A stretch of DNA of 64,000 nt. Origin: an uncultured virus (IMG/VR IMGVR_UViG_3300034096_001156). Lineage: Duplodnaviria; Heunggongvirae; Uroviricota; Caudoviricetes. The position numbers and the translations under genes are program-made. The first letter of the stretch is position 1. Each line of letters starts with the position of its first letter. Below are positions 1 to 64,000 of the stretch, piece by piece. The notes beneath the pieces are model-generated. The model did no database searches, was not told the DNA's origin, and saw only the letters and a program-made list of their open reading frames with translations. The DNA lies in IMG/VR virus record IMGVR_UViG_3300034096_001156. One strand, written 5' to 3'.

Positions 1-219
1 TTTTACCTCTACTTTGTTCAAGAGATTTTATTTCTGCTAATGTTTTTTTGATTGATTCTTTTTCATTGGCAAGCAATTCTCTTACTTTTTGAAAAAGAAT
101 CAATATTCTTTTGTCAATTTCTGTGATAGTTATAAGTCCCTCTTTATTTGAGGATTTTTTACGAAAGGCAAATATTAGGGATGCGATCAGAAACTTTAAC
201 AAATATACGAAAGGACTAT

Positions 220-492
220 CTAAGGAGATGCAGGATGAGGACTAACAAATACATGATATACCAATCCAGCTAGTTGATAAGTTCCAATGTATTGTCCTTT
301 TTTATCTATCCAATAGCTACCAGTATAGTAAGTCAAAATATCAAAAATCCTCTTAGGTTCTTCTGTTTCTACTAATGCCCAAAGTGTAGGAATATTATTC
401 TGCAACTGAACGCATAATATCTTTGCGTTTAAAGGCATTTCAATCTCGCAACAAGAAGTTGGATTTATAGGGTACTCCCAGATGGTTCTCAT
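220..492 (-). CDS. small phage hypothetical protein (DUF7352-like)
   Basis: MRTIWEYP...EMPLNAKILCVQLQ...LWALV...YIGTYQ...LVYHVF pattern common in phages. Confidence 0.55.
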   Translation of the reverse strand: MRTIWEYPINPTSCCEIEMPLNAKILCVQLQNNIPTLWALVETEEPKRIFDILTYYTGSYWIDKKGQYIGTYQLAGLVYHVFVSPHPASP

Positions 493-547
493 TGGTTTTT
501 TGGGTTAGTGTACATTGATCCGATAACCGATAACTGGCATTGTAGTA

Positions 548-751
548 TTACTCTGTTTTTTGCCACGGATTATCGCCTAATCCCCATTGATGTTTAAGAA
601 AAGCTTTGTACATATTTTCTCTGACCATCATTTGTTCGTAAAGCTTGATCAGGAAATCCTGCGCTTGCTCCTGACTCATTTTTTCTACCTGAGTCTGAAA
701 AGAACGAATGTTGAACTGTTGTTCTAAGGAAAGTTCGATAGGTTGAGGCAT
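548..751 (-). CDS. nblA: phycobilisome degradation protein NblA
   Basis: LSLEQQFNIRSFQTQVEKMSQEQAQDFLIKLYEQMMVRENMYK is the NblA signature. Confidence 0.95.
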   Translation of the reverse strand: MPQPIELSLEQQFNIRSFQTQVEKMSQEQAQDFLIKLYEQMMVRENMYKAFLKHQWGLGDNPWQKTE

Positions 752-766
752 AGCATTACTCCTAAA

Positions 767-961
767 TTAAAATTCAGACTCTTCTTTTTGAGGTTCAAAT
801 CTATTATCAAAGTCTTCCAACGTTTGTTTTAAGCAGTGATAAAAGCCGTTAAATTCGTCAAAAGGTTCCCAGTCTTTTTCGTGATGTTTAAGTAGCTTTC
901 TTGCTAACTCTGGTTCAATGGGAACATAGATGTAATCTTCTAGCGTGAATTTATCTTCCAC
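767..961 (-). CDS. hypothetical protein
   Basis: ORF with GGAG upstream, tightly packed in the operon. Confidence 0.55.
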   Translation of the reverse strand: MEDKFTLEDYIYVPIEPELARKLLKHHEKDWEPFDEFNGFYHCLKQTLEDFDNRFEPQKEESEF

Positions 962-1229
962 TGTCTAACTCCTCCCAGAAATTGTCAAAACAAGTGATTT
1001 TCATCTCTAATCTTCTGTCAAATAAATTCTGAAAATTAGGATTATCAATTTCTTTTTTTATTCTATCAGAGTATTCATGTACAAAAGAAATAATGTTTTC
1101 AAGGCTGATAGCATTGTTAGCTTCATCTTGATAATATTGTTCTTTTTGAGCATCCGACATTTTATCCCAAATTTGACTTCTTAATTTTATTAAGTCTTTT
1201 TTAAGGTTTTTTATTAGATTCGCATCCAT
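951..1229 (-). CDS. hypothetical protein
   Basis: ORF with GAGGTG RBS, in operon. Confidence 0.55.
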   Translation of the reverse strand: MDANLIKNLKKDLIKLRSQIWDKMSDAQKEQYYQDEANNAISLENIISFVHEYSDRIKKEIDNPNFQNLFDRRLEMKITCFDNFWEELDSGR

Positions 1230-1244
1230 ACCATAACACCTCTT

Positions 1245-1448
1245 TTAGATGATTATCTCTTTTTGATCGCCATTTTTTTCAAGTATTAACCGAGTATCTT
1301 TTTCTGCCTGAGATTTAGCGTACAAAGCCATAAACTTTAATCCTTTGCGAATAATTTCATCTCTCGATAAATTCAACTGCTGAGATATTTCTTCGAGATG
1401 TTCTGAGCTTTTCCCATTAAACTCTATTTGAAATTGTTTGATACTCAT
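1245..1448 (-). CDS. ribbon-helix-helix (CopG-like) protein
   Basis: FQIEF...LEEISQQLNLSRDEIIRKGL. Confidence 0.65.
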   Translation of the reverse strand: MSIKQFQIEFNGKSSEHLEEISQQLNLSRDEIIRKGLKFMALYAKSQAEKDTRLILEKNGDQKEIII

Positions 1449-1451
1449 GTT

Positions 1452-1697
1452 TTAGCTCTTTTTGATATACGATTCTTTGGGGTCTTCTGAGCCTAAATCA
1501 ACAACCCCCACTAAGTTTCTTGTCCAAGAATCAAGATTGATTAAATCATCCGTTAGGGAATGAAAGGTAGTTTCTGAGGGTACATTCTGACGAAAAACAC
1601 GCCCATATTCTAATGCTTTCTTAAAAGCCTCCTCATTAGAAATTGATCCAGAAAGATTATCTAACCAGGTTTCAGACTCTGATAAATTATTTTTCAT
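1452..1697 (-). CDS. hypothetical protein
   Basis: First ORF behind a TTGACA/TATAGT-type promoter at about 1730-1758. Confidence 0.5.
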   Translation of the reverse strand: MKNNLSESETWLDNLSGSISNEEAFKKALEYGRVFRQNVPSETTFHSLTDDLINLDSWTRNLVGVVDLGSEDPKESYIKKS

Positions 1698-1734
1698 AAT
1701 GTACTTACTTCCGAAATCTCCATAACTAAACTAT

Positions 1735-2238
1735 ATGGCTTCTTACTTGAATTGTCAAGAAAATCTTGGTACACTAAGATTAGAAAAATTTATATTAATA
1801 CAAATGTTCGACACTGCTATTGGAGTTGCGGGGAAATTTTTAGAAAATCCCACGATTAAGGCTAATGCCTCTCTATCCTTTTCTGTGGCTACAGGCTCTA
1901 CCATGACTACCGATGCCGTTGGTAATCCAGTTATGCGAGCATCTTCTATAGAGTCTTTAGTAATTGCCTGTTGGTTGCAACAGTCAAAACCGCCTGTGGC
2001 AGAAGTACAAGAAGGTAGTTATCTCGATTGTGAATATTTTGAGGGAAGATTGGTAAAGCCTAAAGATTACCCGTTCCCAATTCAGGCTACAGGGGAATTG
2101 CAAGTAACAATTAATGGCAGAATCGGTATTGTTAGACAGTTAAATGTGTTTGAGTCTCCGACAAGCCAGCAGCTAGGAATTGTCGCAAAACTAGGACGGA
2201 GAATTAAACTTTATGCAAGATTTGATCAAGGTAGTTAA
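1735..2238 (+). CDS. hypothetical protein, possibly head-closure-like (start probably ATG near 1805)
   Basis: Beta-rich ORF with TTDAVGNPV motif reminiscent of head-tail joining proteins; lone + strand gene. Confidence 0.4.
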   Translation: MASYLNCQENLGTLRLEKFILIQMFDTAIGVAGKFLENPTIKANASLSFSVATGSTMTTDAVGNPVMRASSIESLVIACWLQQSKPPVAEVQEGSYLDCEYFEGRLVKPKDYPFPIQATGELQVTINGRIGIVRQLNVFESPTSQQLGIVAKLGRRIKLYARFDQGS

Positions 2239-2408
2239 TTACTGGAACCTTTTAAGTAGCCGAGGTATCCTGAAACAATTGCCACGATAACATTGCCGTA
2301 GGTGTCAGTAGTTTCAGGAGTAAAAAAAGAATGAATCAAGCAGGCGAAAACAATTAAAACACAGACAATAGACGGGTCTAACTTAAGATATGACATTGCT
2401 GTTATCAT
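2235..2408 (-). CDS. small two-TM membrane protein, holin candidate (not in ORF track)
   Basis: Translated by hand: MITAMSYLKLDPSIVCVLIVFACLIHSFFTPETTDTYGNVIVAIVSGYLGYLKGSSN. Confidence 0.45.
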   Translation of the reverse strand: MITAMSYLKLDPSIVCVLIVFACLIHSFFTPETTDTYGNVIVAIVSGYLGYLKGSSN

Positions 2409-2793
2409 CCTCTATAAAAATTTTCTTTAGAATTGGTTTATCACTAATTGTTAACTTTAATTCGTCTTGGTTCCATTTTGTGAATATTAAATCGTATCCA
2501 TAAATATATTTTAAACTGTCATCGACAATAACTCCCGCCTTTTTCAGTCCGTCATTAACGTATTTTGCGCTACCACAAACATTATCGGGGTCACGCCCAA
2601 AGTTTTTAATTCGCCATTCGTAAAGCATCCATACTTTGTCAGGAAAACGTGGAATTTTTTGTTCTATAATAAGTTTTTGTATATTAAAGTCCCATTCTTT
2701 TTTAGTAGTTGCGCTTTTAAATTTATTTGCACGAGCTAATCTTATTTGATCATTAAGAGTCGGCGGAAGTGGACAGATAAAAATCGCTTTCAT
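2383..2793 (-). CDS. RusA-like Holliday junction resolvase
   Basis: PLPPTLN...RDPDN...KYVNDGL..AGVIVDD motif. Confidence 0.8.
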   Translation of the reverse strand: MKAIFICPLPPTLNDQIRLARANKFKSATTKKEWDFNIQKLIIEQKIPRFPDKVWMLYEWRIKNFGRDPDNVCGSAKYVNDGLKKAGVIVDDSLKYIYGYDLIFTKWNQDELKLTISDKPILKKIFIEDDNSNVIS

Positions 2794-3509
2794 AATCTTA
2801 TTGGGCGATACTTTTTAAATATCATTAGCAAATCATCAGGAATTGTACCAAGTTGACCAGTTCCGTAGTTGATTTTTACCTCTTCAAAAGGTAACTCAAC
2901 TGACGAAACACCCTTAAAAGAACCCGTATTGCATACCCAATCTAAAACACGACCAAAAGCCGCTTTTATCTCTCTTGTTTGTCGGGTATCTTGGGTAAAA
3001 TCAATGCCACTGGAATACTCTACATCAGCCTCAGAAAACTCAGGATATGGTTCCCGACTGTAGCCACGATAGCCGCCATATCCCCACGATCTACCAATTG
3101 CTGTAGATAAGTGAATTTGCCCGTCTATATCGATTATGTAGTCGTTAGAACCTAAAATTTGCCAACTATCGGGAGCGATAGCCCGATTAAATCCATCGGT
3201 AATATTGCCTAGTCTAGCTTTAATTATCGGAGCAGGATTGCTGATAATTGGAGTATTTATACTGACATAAGTTAATCTAAAATTTTGGAATTTTAGATTA
3301 ACTCTTAGTCTTTCCCGGTGACGGGTAATCTCTAAAGGTCGATCTGCCCCTCTATCGCCTTCAATGATTGATTGAACAAAGTAAATCGCACCAGTGACGG
3401 CATCTTCTGATAAAGATACTGATGGTGCGAAAATAGAGAGGTCATCAATGCTAAAAATCATTAGGAAATTTTGCTCAATAGAGGACAACTGGTGTCTTTG
3501 ACTGGACAA
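2790..3509 (-). CDS. putative head-tail connector/adaptor
   Basis: Downstream of capsid; VEYSSG...EIKAA...LFKKYR-type C-terminus. Confidence 0.5.
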   Translation of the reverse strand: MSSQRHQLSSIEQNFLMIFSIDDLSIFAPSVSLSEDAVTGAIYFVQSIIEGDRGADRPLEITRHRERLRVNLKFQNFRLTYVSINTPIISNPAPIIKARLGNITDGFNRAIAPDSWQILGSNDYIIDIDGQIHLSTAIGRSWGYGGYRGYSREPYPEFSEADVEYSSGIDFTQDTRQTREIKAAFGRVLDWVCNTGSFKGVSSVELPFEEVKINYGTGQLGTIPDDLLMIFKKYRPIRL

Positions 3510-3685
3510 AATGGACGATGATCGAGATCAGTTCTGAGTTGACCTTTACACCGATTACAGACTGGATAACCCAATGCCTTCAGATTGTTATAAGTAACTT
3601 CATTGGTTCCATTTGTCAGGGGAAGGTTTTTAGTTCCACCTGTCACAGTGGGTAAAGTTTCTTCGAGGGTTTCTTTGCTTGCCAT
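3461..3685 (-). CDS. small Cys-rich hypothetical protein
   Basis: CxxC...CP...CP; follows capsid gene. Confidence 0.5.
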   Translation of the reverse strand: MASKETLEETLPTVTGGTKNLPLTNGTNEVTYNNLKALGYPVCNRCKGQLRTDLDHRPFCPVKDTSCPLLSKIS

Positions 3686-3705
3686 AATTGTTAGAAAGAT
3701 AAAGT

Positions 3706-5649
3706 TTATACCGCTACATCTAGGGTGCGTAATTCAGCTACTCGTAACTGCTGAGAGGCTTCCCCAGTACCTACGGGATCGACATCTAAGGTTTTGTAGC
3801 CGAGCCACGCTAACCAAGTTGCGCGAATCCGACGATCAAATTGAGTGACATTATCAAAAGTGATTTGAAACGGCATCCCTACACCAACACCTAACGCACC
3901 GGCTCCAATTAAATAACCAGTACGGGTAGTTTTAGCACCTAAAGAACCGCCCAATGTTTCACTTTGAACACCGGGTTGACCAGCCGCTCCGACACCGACA
4001 CTATTGCCAGTTTCAAAAATATGGAATTTTTCTACCAACCCTAAATACGAGTTAACCCTTCCAGTATCCCCAGGGGGAATATAGGATGGATTGAGAATAT
4101 TTAGTAAAGCGTCAAGATCGCGAGTCGTATTTGCTTGCCAATCGTCATCATAACTCTCTTTTAATTGCAGAATTTGAGTCGAATTTAGGAATAACAAATA
4201 CGTCTGGTCAGGGTACATCTGGAACCTGTTATCGTGGGCGTATTGATATAATCGCCGCAAGAATCCTTTGGTAAAAGTTCCATCATCTCCTGTTGCCGAT
4301 AGTCCAGTGGGGGAAGTAACGAGACTGCCTTTTTTATTATACAAATGCAGTGACGTGCTATCAAGCATAGTTTTGATCATGGTATTATCAAAACTTGCAT
4401 AGTCGTAATACAGCGTATTTTGCATCCAATCAATCATCCCCATCGCACTAAAATATTCAGTGAAAGTTGGGATAGAAACAGGTCGGATTGCAGTAGAAGC
4501 ACCTACTTTACCGCGCCCATATTCAAAGATTTCTGCCGATACGCTAGACGCACTATTATTATCTGATTCAGAAGTCAGATCAGCATACTCACCCTTTCCT
4601 GATAGTTGATAATCGCTTACCGACGGGGAACTTGTTAGGTAATTTAATCGAGGAATTCGGATAACAGTTCCATTACGAGCCGTAAAGTCTAAGGCATAAT
4701 TAGGAATCTGCCAAAAGGCAAACCCAGGGATTTGAGTTTGACGGAGAATTGCTGACAAAGTGTCGAGAAAAAATGGGGGAAGATCAGCCGCAGTCGTTAG
4801 GCTATTTTTTGAAACTTGACCGCCCATTACAGGAGCCGAACGAGTCCCTCTGAACCAGCCTTGTTTGCGACCCCAATCATCTAAAGAGTTGACAATCTGT
4901 TGCCGGTTATTTTTAACATGGCGATCTAATCGTACTTTATCGTACAGGTTTACTGTCTGATTACCGCCCATTACAGGAGCCGAATAGATTACACCAGAAT
5001 TTTTCTGAATGTCTTCAATCAAATCAAAGGTTTCGTCAAGCGCACCTGTAATTTTATCAGCATCATGAGCGACGGTTTTGTTGAAGTTAGGGAACTGCAT
5101 TTTTTCTGGTGTTTGGCTACCGTAAAGCTTTCCTACGTCAGCAAAATTATTAATCGTCTTTTCCGACTCAGTGACTTTAGTTTCTAGTTGAGCGATTTTT
5201 TCATTAGATTTTTGGATAGCTTCCGAAGCAGAATTGAGAGAAGCTTCTAGAGTAGCTTTTGCAGTCTCAAACTGTTGCTTTTGGGCTTCTAATGCAGATT
5301 GTTTTTCCAATTCCATCGCTTGCTTTACCGAAGCTACGGTTTCTGCTACGGTGTTTTTGACAATCTCTTGAATCGCTTTAGAATCAAAGACTGGGACGGG
5401 AGTGGGATCAGGGTCGGAATTTTTAACTGGTACACCACTTCCAGAAGGCTTTAAATCACCTCGAAAAGTGGCTTTTTGAGTCAGGGTGTAGATTTCTTCT
5501 TGAGAAGGAGTATCAGTTCCTTCTGCTGAATCTTTAATAGCTACGGGAGTAACCCGTTTAATTTCTTTTAGGGTATTCATTACTGATTGCTGATCACTAA
5601 CTATTAGATATAATTGTACTACAGAACTTTCTGTTTTAGGTAAAAACAA
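3706..5649 (-). CDS. major capsid protein with N-terminal coiled-coil (scaffold-like) region; start probably near 5580
   Basis: Position after protease-like gene; coiled coil followed by GTVIRIPRL...YLLFLNSTQ...WLAWLG, consistent with HK97 fold. Confidence 0.7.
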   Translation of the reverse strand: MFLPKTESSVVQLYLIVSDQQSVMNTLKEIKRVTPVAIKDSAEGTDTPSQEEIYTLTQKATFRGDLKPSGSGVPVKNSDPDPTPVPVFDSKAIQEIVKNTVAETVASVKQAMELEKQSALEAQKQQFETAKATLEASLNSASEAIQKSNEKIAQLETKVTESEKTINNFADVGKLYGSQTPEKMQFPNFNKTVAHDADKITGALDETFDLIEDIQKNSGVIYSAPVMGGNQTVNLYDKVRLDRHVKNNRQQIVNSLDDWGRKQGWFRGTRSAPVMGGQVSKNSLTTAADLPPFFLDTLSAILRQTQIPGFAFWQIPNYALDFTARNGTVIRIPRLNYLTSSPSVSDYQLSGKGEYADLTSESDNNSASSVSAEIFEYGRGKVGASTAIRPVSIPTFTEYFSAMGMIDWMQNTLYYDYASFDNTMIKTMLDSTSLHLYNKKGSLVTSPTGLSATGDDGTFTKGFLRRLYQYAHDNRFQMYPDQTYLLFLNSTQILQLKESYDDDWQANTTRDLDALLNILNPSYIPPGDTGRVNSYLGLVEKFHIFETGNSVGVGAAGQPGVQSETLGGSLGAKTTRTGYLIGAGALGVGVGMPFQITFDNVTQFDRRIRATWLAWLGYKTLDVDPVGTGEASQQLRVAELRTLDVAV

Positions 5650-6355
5650 AAGTATTGGGACGGGAATCTATTAATCTTGCTTGGCGACAATTGCCACTGG
5701 CAACAAAACTGCATTCGATAGAATCCATTTTTCCAGAACGGCGATAGTAAGGGGTTAGCGTTTCTTCATCTACTAGCCCTGCCATATATGGGGGGTAGTG
5801 GGGACATTTAGGATCACTGTAGGGAATATCACAGATAGGACAAATCGACTCGCCATAAAAAATTCCCCCCATTGAAACATCGGCTTTTCTGCCATAGGAA
5901 ATTTCTGAAATAATCGGGTGAGTCGCTTCTGCAAATCCAAAGACCAAGACCTGATGATAGCCGTCTTTTTGGATTATTCGATAATCTTCGCTTGGATTAG
6001 GAGATTTTTCGAGGATTCGCACTATCCCTTCCTTGCTTACACGAGGCAAGGAATAAATAAAAGAATCATAGATCATCCCAAAAGTTTTGGTCTGATCTTC
6101 CCATTCATGATCGATCATCAAGGCGCATCCGGGATAACTAGCCACCATAGTTTCTAAAACATTTTTATCCCATACCTGGCCAGAACCGTGAATTAAGTTA
6201 TTTGAAGCAATTAAAGCAAATCGCATCAGTTCCGATGATTCCCACGGATCGAGTCCGTAGGGTTTGAATTGATTGATTAACGGCATCTCCTCGTCGGTAG
6301 GATGACGGGTCTGTAGCAATATCTCTAATTCAGCGCGGGTTAGTTTTAGTTCCAT
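5636..6355 (-). CDS. putative prohead protease
   Basis: DHEW...VSMG...CPIC...CPH...ECSFVASG; directly upstream of capsid. Confidence 0.6.
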   Translation of the reverse strand: MELKLTRAELEILLQTRHPTDEEMPLINQFKPYGLDPWESSELMRFALIASNNLIHGSGQVWDKNVLETMVASYPGCALMIDHEWEDQTKTFGMIYDSFIYSLPRVSKEGIVRILEKSPNPSEDYRIIQKDGYHQVLVFGFAEATHPIISEISYGRKADVSMGGIFYGESICPICDIPYSDPKCPHYPPYMAGLVDEETLTPYYRRSGKMDSIECSFVASGNCRQARLIDSRPNTFVFT

Positions 6356-6509
6356 GTCAATAAAAAATACTTATATAAATAATTCTATCTAAAGGCTTGA
6401 CGTTTGTGGTTGGTTGATCTATATTAATAGTGTCGTCTCCAACCGAAACCTATAAATATAAAATTTCAATACAAAATATTTGTCTCCATAGAAAGTGTAT
6501 AGCTGAGGA

Positions 6510-6540
6510 AACAACGCAGGGTATCAATCCTGCGTTTTTT
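6510..6540. terminator. intrinsic terminator-like hairpin
   Basis: AACGCAGG-loop-CCTGCGTT flanked by A/T runs. Confidence 0.5.
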
Positions 6541-7183
6541 ATTTCGTCCAGCCAAAGTTTAACGAAAGCATATTCTGGGTAGGTCGTGTCCTAGAGTTAG
6601 AAAAAATAAAGTAACAACCGCAATTAGCCCGACAAGTACATCTTTCAGTCGGTCGGGGGAGTGTTCCAATAGGCTGCCAACCGGCACTTTCATAAAAAAG
6701 ACACTCTTGGCAAGATTCTTTTTTGGTAATTATTCTCTTTTCCCACTTGTTGACTAGAGCGTGTCCTCTCCGGCTTCCCTCCTCAAAAGCTTCTCTAGAC
6801 TTGGCAACGTACTGTTTAGAGCGGTTGATTATTTGAGCCTCTGATTGAGTACCAAGAATAATATCACGGGAAAACTTTCTTAATCGTGCGTATTGTGTTC
6901 TAAGCATCTGACCAATTCTGCCATAGTCAGAAGCGTTCATATCGGGCTTACCAACTCGATAAAGCTGAATAGTTAGGTTTTTAATCTCGAAAGACATTTT
7001 CTCTTCCCACTCACTAACAGTTATTTTTTTCTCTAAAAGGTCACGGGTAAGTTTATCTGTTTTTTGAGTACGGGCATTAATAGTTTGTTGGGAGATTTGT
7101 CTAACTTTTTCAGTAGAGACAAATCTCCCCGTTCTATTGTCTCGATAGCGCCGAGTACCAGGGTTAAAAGAAAAATCACTCAT
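6539..7183 (-). CDS. phage head morphogenesis (MuF-like) protein
   Basis: RYRDNRTGRFVS N-terminus; CQEC...GWQPIGTLPRP..RCTCRANCGC. Confidence 0.65.
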   Translation of the reverse strand: MSDFSFNPGTRRYRDNRTGRFVSTEKVRQISQQTINARTQKTDKLTRDLLEKKITVSEWEEKMSFEIKNLTIQLYRVGKPDMNASDYGRIGQMLRTQYARLRKFSRDIILGTQSEAQIINRSKQYVAKSREAFEEGSRRGHALVNKWEKRIITKKESCQECLFYESAGWQPIGTLPRPTERCTCRANCGCYFIFSNSRTRPTQNMLSLNFGWTK

Positions 7184-7346
7184 AACTTATTTCAGGTTCT
7201 AATAGGTTTTTAAATTCATCATCCGGAGGTTTCTTTTTCCAGTCATCGATAGCTTTTTGGATGTCATCGGCTGTTACTTCGGCTCTCTCTAGTAATCGAC
7301 CAATTGGCTGTAGGTTTTTATCTTCTGGGTTAAATTTATCTGCCAT
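7176..7346 (-). CDS. hypothetical protein, 56 aa (not in ORF track)
   Basis: MADKFNPEDK... ORF overlapping the next start; N-terminus duplicated in the upstream ORF. Confidence 0.5.
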   Translation of the reverse strand: MADKFNPEDKNLQPIGRLLERAEVTADDIQKAIDDWKKKPPDDEFKNLLEPEISYE

Positions 7347-7353
7347 GATTACT

Positions 7354-7560
7354 TTATTCTAATTCTACTCTCGATGGTTTTATCGGGCTTTTCGATGCTT
7401 TAACAAATTTAGAGCGTCCAATGTCTTTATGAATCGGTTCTTGTAAAGAAGAAATTAATATTTCTGAGGGCAGTGGTTTTCGCATTTCCCATTCTTCTTT
7501 ACTCATCTTTTTGGTAAGTTTACTTGGCCTTTTATCTTCTGGGTTGAATTTATCTGTCAT
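7354..7560 (-). CDS. hypothetical protein
   Basis: ORF in operon. Confidence 0.5.
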   Translation of the reverse strand: MTDKFNPEDKRPSKLTKKMSKEEWEMRKPLPSEILISSLQEPIHKDIGRSKFVKASKSPIKPSRVELE

Positions 7561-7561
7561 A

Positions 7562-7786
7562 TTATTTGTCTCCTAATCCGTCATAAACTAATTCTTGGAT
7601 TTTTTCTGATTTATCAAGTTTAGCTTTTAGGTTGCGGTTTTTAATTTCTAACATTTTTATCTTTAATTTTAATGTTTCATAATCAAACATCAGGCTATCG
7701 TATGAGTCGGTTAATTCGGCGTATTCGGCTCTCAAGTCTTCGATACTCAAATCTTCGATAATAGCGTCAAAGTTATTGTTATTCAT
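7562..7786 (-). CDS. coiled-coil hypothetical protein
   Basis: Heptad pattern. Confidence 0.5.
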   Translation of the reverse strand: MNNNNFDAIIEDLSIEDLRAEYAELTDSYDSLMFDYETLKLKIKMLEIKNRNLKAKLDKSEKIQELVYDGLGDK

Positions 7787-8044
7787 GGATTTTCTCTTTA
7801 AATTAAATAATAACTCTTGACTGACAAGAAATAACTCTTGACAGTTCCCTAATCCACTTACGCTTCTGTTTCTGCTTTGTTAAGTTCACCGATCTGAGCT
7901 TTTAGCTTAGACACCTCATCTTTTAAAGCTTCAATAACTTCCAGTTCAGTCATGTTAACGACCTGACCATCATTAGAATCGGAAACAACATAAGCTTTTA
8001 GATTTGTCATAATTATCTCTTGGTTTTACTGTATTTTATCAAAT

Positions 8045-9403
8045 TTAAAACAGTTTTAACTGTAATGGAGAATTATCTATTATTTCCTCTATCGGTTCAT
8101 CTGGAATAGGTTCTATAGGTTGGTCTAGTCTGTTACAAGCTATCTGATAATATTCTAATTCTTTCTCGATACAGATATAATTTCTACCCAATTCTTTACA
8201 AGCTAATGCAGTAGTGCCAGAACCACAAAAAGGGTCTAAGACTGTCCCACCTGGCGGTAATCCTAATGTGATCAGGTATTTCATTAATGCTAGTGGTTTC
8301 ACCGTAGGATGAGTATTACCTTCACCGCGTTCGGATTTACTAGCTTTAGCGCAATAGAAAAAGCGGGCAGCAGAGCCTTCGCTAGATAGAAAATACCCTG
8401 TTTTTTGAGTCAACCCACGCTTAAAATCTACTACTGTTTTGTCACGCTTTATAACGTGAGGTTTAACCTTGCCTGACTTCTGATAAGGAAACAACCCCAC
8501 CACCTCCTCGCTGCCGTCGTGGATGAAGTTGGCAGGCCAGCGGCCGGTGAGCGCATCGCCGGTCCTGGTTCCGCGTTCTATACCATAGCTGCCATAAACC
8601 TTGTTCTCGCCGCCATAAGGGCGCTCAAGTCCGTCATTCGTCCCCACCCGACACCCATCGATATTAATCCCCCCAGTTCCCCACTGTAGGACATTCTCCG
8701 CGACCGTTCCGGTGAGAGGTTTACGAGCCACAATGATCGGTTCAAAGGCTGGCTTTAGAGCAGTCCCCCAGCCTTCCCATTGTTTTGCTTCGGGTGTGGC
8801 GGCGACGCTACTCATGTATTCCCCGCCGGCAAAATCACCTGCCATGTTGTTACGAGTGCTTCCGCTTTTTCCCGCAACGCCAACAACCTCCCGATTTGCT
8901 CCGCGTACTTTTCCTGTACTGTTACACACATTACAGATAGATAAATCTTGCAATCGTTCCCACTCTTTGCGTGTCCCACCATAGTCTTGAGTTTTTTTAA
9001 TCCACTCTTCCCATGACTCAAGTTCAGTGTTTTTACTAATACCATTACACGCAGGACATTCAACTACTGCAATTTTATCAATCGCCTTGCTCACATCCAG
9101 CGATTTCGGGAACCCCGACCCATAGACCCACATAATGGTATCTCTGATTTCCCAACCAGCGTCCTCGATCGCTACTGCCAATCGGTGAAAAGTACGAGTC
9201 CCACCAAAAGCAAATAGGTGCGCTCCTGGTTTAGCGACTCGTAAAGCTTCAATCCAAAACTGTACACCGGGTACACCATGATCCCAATCTTTACCCATGA
9301 ACGAAAGTCCATAGGGAGGATCGGTAAGGATTAAATCAATGGAATTATCAGGAATATTTTTTAAAACATCAAAACAATCACCGTGAATAATTTGATTAAT
9401 CAT
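8045..9403 (-). CDS. DNA N6-adenine/N4-cytosine methyltransferase (beta class)
   Basis: DPPY, HPTVKP, VLDPFCGSGTT. Confidence 0.92.
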   Translation of the reverse strand: MINQIIHGDCFDVLKNIPDNSIDLILTDPPYGLSFMGKDWDHGVPGVQFWIEALRVAKPGAHLFAFGGTRTFHRLAVAIEDAGWEIRDTIMWVYGSGFPKSLDVSKAIDKIAVVECPACNGISKNTELESWEEWIKKTQDYGGTRKEWERLQDLSICNVCNSTGKVRGANREVVGVAGKSGSTRNNMAGDFAGGEYMSSVAATPEAKQWEGWGTALKPAFEPIIVARKPLTGTVAENVLQWGTGGINIDGCRVGTNDGLERPYGGENKVYGSYGIERGTRTGDALTGRWPANFIHDGSEEVVGLFPYQKSGKVKPHVIKRDKTVVDFKRGLTQKTGYFLSSEGSAARFFYCAKASKSERGEGNTHPTVKPLALMKYLITLGLPPGGTVLDPFCGSGTTALACKELGRNYICIEKELEYYQIACNRLDQPIEPIPDEPIEEIIDNSPLQLKLF

Positions 9404-10679
9404 TTTGATTTATATTTATTTTTTTAACAGGTTGTTTATTAGTTTCTTCATCGGTTAAATCAGAGTCAGTGTCTTCAACTTCTCCCCCAGACATACCATC
9501 AATAGATTCACTCCATTCTGGCCACAGTATCCGATATTTATTTCTAGCATTTTCGGCATAAAAATCTAATCCTTTTCTGAGAATGATTTCTGTGTCAATT
9601 ACCTGTTTGATAGCACCGCTAAGAAGCTGACACCATCCGTATCTCATCCTAGAATAGCGACGATCAGGCGACCGGGATAACTCTTTAGTTCCCCCTTTTG
9701 ATTCTAATCCTGGGAAGAAATAGGTCGGAAATCCAGGGATAATTAGCTTGTACCGGCATTGCAAAAGAGTATCAATTAGCCCTGTTAAATCAGGGTTAAA
9801 ATTAGCCATTTTACGAATATCTTGCCCAGGATAGCTGAGAATATGGTCGGATATTATTCCGCTTTTTCTACGGATTTCTAATTCTCGCTCATAAATTCTT
9901 TCTTGCTCGGTAGAAATACCTGGCATAATATGCAGAGTCGGAGAAACTCCTAAGTCATTAGATGCCCTAATCAAATTATCAAAAGCCTGTTTAACATCAG
10001 CCCAAGCATCTAAAGAAGCTAACCAAAGAGAGCGACCATAAAGAAAATCAGGTTCATGGCGAATATGACAGATTTTATAGGGTTCAAAAAAATAATCAGG
10101 GTCAGACTCCGAGACATATTTTCTTTGCTCGAAACCAATTAGTTCCCCTTGATCTGTTTCTTTTCTAAACATCTCAAAGGTAGGTAAATAAAGAGTCTTT
10201 GCTACACCAAAATCTTTAGACTTGTTGGCAGATAACCCTTCTCGTTCAATGCCCAACTCTAGAAAACATTCTCCTTTCCCTAATGCCCATCTTAGGGCTT
10301 TCTTGAGTCTATCCCCACCAATCATGTAGGTTGAAAAATTCTGTTTTCTTAACCTAATATCTTCTGCAATGGCAAATACTTCTGGGTTAACAGGAGTTTC
10401 TTCATCATCAAGGTTTTTTGCTACTATCCATCCCTGATCGTCTCCATCGTCAGATGCAAAGGTATCAGAAGCGGCCATATCAAGGGCGTGGACGACTTCA
10501 TAGCACCATTGATTAAGTTCGATTAATTCTCTTGATATTCTCGGATCACGGATAGGATTTTCCGTAATCTCCAAATCGTACCGACGTGATACCGACACGA
10601 TCCCCGGTGAAGTAAGGGATCGCTGAGAGCCTCTTAATTCGTCATCCTTTTTCTTCTTTTTTGCCATTAGAACTGCCAT
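9396..10679 (-). CDS. portal protein
   Basis: Size 427 aa; FEPYKICHIRH...YGRS motif; head-module context. Confidence 0.75.
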   Translation of the reverse strand: MAVLMAKKKKKDDELRGSQRSLTSPGIVSVSRRYDLEITENPIRDPRISRELIELNQWCYEVVHALDMAASDTFASDDGDDQGWIVAKNLDDEETPVNPEVFAIAEDIRLRKQNFSTYMIGGDRLKKALRWALGKGECFLELGIEREGLSANKSKDFGVAKTLYLPTFEMFRKETDQGELIGFEQRKYVSESDPDYFFEPYKICHIRHEPDFLYGRSLWLASLDAWADVKQAFDNLIRASNDLGVSPTLHIMPGISTEQERIYERELEIRRKSGIISDHILSYPGQDIRKMANFNPDLTGLIDTLLQCRYKLIIPGFPTYFFPGLESKGGTKELSRSPDRRYSRMRYGWCQLLSGAIKQVIDTEIILRKGLDFYAENARNKYRILWPEWSESIDGMSGGEVEDTDSDLTDEETNKQPVKKININQND

Positions 10680-10757
10680 GTACTATTTCTATGATATAAG
10701 AAAACAGACCATTTTGTTGATGGTCTGTCTTAAATCACCCAAAGAAAAATCTAAATA

Positions 10758-11024
10758 TTAAAAATATCTATCAAATGTTCCATCGCTCCGCAAAACTCTT
10801 CTTTCGTCAATGTCATCATTGGAAAAAAATAAATCATTAGTTAACGCTTCCATTAAAGCCTTAGCTGCATTCTTAGATATTACAATTCCCACTCGTGAAG
10901 TCGCATCGACTATGCAATTCTCTTCAATAGCGCAATAGGTAATTGTAATAATCTCGTAACAGTTAATAAATTCTGGATGACCTTCTACTGTCTCTAGAAT
11001 TAACGGACGAAATTCTTTTTTCAT
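10758..11024 (-). CDS. hypothetical protein
   Basis: GAGG RBS and TTGACA promoter upstream. Confidence 0.55.
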   Translation of the reverse strand: MKKEFRPLILETVEGHPEFINCYEIITITYCAIEENCIVDATSRVGIVISKNAAKALMEALTNDLFFSNDDIDERRVLRSDGTFDRYF

Positions 11025-11079
11025 GATGACCTCTTAACCTAACTAAATAATACAGATTACTTTTTGAATTGTCAAGATT

Positions 11080-11838
11080 TTAGATAAATCTTAAAGCCCT
11101 CTCATAATACCGTTTTCTTTCAGATAGTCCATTTGTACCACCGTTGACGCGACGGGTGACTTCTTCTACTGTTGCCCCACGGTCACACAGTTCGTTCATT
11201 TTGTTATTTTGCCACCAAAACCCAGAAGGTAAAAACAAATATCTTTCGCTAACATATCGCCACCCTTCCATAACACGCTGATCGCCTATATAGTTAGCAA
11301 ATGCCTGATAATGGGCTTTGCCAGTCATTTGAATAGCATCTACACCTCTGAACTTTTTGCCGTCACCAGGTCTGGTATTCCCTAAGTCTTTTCGTCCTTC
11401 ATAATTTGAGCCGTCGTGGATTTCTACCATGTACCGTAATCCTGCTGATTCATGGGCTATTTGGCTTAAAAAATGTCGAACTCTTTGTACTGTGGTAATG
11501 TCAAATCTCTTAAGGCACTCATCTAATTTTTGAAACTGAAAATCAGTAATTTTATCGTTAAGCCTGTCAAACACACCCTCAACTTGATCCTTGGGGACTA
11601 CAGGGGGATTGGGATCGTTAAAGTGACCAACAAAAGCGTACCAATTAAATTTACCCTCAATCGGGGGCTTTATTTCTAGCAAATAGTGATTTTTTTCTCT
11701 TTTGAGAATCTGACTATAAATTACTCTTTGTCCAGCTTTGATTGGGATTGCCCTAAAGTCTTGAGGAAGACTTTCGGAGTTAGAATCCATTAAGTACGAT
11801 TTTAAAATAGTGTTGCGATTTGCTGTTAAAAATTTCAT
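11080..11838 (-). CDS. endolysin, glycoside hydrolase family 19
   Basis: FLSQIAHES, YEGRKDLGNTRPGDG, IQMTGK, VTRRVNGGTNGL. Confidence 0.9.
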   Translation of the reverse strand: MKFLTANRNTILKSYLMDSNSESLPQDFRAIPIKAGQRVIYSQILKREKNHYLLEIKPPIEGKFNWYAFVGHFNDPNPPVVPKDQVEGVFDRLNDKITDFQFQKLDECLKRFDITTVQRVRHFLSQIAHESAGLRYMVEIHDGSNYEGRKDLGNTRPGDGKKFRGVDAIQMTGKAHYQAFANYIGDQRVMEGWRYVSERYLFLPSGFWWQNNKMNELCDRGATVEEVTRRVNGGTNGLSERKRYYERALRFI

Positions 11839-11869
11839 GGCAATTTAGTTAGTAAAGTTGACAATTCTG

Positions 11870-12274
11870 TTAAGATTTATGTTCAAGTATTCCGATTCGT
11901 ATATCAAGTTCTTCCTGTTTTTTGCGAAGTCCTTCTATTTGAGTAGAAATAGAAGAGAAAGTTTCTTGTTTGGCTTTAATAAGACTTATCTCTTTGTCAA
12001 GTTGCGCTGTTAATATAGTCAGTTTTTCTATTCCTGTTGATAGTCTTTCAACCATTTTCTCTAGCTTTTGCTCAAGAGACTCCATCTTCCTTGATGTTTT
12101 CTCAAAGGTTTCGTGGTCAAGTTCTTTAGCCTGTGATTTGGTATTTCTTGAAAACATACTAAGTAATGCTATTGCGATAGCAACGACAGTCCCAAGATCG
12201 TTAAAATTTATTTTTAAATCGTGATTCTCGACATAGGGGGGACGGCTTTGGTTGGCAACAGAAATATAATACAT
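11870..12274 (-). CDS. single-TM coiled-coil protein (lysis-associated?)
   Basis: Hydrophobic LGTVVAIAIALLSMF plus coiled coil, directly upstream of endolysin. Confidence 0.45.
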   Translation of the reverse strand: MYYISVANQSRPPYVENHDLKINFNDLGTVVAIAIALLSMFSRNTKSQAKELDHETFEKTSRKMESLEQKLEKMVERLSTGIEKLTILTAQLDKEISLIKAKQETFSSISTQIEGLRKKQEELDIRIGILEHKS

Positions 12275-12355
12275 GGCAAAAGGGAAACATCAATAAAACT
12301 ATTCTAGAGTTTTTTACTGTCATTCATGAATTGAAATTAATTTTTTTAGAAAAAC

Positions 12356-14017
12356 TTAACTTTGCTTTGGAGAGCTTAACAAAAAGTCATTCCCAGGCAT
12401 GAAATTACCAAAACTGGGGATATTTCCAAAATTTATAGCATTATTCCAAGTGTTTTTACAAGTATTGTAAGTTTTGTCACAGCCAGTAGTAAGGATTACG
12501 CTATCGTGGGTAGCTACGGAACCAGATGCTTCAGTAAATAACTGAATTTGAGTTTTACCTCCAAATATTGAAACAGTTCGGTAAATTGCGTAAGTAGCTG
12601 ATTTATTTGCCCCGTCTGTAAATGTACATTTTCCCCAAGCAAGATTTTGGTATTGTCCCCACACCTCAAATTCTCTCCGACTATTAACACCAGCAACCTG
12701 AGTCTCGTAAAATGGTACTTGTTTACGGCATCCTGAGTTATCACCGTTATCCTGTCCAAAGGCCCATCGGCAAAAAGGCGATGTTTTTTCATCTCTACTT
12801 TGCCTTAAATTAATACTAGAGGCAGTAAGATTTTCAAGCGTATAGCTTTCGCCACCAAGTGATTTAATCTCTCCCACATAACCTATTTGTATTTGCTCAT
12901 CTGGAAGATCCAAAAGTGAATTAGGAGGATATTGCCAATCAACAATTGCTGTGATAATTCGAGCTTCTCTAAATCTATCAGAAAAAAGTAAATTTTCGTC
13001 AATATTATCACTAAAAACACCTCTATATTCTTGATTATCCGATTGTATTCCTAATTGCTTTTCTATTGCAGTCGGATCAAGAGCTTGCTTTGCCCGAAAT
13101 ACTACTTCACCAATTTTTAAGTCTTGGGAAAAATTTGTATAACCAAGCTTTTCTCCGTTTGTAAGTTCAATTAAAACGCAATAACAAAGCCTTAAAACAG
13201 GATTTGCAAAAGAATCTTCTAACCCTGAATCTTGTTGTATTCCCTCGGTAAATCTCCTTATCTGTAATTCTCCAAGTGAATAAATTTGTAAAGAGGTTTG
13301 GTTTTGGTAGCTCAAAGAAACAGAGTTAAACCGGGATAAAATTGATAAACCGTTAACTAAATCAGGATAACGAAATGTTGATCCTGACCCCTTAGCGCAC
13401 AACCATAGGGCAATCAAATAATCAATATCTTTTTGAGATAAAGTTTTTCTTTGTTGTAAAGAGCTAATGTCAGAGGGAGTATTTCTCCGAGAAAATCTTT
13501 TTCTTTCTCCACTAGATAAGCTAACAATATTTGTCTCAAATTTAGGAGAAATTGTACACCTTTTAGTCAAATTTAAATTAAAATCGTGATTTAAGTCCGA
13601 AGAAAAAACATCACCAGGTAGCAATGCAATTTCAGGATCAATTCTTGATTCTCGTAAAATTAATTTTGGGATAGAAAAAATAGCGTTATCTCTATTTTTT
13701 GTAATAGGTTGATAATCTAGTTTGTCTTCTTCAAAATGACACAATACCTTAAAAGTGCCTTCCCAAGTTAATTTTGGGCTATTAGGAGGTGGATTGTTGA
13801 AAACTATTTTACCAGGAGCTACTATATATTCTGACGGTGGTATTTCTGTAGTTCCTTGATAGATTTTTAGGCTATCAATATCTGGATAAAGAATAGGTCT
13901 GTGATGAACGTTATTGCCGCAGGAATATTTTTTAATCAAAATAAATTCTGTATTTACTCCATTGTGTTCTGGGCTAAATATTCCTTCTGTGTTATCTTGA
14001 TTAGTTAAATTAGTCAT
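12356..14017 (-). CDS. tail tip/hub protein (DUF2460-like plus DUF2163, GTA-like)
   Basis: GCDKTYNTC...NAINFG C-terminus; CRWAFG; LSSGERKRF. Confidence 0.75.
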   Translation of the reverse strand: MTNLTNQDNTEGIFSPEHNGVNTEFILIKKYSCGNNVHHRPILYPDIDSLKIYQGTTEIPPSEYIVAPGKIVFNNPPPNSPKLTWEGTFKVLCHFEEDKLDYQPITKNRDNAIFSIPKLILRESRIDPEIALLPGDVFSSDLNHDFNLNLTKRCTISPKFETNIVSLSSGERKRFSRRNTPSDISSLQQRKTLSQKDIDYLIALWLCAKGSGSTFRYPDLVNGLSILSRFNSVSLSYQNQTSLQIYSLGELQIRRFTEGIQQDSGLEDSFANPVLRLCYCVLIELTNGEKLGYTNFSQDLKIGEVVFRAKQALDPTAIEKQLGIQSDNQEYRGVFSDNIDENLLFSDRFREARIITAIVDWQYPPNSLLDLPDEQIQIGYVGEIKSLGGESYTLENLTASSINLRQSRDEKTSPFCRWAFGQDNGDNSGCRKQVPFYETQVAGVNSRREFEVWGQYQNLAWGKCTFTDGANKSATYAIYRTVSIFGGKTQIQLFTEASGSVATHDSVILTTGCDKTYNTCKNTWNNAINFGNIPSFGNFMPGNDFLLSSPKQS

Positions 14018-14084
14018 GGTGTTCTATCAAATCCTGAGTTGTTAAGATCAAAAGCTCAATAAGTAAACTGTCCATCTACCGTAT

Positions 14085-14795
14085 CTACAGGCGCATACTA
14101 TTAACAATAAAATTGCTTAGTTGGCAATAAATAAGAGGTGTAAATAGGCTTTTTTTTACTTGATAGTCAGAAAGGTCACGATAAAGAAAGTCTTTTTTTG
14201 ATCCTTTCATTTCTTCATGAAAGTCGAGAATAGCATTTAAATCATCAGATTGTAACGTAGTTCGAGCAAGATTGAACACTCTAATAGGGCTAGACCATTC
14301 CACTATTCGTTGTTCTGCCCCTTCTGTGTTTTCTAGTAAAGAATTAGAAAACTGAATTTCTGTTTGATAGTCTTTATCTGGAATAATAGGAAATTCAGGA
14401 GTATTTACTGGGTAAGGATCATCAGGAAAATCAGTCTGATTAATGACACGAATAATGTCAATTACTGTAACATCATAAGCTAGTTTTTTGGGTTCGCTTA
14501 CAGTGCCAGAATAAGTGTAGTTTTTACTGGTTCTCTCTAAGGGGATTATGTCAGCAATTGAACCAGTGTAACGAGAGTTGTACTGATCAGAAGGAATAGA
14601 AAAAATACTTACTTGTTGACCGTATTTGCTAACTATTTTCCAGAATTGACCAAATAGATTAATTCCACCAACAGTTTTCAATGTCGGTTCTTTGTCCCAC
14701 GAAATTGATATACCAGTACGCCAAAATATAGGATTATCTTGACTTCCATCTAAGCTTTTTTCTCTAGCAGTTCCAAAAACGTGATAATAGATCAT
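14085..14795 (-). CDS. distal tail protein, N-terminal part (DUF2460-like)
   Basis: GAEQRIVEWSSP...FHEEMKG..KDFLYRD. Confidence 0.65.
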   Translation of the reverse strand: MIYYHVFGTAREKSLDGSQDNPIFWRTGISISWDKEPTLKTVGGINLFGQFWKIVSKYGQQVSIFSIPSDQYNSRYTGSIADIIPLERTSKNYTYSGTVSEPKKLAYDVTVIDIIRVINQTDFPDDPYPVNTPEFPIIPDKDYQTEIQFSNSLLENTEGAEQRIVEWSSPIRVFNLARTTLQSDDLNAILDFHEEMKGSKKDFLYRDLSDYQVKKSLFTPLIYCQLSNFIVNSMRL

Positions 14796-14796
14796 A

Positions 14797-15675
14797 CTAA
14801 ACTAACCCTGTAGCCCACACTCTCATTAATAAAGATTCGTTCCCTATTTTCGCCACGCATTTCCAAGTGTCTATATTAGAGTCATCAGGATCAATTCCTT
14901 TATTTGGATGTATTCCCCCCACAGGAATATCCAAAGAGCATTTTAAAAGATTCGGAACATATCCAACGGCTTTATTAGGAGCTACATTATCTCTTAAATA
15001 AAATTCTGTTGCATTAGCTCCGGGGGTAGCGGTTTGACAAGAGACAAGATAATTGGCAATAGGTTCTGGAGTTGTTGCTGTTGGTAACACAAAGTTTTGC
15101 CTAGCACTCCCTCCCAATGATGGACGGCCGGCCGCTCTACTACCGGAATTTGGTCCAGTCGTCCATAAAAAATAAGCATTCTGAACAAAAGCCGATTGAG
15201 AAAACAAAGGGTTTCTTAGCCATCCGCAACTAAAAAAGGTATGCCGTTGCATATTATTATCAAGATAATTATCGTTGAAAATACTTAAACTGTGCGAATT
15301 CAAAACTGCCCAATAATAAGATGAAGGACGGTTAAAAATAAGAGTAAGCAAGTTAAGACAGTTAATTGCACAATATTGGGCATCCATCGTCGTCGTCGAA
15401 GGGTTTCCAGTAGTGCGACTTATTCCTAGATTGTTAAATCTGAATTTTGACGCAGTTACGGGCAAACTTAGTGATTCAAAACTAACTGGTAAAATTAAAT
15501 GAAACCCTGTAGTGGCATTTGCGAGAGCGCAAGTTTGTCCAAAAAAACCATTTATCCAGTTAGCACATTGAATGGGTGTAAATCCCGAAGACTCTGGAGC
15601 ATAATCTAGATTATTAGTTGTCCAGCCATAGTAGGAGTTACCGACGTTGTCATTGTTAATTAAGGGTAAGTTCAT
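14797..15675 (-). CDS. putative tail fibre/receptor-binding protein
   Basis: Tail-module context, T/N/S-rich. Confidence 0.4.
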   Translation of the reverse strand: MNLPLINNDNVGNSYYGWTTNNLDYAPESSGFTPIQCANWINGFFGQTCALANATTGFHLILPVSFESLSLPVTASKFRFNNLGISRTTGNPSTTTMDAQYCAINCLNLLTLIFNRPSSYYWAVLNSHSLSIFNDNYLDNNMQRHTFFSCGWLRNPLFSQSAFVQNAYFLWTTGPNSGSRAAGRPSLGGSARQNFVLPTATTPEPIANYLVSCQTATPGANATEFYLRDNVAPNKAVGYVPNLLKCSLDIPVGGIHPNKGIDPDDSNIDTWKCVAKIGNESLLMRVWATGLV

Positions 15676-15686
15676 AGAGTGTAATT

Positions 15687-16232
15687 TTATAAAGAATGAT
15701 CTTGTCCGTTAACGCTGAATTGAAAAGCGCTAAATGTAACAGAAAAACTATTATTCCAAGTACCTCCTTGATTAGTACTCTTAAAGGGATTATCACCAAT
15801 CAACCAACCAGGAGACCCTGTTTGGTCGGGTAAGGTAGTAAAGCCCCAAAGATCTTGCCCACTACCCTCTGAAATCCCCGCAACTAACCAGTAGTCAGTA
15901 TTAGAGGCTAATCTTTGCGGAGTAGTAATGGTAAAGATGTAATCGTTGGTAGTGTTAAGAGTGAAACTGGGGTTAGTAAAACTGGCTATCTGGCTACCGA
16001 GTCCTCCAAAGCTGACGTTATAGAGCCTGACAAAAAAATTGGGATTTGCAGTCAATTTTGCTAACCGAAGAGTGACCGAGTTAATAGTATAGCCATAACT
16101 GCCACTGCCAGTCGTAAAACTTGAACGTAGCCATTGATTATTATTTATCGAAAATCCTGAGTTAGTTGTTTGAGTTAAATTACTAACAAGATTTACGACC
16201 ATTGTACCTGGCCAGTGCAACCATCTAGACAT
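15687..16232 (-). CDS. choice-of-anchor-R-like beta-sandwich protein
   Basis: VSNL...SFTTG...YTINSVTLRL...LASNTDYWLV...GWLIGD. Confidence 0.55.
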   Translation of the reverse strand: MSRWLHWPGTMVVNLVSNLTQTTNSGFSINNNQWLRSSFTTGSGSYGYTINSVTLRLAKLTANPNFFVRLYNVSFGGLGSQIASFTNPSFTLNTTNDYIFTITTPQRLASNTDYWLVAGISEGSGQDLWGFTTLPDQTGSPGWLIGDNPFKSTNQGGTWNNSFSVTFSAFQFSVNGQDHSL

Positions 16233-17157
16233 ATTTTCTTCCTATAGTAAAAAATAAATGCTTAGGGTTATCAACAGCAGAAACAACAAGTTCTAACCTG
16301 TTTCCTACGCTAAGAAGATTCCCTGTTGTTACGGGAACAGTTAATCGAGTAGAAGTAATAGATAAATTATTCAATCCAGGAATATTTATTCCATTAATCC
16401 TAACCGATATAGTAGCTGTACCAGATTGAGTTACGGCACTAAAGCTTAGGATATTATACCCTTTTAATAAAGCGAAATCAAGAGGATAAGTTTGAACAAC
16501 AGGAGATTCTATGTCCCCAGAATATTGTTCGGTATTATCGTCAATACTATTAATTTGATTTTGGAGTTTGCCAAAAGCCTGTAAAATATTATCAGTAGCA
16601 GTTATTTCGCCACCAGTAGTTATATTTAAAGCCGTCAATGAAGTCGATAAAACTTTTGAGAAGAAACCGAAGAATCCTTTATTTCCTGATTCTTTCCCGT
16701 AGAAAGTATCATTACTAGGATTCCCTACAATTTCATCAGATCTAGCCACTGTCCCGAACGATGATCCCCCGTAATCAGCGATAAGCATATCCCCCGTGAC
16801 TCTTATTTGCCAATCTATACCATTAAAAAATATTGCTTTTCCAGAAACAGAAAAAACTGTTAGTCCAGTAAAAGGCTGCCAGAATTTCCAAGTTCCTGTA
16901 GGCAAGCCATTCAAGCCAATTACGGGATAAGCTATCTGATTAGTTTTTCCCGCCCATGCCCCAGTAGCTCCTGCGGGGACAATATAGTAGCTATCTATAC
17001 TTTGAGGAATTGGGGGTGTGGTAAGGGTATAGGAAAGAATAGGCGCGGAGCCTATAGAAATAAGTCTAAATAGCTCGTTAGCTATTTGTTCCTTGTATTC
17101 CTGGGAAGATGCCAGTAATAATCCATTAGAGCCGAATATTGTCCCAGACATCTCCAA
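16225..17157 (-). CDS. DUF2793-containing tail protein
   Basis: YIVPAGATGAWAGKTNQIA...WKFWQP..G. Confidence 0.75.
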   Translation of the reverse strand: MEMSGTIFGSNGLLLASSQEYKEQIANELFRLISIGSAPILSYTLTTPPIPQSIDSYYIVPAGATGAWAGKTNQIAYPVIGLNGLPTGTWKFWQPFTGLTVFSVSGKAIFFNGIDWQIRVTGDMLIADYGGSSFGTVARSDEIVGNPSNDTFYGKESGNKGFFGFFSKVLSTSLTALNITTGGEITATDNILQAFGKLQNQINSIDDNTEQYSGDIESPVVQTYPLDFALLKGYNILSFSAVTQSGTATISVRINGINIPGLNNLSITSTRLTVPVTTGNLLSVGNRLELVVSAVDNPKHLFFTIGRKYV

Positions 17158-18955
17158 ATTCCTCTTTCATCTTGGCTTTTACCCAGTTATTGTTCTCGAT
17201 TTTACAAAGACTTTTCAAGTAAGCCTCGTAATTATTCAAGTCATTTTCATTATAGTCTTTTTTGAAGATTGCGTGTAACTTCCAAGATTTAGGGGGCATC
17301 CAGTCTTTGCTTAGTCTAGGATTTTTAAATGTTTTGATCATCCATCCCCGGACACTTTCAATATGCTCACCTTTTTTGTAAGCTTCCTTGAGAGCGTACT
17401 TGTAGGCTAGGTATAATTCTCTATCTTTATCGTGAATTATAATCTCTAGTCTTTCGTTAGCGATTTGTTTCTTTTCTTTTGTTGGAAATTCATGTCCACA
17501 ATGAGGACAGATACGAGCGGAAGCGTAGGTTATTTTATTGCAATTTTCGCACTCTTTAGTCGGAGCTTGTCCTTTTTGGGTATCAGAAGATGTAAAAAGC
17601 TTAGGATACTCTACATCCTCGATAAATCCATGCTCGGTTACGTTCCCCGCTTGATCCAAAATCAGACAATCAATCTTGTCTAACCAGCTACAAAGCCGTT
17701 GACCCCGACCAGTCATCTGAATATAAAGAGTTCTGCTCTTAGTTGGCCTAGCGTGAATAATGCAAGAAATTGCGGGCAAATTAAATCCAATTCCACAAGT
17801 ATTAATATTTACAATCCCCCGCAATCTCAATTCAGCTACTTTTCTAAATATTTCTCTTCTTTCCTGCTCTGGTGTTTCGGCTGTGATAATGGCCGTGGGA
17901 ACACCCCTCTCGTTAAATTCTGTACAGAGGCTTTTAGCGTGTTCTACACCCGCAGCAAAACAAACAAATTGTCTCCCTTGGCCGAGCCTGCGATACTCGG
18001 AAACTGTTGATTTTACCGCCTCAAGACAACGAATCTCTAACTGACTAGCATCAAAATCACCGCCATTAATTTTTACTCCTTTAGTATTAATTTTATTTTT
18101 AGTTCCAAAATAAACACAACCGACAAGCGCGCCACGTTCGATCATTTCTTTTGGAGTGGGGCCAGTTATTTGAACCTCAAAAATATCTCCCAACTCTTCA
18201 CGCTTCGATAACCGCCACGGGGTTGCTGTTAATCCAATTACAAGGCGATTATCTACTGGTAGGGTTTTCCCTAAAAAAAGATGCTGTTGTTTACGAATGA
18301 TTTCCCATGCCGAGTTTATTTCTTGTAATATCTCTTTTGACTCAGCGTGAACTAGACTAAGGTGTTTGCATTTTTCTTTAGCTTCCTCAAAAGTGATTTT
18401 ATAAGGTTCTATGTCTTCTCTTTCTACAGCGATACCTAATACTGCTAATTCGTCACGAATGTCTTTGATTGAGGTTGTTTGCTTACCGTTTTTAAGGTTG
18501 GGAAAGCTATCTTTAAACCATTGGCAGTAAGCTGATAGATGAACTTCATCGGCTAGTATTACTTCGGGATTAAACCAAGTAATATCTCGTCCTCTAGATA
18601 AGGTTTGAGTCGTTGCAATTTGCACTAATTGGTTTCTATCTTCTTTGTAGTTACCAGCAATTACCCCGGCAGATAGTCCAAATTTTCCTAGAGTTTCTAG
18701 GGTTTGCTCAATAAGTACCGTAAAAGGTACTACGATTAAAGTCCGTCGCTGTCTTTTTACGGCGGCATCGTAGATTATTTGACAAAAAAATACTGTTTTA
18801 CCCCATCCGCAAGGGGCAACGACTAAGGCTCTTTTGTAGATTTTTGGATTTAGAGCGTCATACAGTTCTCTTTTAAGAGCTTTTTGGTCATCTCTTAATT
18901 GAATTTGTGGTTTAGTCGGTGCAAAAAGTGTTTGTGTTTGTAGTGTTGGTGTCAT
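17126..18955 (-). CDS. SF2 DEAD/DEAH helicase with C-terminal Zn ribbon
   Basis: APCGWGKT, DEVH, TATP, QMTGRGQR, CENC/CPHC. Confidence 0.92.
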   Translation of the reverse strand: MTPTLQTQTLFAPTKPQIQLRDDQKALKRELYDALNPKIYKRALVVAPCGWGKTVFFCQIIYDAAVKRQRRTLIVVPFTVLIEQTLETLGKFGLSAGVIAGNYKEDRNQLVQIATTQTLSRGRDITWFNPEVILADEVHLSAYCQWFKDSFPNLKNGKQTTSIKDIRDELAVLGIAVEREDIEPYKITFEEAKEKCKHLSLVHAESKEILQEINSAWEIIRKQQHLFLGKTLPVDNRLVIGLTATPWRLSKREELGDIFEVQITGPTPKEMIERGALVGCVYFGTKNKINTKGVKINGGDFDASQLEIRCLEAVKSTVSEYRRLGQGRQFVCFAAGVEHAKSLCTEFNERGVPTAIITAETPEQERREIFRKVAELRLRGIVNINTCGIGFNLPAISCIIHARPTKSRTLYIQMTGRGQRLCSWLDKIDCLILDQAGNVTEHGFIEDVEYPKLFTSSDTQKGQAPTKECENCNKITYASARICPHCGHEFPTKEKKQIANERLEIIIHDKDRELYLAYKYALKEAYKKGEHIESVRGWMIKTFKNPRLSKDWMPPKSWKLHAIFKKDYNENDLNNYEAYLKSLCKIENNNWVKAKMKEEFGDVWDNIRL

Positions 18956-18959
18956 AATA

Positions 18960-21592
18960 TTAGGTGATTGTCTTGATAAAATTTGATATAGCTTCTGCTA
19001 TTTCGCCTGTCTTGTCACGAATAAAGGTAATCTCCTCTTGTTTGTCAGAGATTCCAAATCCTGAGTAATACCCATTATCTGGATCACCATACTCTTTACA
19101 TATGGCTATTTCTTTTATTTTTCCTGTTCTTAAATCAAATATCGTACCAGTTACTCTAATTTCTGGTATTAAGCTAAAGCTTGGTATAAAACCACAAAAA
19201 ACCTCGACATGGGCTATCGTCTGACTATCTAAAAGAACTTTGGCATTACCTATTAGGTAAATTTGTTGATCGAACTTTATTCCCCATTCTGACCAAAGAA
19301 AATTTTTAAACGACCAACTGTTCCAGTCAGAATTATCGTTATATTCTTTGTGACAAAAAGCCACAATTTTTTTAAGTATATCTATTTTTTTTGAGCGTCC
19401 CATAGCTTTTGACTTTTCAAGAAACTCTTTTGCTGTTATTGTCATAGTGTTACCTCGGTTTATATTTTGGTTTCAATAAAATCTATAGTCAATTGTAACC
19501 AACTATCTTTTTTAACCTTTTTAGACAAATCTATTTTGATTTGTATTTCATTTTCAATAAAATCTAAAATAGGTTTTATTATTGTTTTTGTTTCTGGTAG
19601 TAAAATATCCAAATGTTTACCATCTCCTTGTATTTTTTTCTTGTTTGATTTTATTTCAACCCAACTAAGATAAGGTACAGAATTATACTCTAAAGCTAAA
19701 TAAGCTTCTACTGTAACTATTAATTTTTTAGAATATTTATTTTGATATTCAATCCATACCCTGTATTGACATTGAGTTAGACTTTGAGAAAACATAGTAT
19801 TCTTTTGCAGTGTTCCTTGTAGATAGGAAAATCCGTCTTCTGTCTTTATTCGCCATTCTGAGTAATTAGAATGGCTAAAAGTTTCTCTACAAAAAACCCC
19901 AATTTGTTTTAATGCTTCTATTTTGTTCATTAGTATTAATCCTTGATCTCAATTGTTTTAATAAAGCCTATGATAGTTTCCATTATTTTTGTTGCTTCTG
20001 GAATCAAAATATTGAACTCTTCTTTGTTTCCGCTTGGATAAAGATTATATCTTGAGGCTTCATTGTTTCTGTCGAGACTGTAGTTCCAATGCAGGACAAC
20101 CAAAGACCCGCCTAACGTACCTTCTATTGTGATTTTTTCAAAGCATTTGTTTATCAATTGATATTCAGTCGAAATTTCTCGACATTCAATCAAAACTTCA
20201 TACTTTTTGTTTTTTATTAACTTACCATAAGTTTTGTAAAGATAATCTTCTTTAATTACTAAAGTTCCTATTAAACGAATACATTTGTCGTCTGCGACTG
20301 TATCCCACTCTGAGATGTCCACCGTATCGTATTCGGAGATACTCATCTGCTCAAAAGTTTTTTTAAAGAAATCTCTGATTTCTTTAAGTGACGCTTTTTT
20401 TAATAGTTCCATTGTTATTACCTCAAATACAAATAACTAAATCGCCGACACAAACATTGACAAATTCCTTGCAGTCGTATCGAGAATTATTGCAAGCTTG
20501 AATAATAGAGGTATTTTCTTCAACAGAAATAATCATTCCTGACCCTTTATAAAGAATACGATGACCAATGAAGTCGCTAGTTATCGGGTCATATATTGGC
20601 TTGTTTGTAATCGAATAAACTAGATGAGAAGTATCTATTCGGATACAATTTAATTTACCACGGTTTATTACTACTTTAAAATTATCGATAACTTCAATTA
20701 CCTTAGCTGGATACGTTCCTTTAGGCGGAAGTCCTAACTCTTTGTTTGTCGCCATTGTTTTAACTCTTAGTAATGTTTTTACTCTTGAATCTCATCGAGA
20801 ATGAAAGTGAAAATGTCTAGCATTACTTTTCGAGTTTCTCTGTATTTGTTATCAAAATAATCAGATTTTGGCTTTCTAATATAATCAAATGCTATTTGAT
20901 TCTCATAAGAATAGTTATTGTCTCTATCGTCAGGGTTTATCCATAATTCAAACGCGCCTACATGATACGCTTCGCATGAAATACGCTTAAGCAGATTATC
21001 CAGAAAAACCTCTATTATTAATTCATTAGGAAAAAGTGAACACTGAATTATATTATTTTCAGAGTCAAGATTCCATCTTAAATTTGGATAACTTCTGTGA
21101 CAGAATTCCAATATTTTCCCTGTTACTTGTTTTATGTCCATTTGTTACTCCTGTCTATTCTTGGATTTCGTCTTCAATAAAATTAAAGATTTCTCTCACT
21201 ATTTTTCTGGCTTGTTTTACTACACTCCAGCTATCATCATTCCACTCGTCATGGGTTGCAATCATAAACTCTAACTCGCTATCCTTATTATGGTTTAGAC
21301 TTACTTGAAAACTACCTGACCAGGGAAGTAAAGATTTTTCTTCTGATTGAGATATTAGAAGCAACCCTAGTATATAATCGTAAGTAGCTTCTTTTTCGTA
21401 AGAATAACGCTCTTGTTTTTCCTCTGAGCGAATTTCTAGTTCTAGTTTAAACAAAGAGCAAGAACCAAAAATAAAGTGAATATCCTTACAACCATCAATA
21501 TCATTATAAGAGTAATTCCATACCCATTTTAAATCTGGGTATCTTCCCTCACAAAAATTAAATAACTTTTCCGCTATTTGCCATGTGTTCAT
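18960..21592 (-). other. cluster of five paralogous small ORFs (18960-19445, 19460-19930, 19936-20412, 20779-21141, 21155-21592)
   Basis: Shared N-terminal K-[IL]-x-x-F-[CF]-x-x-x-[YF] motif and C-terminal I-x-x-FI helix. Confidence 0.55.
20423..20755 (-). CDS. hypothetical protein (beta-rich)
   Basis: AKVIEV...VVINRG...IYDPIT..IG pattern. Confidence 0.55.
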   Translation of the reverse strand: MATNKELGLPPKGTYPAKVIEVIDNFKVVINRGKLNCIRIDTSHLVYSITNKPIYDPITSDFIGHRILYKGSGMIISVEENTSIIQACNNSRYDCKEFVNVCVGDLVICI

Positions 21593-22373
21593 TTGTTACT
21601 CCTGTTGGGTGAAATTATTAGGAAATACCTACTGTTTCTTCTACTACAATGCCACGATGCCCGTTGCGGCTTAAAGCGTCCAAGTAAGCCATTAGCCGGC
21701 TTTCGTGCATAGAAGCTTTAATCTTGCAAGGCTTATTTCTTCTATCTATTGTCCTAATTGTGTATTTCATTTTCTCCAATCCTTTAGGTGTCTTTTGCAG
21801 TGATCTAGGTGCGCTTTAAATCTTTTGGCAGACTCTTGCTCATCTGTCCCTCTGATAAGTCCTTTGTTTTTATCAATGTCATCCTGACTTGATAATTTAG
21901 CCCATGCTTTTTTAGTTTCTTTTGCCATGATTACACCTTTACTTTTTCAAATCCACGCTGTTCTAAAATTTTATTATACTCTTTGATTTTCGAGTATAAA
22001 ACGTCACGTTTTTTGCGTACATTTTCCCCAGTTTCTTGCTTGGAAATTCGATATTGTTCTGCGTAAAAATCAGCGTAATAACTAATTTTAGCAGTGTCCA
22101 TATTTGCAATAAGCCTCATGATTTTCTCCTTGATTCATTACTTAAATCTTACATTATTTTACTAGAATTGTCAAGAAATTTCTGTGAAATCTTCTTTTCT
22201 AAAACAGTAAAAATGTTCTCCTTTTGTGAGGTGATCGAGTGACTCAAAGTGATAGTAGATTCCCATAGCAGTCTTAACAATCCCCAGTGGTTTGCACCGG
22301 GGGAAAATACGTCCATAGGAATTGACACGATAAACCTTTTCAGGGTATCGAGAGGGAAGGTATTGTCCGATCA

Positions 22374-25271
22374 TTAGGTATTTATATCCTGTAGATAACA
22401 GTTAGAGAATGGAATTGAAAAAGTGATCGCAGACCCATTTAAGGTAGTTTCTACCCTCAAAAGCCATTGATTGTCAAAAGTGTCAAAAGTTGCTTCTATA
22501 ACTTTTCCGACCGCTCTTGGTGGGATAGTTCGCTCTCCTATCTCTACAGATGCAGCCGTTCGTATTAATACGGTTTCTTTTTCAAGATCAGGGAGGCTAT
22601 CGATATGGACACCATCAGCCGATAACTCATCGACTGGCTCTGATTCAACTTCTACTATCTCAGTGTCAGAAACTGGTTCGGGTTTTGGTGTGGGAGTGGG
22701 AGCCTGGACAATTTCTTCTTTTATCTCTGATTGGTATTCTAGGGATTCATCCTCTATCTCAAAAGCTTCTAATTCTTTTGGCTCTTGATAGTGTAATACC
22801 ATACCCCTTGATTTGATCTCTAGTCGTCCATAACCAGCTTGTTCCAACTGAGTAAGTAGGGTACGGGCGATAGATGTATTTACTTTTTCCCCATTAATTT
22901 TACGCCCGCCGAATTTTTGGGCAACGTCCCGAGGTTTAATTTGACCTGCGCTTTTAACGATCTCCCAGATTTCGGATAAAATTCCCTGTACTGGATTTTC
23001 GTCCTGAGACGTAACTCCTTGAATTGTCAGGAATTGACTGATATAGAAGTCGGTCATCTTAGCAGCTTTAATGGCTGTTTGCACAGGAATACTGTAAAGA
23101 TTAGTATTGCCTGGATCAAATATCCAATTCAGAAGATGGATGCTTAATGTAAGCCTTAAAAAAGTCTTCATTTGCTTTCCTAGATAGGAAGCAAATGATG
23201 GATTAATCGCTCGATACTTCTTAATAAGTATCTCGTAATGGTACTTGATACCAAAGGCATAATTTTCTCCAATTTCGCTAAACCAGCAATTATAAGGATC
23301 GACAATCCCATTTTCATCAGCTTCTAGACTAATTCCACTGATTTGATTGACCAGTGTTTCGATACACTCATCGATAGAATTAGGGTCTTCTGGCGGCTTA
23401 CCAGGACGAGGATCAAGGGGTTCGTGTAGCAAGAAAAGATACCGAGAAACTGCCCCATCGACATCATTAGATAAATCAAGATATTTCCTGAGTTTCTCGA
23501 CTTGTATCCCACCTAATTTATTAAGTGTTTGCCCATCTAAATAGTATCGATTGTCTTTGTTTGCTCTATCGAAGGTGTTTCGGATAGGGCCATTCCAGTT
23601 GCTTAAATCTCTTTGCCGGTCATTACCTTTACCACCTGATCGGTACTGATTTAATCCTTCAAAAAATCCCGATAATTCGTCATATACGACTACCCCACCT
23701 TGCCAAGAAGGTTGCGAGGACATCGTTTTTAAGATGCCATCAAGAGTGCCTTCATCGTAAAACCACCGACGCGCCTGACAGTGTTCTTTCTCATAAAGAC
23801 GAGGGTTGATTTCAGCGTTTGTTTTGTTTGCCTTGCGATCTGACGCTGACATCTCTTGCCACGCAGCTTTTAGATCGTCTAGTGTGGATTGTTCCTTAGT
23901 AACTCTTTTCTGCTCGGCTAAATCTTTTCTTTTCAAAACCCGACAAACTTCGTTTTGAGTGAGGGTTTTGCCGGTAGAAACCCCGCCTAAGTCCGCACAG
24001 TAGAAGATCGGGTATTCCTTCCAGCATTCCCTTTCTCTTGCAGTAGTTCGGAGATTAATAGCAAACCGACTTCCTAAAATAGCTCCTAGTATTGGCCATA
24101 AAGAATGCAGTAATCTGATTGGGGGTTGATTTAATGTCTTGGCACGGCTTATAATCGCTTCGGCTAAAGGTTTCGGAAGTATCTCAAAAAGATCAATCTC
24201 TTTCTGCTGATAATGCTTACCTTTCAGGAACCCTTCTAATCCTGATTTGATAGCGTCCCCTTCTGCTATTTCTGTTTTACGGATTTCAATTAAATGTCGT
24301 ATGTCCGATGGTTTCTTACCAGTGGCTTTTGCCCACAGATCAACTTTTTCTTGCCACTGAGTTCGGGTGATTTCTTCCTGACCAATACAGCCGTCAATAG
24401 CTGTTATTAGGTCTTGAAAAGTCATCGTTTCTGTTACTGTGACTTCTTTTTCTTTGCTCTCTTTTATTTCTTTTGGTTTATCAACTATCGAAGCTAATAA
24501 TGTATCGCAAGTTACCTTCTTTTCTTCAATCCAATTGATAATATCTACCCCTTGAGATTCTGGCAAGTGATCCCATAAAGGAGAATCTGGATAGGCATAA
24601 AGCCATTTTGCATCGGGGAAATCTTGATAAATTTTCTGGCAGTGAGCCACTCCCCCTTTGTCGCGATCAGGGCATAAAATCAGATTTGCTCCCTTTAAAG
24701 CTTTCGTGTGATCTGGCTGCCATTTTTTTGATCCGCCTATATTGCAAGTGGCAACCAGCCCAAACGACTCAAGCCTTTCTACCTTAGTCTCGCCTTCTAC
24801 TACAAATATCTGGGTCCCTTCTTTAATAGCCTTTTCTAGGCGGTTCTGACGATAAAGAGGTATATCTTTGTACTCAATATCACCTATGCCCCACTTCCAA
24901 TTTTTACCATTATCTGTAGAGTGCTGTTGTTTTATGTCTTTGTCCCATCTTTGCTTTTCTGTATCAAAATAATCTTTCCGGTACACACGGACTCTTAACC
25001 CATTGGCAAGAGGGGGATAAAGGAAGTATTGGGCTTTTTCTTCTTTATAGGCAGAAAATTTGGGTTCTTTCTTAAAATAGTAGATTGGCTTGCCCTGACT
25101 ATCTAATTTAGAAGATTTTTCCCATCCCGGTGCGGGTTCGTGATCTCGATTGCATACCGAGAGTAAATTGCCGTCTTCAGATGTGTACATATAGCACCAA
25201 TCAGGCTTGCCACAGTGGGGACAAGGATTGTTTTCGTTGATCTTGACACGATTCGAGGATTGTGTTACCAT
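22374..25271 (-). CDS. primase (Zn finger + TOPRIM) fused to DUF3987-like domain
   Basis: CPHCGKPDWC; VVEGE...CPDRDKGG; STGKT; DELSG. Confidence 0.8.
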   Translation of the reverse strand: MVTQSSNRVKINENNPCPHCGKPDWCYMYTSEDGNLLSVCNRDHEPAPGWEKSSKLDSQGKPIYYFKKEPKFSAYKEEKAQYFLYPPLANGLRVRVYRKDYFDTEKQRWDKDIKQQHSTDNGKNWKWGIGDIEYKDIPLYRQNRLEKAIKEGTQIFVVEGETKVERLESFGLVATCNIGGSKKWQPDHTKALKGANLILCPDRDKGGVAHCQKIYQDFPDAKWLYAYPDSPLWDHLPESQGVDIINWIEEKKVTCDTLLASIVDKPKEIKESKEKEVTVTETMTFQDLITAIDGCIGQEEITRTQWQEKVDLWAKATGKKPSDIRHLIEIRKTEIAEGDAIKSGLEGFLKGKHYQQKEIDLFEILPKPLAEAIISRAKTLNQPPIRLLHSLWPILGAILGSRFAINLRTTARERECWKEYPIFYCADLGGVSTGKTLTQNEVCRVLKRKDLAEQKRVTKEQSTLDDLKAAWQEMSASDRKANKTNAEINPRLYEKEHCQARRWFYDEGTLDGILKTMSSQPSWQGGVVVYDELSGFFEGLNQYRSGGKGNDRQRDLSNWNGPIRNTFDRANKDNRYYLDGQTLNKLGGIQVEKLRKYLDLSNDVDGAVSRYLFLLHEPLDPRPGKPPEDPNSIDECIETLVNQISGISLEADENGIVDPYNCWFSEIGENYAFGIKYHYEILIKKYRAINPSFASYLGKQMKTFLRLTLSIHLLNWIFDPGNTNLYSIPVQTAIKAAKMTDFYISQFLTIQGVTSQDENPVQGILSEIWEIVKSAGQIKPRDVAQKFGGRKINGEKVNTSIARTLLTQLEQAGYGRLEIKSRGMVLHYQEPKELEAFEIEDESLEYQSEIKEEIVQAPTPTPKPEPVSDTEIVEVESEPVDELSADGVHIDSLPDLEKETVLIRTAASVEIGERTIPPRAVGKVIEATFDTFDNQWLLRVETTLNGSAITFSIPFSNCYLQDINT

Positions 25272-25426
25272 AAATGTTATTGAAATAAAAGAAAAGTGTT
25301 TTGTTTACACGACCCGCCTCCGAGCGGGTTTTTTGTTGGGTAGTTGGGTAGATGGGTAGGAGGGAGCAAATCAAGGTATTTACTATCCTAGCAGAATTTT
25401 CTTGATCGGTAAATACTACACTTACA

Positions 25427-25675
25427 CTACACTTGTAAATCCTTGCTACGCTTAGATTTTAAGTTATGCAAAGAGTTGTAAAACGCGGCTTCCCCATCTT
25501 TCCTTGCATTGAGTTCGGTATCGATGGGAATGGTAAGGTAGGATTTTAGTGCAATTTCAATTGCCTCTTGGGTTTTTAGTCCTAAAATCTCTGATCTTTG
25601 GCGCATCTCGTCCCATAGTTCTTTCTTAACCCGGATTGACACAACTTTTATTGGAGCATCTTGATTGGCAGACAT
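25427..25675 (-). CDS. RHH/Arc-like regulator
   Basis: VVSIRVKKELWDEMR...EAIEIAL; divergent from XRE gene. Confidence 0.6.
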   Translation of the reverse strand: MSANQDAPIKVVSIRVKKELWDEMRQRSEILGLKTQEAIEIALKSYLTIPIDTELNARKDGEAAFYNSLHNLKSKRSKDLQV

Positions 25676-25789
25676 AGTTTATACAGAATTTTCTATATTG
25701 TATCATAAAAGTCGAGATTGTTTGTAAGTTTTTTGTAAGTTTTTTGCAAGGTAGTGTAAGATAAGGGTATCTTATCAAAATACACTTTT

Positions 25790-26395
25790 ATGGCTACACC
25801 ACGATTCAATAGCGACGGAACACCTCGCAAACGAGTAAAAGCCTCGGCTTTGACAGAAAAAGGGATAAGCAAAATGTCCGACACTATTAAGGCAAAAAGG
25901 ATGGGGCTAGGCATGACCCAAGCCGAATTTACTGAGTGGATACTAAAAGAAGGCCGGCGATTGGGATTACCTGGCACAGAATTTTCTGGGGGAGCGGTTC
26001 AAAACTGGGAGCTAAAAAATATCGCTAGTTGCCCTGATCTAGGGAATATGCGATTACTAGCTGCTGTATTTGGTCTTGATACAGATTCTTTTGTGAATTA
26101 TCTTAATGGCGACTGGCCAACAATTTAGGATTTTCTAAAAGATCCAATCAATCAAAAAAAGGATTGTATTAAAAATCCTAATTTAGTTCCCGAACTTTTT
26201 CAGGAAGCTGATCCTCAAGTTAAAGCAGAGCTTGTAATTAAAGAAGTTAAGTCTCTTTACTCAAAGCTAGATGAGTTGCAGAAGATGATTAAAGAGATCG
26301 ATCTAGAAGATGTGAAAGCTTTTCTGTGTTCTGCCCCAAAAGATTTACAGAAAGAGGTTTATCAATATTTACAGGAGAAACTAATCGGAGCATAA
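25790..26395 (+). pseudogene. XRE-family repressor interrupted by in-frame TAG at 26126-26128
   Basis: HTH (IKAKRMGLGMTQAEF...AVQNWE); same frame stays open for 88 more codons to TAA at 26393-26395. Confidence 0.7.
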
Positions 26396-26398
26396 CAG

Positions 26399-26430
26399 AA
26401 AAGAACAGAGGGTTAACCCTCTGTTTTTTA
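26399..26430. terminator. bidirectional terminator
   Basis: AACAGAGGG-TTAA-CCCTCTGTT followed by T run, between convergent genes. Confidence 0.7.
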
Positions 26431-26438
26431 TTTGAGAT

Positions 26439-26795
26439 TTATTGGAACATATCATTTGTTGCTTGATATGTTCCAACTGGAGTAAATCCTTGTTTATCTT
26501 TTCGGTTAATTCCATAATCACTTAAGTACGGACCGTAAAGGGGAATACTTTCTAAATGTCTATAATAATCCTTTAAGCTCCATCGGCTGCCATCAGAAAA
26601 TACATAAACTGTATATCCGTAAACTATTTCAATTTTTTCTAGACTCCCAAGTATTCTTTTTGAATGAACACTTCTAAAAATCTTTTTTTCTGCCTGTTTT
26701 TTTTCTTGTTCTATTTTTTCTGGACTCAGTTGTACGGGGTCAAGCTGAGGCCACTCTGTGTGACGAGAAGGACAATCTGAGACGAAAAAAGACAT
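26439..26795 (-). CDS. hypothetical protein
   Basis: ORF in leftward operon. Confidence 0.55.
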   Translation of the reverse strand: MSFFVSDCPSRHTEWPQLDPVQLSPEKIEQEKKQAEKKIFRSVHSKRILGSLEKIEIVYGYTVYVFSDGSRWSLKDYYRHLESIPLYGPYLSDYGINRKDKQGFTPVGTYQATNDMFQ

Positions 26796-26847
26796 AATAC
26801 TCTTAATTGTTTTGATTTTTAGTTGATAACTGATAGCTAATTTTAAA

Positions 26848-27078
26848 CTAATCTAACTTAGATAGTAAAGCTTCAATTGTTTTTAGCCCATTCCCCGCCG
26901 CTACACATCCGTCTTTAGAAGCTAAAAGCGACAAATCTACAAGTATTAATTCAAAAAAGACTGTTTTTTCTTCTTTACTAGCAAAGGGAAAAACTAAATC
27001 ACCGACTACATCTGTTAGTTTTTCGGCCATTAGTGAAGTCTGTGTAGGATCGCTGTAATAGTCAATTTTTTGGCTCAT
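26848..27078 (-). CDS. hypothetical protein
   Basis: ORF in leftward operon. Confidence 0.5.
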   Translation of the reverse strand: MSQKIDYYSDPTQTSLMAEKLTDVVGDLVFPFASKEEKTVFFELILVDLSLLASKDGCVAAGNGLKTIEALLSKLD

Positions 27079-27130
27079 TGTTTTTCTCTGATTTATTTAG
27101 TAATTTTTTACTGATAACTGACAACTAATC

Positions 27131-28192
27131 CTAACTTAATCTCTCTACAAAATCAATAAGTTTTTCCCAAAGAGTTACAGGAAAATCTACGGTCATTGTA
27201 TCATTGTCTGTTTGCCTTGCGTTCCCCTCGTTTACTAAGGTCATCAGCAGGTATTTAATATCCTTAGCTTTGGGAGTAAGTTTAACGGGTTTTGGCTCTA
27301 ATTCGTCACTGGGTTTTACGTTTCCATCAGAGTCCAAAAAAGTTGGATTTTTGGACTCTATAAGGTTAGCTGCTACAGATTGAACTAATTCTCCAGTGGC
27401 TTTTATCCCTTTTTCTTCTGCTATAGCTACAGTTTCCAAAAGGACATTTTCTTTTTCCGAGAGCGTCAGTTCATTTTTCCTTACAAGATTGTGTAAAGTC
27501 GTCTCTGATACTTTACCTTCGATTGCTTTTAATGTCGGACTAGACATCGAAGAAATCTCTAGAGTCCGATCATATTCTGATTTTTTCCATCCAGTTTTTT
27601 CGCAAAACTGTTGGTAGGACTGTTCTTCAGTTAAACCAGCTAATCTATCCTCGTGTAAATGCCGTCTGATCAGTTTCGCTTTGTCGTACACCGATAGTTT
27701 TTCGCTATCAGTGCCGTAAGAAAGCATTTGATATTCTAGATCACGGACAGTCAATCCTCCAATTAGAGGCTTAATAATCGCCGAAACATTAGGAATAATA
27801 ATTCCTTGAGACGCTAAAAGCAACCAAGCTAATACCCTTCGATGCCCGTCCATAGGAAACAGTCGATCACCGTCTGCAATCAAGTGTAAAGGTTGATAAA
27901 TTGTTCCCGATGCCAGTATCTTATCGGCTAGTTCTTTAATTAACTCCAAGTCGTAGGTAACGCGGGTATTCCATCCGTTTTCCCCTGCGATAGCCTCGAT
28001 TAAATCGAGGCTAAAGGTTAAATGGGTTTCGCTAGGTAGGACGCGCATTTTGCCGTCGTCATGTATTCCTATTCTCGGCCCGATAAAATCACCATTAGCC
28101 AGTCTAAAAGAAATTAGCTGGGGATCGACTACGATTAACTCTCCTCTTGCAGACCCATAAGTTCTGATTTTGTCTCTTGATTTTGCGCTCAT
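27131..28192 (-). CDS. ParB N-terminal-domain protein
   Basis: ELADKILASGTIYQPL...DGHRR. Confidence 0.75.
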   Translation of the reverse strand: MSAKSRDKIRTYGSARGELIVVDPQLISFRLANGDFIGPRIGIHDDGKMRVLPSETHLTFSLDLIEAIAGENGWNTRVTYDLELIKELADKILASGTIYQPLHLIADGDRLFPMDGHRRVLAWLLLASQGIIIPNVSAIIKPLIGGLTVRDLEYQMLSYGTDSEKLSVYDKAKLIRRHLHEDRLAGLTEEQSYQQFCEKTGWKKSEYDRTLEISSMSSPTLKAIEGKVSETTLHNLVRKNELTLSEKENVLLETVAIAEEKGIKATGELVQSVAANLIESKNPTFLDSDGNVKPSDELEPKPVKLTPKAKDIKYLLMTLVNEGNARQTDNDTMTVDFPVTLWEKLIDFVERLS

Positions 28193-28203
28193 TTTGTTAC
28201 TCC

Positions 28204-29947
28204 TCAGTTGTGATTATTTTTAGTTGTTTCTTGCTTTATTCGTAGTCCCATCAATGGGAGAATGACATAACCCTCCTCTACAAGGTAACTAGCTATAACA
28301 AGAGATTGTAGAAAAAGACAATAGTTTTTCTTGAGAAGATTAGGTATTGCTACACCTGTTAAAATCGAAAAGATAAACTGGAATATAGCAGTTTTAAAAC
28401 GCCAAAAACATCCTACTTTCCTATTTGAATCAGCGTCAATAAATGCACTGCTTAAAAGACATTCTATATCATTGTCATCTGCTTTGATTACGCTTTCATA
28501 AACTCTTTCTAGTAGTTTTGATGCAAAGGGGTTTTTTGATATTTTAAGAACTAAGCGATCAACATATTGCTTGGCTTCTGTTGGCAACTCAGCGTAGCTT
28601 AAGTTGATTGGCACTCGATAGGTCAGGCTTTTCATTTTTTTACTCCTTAGTTGTATTGTCGGTTATTTCTTTATACCAGCTTTTTTCTGCTAGAAAAATC
28701 GACGCTAGTGTTAAAGCTTCTCTGAAAAGATCAAAATCTTTTTTAAGAGGAGAAGGAATAGCAACTCCTGTACATATAGGCATGAGAATAGTTATAACCC
28801 AAAATTTAACCCGATTAATAAAAGAGAGATTCCATTTACCATCGAATAAGTACAGATAGACGTATCCTTTTTGTATATCTCCTTCCCACCACCAGATTAA
28901 TATCTCTTTAGTTATTTGGCTAGTTTGAGATTTTTTTAATAAATCATCAATCCAATTTTTTGAGTCAAGAGATAATTCGAGATATTTATTTTTAATCATA
29001 AGCTTATACAGATCCTCTTTGAGATGCGAGTTGATGTTCACTGTTTTACTCCCCAATTGTGCTAGTTTTTGCTTTTAAGGCATTTTTAGGTCTTCATAGC
29101 GTTTTCCCCATTCGTTAACAAGAATCGTAATTTCTGGAAGATTAATCGCCTTACCTTTAATCCATATATACGGATTATTTGATTCTGATAAACTTGTTAA
29201 TGTTTCAAATAGCAAGTTCGTGGAATTGAAATCTACAAATGTTAGATTAATCTTGATTACTTTTTTAGTCTTGCCAGAATCGCAAGTAATCTCAAAATCT
29301 GCCCTTAATTGCTGTACCTGATCAATCCCTACACTAAAAACTGGGTTAGCTACCAATCCATACAAGCAAATATTTTCGACTTGCCCTGTACTTAAAACTT
29401 TCCATTGGTTTTTGCTGCTTTCAACTAAGATTTCTTGTATTTGCTGGAAAGTCAGTTTATCCCACCAATCACGACTTAAGAGATTCAGATTCATTTAATA
29501 CTCCTTAGTTGTGCTTGGGTTGTAAGTTAGTCCCCAGATGTGAGACGTTCCGTATGTTTTTTTATAATCACCCTCTACTACAAAATTAGAGGCTATAGCG
29601 ATAGCTTTCATAAACAAGTTAGCATCCTTTTTCAACTGTTTAGGGATAGAAACATCTGTCTTACAAAAAACAAGAAATAACCACACCCAAAATGTTATTT
29701 TCTTTGTAATAGATTGATTCCAATCGTAATTACCAAGAACAAGACAATCCATTATATTGCCCTTGATTGCGGATTTATAAAACAGTTCTAAATAGTCTAA
29801 TTTAGGATTCTGTTTCACTTCTAATAGTAAAGTATCAACGTATTGTTTAGCTTCGGTAGGCAAGCTATTGTATTTTCTCTGAACTAGCATTGCGCGTTGA
29901 ATGTCCATTGGTTTACTCCTAATGGTTTTTAAGTGAATTACTTTCAT
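28204..29947 (-). other. cluster with three paralogous ORFs (28204-28635, 28640-29056, 29495-29947) plus unrelated 29075-29494
   Basis: Y-x-x-L-[PS]-x-[ED]-[AS]-K-x-[YW]-[VI]-D-x-L and [GD]V-[AS]-IP..LKK...LF shared. Confidence 0.6.
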
Positions 29948-30232
29948 CGTCTAACAAAACGCTAGGATCAGCGCTGTATAAAGAAAAAATGGTTAGCCAC
30001 GGACACTGATAAAAAAAACGCTTACCAGGAAACCTCGGAGAAAACGGAAAATACTTCCAGTATTTTATTGGCCTTGCTATTAACCGATATTGTTGTCCTA
30101 AAAAGATAAAATCCGTCATGTCATTTTCTGGAGATCGGAGCATTTTGATTATTTTGAAAACTGGGAACACAGACATTGATTTACTCCTAATAAGTTGCTG
30201 ATAACTGACAACTGACAACTGACAACTAACTA

Positions 30233-31030
30233 TTAAAAATCTTCACTGAGAAGTTCACCAGGATCAATATTTTCACTGCGAACTTCTATTACTGGCTTTT
30301 GCCTTGCGTCTATAGCTTTTTTCAGGAGGTCGGCCAATTCTTTTTCAGAGGTTGCTTGTTGGGCGATTTGCTCTGCTTCTGATTGAGGTAATCCTTGAGT
30401 TACAGCCCAAGTAATTCCAGCTTGTTTGCGTTCTGATAGCACCGACTGTGGTTTGCTTGGCAAAGATACTTCCACATCTACTACATTACCAGATTCGCCA
30501 ATTTCAGCGCCTAACTCATCAGGATTATAAATAGGTGCGCCAAGTGCTAAGTCGGGGCAAAACTCACGGAATCCGTTAGAAATCGCCCTTGCAAAAAGCA
30601 TATTTTTGGGGTATTTTTTCCAGTTAGGATTCCCTGCGAGAAGTCCCGCTACTTGGGCATCGTCTTTTGAAAAAGAACTAATTCCTAATGATTCCCAGTT
30701 GTTTTGCCAAAGCTCAAAAAACTCTAATTCGCAGATTTCTGGCGTGTGTTTAATTTTTTTGTATCGGTATTTACCCGATCCTTTAATTAAAGCTGCCATT
30801 AAATTAGCACTTAGTGCAGGCTTTCCTTGTATTAAATGAATACCAGTCATCGAGGCAAAAGCAGGAATGCCTAACTCTTTTCCCGCTAAAACTTTGACAA
30901 AACATTTAGCAGCACTTTGTACATCCCCAAACATTCCTGATTTTGCCAGAATATCAGAAACTTTGTAAATGTCATCGACTGTTTTAAGTTCTAATGGGGA
31001 AGATTTGATATTGACAATTTCACTAGACAT
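30233..31030 (-). CDS. RecT/Red-beta-like single-strand annealing protein (start probably MSSEIV)
   Basis: GKELGI...IHLIQGKP...WKKYPKNMLFARA. Confidence 0.7.
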   Translation of the reverse strand: MSSEIVNIKSSPLELKTVDDIYKVSDILAKSGMFGDVQSAAKCFVKVLAGKELGIPAFASMTGIHLIQGKPALSANLMAALIKGSGKYRYKKIKHTPEICELEFFELWQNNWESLGISSFSKDDAQVAGLLAGNPNWKKYPKNMLFARAISNGFREFCPDLALGAPIYNPDELGAEIGESGNVVDVEVSLPSKPQSVLSERKQAGITWAVTQGLPQSEAEQIAQQATSEKELADLLKKAIDARQKPVIEVRSENIDPGELLSEDF

Positions 31031-31040
31031 AATGTTACTC

Positions 31041-31334
31041 CTAAAAAGAAAGGTTGCTAAGATCGCTAAATCTATAAGAAGAAGGAAACTCATCTGTTTC
31101 TTTGCCAGCAAAATACTTGACCACACTTGGGCAAGTGACATTATGAGCCTTTGTTACTTCCAGAAGTTTCGACATAACCACTTGCTGTGCTTGATTTAAA
31201 AGAAATTCATAGCAAGCATCAGCATCTTCGCCGTCTTCTGGTTTTCCATGAATATTTATACTCACATTCACAGACTCAAAGTTGCCAAGATTGACTTTCT
31301 GGCTATAATCTACCGAGATATGGGTGATAAGCAT
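31041..31334 (-). CDS. hypothetical protein
   Basis: KVNLGNFES motif; AGGAG RBS. Confidence 0.55.
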   Translation of the reverse strand: MLITHISVDYSQKVNLGNFESVNVSINIHGKPEDGEDADACYEFLLNQAQQVVMSKLLEVTKAHNVTCPSVVKYFAGKETDEFPSSYRFSDLSNLSF

Positions 31335-31464
31335 CTCTCCTCTAAAATTTGATTAATACAATCTTATAGTAGATTGCTAGAATTGTCAAGTATTTTTAAA
31401 AAAAAACTTGCAAAAAACTTACAAAAAGATAATAGTACAGAAGAACTAAGTTATTATCGTTAAT

Positions 31465-31695
31465 AGATTGTAGATAAGGATATTAACAATGAAAGTCTTG
31501 ATATATATAGGTTTCATCCTTTGTTGATACTGTTAACGCTATCCCCCAATATTATTTTTTTTACACTCTTATTGTCTAGTCTGTTTATTATTCCTTCCTT
31601 TTTATTTTTCCTCTATGATCCGTCAACGGCATTAACAAAGCCTGAAACCTAGTCAGGGTAAAGGTTTCGATTGTCGATAACCCTATTAACAATCT
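31465..31695. repeat. about 230-bp non-coding element with imperfect terminal inverted repeats, copy 1
   Basis: AGATTGTAGATAAGGATATTAACAAT ... ATTGTCGATAACCCTATTAACAATCT; homologous to 39681-39929. Confidence 0.75.
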
Positions 31696-31787
31696 GGTTA
31701 CAAAAGAACAGTAGATATATTTGATACAAAAGTACCTATAGTGACACTTGATAAACTGGCACACTTCGCCAACACCTGTCGAGAGAA

Positions 31788-32066
31788 TTGATCTATATTA
31801 GAAAAGTAAGTAAAACACACATCACAGATATGGCTAACTCCAAAAAGGTAATGACTGCTCAAGAATTTGCTGATTATATCAACCTCCGGACTACCACTCC
31901 TGAAATTTTAACTGCTGCAGAAGTAGCCCATTACAGAAGATCATATTATCTCCCAGGGTCTTTACTAACCAAGGCTTTTGCTGAAAAAATTATTCAGCGA
32001 TGGAATAGTATAGATATGGAGAAAGACGGAGATCCTTATGGGATATTGGGATGTAACACTAGATAG
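31788..32066 (+). CDS. hypothetical protein
   Basis: ORF (probable start MANSKK) followed by CAGTTATCAG. Confidence 0.5.
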   Translation: MIYIRKVSKTHITDMANSKKVMTAQEFADYINLRTTTPEILTAAEVAHYRRSYYLPGSLLTKAFAEKIIQRWNSIDMEKDGDPYGILGCNTR

Positions 32067-32111
32067 TAAATCGTCAGTTATCAGCAAACAATCATTAATA
32101 AGAGTAAAACA

Positions 32112-32366
32112 ATGGTAAATGAAAAAATGCTAATGGGTCGTAATAATTTATTAGAAGAGTCGAGAAAAACAAAAACTCAAAAAGTTAGAATAGCGTGGCA
32201 TTTTTCCAAAATTTAACTGGCAGAATTTATAGATCGTGAAAAAGAATTATCTGGACACGGAAAATGGTTTGATTATAGCGAAATAGCTACGCTCGAAGCT
32301 TGGGTTTGTAAAATGAATAAAGAATATGACGACATATTCCATTATCTTCAATTTTGTGAGAAATAG
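32112..32366 (+). pseudogene. small ORF broken by in-frame TAA (32214-32216)
   Basis: RBS-like GAGTAAAACAATG; frame continues 49 codons after the stop. Confidence 0.4.
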
Positions 32367-32437
32367 CTTGTAATTATGCCCCTAAAATTACATCTCGCTA
32401 ATCCCACTATGTCAGGCGATAATGGTCTTGATTCCAA

Positions 32438-34696
32438 TCAAATAATCGTTGCCAGTGATTCTTTAAAAGATACTGGATAACTTGAATTTTGAAAAACCCG
32501 TACTGTGTAAGCTGATTGGACTGACCCCCAATCGACTATTTGTTGTGCCTCTGTGTAAACGACGCTTCGGGCTGACGATACTGACCATTCTCGTTTTATT
32601 GTGGTTCCACTGTAAATTCTGACTACATAGCTGTCCAATTCTCCTGCTGCGTAAGCGATATCGATATAGTCAATCCAACGACCATTTAACCGCGTCCGTC
32701 GATACCAAGTAATAATTAAATCGTTATTATCTTTTTCCCCTCTTACAGCACAAGGGAAAGGCTTTAATCCTTCTAAAGTAATTGTGTGAGTAGTCTCGTT
32801 CTCTATATCAGTTTCAAGTAATCCATTAGGAACTACTTTTAATAAATATTCTCGATTAATATCAGAAAGATTTAAGGGGAATCGAACTAAAGAATTAGTT
32901 AGTAGCACAAATTTTTCCCCTATTATATGCTTAGAAATGGCTGGTTCAGTTCCTTTGACTCCACGAATTGTATATGAAATATCAAAGGTCAAGGGATTGT
33001 TGGACACAATAGTAGCATTTTTAAACGCTATAATTTCTCCGGTAGAGAACCAGCCTAATTGTTTGCCCGATAGAAAAGCTTCAAGGGTAACTGGCTCTAA
33101 TTGCCCTGAATTTATGCTTACTCGTATCCAATTTAAATCGTCAATAAAACTAGGAGAAGCGTTGTTAAAATTTGGGGAGAAGCTTAATACAGTACCAGTT
33201 ACGCTGTTGACAACATTGCCAACAGCAAAATCATAACTTAAGCCGTTGTCATCGGAATAAAATAAAGCTCCTTTCCTAAAACTAGAGTTACCTTCAATTG
33301 CCACATAAATTCCTATGTCGGTATCTTGGCTGTTAACTATTGGGCATTCAATAGGAATAACGTTAGCGCGTCCGTAGGGACGAGGAATGTTATTGTCTGG
33401 CGGAAATTCGTTATCTATAGGAATATCTGGTAAATATCCTACTCCTTGAAATCGAATAGCTTCAATTTCAATTAAATAATTTACTCCTCTTACTTTCTTT
33501 GTAATTTGCATCAATTCTTGATGATAATTGTTATTATCATTAGTAAAAATTATATCCCCAACCTTTAAATTTTCCCATGCTGGTAACAAAAACATTTTTG
33601 AAAAAGTTTTTGATTGCGTTTTCCCTAAAAAAAGAATTTTTGAGGCAATATTCATGAAAAACATATCTATATCTATTAGCTTAGTTTGAAAACTAAGCTC
33701 GTTTGTGTGAGTATCTGATGGGTCTTTAGCTACTGCGGTAATAGTCTCATAATTTTTTAAAACATTTAGCCCAGATACTGTAACGGCACTAGGAGTTTCT
33801 CTAAAATGAGTCAGTTTTTTTTCATTAATGTCAATAGGATTTTCTCCAAATTTTTTAGACCCAAAAGAGCTTTTAGGGATAAAAATAGGATCAGAAAATT
33901 GTTCTTGTCTTTTAAAAATGATTTTATCTTTTGGCTCCCTTGCCACAATAAAAAAAGCTCTCATAAGTTCTTCTAACTGATCAGCAAAAGATGTCCCGTC
34001 AAACAATAAATCAAATCCTTGAATTCGGTAATCATTAGGAATGTCAGTCACATCAATTTGATCGTCTGTTCTACTAGCTAATTTACAAATAGTTTTCAAA
34101 ATATCTTTTATTTTTGGATTGTCCCCACTTTCTCCAATCACTTCAATATCAATAGTAGGAAATCCAGTGCCGTCATAATTAGCAATCGGATAATTATTAA
34201 AAACTAAAAAAGACATTCCAGTAAAAGCAGGTACTGGGTTGGATTCTTTTGATTGAATAACAGAAGATGGTGTAGTTTGATTGCCAGTATAAATAGTTGT
34301 ATGTTCAATAAACCTTATGCTTTTTTCGTCGTTAGTTTCGGAATTGTAAACAAGGATCCTGTTCATCCAAACCCGCCTAACAGAGCCAATTTTTCTAGCA
34401 ATTGGATAAGCGGCTGTCAGAAAATAAGTGTAAACTTCGGTAGTTTGCCCACCACCACCTTTTCCGCCTTGTTTTTTGGATCTGACGACTTCCTTAAGGG
34501 GAATCCCCCACATCATAGTTAGCCCTTCTTTCCTTACCCTTCCAAAAGGATAGGATAGGCTTCTGCCGTATTCAGCATCGGGAACACCAGTATCCTCAAT
34601 TTTTCCTTTTTGTTGGGTAGGGGGTTTAGGGGCAAATAGAGATAATAATAGGTTAGCTCCGATCCCTATTGCTACGGGAATGAGAAAATTAGCCAC
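32438..34696 (-). CDS. tail tip/host-specificity protein (GTA-like, Phage-tail_3/J-like)
   Basis: AEYG..YPFGRVR, KGGGG...YTYF, RVWMN, RGVKGTE, ITWYRRTR. Confidence 0.8.
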   Translation of the reverse strand: MANFLIPVAIGIGANLLLSLFAPKPPTQQKGKIEDTGVPDAEYGRSLSYPFGRVRKEGLTMMWGIPLKEVVRSKKQGGKGGGGQTTEVYTYFLTAAYPIARKIGSVRRVWMNRILVYNSETNDEKSIRFIEHTTIYTGNQTTPSSVIQSKESNPVPAFTGMSFLVFNNYPIANYDGTGFPTIDIEVIGESGDNPKIKDILKTICKLASRTDDQIDVTDIPNDYRIQGFDLLFDGTSFADQLEELMRAFFIVAREPKDKIIFKRQEQFSDPIFIPKSSFGSKKFGENPIDINEKKLTHFRETPSAVTVSGLNVLKNYETITAVAKDPSDTHTNELSFQTKLIDIDMFFMNIASKILFLGKTQSKTFSKMFLLPAWENLKVGDIIFTNDNNNYHQELMQITKKVRGVNYLIEIEAIRFQGVGYLPDIPIDNEFPPDNNIPRPYGRANVIPIECPIVNSQDTDIGIYVAIEGNSSFRKGALFYSDDNGLSYDFAVGNVVNSVTGTVLSFSPNFNNASPSFIDDLNWIRVSINSGQLEPVTLEAFLSGKQLGWFSTGEIIAFKNATIVSNNPLTFDISYTIRGVKGTEPAISKHIIGEKFVLLTNSLVRFPLNLSDINREYLLKVVPNGLLETDIENETTHTITLEGLKPFPCAVRGEKDNNDLIITWYRRTRLNGRWIDYIDIAYAAGELDSYVVRIYSGTTIKREWSVSSARSVVYTEAQQIVDWGSVQSAYTVRVFQNSSYPVSFKESLATII

Positions 34697-34730
34697 GGCT
34701 TTTTAAAAGATAGTATTTTCTCTATTCTAA

Positions 34731-34803
34731 TAGGTTGAGTAGGAATCGAACCTACCTAAGACGAATTATGAGTTCGTTGCCTTAACCGCTCGGCCATCAA
34801 CCC
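34731..34803 (-). tRNA. tRNA with CAT anticodon, probably tRNA-Ile2 (lysidine)
   Basis: GGGTTGA-TGGCCGAGCGGTTAAGGC-ACGAA-CTCATAA-TTCGT...GTTCGATTC...TCAACCT-A; resembles cyanobacterial Ile2; no CCA encoded. Confidence 0.8.
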
Positions 34804-34808
34804 TTGAC

Positions 34809-35270
34809 CTATTTAGGAAAAAATAAAGTAGGAGAGATATTAAAAAAATCGGCTAATTTTTGAACGTGAATATCTGTTATCTCTCGCTGCCTATTAAAAA
34901 TATCATCTAGGATTGATTGATCCTCAAAAATAGATAGCAAATCTTGCTTTTGTAGGTTTCTTTCCTCTAATATGAATTTCAACAATTCAAGTCCATAAAT
35001 ATCAGGTATTGGCTCTTGATTTTCCTCATACTCATAATTTTCTTCATACTCATAAATCAAAGCTCCTAAAACACTTAAATACTCCCTTTCTTCTATTGTC
35101 AATTGAATTTTATCTAATATGATTTTATCTAAAAAAGAACTGATAACTCTTTCCGTGTTTTCTAGCCCTTCCTTGTCGTAAATAGGACGAGGAGGGTATT
35201 GTTTTAATAATTCTAAGTATTTATTTGTATCAAACATAGTGTGACTGTAATCGCTGTAACTTTTTATCAT
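34809..35270 (-). CDS. HigA-like HTH antitoxin (orphan); start probably MFDTNKY
   Basis: PPRPI...LGALIYEYE...LKFILEERNLQKQDL...KLADFFNISP. Confidence 0.8.
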   Translation of the reverse strand: MIKSYSDYSHTMFDTNKYLELLKQYPPRPIYDKEGLENTERVISSFLDKIILDKIQLTIEEREYLSVLGALIYEYEENYEYEENQEPIPDIYGLELLKFILEERNLQKQDLLSIFEDQSILDDIFNRQREITDIHVQKLADFFNISPTLFFPK

Positions 35271-35310
35271 AGGTCAAGTCTTTGATTTTGTCAATATGTT
35301 TGATTCTAAG

Positions 35311-35392
35311 TGGATTGGGCTAGATTTGCACTAGCGTGGAATTACTCTACAGATTTACAGTCTGTCGCCTTCGACTACTCGGCCACCAATCC
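35311..35392 (-). tRNA. tRNA-Tyr(GTA)
   Basis: GGATTGG...ACAGA-CTGTAAA-TCTGT, long variable arm, CCAATCC-A; atypical T-loop TGCAAAT. Confidence 0.85.
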
Positions 35393-35399
35393 TTGTTTA

Positions 35400-35433
35400 A
35401 ATTTATCTTACTATAATTCTTAATGCTTGTCAA
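35400..35433 (-). promoter_or_regulatory. sigma70-type promoter for tRNA-Tyr
   Basis: TTGACA-N17-TAAGAT on minus strand. Confidence 0.6.
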
Positions 35434-35979
35434 TCATATTGGTTTTTGATTTTCTTGATTCTTTTGAGATTCTTGCAAATTAAGAAGTTGAAGCATTGCT
35501 TCTCCTGCGTCTTTACGCGCCACGCTACAAGTCCAAAGTCTTTGTTCATTGCGCTTGATAATGATAATTTCTGTATTAGAAACTAAACAAGCTAAATCAT
35601 TTTTCTGTTTTATTAGTTGATTAATAGCTTCTAATTTTTGCTTTTGTTCTAATTCAGAAACGGGTTGAAGTTTTTCTCCATACTCTTGTGTGGAGAAAAC
35701 AACAGCTAACATAGGATTTTCTAACCCCTGAAATTGAGGACGAATAATCTGCCAACTGAATTCACCATCAGGCTCTAATTCTCGATTCCAAATATTTAGA
35801 AAGGTTTCTAAATAACCTTCCAATCCTTTTTGAGTTTGACGGTTTTTATTAATATCACTGAAAAGTCCTTGATGCTGTTGAGGATAGTTTTCAACAGGTT
35901 TTACTGACTCACTATCTTGAATAGAGTAAGAATGACAAGAATTAAATGGAAACATAAAGGGCATATTGATTGCTATCAA
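35434..35979 (-). CDS. hypothetical protein
   Basis: ORF; IIIIKRNEQRLWT...ARKDA motif. Confidence 0.55.
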   Translation of the reverse strand: MIAINMPFMFPFNSCHSYSIQDSESVKPVENYPQQHQGLFSDINKNRQTQKGLEGYLETFLNIWNRELEPDGEFSWQIIRPQFQGLENPMLAVVFSTQEYGEKLQPVSELEQKQKLEAINQLIKQKNDLACLVSNTEIIIIKRNEQRLWTCSVARKDAGEAMLQLLNLQESQKNQENQKPI

Positions 35980-36026
35980 GATATTAGGAAAGTTTAATAA
36001 TTTGTTGCAGATTAACTATATTAGAT

Positions 36027-36341
36027 TTATTCTCTGTAAAAATTAAGATTACACCAAAAGGAATCTTTCCAAAAATTTATCAATTTTATATTTTTTTCAG
36101 CTATTAATTTTCGCCAAAGACGAAAATTCTCAAAAAAATTATACCATCCAAAAGGAACATCTTCTCTAAGGGTAGTCCAAATAATAGGTAAATAGCTGTC
36201 GATAGGTTTATAAAGTTTGTTACAAACATAAATATAAAAACCAAAAGACAAAGTGTAAAACAACCCTTTGGTGATTAACATAAATCCCCACACAAAAATT
36301 AAAAACAAATTCAAGATTAAGGCTATCGGTTTTATTTTCAT
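36027..36341 (-). CDS. membrane hypothetical protein
   Basis: Hydrophobic N-terminus. Confidence 0.5.
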   Translation of the reverse strand: MKIKPIALILNLFLIFVWGFMLITKGLFYTLSFGFYIYVCNKLYKPIDSYLPIIWTTLREDVPFGWYNFFENFRLWRKLIAEKNIKLINFWKDSFWCNLNFYRE

Positions 36342-36618
36342 TTTTGGCCTTCAACAGATTTTAAAGTTATTACTATATTACTTTACTACAATTAAAGTTA
36401 TTTGTCTATAACTTTGATAAAAAAATAAATTAGATTTACTTTTTCCGATGTCAGTGTTTTGATTTTCATTAAGATTTCTACTAATTTATCCTTAAGTTCT
36501 TTTTTAGTGGGTTTTGTGTTAGTTGGTTTATAAATGAAAGTTTTAGCACTTCTATCTTGTTCTATTTTAGTCAAAGTGTATTTTTCCATGATCATAGTGC
36601 CTTCTTTTATGTGTAGGT

Positions 36619-37074
36619 TTATCTTAATATATCTAGCCCTCGATTTCTGATTCTTTGAGCAAAGTCTTTATTAAATACTTTTGATTTTTTAATCACAGTA
36701 ATCTGATTGCTTGGCCAGTATTCTAGCAGAAAATCAACGAGTTCTATTGAAGTTGTGTGTATTCTAGCTTCTTTGCTGTATCCTTTTAGTAATTGGTAAA
36801 AAAGAAATAGTCCACTAAGCAGGTCTTTTTCAATTACCCAAAATACTAATTTAATTAATGTATTGCTAAGTCGCCAGTGTTTTAGAAGTTGGCATAGTTT
36901 TGTTTCCTCTAATTGCCAGTAACTGAAAAAATCTAAAACATTAGAGATTACTGGGTAGTCGCTTCTACTTACGAAGTCAGATACTAGAGCATCGATTGCT
37001 TCTAGAGATTGACACATCCCAATAGATGCAATCGATAACCCCTCTAATTTATATCCTGAGATAATTTGTAGCAT
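36619..37074 (-). CDS. hypothetical protein
   Basis: ORF downstream of tnpB. Confidence 0.5.
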   Translation of the reverse strand: MLQIISGYKLEGLSIASIGMCQSLEAIDALVSDFVSRSDYPVISNVLDFFSYWQLEETKLCQLLKHWRLSNTLIKLVFWVIEKDLLSGLFLFYQLLKGYSKEARIHTTSIELVDFLLEYWPSNQITVIKKSKVFNKDFAQRIRNRGLDILR

Positions 37075-37146
37075 GGTTTTGGAGTTTTGTTTTGTTTTCT
37101 TGCCTTAGTTTGCCTTGCCTTGTCTTGTATTTGTTTCCTTGCAATC

Positions 37147-37345
37147 TACTTAACAAGTCAAGCCGATTGTTACCCAGTCTCCCAGAGTGTAAGCTGCGTA
37201 TAGCCTGCGTTGACTGTTTGCGCGGGTTGCGAGTGGATCGACCTTTTCCTTGTTTTTTTCTTGGGTGTCACTGGCTCGGAGGTCAAAACCAGTAAGGTTT
37301 CGAGGGTTTCTTCGCCAAGTAACAATCGGCTGGACTTGTCAAGTA
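37147..37345. repeat. 27-bp inverted repeat (25/27) enclosing the tnpB tail
   Basis: 37147-37173 TACTTAACAAGTCAAGCCGATTGTTAC vs reverse complement of 37319-37345 TACTTGACAAGTCCAGCCGATTGTTAC. Confidence 0.9.
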
Positions 37346-38873
37346 ATTCCTCCTGCGCTGATTCCTTATCGAAATCCTTCAGAGGCTTAACTTCCCCGGT
37401 ACAAGCCGGGTAGCTTCTTACGAAGTCTGCTTTCCCTAAGATGTTGATTGCGGCGGCCACATCTCTGGGTAAAGTACATCCACACTCTAAACATTTATGG
37501 GTGCGGGTTGATAAACTTTTTTTAACACGATTGCCACAGCGAGGACAATCCTGACTGGTGTAAGCTGGTTGAACTTTGATAAACTCTCGGTTGGGAGTTT
37601 TCATTTTCGTTTCAAGAAAACCGGTTAATTGTCCTAAACTAGCATCAGCAAAGGATTTATTTAATCCCCCTTTGGCTTTTGCGTTATTGCGTTCGTAGCC
37701 TTTACCGTCTTCTCTTTTTTTCGGTTTAGGTCGTCGCATTAAATTCTTTAAGTTGAGGTCTTCTACGGCTACAGCGCCATGATTTTTGACAATATCGGTA
37801 CTTAGGGCATGATTAAATCCTTTGCGTTGTCTTGCTATTTTTTCGTGAGTTTTGGCAACTTTAGCACGAGTTTTAGCGAGATTTTTGCCGTTTTTATTTT
37901 CCCCTGCTTTATACTGTCTAGCGGTTTTTCTTTGCAGTCTTGCTAGTCTTTTTTGCTGTTTTCTATAGTATTTGGGCGGGTCAATTTGTTGTCCGTCGCT
38001 GGTACTAATTATATATTCTAGTCCTACGTCAATACCGATTGCTTTATCGGAATCAGGTAGATCATCTACTTCAAATTCACCAAATAGACTTAGATAATAT
38101 CCCGATGGGTATTTGATAATTGATACGGTAGAGGCTTTTCTGTCACCCCATCGAATGTCTAAAATATTGTTGATAATCTTTAAATCGCCTAATGTTTTAC
38201 TACAGCTACCTATAGATATTTTATCCCCTTTTCTAACAGCGCAATTGCTGATCTCAGAATAAAGAGATTTAATTTTATCTTCTTTTCTTTTAAATCTAGG
38301 AAGTTTTCTGTCTAAATTCTTTTTATCGAGTTTGGTGTAAGCTTTCCAGGAATCAGCAAGCTTTTTTAAAACCCCTTGGACAAAAGCCATAGGGATGTCC
38401 TTGCATAGTTCTGGACATTTTTCTTTTGTAATACAGCCACATAACCCAAAATAATTATCAGATTTTAACCGCCGTTGAATAGGGATATGAACAGGATAAG
38501 AGTAACCTGCTTTTTGTCTTTTTTCTCTAGCTATCTGTATTTTAACTTTTTGCTTGCCAGTTAAATATTTGGGGGTGTAAAGGGGATTAGGAAGGGATTT
38601 ACCTTTTTCGTTTTTCAGGGAGTCAATAAATTGAGGTTTTTTAGCTAAACGACGTTTAACCCGTTTAACTGGTTTTCCTGTTATTTGCTCAAGCTCGTCG
38701 TAATACTTATTAAGCTGATATTCCATCAGTAGCTCTAGCCCAAAATTCCAGACAGCTTTAAGCTCGTCCATCCAGCGATCAATATAGGTTCGCTGAGTGG
38801 CATTAAGGTTAAGTTTTATGTCCGCAATAGTTTTCTTGACTAGCATGGCTTTTATGGATCGACCTTCTTTCAT
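37170..38873 (-). CDS. tnpB: IS200/IS605-family RNA-guided nuclease TnpB with insertions and C-terminal extension
   Basis: N-terminal OrfB HTH-like; RuvC-I IGIDVG, RuvC-II VEDL, CPRCG/CLECG, RuvC-III RDVAAAINI. Confidence 0.9.
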   Translation of the reverse strand: MKEGRSIKAMLVKKTIADIKLNLNATQRTYIDRWMDELKAVWNFGLELLMEYQLNKYYDELEQITGKPVKRVKRRLAKKPQFIDSLKNEKGKSLPNPLYTPKYLTGKQKVKIQIAREKRQKAGYSYPVHIPIQRRLKSDNYFGLCGCITKEKCPELCKDIPMAFVQGVLKKLADSWKAYTKLDKKNLDRKLPRFKRKEDKIKSLYSEISNCAVRKGDKISIGSCSKTLGDLKIINNILDIRWGDRKASTVSIIKYPSGYYLSLFGEFEVDDLPDSDKAIGIDVGLEYIISTSDGQQIDPPKYYRKQQKRLARLQRKTARQYKAGENKNGKNLAKTRAKVAKTHEKIARQRKGFNHALSTDIVKNHGAVAVEDLNLKNLMRRPKPKKREDGKGYERNNAKAKGGLNKSFADASLGQLTGFLETKMKTPNREFIKVQPAYTSQDCPRCGNRVKKSLSTRTHKCLECGCTLPRDVAAAINILGKADFVRSYPACTGEVKPLKDFDKESAQEELLDKSSRLLLGEETLETLLVLTSEPVTPKKKTRKRSIHSQPAQTVNAGYTQLTLWETG

Positions 38874-38921
38874 TCTTATTTAAATATACCATAAGCTTTA
38901 TAGAAATGTCAAGTAAGAAGT

Positions 38922-39290
38922 CTAAAGATTTTTTGGGATACCAGTTCCCACATCAGAACCTATAGCCCAACCCTTATAAAAGTTAAAGGCAGTAGTATCA
39001 ATATGAAGTAAAAACCCTATAGCTTCCCAACAGTATAATAGTCTTGGCGCGTCAAGAATCTGAACCGTATAATTTAATCCTGTTTCAGTGATGATAAATT
39101 TTTCAAAAATCCCTGGGGCAACTAAAACAGAACAATAGTTAGTGTCGTCAAATTTACCAGACTTTTTGGCTAATTCAGAAGTAATTGCGATCAAAATTTC
39201 TTTTGTAAGTAATCTTTCTTGCGATATATTGCAACTATCTAAGTTAGTCCAAGCGGTAAATTTAACATAATTAGATCGGGAATTAAACAT
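38922..39290 (-). CDS. hypothetical protein
   Basis: ORF between duplicated promoter-like sequences. Confidence 0.5.
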   Translation of the reverse strand: MFNSRSNYVKFTAWTNLDSCNISQERLLTKEILIAITSELAKKSGKFDDTNYCSVLVAPGIFEKFIITETGLNYTVQILDAPRLLYCWEAIGFLLHIDTTAFNFYKGWAIGSDVGTGIPKNL

Positions 39291-39357
39291 AACTTATAGT
39301 AGAAAAAGGTGCTAAACTATATTTGACTTACTTAAATCTACCATAAGCTTACTAGAA

Positions 39358-39498
39358 ATGTCAGATAAAAATTATTATCCTCTTAACGTCCGTACATCAG
39401 AATCAGAAGAGAAAAAGCTAAAAAACTACTGTAAAGCCCGGAAGCGGTCAATAACCGATGTAGTCCGGGAATTGATTAGAAGTTTACCCGATGACTAA
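39358..39498 (+). CDS. 46-aa RHH/CopG protein (not in ORF track)
   Basis: MSDKNYYPLNVRTSESEEKKLKNYCKARKRSITDVVRELIRSLPDD. Confidence 0.7.
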   Translation: MSDKNYYPLNVRTSESEEKKLKNYCKARKRSITDVVRELIRSLPDD

Positions 39499-39680
39499 TC
39501 AAGGGTCTTCACCCCGACATTCAAGATTAAAAGGACAGTTCATAGACTGGCACTTTTAACTTTATTCCCCAATTAACAGTTACTTGACGATTTTAGTGAG
39601 AAGAAAGAAATAGTTAAAGAGAGAAGATTAAAATAATCCTCTCTCTTTTTTAGTGTCCTATGCTGGCAGTCATTGTTAGT

Positions 39681-39929
39681 TTGTAGTTAGATTGTAGATA
39701 TTGTTATTAACAATAGAACCCTTGATATATATAGCTTCTAGACTTTGTTGATACTGTTGACCCTATCCCCCGATATTATTTTTTTACGCTCTTATTGCTG
39801 AGGCTGTCTTCCCCCTTTACCCTATTTTCTTTTTTTCTCTATACGACATCAACGACATCTACAAAGCCTGAAACCTAGACAGGGCAAAGATTTCGATTGT
39901 TAACAACCTTATTAACAATCGAATTACAA
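39681..39929. repeat. non-coding inverted-repeat element, copy 2
   Basis: Shares CTTGATATATATAG, TTTGTTGATACTGTT and ACAAAGCCTGAAACCTAG with copy 1. Confidence 0.75.
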
Positions 39930-39953
39930 TCTAACTTCCCACGGTATCGCCTC

Positions 39954-40247
39954 TTAGTTACGAGGAAAAAACTCTGGACATCTTTTTTTAGCGTTGACAA
40001 AGATTTTCCTTGTTCTTTCGTTGATAAAATAATCACGCCAAATATTAATTGGTTCGTACTGTGACCTCGAACTACTGTTCTGTTCAACGGCATATCTAAT
40101 CGCTCCCATAGTTTCTCCCAGTGTCAGTCCAGACTTGAGATACTGACAAGTTCTTTCCTCAAGTATCTCTTGAGTCTGATTATCGAGAGACAGTGCCACG
40201 GTAGGCATCATTCCTAAAAACAATAAGCTTAAAACAATCTTTCTCAT
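39954..40247 (-). CDS. secreted hypothetical protein
   Basis: Signal peptide MRKIVLSLLFLGMMPTVALS; C...CP pair. Confidence 0.6.
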   Translation of the reverse strand: MRKIVLSLLFLGMMPTVALSLDNQTQEILEERTCQYLKSGLTLGETMGAIRYAVEQNSSSRSQYEPINIWRDYFINERTRKIFVNAKKRCPEFFPRN

Positions 40248-40265
40248 CGGGGTTATGGTAATTTT

Positions 40266-40700
40266 CTATGATCTTACCACTCCCAAAACAGGTACTCGAT
40301 AAATTAGTGCAGGCGGGTATTCATGAATATAGGTCTTCATCACGCCATTTATTGAATCAGCATGGACGTACTCACCATCTCCCAGATAAATCCCCACATG
40401 ACCATTTACTCCTGACTTATAAAACATCAAAATATCTCCTTTACACAAATCACCTTCAACTCTATCTAGTAACCGATCAAGGAATTTGACTAAGAAGTTA
40501 TTCCGGGGAATCCGTTCGTAGTTTTCAATAATGAAATCATGGGGCAAGAATCCGACTTCAATCCCTACGCCAGCGATAAATCCTACACAATCGGTTCCAA
40601 TCCCTTTAAGCGATTGACCATGAAACCAAGGAGTACCGAGCCATTCAAGAGCTTCGGTAACAATTTGATTACCCAAAGAATCGTTTTTTAGTTCGTTCAT
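40266..40700 (-). CDS. NlpC/P60 tail-associated peptidase
   Basis: WLGTPW...DCVG...HVGIY...HA. Confidence 0.88.
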   Translation of the reverse strand: MNELKNDSLGNQIVTEALEWLGTPWFHGQSLKGIGTDCVGFIAGVGIEVGFLPHDFIIENYERIPRNNFLVKFLDRLLDRVEGDLCKGDILMFYKSGVNGHVGIYLGDGEYVHADSINGVMKTYIHEYPPALIYRVPVLGVVRS

Positions 40701-43700
40701 TTTGTGTATTTTCCCGTTCTTTCAATTGATTCAAACTATAACCCATATCATTCCGTGATTCTACAGTCACATTATTGGTGTTATTAATTACCAAAGACTG
40801 ATTAGAGCTATTGTTATTTGAAGTTGTGGAGTAATTAGGCTTACCCCCGACAAATCCCCCATTAGCATAGTTCTTAATAGGAGCATTATTTCTGTAGTCT
40901 AGATATGCTTCTGTTTCTTTAGGGTTAAGAACCAATTCGTCTTCATTAGCTACGATCAAGCGAGGTTTTCGGCCTCCCGACATTGCTCGTTCGCGCTGAA
41001 AAGCTGAAATGATATTTTTCTCTATCGGAACATTGGCATCTCCAACTTTCCCACCATCACTAAATAGGCTGAATCCTGTACCTAGAGAAAAGGCAGAAGC
41101 CGGAGCAGAAGCAAAGCTAGAGGCTCCTATACTACCAAGTGACCCAATCGAACCAAGTCCGCCTAGTCCCCCACTAAAAATCCCTGTTATTCCACTAAGT
41201 AGCCCGTTAAATAAGCCACCTCCGCCACCGCCACCAAAAATAGAAGAAAAGATGTTACCTGCTGGTTTAAAGATACTGTTTAGGGCGTTAGTGAAGAAAT
41301 TGCCTACTGGCCCGATGATTGCATTAAATAGCGACTCAAAAGCTTGAGTAATTGGCTTTGTAAATCCATCGATAGCAGAAGTTAGGGCATCAATAGCAGG
41401 CTTGGTAATACCCTCAACAAATTTTGTCATAATATTTAATCCAAGACTACTAAAAGCTGATCCTATTCCTTTTCCTTCTCTAATATCAGAGAAAAAGCTT
41501 TCAGCTGCGCCACGATTCGGAGAGGCATCTAATGCTACTCGCTCTAATCTTAATTCTGCAAGTTTTTCCCATTCTGATCGGATATTAGCTACAAAATCAG
41601 CGTATTGTGGTAAGTCTTTGTAAGGTTCTAAATAATCCTCTAGTTCCTCTTTTTCTTTTTGTAGGCTAATACGTTCGGCAAGGATAGCAGAATCATCAAA
41701 TAAAGTCGGTCGAGACTGAAATTCTAGTTGCGTTCTTTGGATAGTTAAATCATTTAACCGATCACGAATGCTCCTGACTGTATCTCTGGTTTTTCTAAAT
41801 GATGCTTCTAAGGTAGCTACTCCCTGATTCTTGCCTAATTGTTCAATCGCTTGATCAAGAATTGCTACCTGTTTTTTAGCTAATTCAGCGTTTTTAGCTA
41901 AAGCATCAATACTATCTGTCATTTCTTTGATAAATTCAGGGGGGAGAGCTATACCTTTTCTTTGAAATTCTCCTAAGATTTCTTTTATTGCGTCGCTGTA
42001 TTTTTGTTGAGCCTCAGCATTTAAAAGTAAAGTCCGTCGCTGGTCTTGCAAGGATTCAATCTGAGAGCGATATTGACGAGAGACTTCTGTAGCACTCTTA
42101 TTAATTTCTTCTTGTACTGTCAGATACCCTTTAGAGTTGATAGTCAAATCAGCGACATTCTCGGAAGCATCTCTTAAAGTGCGTTCTAATGCACGGGCAT
42201 CTTCCTCTTGTTGCCGTCTAAATTTCATTGATCTGTCAAGAGCATTGTTTAGATTTTGTTGCTCTTCTAGCCGTCTTGAAAACTCCTCAGCGTTTTGGTT
42301 GGCTGTTTCAGCGTTGCGAATTTGATCAGCCGCTGCGCCAAGATTACCTGTAGGAAGATCAGGAACGGGCGGTAAATTAGGACTCTGGAAGTTAATCGGA
42401 TTGTCTTTAGGAACCGGTGGTAAATCGGCATCCCAGAAGTTATCTTGATTTTGATTAGGTAAAGTCGGTAATTGGGCTATAGGTGGGGGACTACTAAATT
42501 CTGGACCACCTTTTCCTTCTTTTGTTTCTTCTTTTGTTAAAACACGGGGAGGTTGTAAAACAGGAACAGAAGTGGGCAAGGGGACAGGAGAAGGGTTAGG
42601 GGTGGAGTCTTTAATGGATTGGCTAATTGCATTAGTAGCATTAGTTATTATTGTTCGATTATTTAGTTGATTGCCGTTAATGTTTGCATAAGCAGTTACA
42701 ATATATTCTTTCCCATTAATGTTTACCAGTCCAACGTTACCAATAACTTTAGAGTTATTTCCAATTTTTCCGCCGATTTCATTATTGTACTTAAAATTTC
42801 TTGTTTGCCTCAGAGATTGTTCAGCTAATTGACTTGCAGGATTTTGATCTTTAATTAAAGACTGCATAGCTAACGTTACGTCTTGTGCTGTTGAAATGTT
42901 TGGAGTTCCACTGCCTGGTATATTTAAATACCTAGAAATAGTAGTGTTTTTATAAACTTCTTTTTTGGCTAATTCTGTAGCTCTGGTTAGCCCACCTAGC
43001 CGATCAATTAAAACATTAGTTGCCGTATTATCTGACTTTTCCAGCATTAACTGTATTAACTGTTCAACTGTTCTAACTTGATTGGCTTTTAATTGTCCGT
43101 GTGGATCAACCAAAGGCGATTTTATGGCGATAGCATCTTTTAAGGAAAGTTTTCCGCTTGCTATTTCTTTGGCAATCAAATCAGCAATAATAACTTTAAT
43201 TGTACTAGCTGGCGACGCTGGGGGTGTTTGAGCATTTTTAGAATATACAGTTTTTCCGCCAACTTCTTGAACTAAAACAGATTGAATATTTTTTGGTAAT
43301 CTGTTGGTGATTTGTTGCTGAACTGATGGAGAAGGGTTAGGGGTAGAAATTGATGGAGTGGGTGAACCGCCTTGATTTCTTCCGAATTGCCGAAGAAATT
43401 CCTGGTAATACTGCATAACGATCGCCACATCTTTAACAGTACCCTTGGCTAATTGACCATTTCTAACATTTCCTGGTCCCGCTTTGTAAGCTGATAAGGC
43501 TAACTCAATATTGCCGTTAAATCGCTCAAGCATTTTAGCAAGATAAGTTGCGCCGCCAATTAGATTTTCAGTAGGATTAAGGGGATTTACTCCTAACTCT
43601 TTGGCAGTGTCAGGCATTAATTGGCTAAGTCCCATTGCACCTGCCGAACTCTCATGTATCTGAGTAGGATGATTGGGATCCATGTGATGGAAACTTGATT

Positions 43701-46700
43701 CTTTTTTAATTAAAGCGGCAAAAAGAAGCGGATCAATGCCAACTTGTCTAGCCGCTCCTTCAATCAAAGAAGCAAAAGGAACATTGGGCATCCCTCGGCG
43801 CTGAGTATTCCCCGGAGTATTTACCCGCGCATTTTTAATAGAGGTTAAATCAGCGATCGAGTCGAGGTGCAAGAATTTCAGGAGTTCACCAGTGGGTAAA
43901 GTCAGTTCCACGGTATTGCCGCCACTTTCAGTAAAAAAGCTTCGTGCGTTAGACGCTGCCCCGCGAAATTCCAGAGGGGTTCCTTGTGGGAATCCAAAAT
44001 CAAACGCTAAGTGATTTTCAGAAGCTCCCGGCACGGGTCTTCGGCGCGGACCATAGCCGCTAGTAATTTTGTCGAGTTGCTCACTTAAAGGCTTGCCATC
44101 CACATAGACTTGGGAGAAAAATTCCATTAAGCGAGCCTTGCTCATGACATTTCCTTTGGCATCTTGTCCCGCTAAATGCAGGTGAGGACCGTTGCCGATT
44201 CCTGTCCTACCTATTTTTCCTAAAGCGAATCGCCCCGACGCTACAGGAGCGGGGATGAAATTACTAGGTGCTGGTAGTATCAAACCTTCCTTAGCTTCTC
44301 TAATTGCCTCCGCAGTTTCTTCTATACTTTTTACTAAGTCTTCTCCAGAAGTCTTGATATTTTTGGGAATAGCTATTAACTCAGAATTGATTAATTTAAT
44401 TGGCTCTGGAAGTGTATTGAGATTTGTGACAATATCCTTGATTGATTGGGGAATAAAGCCTAATTCTTTATTGGTTTGTCGGATTAAATCAGCTAGAGTA
44501 CGATTGAGGTCTTCCTGAGTCCGTTTAATATCTTCAATCGTTCTTAGTCTATTTCTTTCAGCCTCTTGCTGTTGCTCTTGTAAGTTACGAATATTTCTTA
44601 GAGTAGAGATATAGGAAGTTTCTATCTCCTCGGTTCGAGATTGGAAGGTGCGTCCGCGACTGGCAAGGTCAGCTTGTCCCTGCACAAATTCTAGGAAAAT
44701 GTCACCTAATTCTTTGCCAGCGTCGCTTGTACCGGGTATCAATAACCGATTTTTAACTTGCTGTACCCTGATTCTATCAGTCGTATCCAGTAACTGATTT
44801 TGGGCATTTAAGAGGTTCTTATCGAGTTCTCTGACTAAATCACTGTAACTTTCAGATAGGGAGCGATTCTCTTTAAAAGCTGACAGTTGAGCGTCTTCAA
44901 TCTGTCTTCTGTAATCCTCAATCTGACGATTAAAGTCGATTATCTGACGGTCAAGGTTGCGGTAGTAGTTTTGTATTTGCTCTTGCTGATCTCTTAAAGA
45001 TAGTTCGGTTTCAGCTATTTGCTGTGTGATATTTGCAATAGCTGTTTTTACTGCTAAAGGATCATCTACGTTTAATACTAATTTTTCTTGCTCTAAGGCT
45101 AATTGATTATAAAGAGCCGCCAAGTTTATCTTGGTTTGCTCTAGTCCGTAGCTAATATTTTGACTAGAGGAGGTTTTATTGGCTAGATTAGCGAGTTGTT
45201 CTGCTTTAACAATTTCTCCACTAGCCTGTTTTTCTTGTATTTGTCTTTTCTTTCTTTCGACAATAATCTCTCGACTAATTTGCTGAATTTCTTTCTCAGT
45301 GTTTAAAATATCTCGTCGAGCAGTTGCGTATTCTTTAGCCTGATTTAAAATAGCTCTTAAAGCAGCGTTATCTTTTAGGTCAGATTCATACTGATCCATT
45401 ATTTGCTGAATAGCATCAGGAGAAAGTAAATTTTCAGCAATGGCTTCACCAAAGCTCGCTACATTTAGCTGTTCTAAGTCTTCTTTAAAGTAAGTGCTTA
45501 AAACTTTATTGGCAGACTTAGATAGCCTTTCGTTTAAAGTATTAGAGATAGAGTTAGCTGAATTACCTAAAGTGGCGATACGCTCTTTAGCAGTCTGTAA
45601 GCTTTCTTCTTGAACTTTAACATTAAACTGAAATTCATTAATTTTCCCTGATGCAAATTGTTGATTTAATCCAATTGAACGACTTAAACTATTTCCTTCA
45701 TTAGCAAAATTGGCATTAGCTCTTGTTCTTATAGCAAGATCAAAGGCAACTTGTAATTTTCTATATTCTTTTTCTTGGTCTTTCAAGACTTGTAGATAAT
45801 CTTGTTCCGCTTTTTTTAGTTGACCAATTATAGTCAAGAGGTCTATTTTACGTTGTTTGTAAGCAATATCGGTTATATCTTTATTCTTAAAGCTTTGCTC
45901 TAACGATGCTAACGCTATCTCATATTGTTGAAGGTCAGCAGTAATTCTTGACCCAACAGGACCTAACTTTTTATTGATTAGTTCCTGTTCTTGCTTCATT
46001 AAATCCTGCTCTCGCTGGTTAAATTTAGATACAGATCGGTCGTTTCCTTTTGCGCTTGCAATTGTTCTTTCTGCTCTGACTAAAGCTAAATTATTTCTGA
46101 TTTCTTGTAATTCAGATGAAAATTGCTTACTACCTGAAAAATTAGATAAAGTTTTTTGATATTCTTTAAGATTCCCAACTCCAGTAGCCAGAGATTTATC
46201 AATGTTTTCTAGTCCTTGTCGTAATTCTAATAGTGACATAAGCCATTTAGAATTATAAACAATCCCTAGTGTTATAACATTAAAAAACTTTTCTCCTCCA
46301 GACAATTCCATGTCAGGCAAAAAGCTTGTTAAGCCTTTGCGATTACTGTTATCGGTTTTGTTTTGCCAAGCATCAAGAGCTTTTTTAGACTCTTCTAGGG
46401 TTCTTACAGCTTGTTTTAGTTCTTCGCTACCAGCATTTAATGCGTTATAAACAAATTGAATACCAGTTATCACCGCAGTAGGAATAATCAATGCTTTAAT
46501 TAATCCTATTCCTGCTAAAGTAGCAAGGTTTATAGATACTTTTAATCTACCCATGGCTGTAGCTGTAGATAGAGATGCTACTCCGGCAGTTTGTAAGGAT
46601 GCACTCATAGCAGCACTGGCAACGGCTCCTAACCGACCAGCTGCCGCAAATTGCATGACTGATTTTCCTAAGAATCCCATGACTGACAGTAACCCTGCGG

Positions 46701-49700
46701 CTCCCACTGATGCCACAGTCCCTAGATTGTCATTTAAGGTACTTAAGCCGGCATTTAATGCCTGTAAAGCAGGGTAAGCGACTACTCCAATTTTTTCCCC
46801 TAACTGCATTTGAAGCTGTTCGGTATTGTTCTGGAATCGAGAGATTTCCGATTGTAAAGTTCCGGTAGAAAGAGAAAGACCTCCAGCACTCATCCGTTTA
46901 TATTCAGCCGCTAGTCGAGGTAAAACATCTTGTACCAAGAGATTGCCTGCTGATGCTTGTTGATAAAATTGAGCAGTGGTTAAGCCCATTGATCGGGCGG
47001 CTACATTTAAAGCGTCGTTTAATCCTCCTGACTCGCTCAATTGCTGCGTGAATTCTTCAACGGAAACAACAGTTCTAGAGGCCATTTGCCCAATAGCTCT
47101 AAAAGATTCAGCTTGCTGTTGGGTATTGGTTTGTCGCGCCGATAATGCTTCTTGGAATCCTTCAAAAATATTATCTGCCTGCGCTTGTAGTGGAGAATCA
47201 GTAGTAAGTAATTTGAATTTGCTATAAGCAATAGCGGATTCTTTAAAGGATATTCCTAATCTGTCAGCCCTTGCCACTAAAGCGTCAAGAGATTGTTCTA
47301 CATTGCCTACACCGGCAAGATTTAAATTTAATTTAATTCTTTGTAACTCAGTAAAAGCAAGTAAAGAATCAGTAACAGCTTGTTGAATCCTAAAAGGAAT
47401 ATCGTCAATAGCAAAAAATAGAGGTCGTAATAAAAATTCTGCTCCTTTGAAAAGAGCAAATCCCCCAATTGCCGCTATAGCACCTTTACGAAGATTAACC
47501 ATACCTCCTGTAGCGGCATTAAGTTCTTGGTCGAGAGTTCTGAGTGCTTTGCCACCAACCGAGAGGAAATTAATAAATCCGTCCGCTTGGGCAATAACAG
47601 CTTTTAGTCCGCTCACAATGCCGTCTGTAAAACCACTAGAAACGCCCGCTTTTTCAATACTATCGAGAGCGTTGAAAATGTTGTCTCGTTTTTTATTCCA
47701 GTCGTCAAGAATTTCTTCTCTTGTTGTTTTTGGACGAGCGATGACGGTAGCTCGCTTCATCACTTGAAAAGCGCGGGGAGAAGCGAAAATTCCCGTGTTC
47801 ATCGAGCCTTGAATCTCGTTGATAGCCGCTAGGCGTTCCCCTCGGCCTAGCCCCATTTCTTTAACAGCTTGAAGGATCGCTTTTCGGGCTTCTTTTGACC
47901 TCATGCCGACAAAGAAAGTAAAATCGCTTACTTCTTTATCAAATTGAGTCTCTAGCCTTAATCCGAAGCGAATATGACGCGCCCCTAACGCTAATCCTTC
48001 ATAAAAAAACCGCATTGCTTTCATCGCTTTTTTAGATGGCGAAGCATTCCCCAATCCTTTATTTGTTGCGTCGATAATTCCAATCGCAACATCTAAAGCG
48101 TATTTTTCGCTATTATTATTTTGTAATCCAATATTTAACCCCTTGATATAATTTAACCCAGACTGTCTGCCCTCACTGGAAAATATCGAACTAATCGCTT
48201 CAAGGTTTTTTGCGAATACTGGAACGCCAGCACTTAAAGAAGATGCAATAACTTCAATGAGTTTGCGTCCATAAATACTGTACTTTTCTTCTATATCGCC
48301 TAAATTAATACCTAAAAAATCAGACGGATCAATTTTGCCAGTAGTTTGAACCTCAAGGTATTCAAGTATCTCATTAGGTCTGCGATTGTATTGGTCTGGT
48401 GTAAAGCTAGACAAAGGATTTGTTATTATCTCGCTTGGATTTCTCCAAAAAGCACCAGAGTCACCTCTAGTAAATGTTGATCGGTTGGCAATTTTTGCTA
48501 TATCGAGCATTATTTCAGCATCGCCATAGTAATCATTTCCTTTGATCGGTTCGGAAAAAGAGTTAATTGCGCTATAAGCAACAGGTTCTTTGAAAACTTG
48601 TTTTTCAAAATCAAATCTGTCTCTTCTTAAACTCCATTGATTAAAGGTAGGGTCTATTCCTTGTGTTAAAATAGCTTGGAGATTTGCAAAAGCTGTTTTA
48701 TGTCCAGCGTAAAAATTAGATAATTGCTTAAGTCTAATACTAGCAGAAGCTAACGCATTTTCCGATGGCAAGCTTGATTCAATTAATCGTGTAGGGGTAG
48801 GATAAGAAATAATATCATTTTTTGGGGGTTCAACAGGAGTAAAAGTTTTTGATAGAGGGAATTTGCTTAATTTTTTTTCTAGTAGCCCGTCAATTGGTTT
48901 ACCTTCCCACCCCATCATTTTCGCTTCAACAGCTAAATCTTTTAAGTTAGGAATATTTACATCAAAATAAGATTGAATAATTTTTTCAATATCGCCAAGT
49001 GATAAACCTGATTCAAATCCTTTAACAACTTCATTAGCTAAACTCCGAAAATCAAAAGAAGAAATTCCTTTTTCTATTCCAATTGCCACACCTTTAATTA
49101 GGTTTTCTCCCGCTTCTTCCCCCTTCCAAGATGGTGAAGCATTTCCCAGCCCTTTATTTGTTGCATCAACTATTTTAAGAGCGTTTTGATAGGCGATGTC
49201 GCTTGCGCTAGTATCTTTTAATCCTTTAGCTAAACCTTTGTTGAGATTTTTCCCTGACTCCAAACCACCTTTAGCAAGAATTTGTGTCTGTAAATTATCA
49301 ACTGACTGTAAAAAGCCACTTAATGATTTATTAATATTTGTTGTGTTAAATTCAGGATTAGCTCTTAACGCTGTAATTCCCTTTTTAACTTTTTCTAATT
49401 GAAAATAAAGACGTTCTAAAGATTGGATATCTTTAGTAGTATTAATTTCTTGACCAATGTTTTTTATGCCAATGCCAATTCTCTTAGTAAAATCAGCAGG
49501 AATTTCTGTAGATGCAATCTGGAATCCACTAAGTTCTTTTTTTCCTAATTTTGTTCTATCACTTGCTTTTGTTGTTAGTAAAAGTCGAGTTAGTTGATCA
49601 GGGTTAAATTTTTCAGTCAACGATTTCCATATTTCCTCTTTTCTGGCTCCTGCTCCTGATGCTGGTACGTCAATTCCCTGATTTCTGGCCAATCCTCGTA

Positions 49701-52700
49701 ATTGTTTTACCGTGTAATATTCTGGGTTAATTGCCTTGATGTTAGCTGGAATAGGATTACTTACTGGGAAGACTCTCTCATCGAAATATGGAGTTATTTC
49801 AGTGGTAATCAAAGAATCAGCTTTATTCTTTGCCGCTTTTAATGCTTTCTGGGTTTTACCCTCAATTTTTTGCTGTTCTTCTTTGCTAATTAATTTAGGG
49901 ACATTACTGGTAGCCGCTCCCAAGAGTTTCTTAACACCTTCACCGGCCATTAACGCCGATCCAGCAACTGCTCCCCCCTGCGATAGGACGCTGATAGTGC
50001 CGTTAGTTATTTCGGTTACAAGCTGCACTACTGCTTCCGTTAGCTGTTGCCCCACTCCAAACGGCAAGCCGCTAAAAGCTTGAGTCATTTGTGTGGCTAC
50101 GGCTTGGATCATTTCCCGACCGCCAGCACTCATCGCCCCTGCAAGAATATCTCGCATAGTATTGACAACCGTGGCATCTAGCCCCATCGGGAGAGCGTGG
50201 AGAGCGGCGGCTCCCATAGCAGCCGTTCCCCCTACCTGAATAGCTTTTTTACCTATTGCAGCACCAGGTAAAGCCATTACTGGACGCTCGATCGCTTTTA
50301 AGACCGCATAAACAACCTGGCCAAATTTAATAACGTCAAGAGATGTGTCTCGGAAAGCTTTTGAAAGTAGAAGGCTTGCTGTTTTTAATTCTCTTACAAG
50401 AGTTAATTGTAGTAATTCTGCAAAATCTTCATTCCCGCTAAGGTGCTGAATTTCTCCCGATTTATCAGGAGTACCAAGTCGTGAAGCTAAAACATCTTCT
50501 AATTTTGATTTAGCTGTAGCAGCTAAATCATTAAGTTTTTGTAGTTGATTATCTAGAATTGGTTGTTCTTTTTTTTGTTCGGGAGTATCTATTTTTGCGA
50601 AAACAGTTTCTTTAGTAGGCAAAGAAAAATCACCAACGATTTGCTTTAATAAAGTTGGTGTATATGAACCTAATGGAATTGCTTCTCCTGTTACTACAGG
50701 GGAAAGAAGAGTTTCATTAATTTCTCTTTTCTGAGGGATAATGGCTGATTTTTGTCTGGCATTAGAATCAGAAACTTGAGTAGCAAAAGGTTTTGAGTAG
50801 CCAGATTGAACTGCGCCTATTATTTTAAAAGGATCCATCAATCCGTAATAGCTAGAATCAATGATTGCTCGCTGAATAGTAGTAATTTTATCGTTAAATT
50901 TATCACTGCTAGTCGGATCAACCTTTGCATTTCCGAGATCAATTGAAGTAATTCCACCTTGTGCAAAAAATACATTCCCTGCAGCTAAATCATTATGAAC
51001 AACACCCATTTCCTGTAAGGATGCTCCAAGTTGTCCTACTTGTCGATATAGAATAGATGCGGCCTTATTAAAACGATTGTGTTCTTTTTTGGCAGACGAT
51101 TGTAATTCTTTGGTTAATACTTTTAGCTCTTTGATTTTAGTCGCATCTTTGTTGTCTATGGCTAACTCTAATGCTTTATTAGCTTCCTGTATTTTTTGCT
51201 GAATTTCTTTGTAAGGACGTGCAATTCGATCAAGTATTTCTTTTAAAGGACGACCTTGTGTTCTTTCAGTAATTAAAGCCTGACCTGGAACTGCTTTGTA
51301 CAATAAAGGAGACAAACGACCTTGTAATTTCTCATAAGCCTTAATTTCATCTTCTGACGCAATTTTTGTCGCTCCTATTGGGTCAAGATCAGTTTTATAA
51401 ACAAGATTATCTGAAAGAAGAGCAACGGCTCCAGACATTCCTGCACCAATTTTTTTGATTTCAGAAATACCAGGAAGAATTTCTTTACCTACGGCGTTAA
51501 GAAGTTTGTTGTAAGCTAAAATAGCTGATTGCTTTTTCAGAAAAATTTCAGGAACAGTAACCTGTAATTGTCTTACTTCTTCTTCTTTTGGTAGTGTTGA
51601 TGTGTCAAGGCGTGTATTTAGAAAACTTGTTAATTCTCCAGAAAACTCATCAACTTCAAAAGTTTTTATACTGTCTTTGGTTTTTTGCGATAGTTTTCCT
51701 CCTGTCTTAATAAATTCATCAGCAACATCAGCTATTTTTTTGTATGCTTCAACAATTTTTTTTGTGTAAGTTTGCCCAAACGTACTTTCTTCAGAAGTAA
51801 ACCATGGTATTGTTTCGGTTCTAATCTTTTCTGTCCGTCTTTTAACTTCGTTAGGCTCTAAATTTCCGGCATACCAGCTAGGAATATTAGCAAGTTTTCC
51901 TGATTTAAATTCTAATAATGCGCTGTTTATACTTTTTGCTTCTTGTTGATACTTTTGATACCCGGCAAAATCTTGAGGATTTTCTGGTAAATTTGCACCC
52001 CCTTGTCTAAATTTTTTAGCTATAAATGGAATTAAAGGTTCCATTAAACTTTTTAAAGCTTGTGACACAGGCTGTAATTCTTTTGTATCAAAAGAAGATA
52101 TAAGACGAAGCCCTTCAAAAAACTTTGCAATAAATCCTTCTACGCTTACGTTAGGACTGCCACTGCTGTATTCTTGCAAGAATCTATGATAAGGTAGAGT
52201 CTTATCAAATTCCCCTGTTTCTTTAAGTGACTTTAATTGTAGAGTCGATCCCAATACTTCATATAGCTTATCGCCGGCATGAACAACTTTTGATTGTTGA
52301 CCTGGGGTCATATCTGGCTGTTCAGCATTAATAGTCTTATAAAATAAATCTAGAAAAGGTTGTTCTTTAAATAAATGTTTTTGGTGGTGATTTGATAGCC
52401 CAAAAGGAGTATTACTTTCAATCGAGTGGAATTGGTTAGTATTGACTCCAATTCCTAATAACTTGGCAAAACCGAGAGGGTCGCCACTCAGTAATGCTGC
52501 ATTAAATCCTTTAGGTGTATTTTGAGTAAAATTAAGAAAGGGATAAGCCATAGCTAATCCGCGTGGCTGCATTCCCAAATATGCTGCTGTTTGAGCATAC
52601 TGAAGGTTATCTGCTCCTCCTAAAGAATAGCTAACAACACTGCCTTTTTTACCCTGTTCTTCAGCTAATCTGGTATTGGCTATTGCTTGCGCTGCGGCCG

Positions 52701-54132
52701 TAGAATAACTGAACGGGTTAATAGCGTTTACTACCTGCCGAAAAGCGTTAATTGCTGTATCTATGGTTTCTCCAGCAGCAAAATCAGGGGCAATCTCAGT
52801 TATTTTATCCCTAATCATTTTTTCTAAAAGATTAGGGTTTTGTTTATCAGTATCAGTTTCAGGATTTTCTACAGGAATAAATCGTTTATTAGGAGCTAAT
52901 AATTCAATTGATTGAACAACTTGTCTGCCACCCTGACCTCCCTTAAATTGCGCTCCTCCAATGACACTAACTACATCTTCCCCCTCTCTTAGTAATGGAA
53001 AACCTGCTTTTCTTTCGTTGTAATATTTTTGGCTTTCTACTGATGTTCTATAAGACCTCATCCCTTGTATAAATTTTAATAAAGGAGCCATTTCTTGAAT
53101 AAAAGAATTAACAAATCCTTTTAATACTTGTGTTTGTGGCTGTGCGTCAACTAAAAACTGAGCCATGGCTTTTTTCCCCGCTTCTCGCGGCTTAATACCA
53201 GGATTTTCCGATTCTATTTTTTGTAATACTTGTTGATAAATTTTATTTAACTCAGAATTTTCTTTAATTAATCTCAGACGCTCCAGTGGTTTATTTGCAG
53301 GCACTAATGCGATTTCTTGTAATTTTTGAAGTCTTTCTGTAGTTTTACCTACTTCGGTGCGAGGAAAAGAAGCTTGTGTAGCTTTTTCTATACTTCCTGA
53401 CCTAAAAAATTCCGATAAAAACGTTTCATATACTTGGTTTTTACCAATTAATTGTTCATCAATTTTTGTTATTGCGGATTTAATTTTTTTAGCTGTATTT
53501 TTAGCTGATGTTACGCCTATCTCTTCTGCAAAGGATTGACCTAGTTTCTCGAAATAACCAGTAACCATGTCATCAAGAACTCGTCCTGCAAGTTTAAAAG
53601 GAGACATTAAAATACGGCCAATTGCGCCTGCAACGCCTCCTTTGCTAGAGGATATTCTAATTTCTGACGATATTCGAGAAGTAGATCGATCAATCGCTTT
53701 CTCTACCCGATCTTGATACCCAGAAAACCGATGCTCAACAACAATTTTAGAAGGTGTTCCTATCTCTACTGAGGTTTTTTTTAATTCACGCAACTCTTGA
53801 TTAAGAGAAACTAATGCGTCATCTTCGGCAAATACTTTAATAGGATTTGCTTTATAAAAATCAACTGTTTTCTTGAGGTCAACTCTTTTTAAAAGTAAAT
53901 GACTGTTTAGCCCATAAAGCTGACGGTCATCGACGCTAACTTTAATTTTTAGTGGAGTCGTGCCAAGTTTAGTAACACGACGCTCTAAGGAAGAAAGCTG
54001 GTCTTTAGCCGATTTGATGCCGCTATCATATTGGGCTGTATTTAGCCCTAGACCGATTTCTAAAGTACCAAGTGATAAAGACATTAGCTTTTCTCCCCTA
54101 CTAATTGAATTATTTCGTCGTATAGTCCGCAA
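40669..54132 (-). CDS. giant multidomain tail tape-measure protein (start probably MSLSLGTL at 54084)
   Basis: Position after tail chaperones; TMP core QMASRTVVSVEEFTQQLSE; Gly-rich C-terminus; embedded enzyme motifs. Confidence 0.9.
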   Translation of the reverse strand: MRTIRRNNSISRGEKLMSLSLGTLEIGLGLNTAQYDSGIKSAKDQLSSLERRVTKLGTTPLKIKVSVDDRQLYGLNSHLLLKRVDLKKTVDFYKANPIKVFAEDDALVSLNQELRELKKTSVEIGTPSKIVVEHRFSGYQDRVEKAIDRSTSRISSEIRISSSKGGVAGAIGRILMSPFKLAGRVLDDMVTGYFEKLGQSFAEEIGVTSAKNTAKKIKSAITKIDEQLIGKNQVYETFLSEFFRSGSIEKATQASFPRTEVGKTTERLQKLQEIALVPANKPLERLRLIKENSELNKIYQQVLQKIESENPGIKPREAGKKAMAQFLVDAQPQTQVLKGFVNSFIQEMAPLLKFIQGMRSYRTSVESQKYYNERKAGFPLLREGEDVVSVIGGAQFKGGQGGRQVVQSIELLAPNKRFIPVENPETDTDKQNPNLLEKMIRDKITEIAPDFAAGETIDTAINAFRQVVNAINPFSYSTAAAQAIANTRLAEEQGKKGSVVSYSLGGADNLQYAQTAAYLGMQPRGLAMAYPFLNFTQNTPKGFNAALLSGDPLGFAKLLGIGVNTNQFHSIESNTPFGLSNHHQKHLFKEQPFLDLFYKTINAEQPDMTPGQQSKVVHAGDKLYEVLGSTLQLKSLKETGEFDKTLPYHRFLQEYSSGSPNVSVEGFIAKFFEGLRLISSFDTKELQPVSQALKSLMEPLIPFIAKKFRQGGANLPENPQDFAGYQKYQQEAKSINSALLEFKSGKLANIPSWYAGNLEPNEVKRRTEKIRTETIPWFTSEESTFGQTYTKKIVEAYKKIADVADEFIKTGGKLSQKTKDSIKTFEVDEFSGELTSFLNTRLDTSTLPKEEEVRQLQVTVPEIFLKKQSAILAYNKLLNAVGKEILPGISEIKKIGAGMSGAVALLSDNLVYKTDLDPIGATKIASEDEIKAYEKLQGRLSPLLYKAVPGQALITERTQGRPLKEILDRIARPYKEIQQKIQEANKALELAIDNKDATKIKELKVLTKELQSSAKKEHNRFNKAASILYRQVGQLGASLQEMGVVHNDLAAGNVFFAQGGITSIDLGNAKVDPTSSDKFNDKITTIQRAIIDSSYYGLMDPFKIIGAVQSGYSKPFATQVSDSNARQKSAIIPQKREINETLLSPVVTGEAIPLGSYTPTLLKQIVGDFSLPTKETVFAKIDTPEQKKEQPILDNQLQKLNDLAATAKSKLEDVLASRLGTPDKSGEIQHLSGNEDFAELLQLTLVRELKTASLLLSKAFRDTSLDVIKFGQVVYAVLKAIERPVMALPGAAIGKKAIQVGGTAAMGAAALHALPMGLDATVVNTMRDILAGAMSAGGREMIQAVATQMTQAFSGLPFGVGQQLTEAVVQLVTEITNGTISVLSQGGAVAGSALMAGEGVKKLLGAATSNVPKLISKEEQQKIEGKTQKALKAAKNKADSLITTEITPYFDERVFPVSNPIPANIKAINPEYYTVKQLRGLARNQGIDVPASGAGARKEEIWKSLTEKFNPDQLTRLLLTTKASDRTKLGKKELSGFQIASTEIPADFTKRIGIGIKNIGQEINTTKDIQSLERLYFQLEKVKKGITALRANPEFNTTNINKSLSGFLQSVDNLQTQILAKGGLESGKNLNKGLAKGLKDTSASDIAYQNALKIVDATNKGLGNASPSWKGEEAGENLIKGVAIGIEKGISSFDFRSLANEVVKGFESGLSLGDIEKIIQSYFDVNIPNLKDLAVEAKMMGWEGKPIDGLLEKKLSKFPLSKTFTPVEPPKNDIISYPTPTRLIESSLPSENALASASIRLKQLSNFYAGHKTAFANLQAILTQGIDPTFNQWSLRRDRFDFEKQVFKEPVAYSAINSFSEPIKGNDYYGDAEIMLDIAKIANRSTFTRGDSGAFWRNPSEIITNPLSSFTPDQYNRRPNEILEYLEVQTTGKIDPSDFLGINLGDIEEKYSIYGRKLIEVIASSLSAGVPVFAKNLEAISSIFSSEGRQSGLNYIKGLNIGLQNNNSEKYALDVAIGIIDATNKGLGNASPSKKAMKAMRFFYEGLALGARHIRFGLRLETQFDKEVSDFTFFVGMRSKEARKAILQAVKEMGLGRGERLAAINEIQGSMNTGIFASPRAFQVMKRATVIARPKTTREEILDDWNKKRDNIFNALDSIEKAGVSSGFTDGIVSGLKAVIAQADGFINFLSVGGKALRTLDQELNAATGGMVNLRKGAIAAIGGFALFKGAEFLLRPLFFAIDDIPFRIQQAVTDSLLAFTELQRIKLNLNLAGVGNVEQSLDALVARADRLGISFKESAIAYSKFKLLTTDSPLQAQADNIFEGFQEALSARQTNTQQQAESFRAIGQMASRTVVSVEEFTQQLSESGGLNDALNVAARSMGLTTAQFYQQASAGNLLVQDVLPRLAAEYKRMSAGGLSLSTGTLQSEISRFQNNTEQLQMQLGEKIGVVAYPALQALNAGLSTLNDNLGTVASVGAAGLLSVMGFLGKSVMQFAAAGRLGAVASAAMSASLQTAGVASLSTATAMGRLKVSINLATLAGIGLIKALIIPTAVITGIQFVYNALNAGSEELKQAVRTLEESKKALDAWQNKTDNSNRKGLTSFLPDMELSGGEKFFNVITLGIVYNSKWLMSLLELRQGLENIDKSLATGVGNLKEYQKTLSNFSGSKQFSSELQEIRNNLALVRAERTIASAKGNDRSVSKFNQREQDLMKQEQELINKKLGPVGSRITADLQQYEIALASLEQSFKNKDITDIAYKQRKIDLLTIIGQLKKAEQDYLQVLKDQEKEYRKLQVAFDLAIRTRANANFANEGNSLSRSIGLNQQFASGKINEFQFNVKVQEESLQTAKERIATLGNSANSISNTLNERLSKSANKVLSTYFKEDLEQLNVASFGEAIAENLLSPDAIQQIMDQYESDLKDNAALRAILNQAKEYATARRDILNTEKEIQQISREIIVERKKRQIQEKQASGEIVKAEQLANLANKTSSSQNISYGLEQTKINLAALYNQLALEQEKLVLNVDDPLAVKTAIANITQQIAETELSLRDQQEQIQNYYRNLDRQIIDFNRQIEDYRRQIEDAQLSAFKENRSLSESYSDLVRELDKNLLNAQNQLLDTTDRIRVQQVKNRLLIPGTSDAGKELGDIFLEFVQGQADLASRGRTFQSRTEEIETSYISTLRNIRNLQEQQQEAERNRLRTIEDIKRTQEDLNRTLADLIRQTNKELGFIPQSIKDIVTNLNTLPEPIKLINSELIAIPKNIKTSGEDLVKSIEETAEAIREAKEGLILPAPSNFIPAPVASGRFALGKIGRTGIGNGPHLHLAGQDAKGNVMSKARLMEFFSQVYVDGKPLSEQLDKITSGYGPRRRPVPGASENHLAFDFGFPQGTPLEFRGAASNARSFFTESGGNTVELTLPTGELLKFLHLDSIADLTSIKNARVNTPGNTQRRGMPNVPFASLIEGAARQVGIDPLLFAALIKKESSFHHMDPNHPTQIHESSAGAMGLSQLMPDTAKELGVNPLNPTENLIGGATYLAKMLERFNGNIELALSAYKAGPGNVRNGQLAKGTVKDVAIVMQYYQEFLRQFGRNQGGSPTPSISTPNPSPSVQQQITNRLPKNIQSVLVQEVGGKTVYSKNAQTPPASPASTIKVIIADLIAKEIASGKLSLKDAIAIKSPLVDPHGQLKANQVRTVEQLIQLMLEKSDNTATNVLIDRLGGLTRATELAKKEVYKNTTISRYLNIPGSGTPNISTAQDVTLAMQSLIKDQNPASQLAEQSLRQTRNFKYNNEIGGKIGNNSKVIGNVGLVNINGKEYIVTAYANINGNQLNNRTIITNATNAISQSIKDSTPNPSPVPLPTSVPVLQPPRVLTKEETKEGKGGPEFSSPPPIAQLPTLPNQNQDNFWDADLPPVPKDNPINFQSPNLPPVPDLPTGNLGAAADQIRNAETANQNAEEFSRRLEEQQNLNNALDRSMKFRRQQEEDARALERTLRDASENVADLTINSKGYLTVQEEINKSATEVSRQYRSQIESLQDQRRTLLLNAEAQQKYSDAIKEILGEFQRKGIALPPEFIKEMTDSIDALAKNAELAKKQVAILDQAIEQLGKNQGVATLEASFRKTRDTVRSIRDRLNDLTIQRTQLEFQSRPTLFDDSAILAERISLQKEKEELEDYLEPYKDLPQYADFVANIRSEWEKLAELRLERVALDASPNRGAAESFFSDIREGKGIGSAFSSLGLNIMTKFVEGITKPAIDALTSAIDGFTKPITQAFESLFNAIIGPVGNFFTNALNSIFKPAGNIFSSIFGGGGGGGLFNGLLSGITGIFSGGLGGLGSIGSLGSIGASSFASAPASAFSLGTGFSLFSDGGKVGDANVPIEKNIISAFQRERAMSGGRKPRLIVANEDELVLNPKETEAYLDYRNNAPIKNYANGGFVGGKPNYSTTSNNNSSNQSLVINNTNNVTVESRNDMGYSLNQLKERENTQNERTKKRFFG

Positions 54133-54533
54133 TCGACTATTATCTGAGTGGCGAAGACTGGCACTTGGCCAGCTTGCATAGCTTCTAACAGAATTTGAGC
54201 GGTTTCTTGATCAAGAAAATATTTTTTATTTTCTTTAAACTGGTAAGGCAGAAAATCACTAGGAAGACTTTGTGACTTAGAACCTTCTTTAGATTGTGCT
54301 ACTAGGTAGGCGTGAACCATGGCAGCAATCTGACTAACCGTACCTGATAGTGAATTAATTTCTTCACATTTGACTTTTTGAATCCCTGAATATTTTTTCA
54401 GGATTAACCAGTCTGGCCAATCTTCCCACTCCTCGATAGATAATCCCCATGCACACCATTTGTAATAGATTTCTTCCCAATTAATGGGGTTAGCAATTGC
54501 CTCTAACCGTGCATTAATTGCGTCATCTATTCG
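54084..54533 (-). CDS. tail assembly chaperone frameshift extension (gpT-like)
   Basis: -1 frame open from AAAAAAC (54539-54533) through ORF 54084-54320. Confidence 0.7.
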   Translation of the reverse strand, partial: RIDDAINARLEAIANPINWEEIYYKWCAWGLSIEEWEDWPDWLILKKYSGIQKVKCEEINSLSGTVSQIAAMVHAYLVAQSKEGSKSQSLPSDFLPYQFKENKKYFLDQETAQILLEAMQAGQVPVFATQIIVDCGLYDEIIQLVGEKS

Positions 54534-55312
54534 TTTTTTTCGTCGTCCTCCGTTGACTCTGATTCTGATTTTTCAGGCTCTGGTTTTTCAGTTTCTGGGT
54601 TTTGCCACTGGGTTATGTCTTGCCAGAGATAGTCTTGATAGAGTTTTACTACCATAAATTGAGACATATCATTAACGTCTTGTATGGTGAAATCAACAGA
54701 AGATTTATCTTTAAGTTTAACTACCCGTCGAGGACTACCTAGAAATTTAGCTAACAAGGCTTTATTGTAAGTTTCATAGGTTGTTTCCCGATCCTTAAAT
54801 AAAGCATTTAATTCATCGAGATAAGGCTCTACAAGTTCTATAGATTCTCTTGTTAGTTCTCTTGTTTTTTTACGGTTGCTTAAAATTGATTGCTGCACGA
54901 TAGCGGCGGTTTCTACTTTTTGTTCTACGCTGTCAGATTTTACCCCGTCAAGGGCATCAACCATGACCTGTTCAATTCGTTCTCGGATCGAACCGTCGTT
55001 AACTACTACTCCTTCAATTTCAGCAGTGGATAGTCCCGTTTTTTGCCCGATAGCTTTAATTTTCTCAAGATAAGCTTTGTCAGCTTTTTCCCGTGCCTCC
55101 AAGTATTTCTTGACTGTTTCATTTTCCTTTGGATTAATCCCGTACCTTTTTAAAAACTTGATACCAATCTCTTCATTTTCTTCTGTAACAATTGCGTCTA
55201 TCTTTTCCAATAAAGCATCATTGTCTTGAATGTAATAAATCCATTCTTTTTTTAAAGGGAAAAAGAATGTTTCATTAAACTTGAATTTACCTAATACGCT
55301 TAAATTCGCCAT
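54527..55312 (-). CDS. tail assembly chaperone (gpG-like)
   Basis: Between tail tube and TMP; acidic end with slippery A AAA AAC before stop. Confidence 0.7.
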   Translation of the reverse strand: MANLSVLGKFKFNETFFFPLKKEWIYYIQDNDALLEKIDAIVTEENEEIGIKFLKRYGINPKENETVKKYLEAREKADKAYLEKIKAIGQKTGLSTAEIEGVVVNDGSIRERIEQVMVDALDGVKSDSVEQKVETAAIVQQSILSNRKKTRELTRESIELVEPYLDELNALFKDRETTYETYNKALLAKFLGSPRRVVKLKDKSSVDFTIQDVNDMSQFMVVKLYQDYLWQDITQWQNPETEKPEPEKSESESTEDDEKNE

Positions 55313-55568
55313 TTATTTTTACCTTTTGATTTCTTTTTGCACTTTGTTCAGTATTGAGCCACAGAGGATCGAGGGTTACAGATACCTGTATTCTTTCTTG
55401 GTTTTTTGTTTCGTCTGGTGGTTCGATTAATATCTTTTCTTGTTGACTTATTTCTCGATCAAACGTACCGAAAGAAAACCAGAGGTAATTATTGATTATT
55501 CTAGAATTGACTAACATTACCTCTTGGTCTTCATCAACAAGGAGTTTAACTATTTTAATTGAGGTCAT
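55287..55568 (-). CDS. hypothetical protein
   Basis: Overlapping ORF in tail operon. Confidence 0.5.
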   Translation of the reverse strand: MTSIKIVKLLVDEDQEVMLVNSRIINNYLWFSFGTFDREISQQEKILIEPPDETKNQERIQVSVTLDPLWLNTEQSAKRNQKVKINGEFKRIR

Positions 55569-56286
55569 CAGCTACATTAGGAGAGAATGGCGACGTTGCC
55601 ATCGGTTTAATGTCAAACACATTGCCACTAATAGTTAGAGTTACGTTTCCTTGTAGGAAATTACCTTTTTCACCACTAACATTTTGGCTAACATTTGTCT
55701 GAAACCCTAAGCCGCCGCGCTGTCCCATATAGACAATTTCAAGGTAAATTCGATCACCTTTTTGCTCTGCGGCCTTTACGATTTCATATCCAGGATCACC
55801 AAATACAAGCGGACCCGATACCGACCCAGTACTCATGATTTCGGAGATAAATTTCTCCACCGCCATTTCACCGAGGACGGAATCAGTAACCTCGGTAGAA
55901 GAGGTGTCAACATTGAAGGTCTTCGCACTTAAGAAAGGAACCCAAGATTTAATTGTGCATTTTTGAGCGGGAGTAGCAAGGGTAGCACCAATTTTGGAAG
56001 GTTCGATCTGGATTGCTGTCTGGGTTGCTGTCGTCGTCTTTGTTCGGACGATCACGTAATCACCGGTAGTCCCAACGTAAATTAAAGTGCCAGCATATAA
56101 AAGGCGGCCAAAACCCCCAGTCGCTACGGTAAGAGTGGTATCACCTAAGACGATTGCACCACCTAAATCAGCTACTCGTGTGGGAGGTTCCTCTCCAAAT
56201 CCGTAAACACCAGAGATAAAAAATTGCGTATCACGGCTAGGGGTGAGGTTGTCACTCCGGTTCAACTCTAAAATCTGATTGGACAT
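55555..56286 (-). CDS. major tail tube protein
   Basis: Synteny; beta-rich; DPGYEIVKAA and VTLTISG motifs. Confidence 0.65.
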   Translation of the reverse strand: MSNQILELNRSDNLTPSRDTQFFISGVYGFGEEPPTRVADLGGAIVLGDTTLTVATGGFGRLLYAGTLIYVGTTGDYVIVRTKTTTATQTAIQIEPSKIGATLATPAQKCTIKSWVPFLSAKTFNVDTSSTEVTDSVLGEMAVEKFISEIMSTGSVSGPLVFGDPGYEIVKAAEQKGDRIYLEIVYMGQRGGLGFQTNVSQNVSGEKGNFLQGNVTLTISGNVFDIKPMATSPFSPNVADDLN

Positions 56287-56349
56287 TTCTGATCACTGAC
56301 TAAACTTTTCTAGTTACATTGTACTATAAAAGATTAGTAAATGTGTACT

Positions 56350-56799
56350 CTAGAAGCCTAAAAGCCTAGCAGTAGTGATTTTAAAGGTCACTTTTGGTCT
56401 GATAATCCCCTCAGAAGTTTTGGTATAGGGGGTTAGGCGCGGCTGATCTAGAAAATTCCAGTAGCGAGAAGATTTAAGTCTCTCGATCACCGGTGTTAAG
56501 GATTTCTCTAGATTGTACTGTTTCAAGGTAATGCAATAGTTATTTATGCCTACGGTATATCCTAGTAAATTTTCGTGATAAGGATTAGGCTCTCTTTGAA
56601 TAATCGCTTCGATGCCGCTATTAGGTTTTACTTTATAGTTAGGGGGTAATTCAGGAGGCTCTACCCAAATAGCATCAATTTCTTTTAAATTTTGCCCTGT
56701 AGGGCTTGTTATTTCGTATTTGCCTAAGTCAGTACCGATAAGTATCTTTAAATTGTTTCTAATACCTAATAAAATATCTCTTAATTCTGATTCACTCAT
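56350..56799 (-). CDS. putative tail terminator
   Basis: Synteny and size. Confidence 0.45.
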   Translation of the reverse strand: MSESELRDILLGIRNNLKILIGTDLGKYEITSPTGQNLKEIDAIWVEPPELPPNYKVKPNSGIEAIIQREPNPYHENLLGYTVGINNYCITLKQYNLEKSLTPVIERLKSSRYWNFLDQPRLTPYTKTSEGIIRPKVTFKITTARLLGF

Positions 56800-57190
56800 T
56801 TAATTTTTCCTTTAAGATTTCACTATAAGCCTCAATTGGATTATAGTCTTCTATAGCCGTGTCGATAAATGGGCGGGCGGGAACATCTGTCACCGTCCCA
56901 TCGTTACGCTCTATTTGATACCCTTCATGGACAAGAGCGGCATGATCAGCAGTGTAACCGATTACTTTATAAGTATCCGATACATCTTCAATAAATTGGC
57001 TATTTTTTAGCTCACCTGTATCTACAATGTCCCGAGGTGAGCCGACTACACTGCCATTTTTTCGTACGGTTTCCCGTGGCCAGTTCCATTTAGTATCTTC
57101 TATCTGAAAGTTAATCTCTTGGGCAAATTCGGACACCATTTCCCCAAAAGCTTCAGTAGCTAAGTCTTTTCCTAGATTCCAGTTAATCAT
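56792..57190 (-). CDS. HK97 gp10-like tail completion protein
   Basis: VDTGELKNS...YTADHA..VHEG...PARPF. Confidence 0.8.
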   Translation of the reverse strand: MINWNLGKDLATEAFGEMVSEFAQEINFQIEDTKWNWPRETVRKNGSVVGSPRDIVDTGELKNSQFIEDVSDTYKVIGYTADHAALVHEGYQIERNDGTVTDVPARPFIDTAIEDYNPIEAYSEILKEKLNE

Positions 57191-57225
57191 TAAAAAATAG
57201 CTGCAAGTTATCCTTGCAGCTATTA

Positions 57226-57322
57226 TATAGCGGTATGCAGTCGAATGAGGTATAGTGCAACAGGCTATGAGTCAGTCTAGGCAAGACTTTGTATGTATCT
57301 CACTTAAGCGAATACCGCTATA
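57226..57322. repeat. short MITE/REP-like inverted-repeat element
   Basis: TATAGCGGTAT ... ATACCGCTATA termini with inner TGAGGTATA/TGTATCTCA pairing. Confidence 0.65.
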
Positions 57323-57345
57323 GCATAATTACTCCCGTTGATTCA

Positions 57346-57576
57346 CTACTTTAGTTTAATAACTTGACCAGTCTCAACACATATAGCTTCAAAATGCAAT
57401 AACTTGTCTCGTCGATTGTAATACTCAAAAATTTTGGTAACATCATCTTCTGTATTTATATTGCAAGAATACTCTTGAAGTATTCCTTCTTTGTTGTATA
57501 TAATAGCCGCAGCGGTAAAAGTCTGGTGTTTAGGATTGCCATTTTTATCTTTTTCTGCAAAGTTTAAGTGAAACAT
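57346..57576 (-). CDS. hypothetical protein
   Basis: AAGG RBS; short ORF. Confidence 0.5.
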   Translation of the reverse strand: MFHLNFAEKDKNGNPKHQTFTAAAIIYNKEGILQEYSCNINTEDDVTKIFEYYNRRDKLLHFEAICVETGQVIKLK

Positions 57577-57630
57577 AATTACCTTTGTTGATTTGTGGTT
57601 AACAACTGATAATTGATAACTGATAACTGA

Positions 57631-58323
57631 CTAATTGTCGCAGACTACCCGAAAACCGAAAGAGTGGCTGCGGATGTCGCGGCGGTCGTAGTAGTAGCGA
57701 ATCGCGGAACGGCAGTCATCAGGATTGCATCCCCAGGAACCGCCCCGCAAATTATCATTCCCATTTTCTATCCAGGCACTGCCATCCGTCGGCGCACCAT
57801 CATAATTATCGTGCCAAGTATTGGCACACCATTCCCAGACATTACCACTCATGTCATAAAGCCCCCAAGCATTGGGCTTTTTCTGTCCCACAGGATGAGT
57901 TTCATCCTGAGAATTTCCATAATACCAAGCGTAATCTTTTAAGTAATCATCAAAATAATCTCCGAAATAATAGTCAGTAGTTGTCCCCGCACGACAAGCA
58001 TATTCCCATTCCGCTTCTGTAGGAAGACGATAATTTTTCCCGGTTAGCTGACTCAATTTCTGACAAAAGGCTATAGCGTCGTCATAACTGACTTGTTCCA
58101 CTGGATTTTGAAGATTATTTTTAAAGTAAGAAGGATTGATTCCCATCACCGCTTCATATTGTGCTTGAGTCACTGGATATTTGCCGATCGCAAAACTGTT
58201 TACTTTAACTTGGTGTTGAGGCGAGTCTACTATCGAAGCATCGCCTATGGTGAGCTTACCAGCTGGTAAGCTCACCATCTCTAGTGTTACTCTCTTGGGC
58301 AGGTTTTCAGTAAATTGGTTCAT
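57631..58323 (-). CDS. FGE-sulfatase (CLec-fold) domain protein
   Basis: YPVTQAQY, RLPTEAEWEYACRAG, NAWGLYDMSGNVWEW, RGGSW, GFRVV. Confidence 0.92.
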   Translation of the reverse strand: MNQFTENLPKRVTLEMVSLPAGKLTIGDASIVDSPQHQVKVNSFAIGKYPVTQAQYEAVMGINPSYFKNNLQNPVEQVSYDDAIAFCQKLSQLTGKNYRLPTEAEWEYACRAGTTTDYYFGDYFDDYLKDYAWYYGNSQDETHPVGQKKPNAWGLYDMSGNVWEWCANTWHDNYDGAPTDGSAWIENGNDNLRGGSWGCNPDDCRSAIRYYYDRRDIRSHSFGFRVVCDN

Positions 58324-58380
58324 TGTGAACTCCTTTGGTTTTTTGGTATATACCTATAATGACAGGTATATGTTTGTATG

Positions 58381-58587
58381 TCAAGGGTTTTTTTGTTTTT
58401 TTTTCAATCGATAACGACGACATCTTTCGGCGTTAGTCATTGAATCAGTGTGGGGGGGTTTTCCTGCTGGATTACCAGTAAAGTGGTAATTGCAGTCTTT
58501 ACAGCGATAACGCTGTTTTCCTGACACAGAGAACCCTTTTTTAGAGATTCTCTGTGATTGACACTTGGGACAATTAAAGAACTCCAT
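58381..58587 (-). CDS. IS1 InsA-like zinc-ribbon protein
   Basis: CPKCQS...KKG..SGKQRYRCKDC plus basic MTNAERCRRYR tail. Confidence 0.65.
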   Translation of the reverse strand: MEFFNCPKCQSQRISKKGFSVSGKQRYRCKDCNYHFTGNPAGKPPHTDSMTNAERCRRYRLKKKQKNP

Positions 58588-59242
58588 AATCTCCTAGTGT
58601 AAACATAGCCTCTATGTCTCCTTTTTTTGCTTTTGCTTTTGCTTCTGCTATTGCTTGACGATCTTTCTCATTCTGTTTTCTTGTTTTGTCGTCCATTTTA
58701 CGATAAGCTTTTTCAGCTTCTTTGAAACCTTTAAAAACCGAAACGCTACCCCATACTTCGGTCTGATAGCAATCTTGGAATAAACCAGATTGTAAATCTT
58801 TTTTAATTTTAAAGATAATTCTCTCGAAAATGGTGTCAGTAACAGCACCTTCAAAACCGACTACATAAAAGGATTTTCCGTTAACAGATAAATGTGCTAT
58901 ACAAGCGGCGCGTCCAGTATTGACACAGCCTAACGATTCCGAACCAACCACATAACTTAGGTGGCGAGATAACTTGTGCTGTAAAGACTGTTCTTTACTG
59001 GTCGTCGCTTGTTTTTTGACAGTCTTAACTTGATTGACATTGACTGTGACTTTATATGTCCGTAGTTTTTCCATATATTTTTCTGACCAAGCCTTAGCCG
59101 CTTCATAGCTACGGCGGTAAGATACTTTATCATCAGGAAAATAGCAAAACCATTTATCTTTATCGATACCAATACCTTTTTTAATTTCAACTTTTTCTGC
59201 TACTGCAACGTAGTGACCGGGTGCTTGTCTGTTAAATTTCAT
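58574..59242 (-). CDS. hypothetical protein
   Basis: Strong RBS and promoter cassette. Confidence 0.6.
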   Translation of the reverse strand: MKFNRQAPGHYVAVAEKVEIKKGIGIDKDKWFCYFPDDKVSYRRSYEAAKAWSEKYMEKLRTYKVTVNVNQVKTVKKQATTSKEQSLQHKLSRHLSYVVGSESLGCVNTGRAACIAHLSVNGKSFYVVGFEGAVTDTIFERIIFKIKKDLQSGLFQDCYQTEVWGSVSVFKGFKEAEKAYRKMDDKTRKQNEKDRQAIAEAKAKAKKGDIEAMFTLGDYGVL

Positions 59243-59464
59243 CGTGAACTCCTTTGTGTTTGTTTGTATATACCTACAATAACAGGTATATGTTTGTATG
59301 TCAAGTAGTTTGTCAAACTTTTTTATTATCTTTTTGTAGTTCGTAGATTTACCTATGGTTACACTGATCGCAGAACTGCCAAAAATCTCGGAAAATTAAG
59401 CCAATAAAGTAATCACACACTTTTTGACGATGACAACTGATAACCGATAACTGATAACTAGAAG

Positions 59465-60178
59465 CTAACTAATCTCTAAGTCGTTAGCGTCAGCAAAGTC
59501 ATAGATGTCCATGTACCAGTCTGACCATTCATCAGGGTCAGACAAATTGACTTTATCGACTGCCCACCGTCTCGAAAAATATAGTCCTGCTTTCCACTTG
59601 TCAGGATATGGATGCTTTGCTTTTTCGGTATCGTTGGGAGTAAGAATAAACTGGAGAATGTCTTTTCCCCATTTACCTTTTTTGATATTGTAAAAGCAAG
59701 ACAATGCGTTAATTAAGTCGTCGCACTCTTGTTGGTAGTCAGCAAAGTTTTCTGGCAGTTTAAACTTAGGCTTTTTAGCCATCGGTTTTTTATCTAGCTT
59801 AGGTTCTGGTTTGGTTTCTGGTTGATTGGTTTTTAGTTGCTTATTTTCCTGTTCCAGTTGATAAATACGCGTATGTAATTGAGTAACAGATTCGTTTAGA
59901 ACTGTTATTTGATCTGTTTCTTTTTGCAGTAGAGAAACTGTGCATTCAAGATCGTGTATTCGCTGCTTTAAGGCTTCCTTTTCAATCCATGCTTTATTGA
60001 ACTCTTGGTATTCTAAGTCAGGTTCACCTAACAACCAATCAACGAGCGCAACCTGTCTTTTTTCAGAAAAAGATAACTCGCTATCAGTCTTTAGTTGGTT
60101 GTCAATTTCTTGATCCTCTTGTGGGATGTATTCGCAATTTCGGAGGTAGTCTTCATCAAACGATTTATTGTTAGCCAT
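59465..60178 (-). CDS. coiled-coil hypothetical protein
   Basis: Promoter cassette upstream. Confidence 0.6.
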   Translation of the reverse strand: MANNKSFDEDYLRNCEYIPQEDQEIDNQLKTDSELSFSEKRQVALVDWLLGEPDLEYQEFNKAWIEKEALKQRIHDLECTVSLLQKETDQITVLNESVTQLHTRIYQLEQENKQLKTNQPETKPEPKLDKKPMAKKPKFKLPENFADYQQECDDLINALSCFYNIKKGKWGKDILQFILTPNDTEKAKHPYPDKWKAGLYFSRRWAVDKVNLSDPDEWSDWYMDIYDFADANDLEIS

Positions 60179-60341
60179 GATTTATTACTTCGTGTGTTTT
60201 GGTTACTTCCTATTGTGGATCATTCTCCCAATAAAGTCAAGTATGTGGGAGAATTATTTTTGAGCGTTTGTACTACTTGTTAATCCCAAATAGTTGATGA
60301 TGATAACTGATAACTGATAACTGATAACTGATAATTGGTGA

Positions 60342-60710
60342 TTAATACTCACTAGGGAGAATTAAAACACCTTGTCCAGTTCCCATATCACACAAATAAA
60401 GAGTGATTCCTGGAATGGGAAAATCGGTCAAAGGTATCTTTTGAGTGATTACGGGTTCATCTGTATCTCGCTCACAGATAAGAATCGCTGACTGATCAGG
60501 ATTAACTTTTAACTTCCATATTTGAAGTTGTTTTAAATCAAAATTGTCTTTGATTTTTGTTTCACTTTGCCACGAAGCAATCGCATCAAGTAACCAATAG
60601 GCTCCGTTTTCTGCTAAATATTTGACTCCGTCAGTATATAAAAAAGGGTAGTTTTTATTACTATAGTAATTTTCTGTGCTACTAAATTGATCAAGATTTT
60701 CTAAGTTCAT
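60342..60710 (-). CDS. DUF6876-like protein (start MNLENL)
   Basis: YTDGVKYLAE..AYWLLDAIAS...TDFP...LPSEY. Confidence 0.7.
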   Translation of the reverse strand: MNLENLDQFSSTENYYSNKNYPFLYTDGVKYLAENGAYWLLDAIASWQSETKIKDNFDLKQLQIWKLKVNPDQSAILICERDTDEPVITQKIPLTDFPIPGITLYLCDMGTGQGVLILPSEY

Positions 60711-60767
60711 TTTGTTACTCCTAAGTGTACTACTGATAACTGATAACTGATAACTATTAATTGACAA

Positions 60768-61088
60768 TTAATTAAGAAGCTCTAAAGCTTTTTCTGTAGC
60801 AATGTCTGACCCAAATTCTTTTATCGAGGCTTCGAGTGTTTCTCGGAAAGAATCCAAATCTCTTTCCCAGATTTCTCCTGTTTCCTGAACTTCTAAAACC
60901 TGATCCAATCCGCAAGCGTCAATAGCGTCCCGATTTAAGAAAAAAGCGTCGTTAGTGTGTTCGTAGGAAACAGTGCAAACACCGTTCGGGTATTCGTAAG
61001 CTAAAAAGGTGTAGGTTTTTTTTGTTTCTTCTGAATTGATCTCACAGGCAAACTCTTCTGCAATTACTTTTAAAGTTTTTACGATCAT
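60768..61088 (-). CDS. hypothetical protein
   Basis: AGGAG RBS, promoter cassette. Confidence 0.6.
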   Translation of the reverse strand: MIVKTLKVIAEEFACEINSEETKKTYTFLAYEYPNGVCTVSYEHTNDAFFLNRDAIDACGLDQVLEVQETGEIWERDLDSFRETLEASIKEFGSDIATEKALELLN

Positions 61089-61161
61089 TTTTGACTCCTT
61101 TGTTTTTGTTTACTTTTCTATTATGGATCGTTCCCCCAATAAAGTCAAGTGATTGGGAGAA

Positions 61162-61512
61162 TTATTTCTGAGCATTTGTACTACGTCTTTGTTTGTAGCG
61201 TTGGTGTTGATCCTGTTTCCGCTTAGGATCAAGTTCTCGATGTTCTAAACAATACCCAGATTTGTTTCGGGTATTAAGTGCCGTAAATTTACCTAAAACT
61301 AAGCAGGCAGCACAATATTTAGTTTCAGGGATAATTATCTCTACAGAGAAATTAATCCCTTTTATTTCAGGCTGTTTATCACAGATTAAAGCTACTCTTG
61401 TTAGGGTTATGCCCGACAAAAAGTAATCTTGTAACTCAACAAGAGTATACTTTTGGAGAGAAGATTTTAAAATTTCAAAATCTTCTGATTTAAGGGACAA
61501 AATTAGAATCAT
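61162..61512 (-). CDS. hypothetical protein with CxxC/CxxH and basic tail
   Basis: CAAC...GYCLEH...RYKQRR. Confidence 0.55.
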   Translation of the reverse strand: MILILSLKSEDFEILKSSLQKYTLVELQDYFLSGITLTRVALICDKQPEIKGINFSVEIIIPETKYCAACLVLGKFTALNTRNKSGYCLEHRELDPKRKQDQHQRYKQRRSTNAQK

Positions 61513-61574
61513 GGTGGCTTTTGTTAGTGTTAATATGAAACGGGGATAATTCCCCGTTTTGACTTAGTTGCTTA

Positions 61575-61961
61575 TTACCAAATGCTATAAAAGTGATAAC
61601 CGCCTTTTATAGCCTCTACGCCGCTGAAATGGGCGTTATTGTGTTTGTAAGCGGCGTATATCTCTTTTTCCGTCGGCAACTCTAGGGACAAATCAACTAA
61701 AGCCGTCACGCTATAGAGTGTGTCATGACATCCGCGAGCTAAACCCCCCGCAGGAACCTTAACTAGCTCTGAGACATAGATAGTGGTGTAATTTAGAACG
61801 TCAGCCATATTATGACCGTGTTTTGTCTGAATAGCTTTTGCTATAAAACTAGCAATTGCGTGACTTCCCCAGTACCATCCGTGGGGACCGATGTAACCAT
61901 CTTCGTAAATACGAAGTTTGTTGGCTTTAAACTTTTTAAATCCAGTTTGTTCTGTATTCAT
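61575..61961 (-). CDS. hypothetical protein
   Basis: ORF followed by hairpin CGGGGA-TAAT-TCCCCG. Confidence 0.55.
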   Translation of the reverse strand: MNTEQTGFKKFKANKLRIYEDGYIGPHGWYWGSHAIASFIAKAIQTKHGHNMADVLNYTTIYVSELVKVPAGGLARGCHDTLYSVTALVDLSLELPTEKEIYAAYKHNNAHFSGVEAIKGGYHFYSIW

Positions 61962-62036
61962 GATTTATTTTCCTAAGTGAGGTACTTAAATTAAGCAGTT
62001 TACTGACTTGCTTAGGTCACTAAATTTTAAAACCAT

Positions 62037-62930
62037 CTAAGGAAAGATAAATTTTACTGGCATAGATGCAACCTTATCCTTAAATGCTTCTAGGGTAATA
62101 ATTGCATCGTATTCTTTACGGGAAAGCTTATCCTGTAAATACTCATGGTATTGAGATTTTAAGTCAACTATTTTTGACTGCCCCCAATCACATTTCGAGA
62201 AAAATTCTAATTCTGCATAAAAGTCTTTACTAGGATGAGACTTAAACTCTTCACAGAATGCAAGAAAATGATTATAAAGTAAATTCTCGGAAACGAAAGG
62301 ATTATCATCGGTTTGGGAAACATATAACCGCATAGTGTAATCTCGATTTTCCTTGCCATTACCAAAATAAATTGTAAAATCTACTTTGTCATATAGCCCG
62401 TTACTTGGCAAGTTTTTAGGGTCATTTTTGTACCAAGATTGTATATGTTTGATGAATTGATCATCGGAATTAAAAACAGAACTATTAAAAACAATTGATT
62501 CTATTTTGTATTCGCTTGGTTCATCGACTTGTTCTATTTCTGCTATTTTTTCTTCATAGTATCCGTCAGGAAGTACACTAAAAAACTCGTTGTTAGCCAC
62601 TTTATAGAGGTCAGCGTAAATATAGGGATCGTATTTTTCGTTCTCGATATTTAGCATTACTTTAATTTCATCAAACATTGCGTCTAAGTCGTTATTACTT
62701 ACGCTAACAATAGTATCTCCTGTATATCCACCATCAAGAGAATCTGAAACGTAGCTATGATATTTATTAGTAACCAATTTAATTTCTGACATTGTATAAG
62801 AAGAACCTATTAACCCTTTGACATCTACAGAAATCTTATCAATAACACCTTTATTAGTTTTTACAGAAAACTTTAACTCTGGGAATGCTTGGGTTAGTTC
62901 TTTCTTTAGTTGCTGTGCTTTGGTAGCCAT
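62037..62930 (-). CDS. hypothetical protein with LPD29-like and LPD25-like domains
   Basis: LKKELTQAFPELKFSVKT; YDKVDFTIYF. Confidence 0.5.
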   Translation of the reverse strand: MATKAQQLKKELTQAFPELKFSVKTNKGVIDKISVDVKGLIGSSYTMSEIKLVTNKYHSYVSDSLDGGYTGDTIVSVSNNDLDAMFDEIKVMLNIENEKYDPYIYADLYKVANNEFFSVLPDGYYEEKIAEIEQVDEPSEYKIESIVFNSSVFNSDDQFIKHIQSWYKNDPKNLPSNGLYDKVDFTIYFGNGKENRDYTMRLYVSQTDDNPFVSENLLYNHFLAFCEEFKSHPSKDFYAELEFFSKCDWGQSKIVDLKSQYHEYLQDKLSRKEYDAIITLEAFKDKVASMPVKFIFP

Positions 62931-63086
62931 TGTTTTAATCCTTGTGTGTTTTGTTTACTCTTTTATCTTAGATCGTTCTCCCATAAATGTCAATAGATTG
63001 GGAGAATCTTTTCTGAGCGGATGTACTAATAAAAAACACTTAGCTTAGTTAAGCGTTTCTTATTGCTGACTAAGAGATAAGTGTAC

Positions 63087-63770
63087 TCATGAAGCTTTAG
63101 CCTTAATCTTGTCATCAAAAGCATCTATGATGTTTTGCCCTATTTTTGCTTTTTCAATTGCGCTAGACTTATTCCATTCTAAGTAAGAACCTGGAATGTC
63201 AATGTTAGCGGCGACCAACTTTTTGACAGCTAATTTAGCTGCTTCTTTTTCGCTTAGATTTTCGTACTTAACTGGGTTTCTAGTTTTAAATCCTACACTA
63301 GACATTATTTCTAATCCTGTTGGGATGTGATGAATGCTGTAAGCGTCATTTTCTCCCGCAGAAATCAGATAATCGCCCAACGCTTCTCCTTTTACTTTTC
63401 TAGTTTTACCTTCTTTGTTTAGAATAGATATAGTCTGTTTGGTAAATTTTGTGTTATCGATTACTTCTTGAAACTTATTTACGCATGGCATCTCACAAAA
63501 GAGATTTAATTCTAATTGTTTGGCTCTGAGTTCAATTACTTGAGTTTCGGCTATATTAATTTGAGGCTTAGATTCATTAATTGCCTTTTCTGGTTTCCGA
63601 TGAAATTCGTCTTTAAATGCTTGTTTTTCCTCGATCCATAAACAGTATTTTTCTGTTAATCCTCTTTTATTCATTTCTTGTTGGTATTGATCAACCCAAT
63701 AAACTACCTGTAAAAGGAGATGGCGATCTCCCCATTGAATATCTTTTTGCGTTCTAAAGTCTCTTTGCAT
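63087..63770 (-). CDS. hypothetical protein (may extend upstream)
   Basis: ORF; IHHIPTGL motif. Confidence 0.55.
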   Translation of the reverse strand: MQRDFRTQKDIQWGDRHLLLQVVYWVDQYQQEMNKRGLTEKYCLWIEEKQAFKDEFHRKPEKAINESKPQINIAETQVIELRAKQLELNLFCEMPCVNKFQEVIDNTKFTKQTISILNKEGKTRKVKGEALGDYLISAGENDAYSIHHIPTGLEIMSSVGFKTRNPVKYENLSEKEAAKLAVKKLVAANIDIPGSYLEWNKSSAIEKAKIGQNIIDAFDDKIKAKAS

Positions 63771-64000
63771 TGATTGGGCAGCTAAAGAATACTTCCATCC
63801 GTCAATAATTTCTTTGTCTGTCAGTTTAGAAGATGGTACTTTGCAGTGTTTTTTAAGGGTAGAAACACTAACAGGGATTTTAATAGTTATATCTTTTACC
63901 TTTATTTCTTTTTTGGGCTTTAACTGCTCAATAGCTGATTCTACTTTTAGAATTTCTATAACAATCTTAGCCTTGGCACGATTGCCTTTTGTAATTTTAA

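Follow-up and report, generated by a model that had tools for sequence, protein, structure and literature searches.

A giant siphovirus tape measure protein with wall enzymes behind its core and candidate effector modules ahead of it

The tape measure gene and its neighbourhood

The window analysed here is a stretch of 64,000 nucleotides from an uncultured member of the Caudoviricetes (IMG/VR record IMGVR_UViG_3300034096_001156). Its minus strand contains an open reading frame (ORF) that is uninterrupted from 40669 to 54132, as the initial annotation had stated, and that comprises 4,487 codons when counted from the TTG at 54132 (residue numbers follow this count). A shorter product of 4,471 amino acids is likelier: the probable start is the ATG at 54084, which is served by the ribosome-binding site GGGGAGAA and overlaps the upstream stop codon as TAATG. 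An identical 4,471-aa product is already on record in a public protein collection, where it is encoded on a contig of 90,280 nt. The modules follow one another in the order given by the initial annotation:

54084..55312, minus strand: G/GT-type tail assembly chaperone pair with the slippery sequence A_AAA_AAC
40669..54084, minus strand: tape measure gene, counted from the probable ATG start (4,471 aa and a stop codon; 4,487 codons from the TTG at 54132)
53143..54084, minus strand: N-terminal anchor region (residues 17-330), common to sister tape measure proteins and faintly to that of CrV-01T
52213..53115, minus strand: probable serine hydrolase, alpha/beta-hydrolase-like (residues 340-640), with VIGGAQF, SYSLGG (Ser503), Asp551 and His582
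50713..51480, minus strand: minimal protein-kinase-like domain (residues 885-1140), with G-loop AGMSGA, Lys913, Glu929, His1046-Asn-Asp1048, Asn1053 and Asp1065-Leu-Gly
49813..50274, minus strand: Gly/Ala-rich, weakly hydrophobic segment (residues 1287-1440), 8% charged residues
49597..49737, minus strand: HeH/SAP-like motif YTVKQLRGLARNQGI (residues ~1466-1512), conserved, matching no model
49063..49326, minus strand: linker repeat 1 with the GLGNASPS motif (residues 1603-1690), a recurrent recombination breakpoint
48208..48825, minus strand: orphan module (residues 1770-1975), found in near-identical phages only
47953..48207, minus strand: linker repeat 2 with the GLGNASPS motif (residues 1976-2060)
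46804..47334, minus strand: TMP_3 core (residues 2267-2443), Pfam match
46438..46728, minus strand: two to three transmembrane-like helices (residues 2469-2565)
44233..46422, minus strand: presumed coiled-coil ruler (residues 2571-3300), long, charged, Gln/Asn-rich and Pro-poor
43813..44235, minus strand: circularly permuted M23 peptidase (residues 3300-3440), with GPHLHL, then TSGYG..NHLAFD, then FLHLD
43441..43767, minus strand: SLT lytic transglycosylase (residues 3456-3564), PF01464, E 1.5e-18
42688..43278, minus strand: PBP-A-type DD-peptidase with a class A beta-lactamase fold (residues 3619-3815), with STIK, SDN and KIG
40672..42525, minus strand: conserved C-terminal region (residues 3870-4487), hydrophobic and rich in Gly at ~4290-4345
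40266..40700, minus strand: NlpC/P60-type minor tail protein directly downstream of the tape measure gene

That the predicted product is a true tape measure protein (TMP) is confirmed by two models that score above their cut-offs, by matches to solved TMPs and by the frameshift chaperone pair upstream. The core, which had been placed at about 46800-47350, was recovered by Pfam TMP_3 at residues 2267-2443 (46804-47334) with an E-value of 4e-12 and 46.7 bits against a cut-off of 41, and the model TIGR02675 reached 21.5 bits against a cut-off of 21.35. The family profile matches solved TMPs, with 8vjh_Q at E 1e-27. The upstream ORF of 261 aa (54527..55312) carries A_AAA_AAC just before its stop codon, and the -1 frame is open to 54084, an arrangement that is kept in two relatives. 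Genes for a minor tail protein and a tail protein lie downstream, and the TMP gene is thereby flanked by a programmed -1 frameshift chaperone pair and by distal tail genes.

The phage is a siphovirus of ~90 kb and probably a cyanophage. Its hosts are probably bloom-forming cyanobacteria, with Microcystis as a candidate; this assignment draws solely on a pair of shared genes and on the similarity to PBP-A described below. No known phage matched the window by megablast, and the sole genome match was a metagenome-assembled genome labelled Crocinitomicaceae. The tail protein of the phage resembles alphaproteobacterial phage proteins only, at 22-28%.

Wall enzymes behind the ruler

Three predicted peptidoglycan enzymes lie in tandem after the ruler. 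The first is an M23 peptidase, whose family profile matches solved peptidases of this type (3slu_A at E 5e-8) with two aligned pieces swapped: the piece with the HxH motif aligns to chain residues 305-328, yet precedes the piece that aligns to residues 227-299. This bears out the circular permutation proposed earlier. The module shares the signature of LytM/lysostaphin-type M23 peptidases (PDB 3slu, 4qp5), which consists of HxxxD, a middle His and HxH (or HxD); compared with the canonical order, however, the HxH strand has been moved to the N-terminus. The motifs H3319-L-H, NHLAFD and FLHLD are invariant or conservatively changed in four aligned sequences, and the permuted form is kept in another giant ORF at 32% identity, whereas sister TMPs carry an M23 peptidase of canonical order in the same slot. 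A literature search for a permuted M23 peptidase returned nothing relevant.

The second module was correctly annotated as a lytic transglycosylase: the SLT model (PF01464) scores 66.9 bits against a cut-off of 21.3, and the sequence contains the Glu-Ser catalytic motif, with KKESSF, GLSQL and AYKAG. The third had been described as class A beta-lactamase-like, which is right for the fold but not for the type of enzyme. Pfam Beta-lactamase2 matches residues 3619-3815 with an E-value of 3.9e-24, and among solved structures the closest relative is a cyanobacterial enzyme, PBP-A (Tll2115) from Thermosynechococcus elongatus (PDB 2j7v), whose chain 2j7v_A aligns with residues 3590-3843 at E 1.4e-11 over 254 residues, including STIK and SDN. 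PBP-A represents a family of DD-peptidases close to the class A beta-lactamases (PMC11189452). A class A beta-lactamase was rejected because the module has Leu at the place of Glu166, as in PBP-A, and KIG instead of KTG, and because it falls far short of the NCBIfam cut-offs (44.9 bits against 200). As far as activity can be predicted, the module is thus confirmed as a PBP-A-type DD-peptidase, which differs from PBP-A in its KIG motif and in its location inside a predicted virion protein.

The same C-terminal slot is occupied in sister TMPs by a lambda-type lysozyme, a canonical M23 peptidase, a YkuD-like module, a glucosaminidase or an amidase_3 domain. The tandem of three peptidoglycan enzymes, the swapping of wall enzymes in sister proteins, the separate endolysin that the phage encodes and the precedent of pb2 of phage T5 speak for the earlier proposal that the C-terminal modules are an envelope-breaching set, and this predicted role is well supported.

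Modules between the anchor and the core

Residues 340-640 probably form a serine hydrolase. Ser503, Asp551, His582 and Gly393, as well as a GG motif, show no variation among 59 homologues (59/59; the putative catalytic residues also in 28 of 28 sequences of a smaller set), the three putative catalytic residues occur in the order Ser, Asp, His, and the serine lies in a nucleophile elbow of the form sm-x-Ser-x-sm, which reads SYSLGG or GYSAGG. The triad and elbow of the proposed alpha/beta hydrolase were thus recovered, but the fold was not matched at a significant level in Pfam, PDB or hhalign searches, and its assignment rests on these motifs together with weak leads. Among 10 non-significant PDB matches at E ≤ 10, seven are alpha/beta hydrolases aligned at the elbow; the Atlas leads are Lipase_3, DUF676, LCAT and DUF900, with scores of 0.83-0.88; and the best weak hhalign match, at 24%, is a class 3 lipase of a cyanophage. 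By hhalign, Aes of E. coli reached 0.2%, no better than the adenylate kinase control.

The protein kinase-like domain of the initial annotation is confirmed at the level of profiles and motifs for residues ~885-1140. At E ≤ 1, the family profile retrieved 851 sequences of solved kinases, led by MSK1 (E 5.2e-6), although single Pfam and NCBIfam models of the domain stayed under every cut-off. The Gly-rich loop, the beta3 Lys, the alphaC Glu, HxD, Asn and DxG are all present and are conserved at 80-90% in 28-31 sequences; Lys913 is kept in 27 of 31 homologues, Asp1048 in 24 of 28, Asn1053 in 25 of 29 and Asp1065 in 27 of 30. Bud32/RIO-type minimal kinases are among the best profile matches and resemble the domain in their small core, the retained catalytic loop and DxG, and the short C-lobe. 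In contrast to these kinases, the TMP domain scores far under the equivalog cut-offs (25.5 against 246 bits), has a helical insert of ~60 residues ahead of the catalytic loop and is almost confined to giant, TMP-sized proteins. Kinase-PolyVal (PF18762), which is characterized by an insert between the catalytic His and Asp (PMC5512222), was rejected as an identity for the domain: no match was obtained at E ≤ 1, and H-N-D is contiguous, with no insert.

Two further calls fared less well. A Rho-N/HeH-like module had been proposed on the basis of YTVKQLRGLARNQGI, which is indeed found at residue 1473 (window ~49713) and is conserved, yet no family model matched residues 1445-1561 at E ≤ 10. As the domain is short, the missing HeH/SAP/Rho-N match is weak evidence. 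The module that had been read as DUF3626/ART-like found no backing: residues 1770-1985 gave no Pfam match at E ≤ 10, no PDB match and no homologues of near length, and hhalign against the PARP and ART-PolyVal modules of the sister TMP P0057 yielded 0.3-4.7%. In IMG/VR, this orphan module occurs at only 12 loci, at 95-100% identity.

Architecture, sorting and selection in the TMP family

The public protein collection contains 58 giant TMP relatives of 2,577-5,797 aa, and a set of 81 related giant TMPs falls into 39 architectures. The hydrolase is the commonest cargo and is present in 59 of these 81 proteins. Together with the kinase it forms a block with 29 representatives among 1.84 billion proteins, 26 of which have lengths of 1,925-5,797 aa. 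In 25 of the 26, the block begins at residue 289-572; the remaining three are fragments of 377-476 aa. The N-proximal slot of sister TMPs holds ART-PolyVal, PARP and another Pkinase module. For the Pkinase module of the sister P0011, no PDB match was found at E ≤ 0.01, and the Pfam score lay under the cut-off. A ParB-like identity guessed for the extra module of a 5,303-aa relative was dropped, with neither Pfam nor PDB support.

Cassettes are exchanged within this family, and their breakpoints recur at the same linkers. TMP lengths differ by more than 1,000 residues among near-identical phages. The modules are strictly sorted by position. In the 69 proteins with a detected core, all wall-enzyme instances (87/87) lie C-terminal of the core and all other module instances, the kinase, hydrolase and ART/PARP modules among them, lie N-terminal of it (124/124); these instances are not independent, since many close relatives are counted.

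Cysteine is nearly absent from these proteins, with 17 in 297,274 residues of 82 TMP entries (the window's protein being counted twice), compared with 158 in 11,830 residues (1.34%) in the other ORFs of the window. The GSxGC motif of the YkuD-like module accounts for nine of these 17. Purifying selection acts throughout the TMP ORF: dN/dS against the nearest relative is 0.26 overall and 0.07-0.38 in every module for which it could be computed.

A proposed two-slot delivery chassis and its alternatives

With moderate confidence, the TMP is interpreted as a chassis with two cassette slots, one for wall enzymes after the ruler and one for non-wall enzymes between anchor and core, the latter being delivered inward. 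The chassis would consist of the N-terminal anchor, the TMP_3 core with its transmembrane helices, the long helical ruler and the C-terminal tip region. By analogy with pb2 of phage T5, the C-terminal end would leave the tail first; once in the periplasm, the permuted M23 endopeptidase, the SLT transglycosylase and the PBP-A-type DD-peptidase would regain their folds and make a local opening in the wall, and hydrophobic segments would form a channel. The N-terminal end would exit last, just ahead of the DNA, and its cargo of Ser-Asp-His hydrolase, minimal protein kinase and orphan module would most likely reach the inner membrane or the cytoplasm and act before phage gene expression. Kinases need ATP, and the periplasm contains none; the hydrolase could work on membranes rather than in the cytoplasm. 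The initial annotation had taken the N-terminal half for a set of cytoplasmic effectors. This remains plausible in view of the kinase, the ART-PolyVal, PARP and kinase modules in the corresponding slot of sister proteins and the sorting without exception, but two of the four calls on which it was built (HeH and DUF3626/ART) gained no support.

A more far-reaching version can be put forward tentatively and is held with less than even confidence. The TMPs of this lineage would be programmable delivery chassis whose two slots are sorted by compartment. The wall enzymes would leave first for the periplasm, whereas the N-proximal ones (the kinase, the serine hydrolase and, in sister phages, ART/PARP enzymes) would pass through the TMP channel and arrive in the cytoplasm immediately ahead of the DNA, where they would disarm host defence or metabolism before phage genes are expressed. 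Recombination at the linkers would swap cassettes, and cysteine would have been purged for storage in an unfolded state and subsequent refolding.

The alternative that survives best, although it is considered rather unlikely, is that every enzyme embedded in the TMP helps to cross the envelope and does nothing else. The hydrolase would then be a lipase or esterase acting on lipids of the outer or inner membrane or on O-acyl groups of the wall, the kinase-like domain would bind or modify an envelope component, and there would be no cytoplasmic effector. The Atlas leads and the class 3 lipase match do point to lipase/esterase-type families, the hydrolase is as common as a core entry function would be, and the known TMP enzymes are all wall hydrolases (PMC10038345). 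Against such a role speak a kinase that keeps every ATP-binding and phosphotransfer residue, the ART-PolyVal and PARP domains, both NAD-dependent, that sister proteins carry in this slot, and the strict separation of the N-terminal slot from that of the wall enzymes.

It is less probable still that the N-terminal modules have their role during assembly or inside the cell that makes the virions, for example late and before the TMP is packed, or that they are mainly length stuffing. At 0.15 nm per residue, TMPs of ~3,100, ~4,470 and ~5,300 residues would correspond to tails of ~470, ~670 and ~800 nm. TMP length sets tail length, as in Mic1 with its TMP of 2,572 aa and its 400-nm tail, and both the differences of more than 1,000 residues between near-identical phages and the 4,416-aa TMP of CrV-01T, in which no enzyme motif was seen by eye, would fit such a role. 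On the other hand, catalytic residues are invariant down to ~25% identity, and the low dN/dS values extend to every computable module. Cysteine is also avoided inside the enzyme modules, bar one catalytic-looking Cys, as would suit domains that have adapted to being stored in the tube and to leaving it. Finally, an artefact of assembly or annotation, such as a chimeric contig or the fusion of adjacent genes, might be suspected from the metagenomic source and the varying cassette content between contigs, but is very hard to reconcile with a frame open over 13.4 kb, the same 4,471-aa product on the 90,280-nt contig, relatives of 3,119 and 5,303 aa that are single open frames too, an orphan module recurring on 12 contigs at 95-100% identity and purifying selection throughout.

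The two-slot chassis thus remains the preferred reading. How phages enter bloom-forming cyanobacteria is poorly known. TMPs are known to carry a wall hydrolase, whereas the polyvalent injected proteins described so far belong to conjugative systems or are packaged in heads. Should N-proximal cassettes indeed enter the cytoplasm, pre-made effectors would have a second way in, through the siphovirus tail. This would bear on early takeover of the host, on anti-defence and on the control of tail length, and these TMPs would lend themselves to studies of how enzymes withstand being stored in a 4-nm tube. Direct tests are possible for three observations: the strict sorting by position, the near absence of cysteine and the conserved circularly permuted M23 peptidase.

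Comparison with known systems

Among known phages, the giant TMP of the cyanophage CrV-01T, which infects Cylindrospermopsis raciborskii (gp064, MH636380.1; 4,416 aa), is related to the window TMP in two regions: ~130 residues at the N-terminus, with 29.5% identity (E 9e-6), and the core region, with 29.4% identity (E 3e-7). The rest is unrelated. Both proteins have the same SPS-type linker motifs, gp064 contains no cysteine, and an IS605-type transposase is encoded near its gene; unlike the window TMP, gp064 shows no enzyme motif by eye. The tail of CrV is probably ~600 nm long. The TMP of Mic1 has no BLAST similarity to the window TMP.

In polyvalent proteins, which are large and are predicted to accompany the DNA into the cell, kinase, ART, peptidase and lysozyme domains are found in combination (Iyer et al. 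2017, PMC5512222). Several enzyme domains are present in the window TMP as well, and the ART-PolyVal Pfam domain itself occurs in a sister TMP. In contrast to polyvalent proteins, which often include a processing peptidase, neither such a peptidase nor a MuF-type head-packaging domain was seen in the window TMP. TMPs are not mentioned in the main text of PMC5512222, and a literature search returned no paper that joins TMPs with polyvalent injected proteins.

The TMP pb2 of T5 is metastable in the tail tube and is expelled upon receptor binding; the wall enzyme at its C-terminus is the first part to come out and goes to the periplasm, and a channel is formed by its hydrophobic segments (Linares et al. 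2023, PMC10038345). Whereas pb2 has one wall enzyme, the window TMP has three in tandem, located 600 residues before the C-terminus. At ~1,200 residues, pb2 is a far shorter protein, and the window TMP further differs from it in that some 2,100 residues with non-wall modules precede the core.

The tape measure gene and its surroundings

The window covers part of a phage genome whose minus strand carries nearly all genes. The initial annotation described one uninterrupted ORF of 4,487 aa at 40669..54132, and this minus-strand frame indeed contains no stop across 4,487 codons when read from a TTG. Translation most likely begins at the ATG at 54084: a GGGGAGAA ribosome-binding site precedes this codon, which shares a TAATG with the stop codon of the ORF upstream. 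An identical product of 4,471 aa, encoded on a 90,280-nt contig, is present in a public protein collection. The product is a tape measure protein (TMP). Its core, previously placed at about 46800-47350, coincides with the Pfam model TMP_3 (residues 2267-2443 counted from the TTG, window 46804-47334), which scores above its cut-off, as does TIGR02675. PHROGs assigns the ORF to a TMP family, and a family profile matched the solved structure 8vjh_Q (E 1e-27) and five other solved TMPs.

The 261-aa ORF upstream of the TMP ends in the slippery heptamer A_AAA_AAC, a canonical -1 site located just before its stop. The -1 frame then remains open over some 150 codons and terminates on the TMP start codon, and the site is kept in the loci L009 and L010 of two relatives. 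The ORF and its -1 extension are a G/GT-type tail assembly chaperone pair, the arrangement expected ahead of a TMP. Downstream follow genes for an NlpC/P60-type minor tail protein and for a large tail protein.

Features of the window besides the TMP gene
8045-9403, minus: DNA methyltransferase (phrog_67, E 1e-79)
11080-11838, minus: endolysin, separate from the TMP (phrog_181, E 4e-36)
28204-29947, minus: phrog_23556 paralogues, three in tandem (function unknown), interspersed with a fourth small ORF
34731-34803 and 35310-35392: tRNA-Met (CAT) and tRNA-Tyr (GTA), between tail and replication genes
35434-35979, minus: hypothetical protein, Microcystis-phage-like by protein matches
37170-38873, minus: IS605/OrfB-type transposase of 567 aa within the tail gene block (phrog_506, E 8e-78)
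54084-55312, minus: tail assembly chaperone pair (slippery site 54527-54545 and open -1 frame)
57631-58323, minus: small 'kinase', Microcystis-phage-like by protein matches

Wall-enzyme modules

Three wall enzymes are located C-terminal of the core. The lytic transglycosylase that had been proposed is an SLT domain at residues 3456-3564 (E 1.5e-18). The permuted M23 peptidase was confirmed at residues ~3300-3440: a profile built from four sequences matched solved M23 peptidases (3slu_A 5e-8, 5kqb 2e-7, lysostaphin 5.7e-4). All three alignments inspected consist of two pieces whose order is exchanged: chain 227-299 pairs with profile positions 72-145, and chain 305-328 with 15-38. Two other viral contigs also encode the permuted form, one at 64% identity and the other, within an ORF that is 2,982 aa long or longer, at 32%; canonical-order M23 occupies the equivalent slot in the sister TMPs P0010, P0029 and P0040. 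No report of a permuted M23 was found in a literature search.

For the class A beta-lactamase-like domain, the fold holds (residues 3619-3815, E 3.9e-24) and the function is read differently. Its best solved relative is the cyanobacterial PBP-A Tll2115 (E 1.4e-11), with STIK aligned to STIK, SDN conserved and KIG in place of KTG. The position of the lactamase Glu166 is taken by Leu, and NCBIfam lactamase models stop at 44.9 bits, the cut-off being 200. As PBP-A is described as a DD-peptidase with specificity for amidated muropeptides (PMC11189452), we read this module as a predicted cross-link peptidase rather than a resistance enzyme.

Modules N-terminal of the core

The alpha/beta hydrolase that had been suggested corresponds to residues ~340-640. 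The segment contains the motifs VIGGAQF, SYSLGG, DPL and a His, in an order and spacing compatible with such an enzyme; a hydrolase is probable here, with the alpha/beta fold as a candidate, and a distant subgroup carries the textbook GYSAGG elbow. Gly393, Ser503, Gly505, Gly506, Asp551 and His582 are invariant in all 28 covering sequences of the homologue alignment and in 59/59 giant TMPs, namely those in which a local profile detected the segment among 81 examined. Searches against Pfam gave no match and against the PDB no significant one; of the ten non-significant PDB matches at E<=10, seven are to alpha/beta hydrolases, with the elbow as the aligned part. Weak Atlas leads (scores 0.83-0.88) point to lipase/esterase-type families, and hhalign gave 24% for a cyanophage class 3 lipase versus 0.2% for E. 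coli Aes, the latter not above an adenylate kinase control.

The protein kinase-like domain was substantiated at residues ~885-1140 by a family profile and conserved motifs. Single Pfam models remain below their cut-offs (APH 2.8e-4, Kinase-like 3.9e-4, RIO1 and others). A nine-sequence profile matched 851 solved sequences at E<=1, and almost all of the 60 listed are protein kinases (e.g., MSK1 5.2e-6, Bud32 2.9e-5, TTK 4e-4). Of the 28-31 sequences aligned, roughly 80-90% keep the G-loop, Lys913, Glu929, His1046, Asp1048, Asn1053 and Asp1065. With no more than about 60 residues beyond the DLG motif, the C-lobe is reduced.

Two further assignments did not hold. The Rho-N/HeH-like motif at residue 1473 is conserved in 15 of 85 family sequences, but it matched no model at E<=10. 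For the supposed DUF3626/ART-like domain (residues 1770-1975), neither Pfam nor the PDB gave a match and no free-standing homologue was found; the module is confined to near-identical phages. It also lacks profile similarity to the true PARP and ART-PolyVal modules of the sister TMP P0057, and the ART reading was rejected as unsupported.

Modular architecture of the family

A word-indexed search yielded 58 giant TMPs of 2,577-5,797 aa. An exhaustive search of 1.84 billion proteins with residues 331-1290 returned just 29 representatives (all E<1e-30), with no match resembling an ordinary free-standing hydrolase or kinase: 26 are 1,925-5,797 aa long, the block beginning at residue 289-572 in 25 of them, and three are fragments of 377-476 aa. 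In terms of 19 defined modules, 39 architectures were distinguished among 81 giant TMPs, and that of the window was seen once. Among 69 proteins with a detectable core, many of them close kin so that independence is overstated, 87/87 wall-enzyme instances (SLT, PBP-A, both M23 forms, lambda-type lysozyme, YkuD-like module, glucosaminidase, amidase_3) lie C-terminal of the core and 124/124 other instances (hydrolase, two kinase types, ART-PolyVal, PARP, the orphan module 1770-1975, HeH-like motif) lie N-terminal of it.

Whole modules distinguish the TMP from its nearest relatives of 5,303 and 3,119 residues. In the numbering of the window's protein, breakpoints recur among relatives at residues 1198, 1614-1619, 1686-1706, 1974-1980, 2058-2092, 2132, 3300, 3428-3437, 3580-3587 and 3801-3878, several of them in Pro-rich linkers or a repeated GLGNASPS unit. 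Measured against the nearest relative, the whole gene has a dN/dS of 0.26; the modules for which the ratio was computable range from 0.07 to 0.38, each on small counts. The 5,303-aa TMP (L009, genome G002) has two extra insertions of ~330 and ~580 residues (1670-1998, 2446-3023) that match nothing in Pfam or the PDB; one carries a ParB-reminiscent GHNR motif and the other Pro-rich repeats.

Cysteine avoidance and proposed order of ejection

Cys is absent from all 4,487 residues of the TMP, compared with 158 in 11,830 residues (1.34%) in the other 44 ORFs of the window. Across the family, 82 entries, among which the window's protein figures twice, add up to 297,274 residues with 17 Cys; 70 of these entries lack the residue altogether. 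Nine of the Cys belong to the GSxGC motif of the YkuD-like module and are presumably catalytic. The near-absence extends to the enzyme modules, which thus share the constraint of the ruler. This is compatible with domains that are kept and transported in an unfolded state and must refold outside the cytoplasm.

The T5 TMP pb2 is described as being stored metastably within the tail tube, with its wall-degrading C-terminal domain expelled into the periplasm ahead of the rest (PMC10038345). By analogy, the C-terminal region, which bears a Gly-rich hydrophobic run, would leave first, followed by the three wall enzymes, then by the ruler with the transmembrane helices at 2469-2565 and finally, just ahead of the DNA, by the N-proximal modules. 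As the phage possesses its own endolysin, the enzymes of the TMP would serve entry. Kinases require ATP and ART/PARP enzymes, present in sister TMPs, require NAD, which speaks for the cytoplasm or the inner membrane as the putative destination of the N-proximal modules. Alternatively, the hydrolase may attack membrane lipids instead.

Host and comparison with known systems

The virus is likely a cyanophage, judging from sequence likeness. The best host lead comes from two proteins with matches only to Microcystis phages: the hypothetical protein shares 75-79% identity with proteins of Ma-LMM01 and MaMV, and the small 'kinase' about 53% with Ma-LMM01, MaMV and Mic1. The latter gene represents a free-standing kinase in addition to the kinase-like domain of the TMP. 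The PBP-A family is cyanobacterial. The sole relative in a species-genome collection (L012, G001:C205) is an 86.5-kb contig in a MAG labelled Crocinitomicaceae; given its phage-like size and its collinearity with the window, this contig probably belongs to a phage and was binned with a non-host.

TMPs with wall hydrolases and polyvalent injected proteins are each already known. A literature search found no paper joining the two; tape measures are absent from the main text of the 2017 polyvalent-protein paper (PMC5512222), and a jumbo-phage survey makes no such link. In Mic1, a TMP of 2,572 aa accompanies a tail of 400 nm, i.e., 0.155 nm per residue (PMC7156551); if every TMP residue here were measured, the tail of the window's virus would be ~670 nm long. 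The Cylindrospermopsis raciborskii virus CrV-01T has a TMP of 4,416 aa, which likewise lacks Cys, adjoins an IS605 OrfB gene and has an N-terminus faintly like that of the TMP described here.
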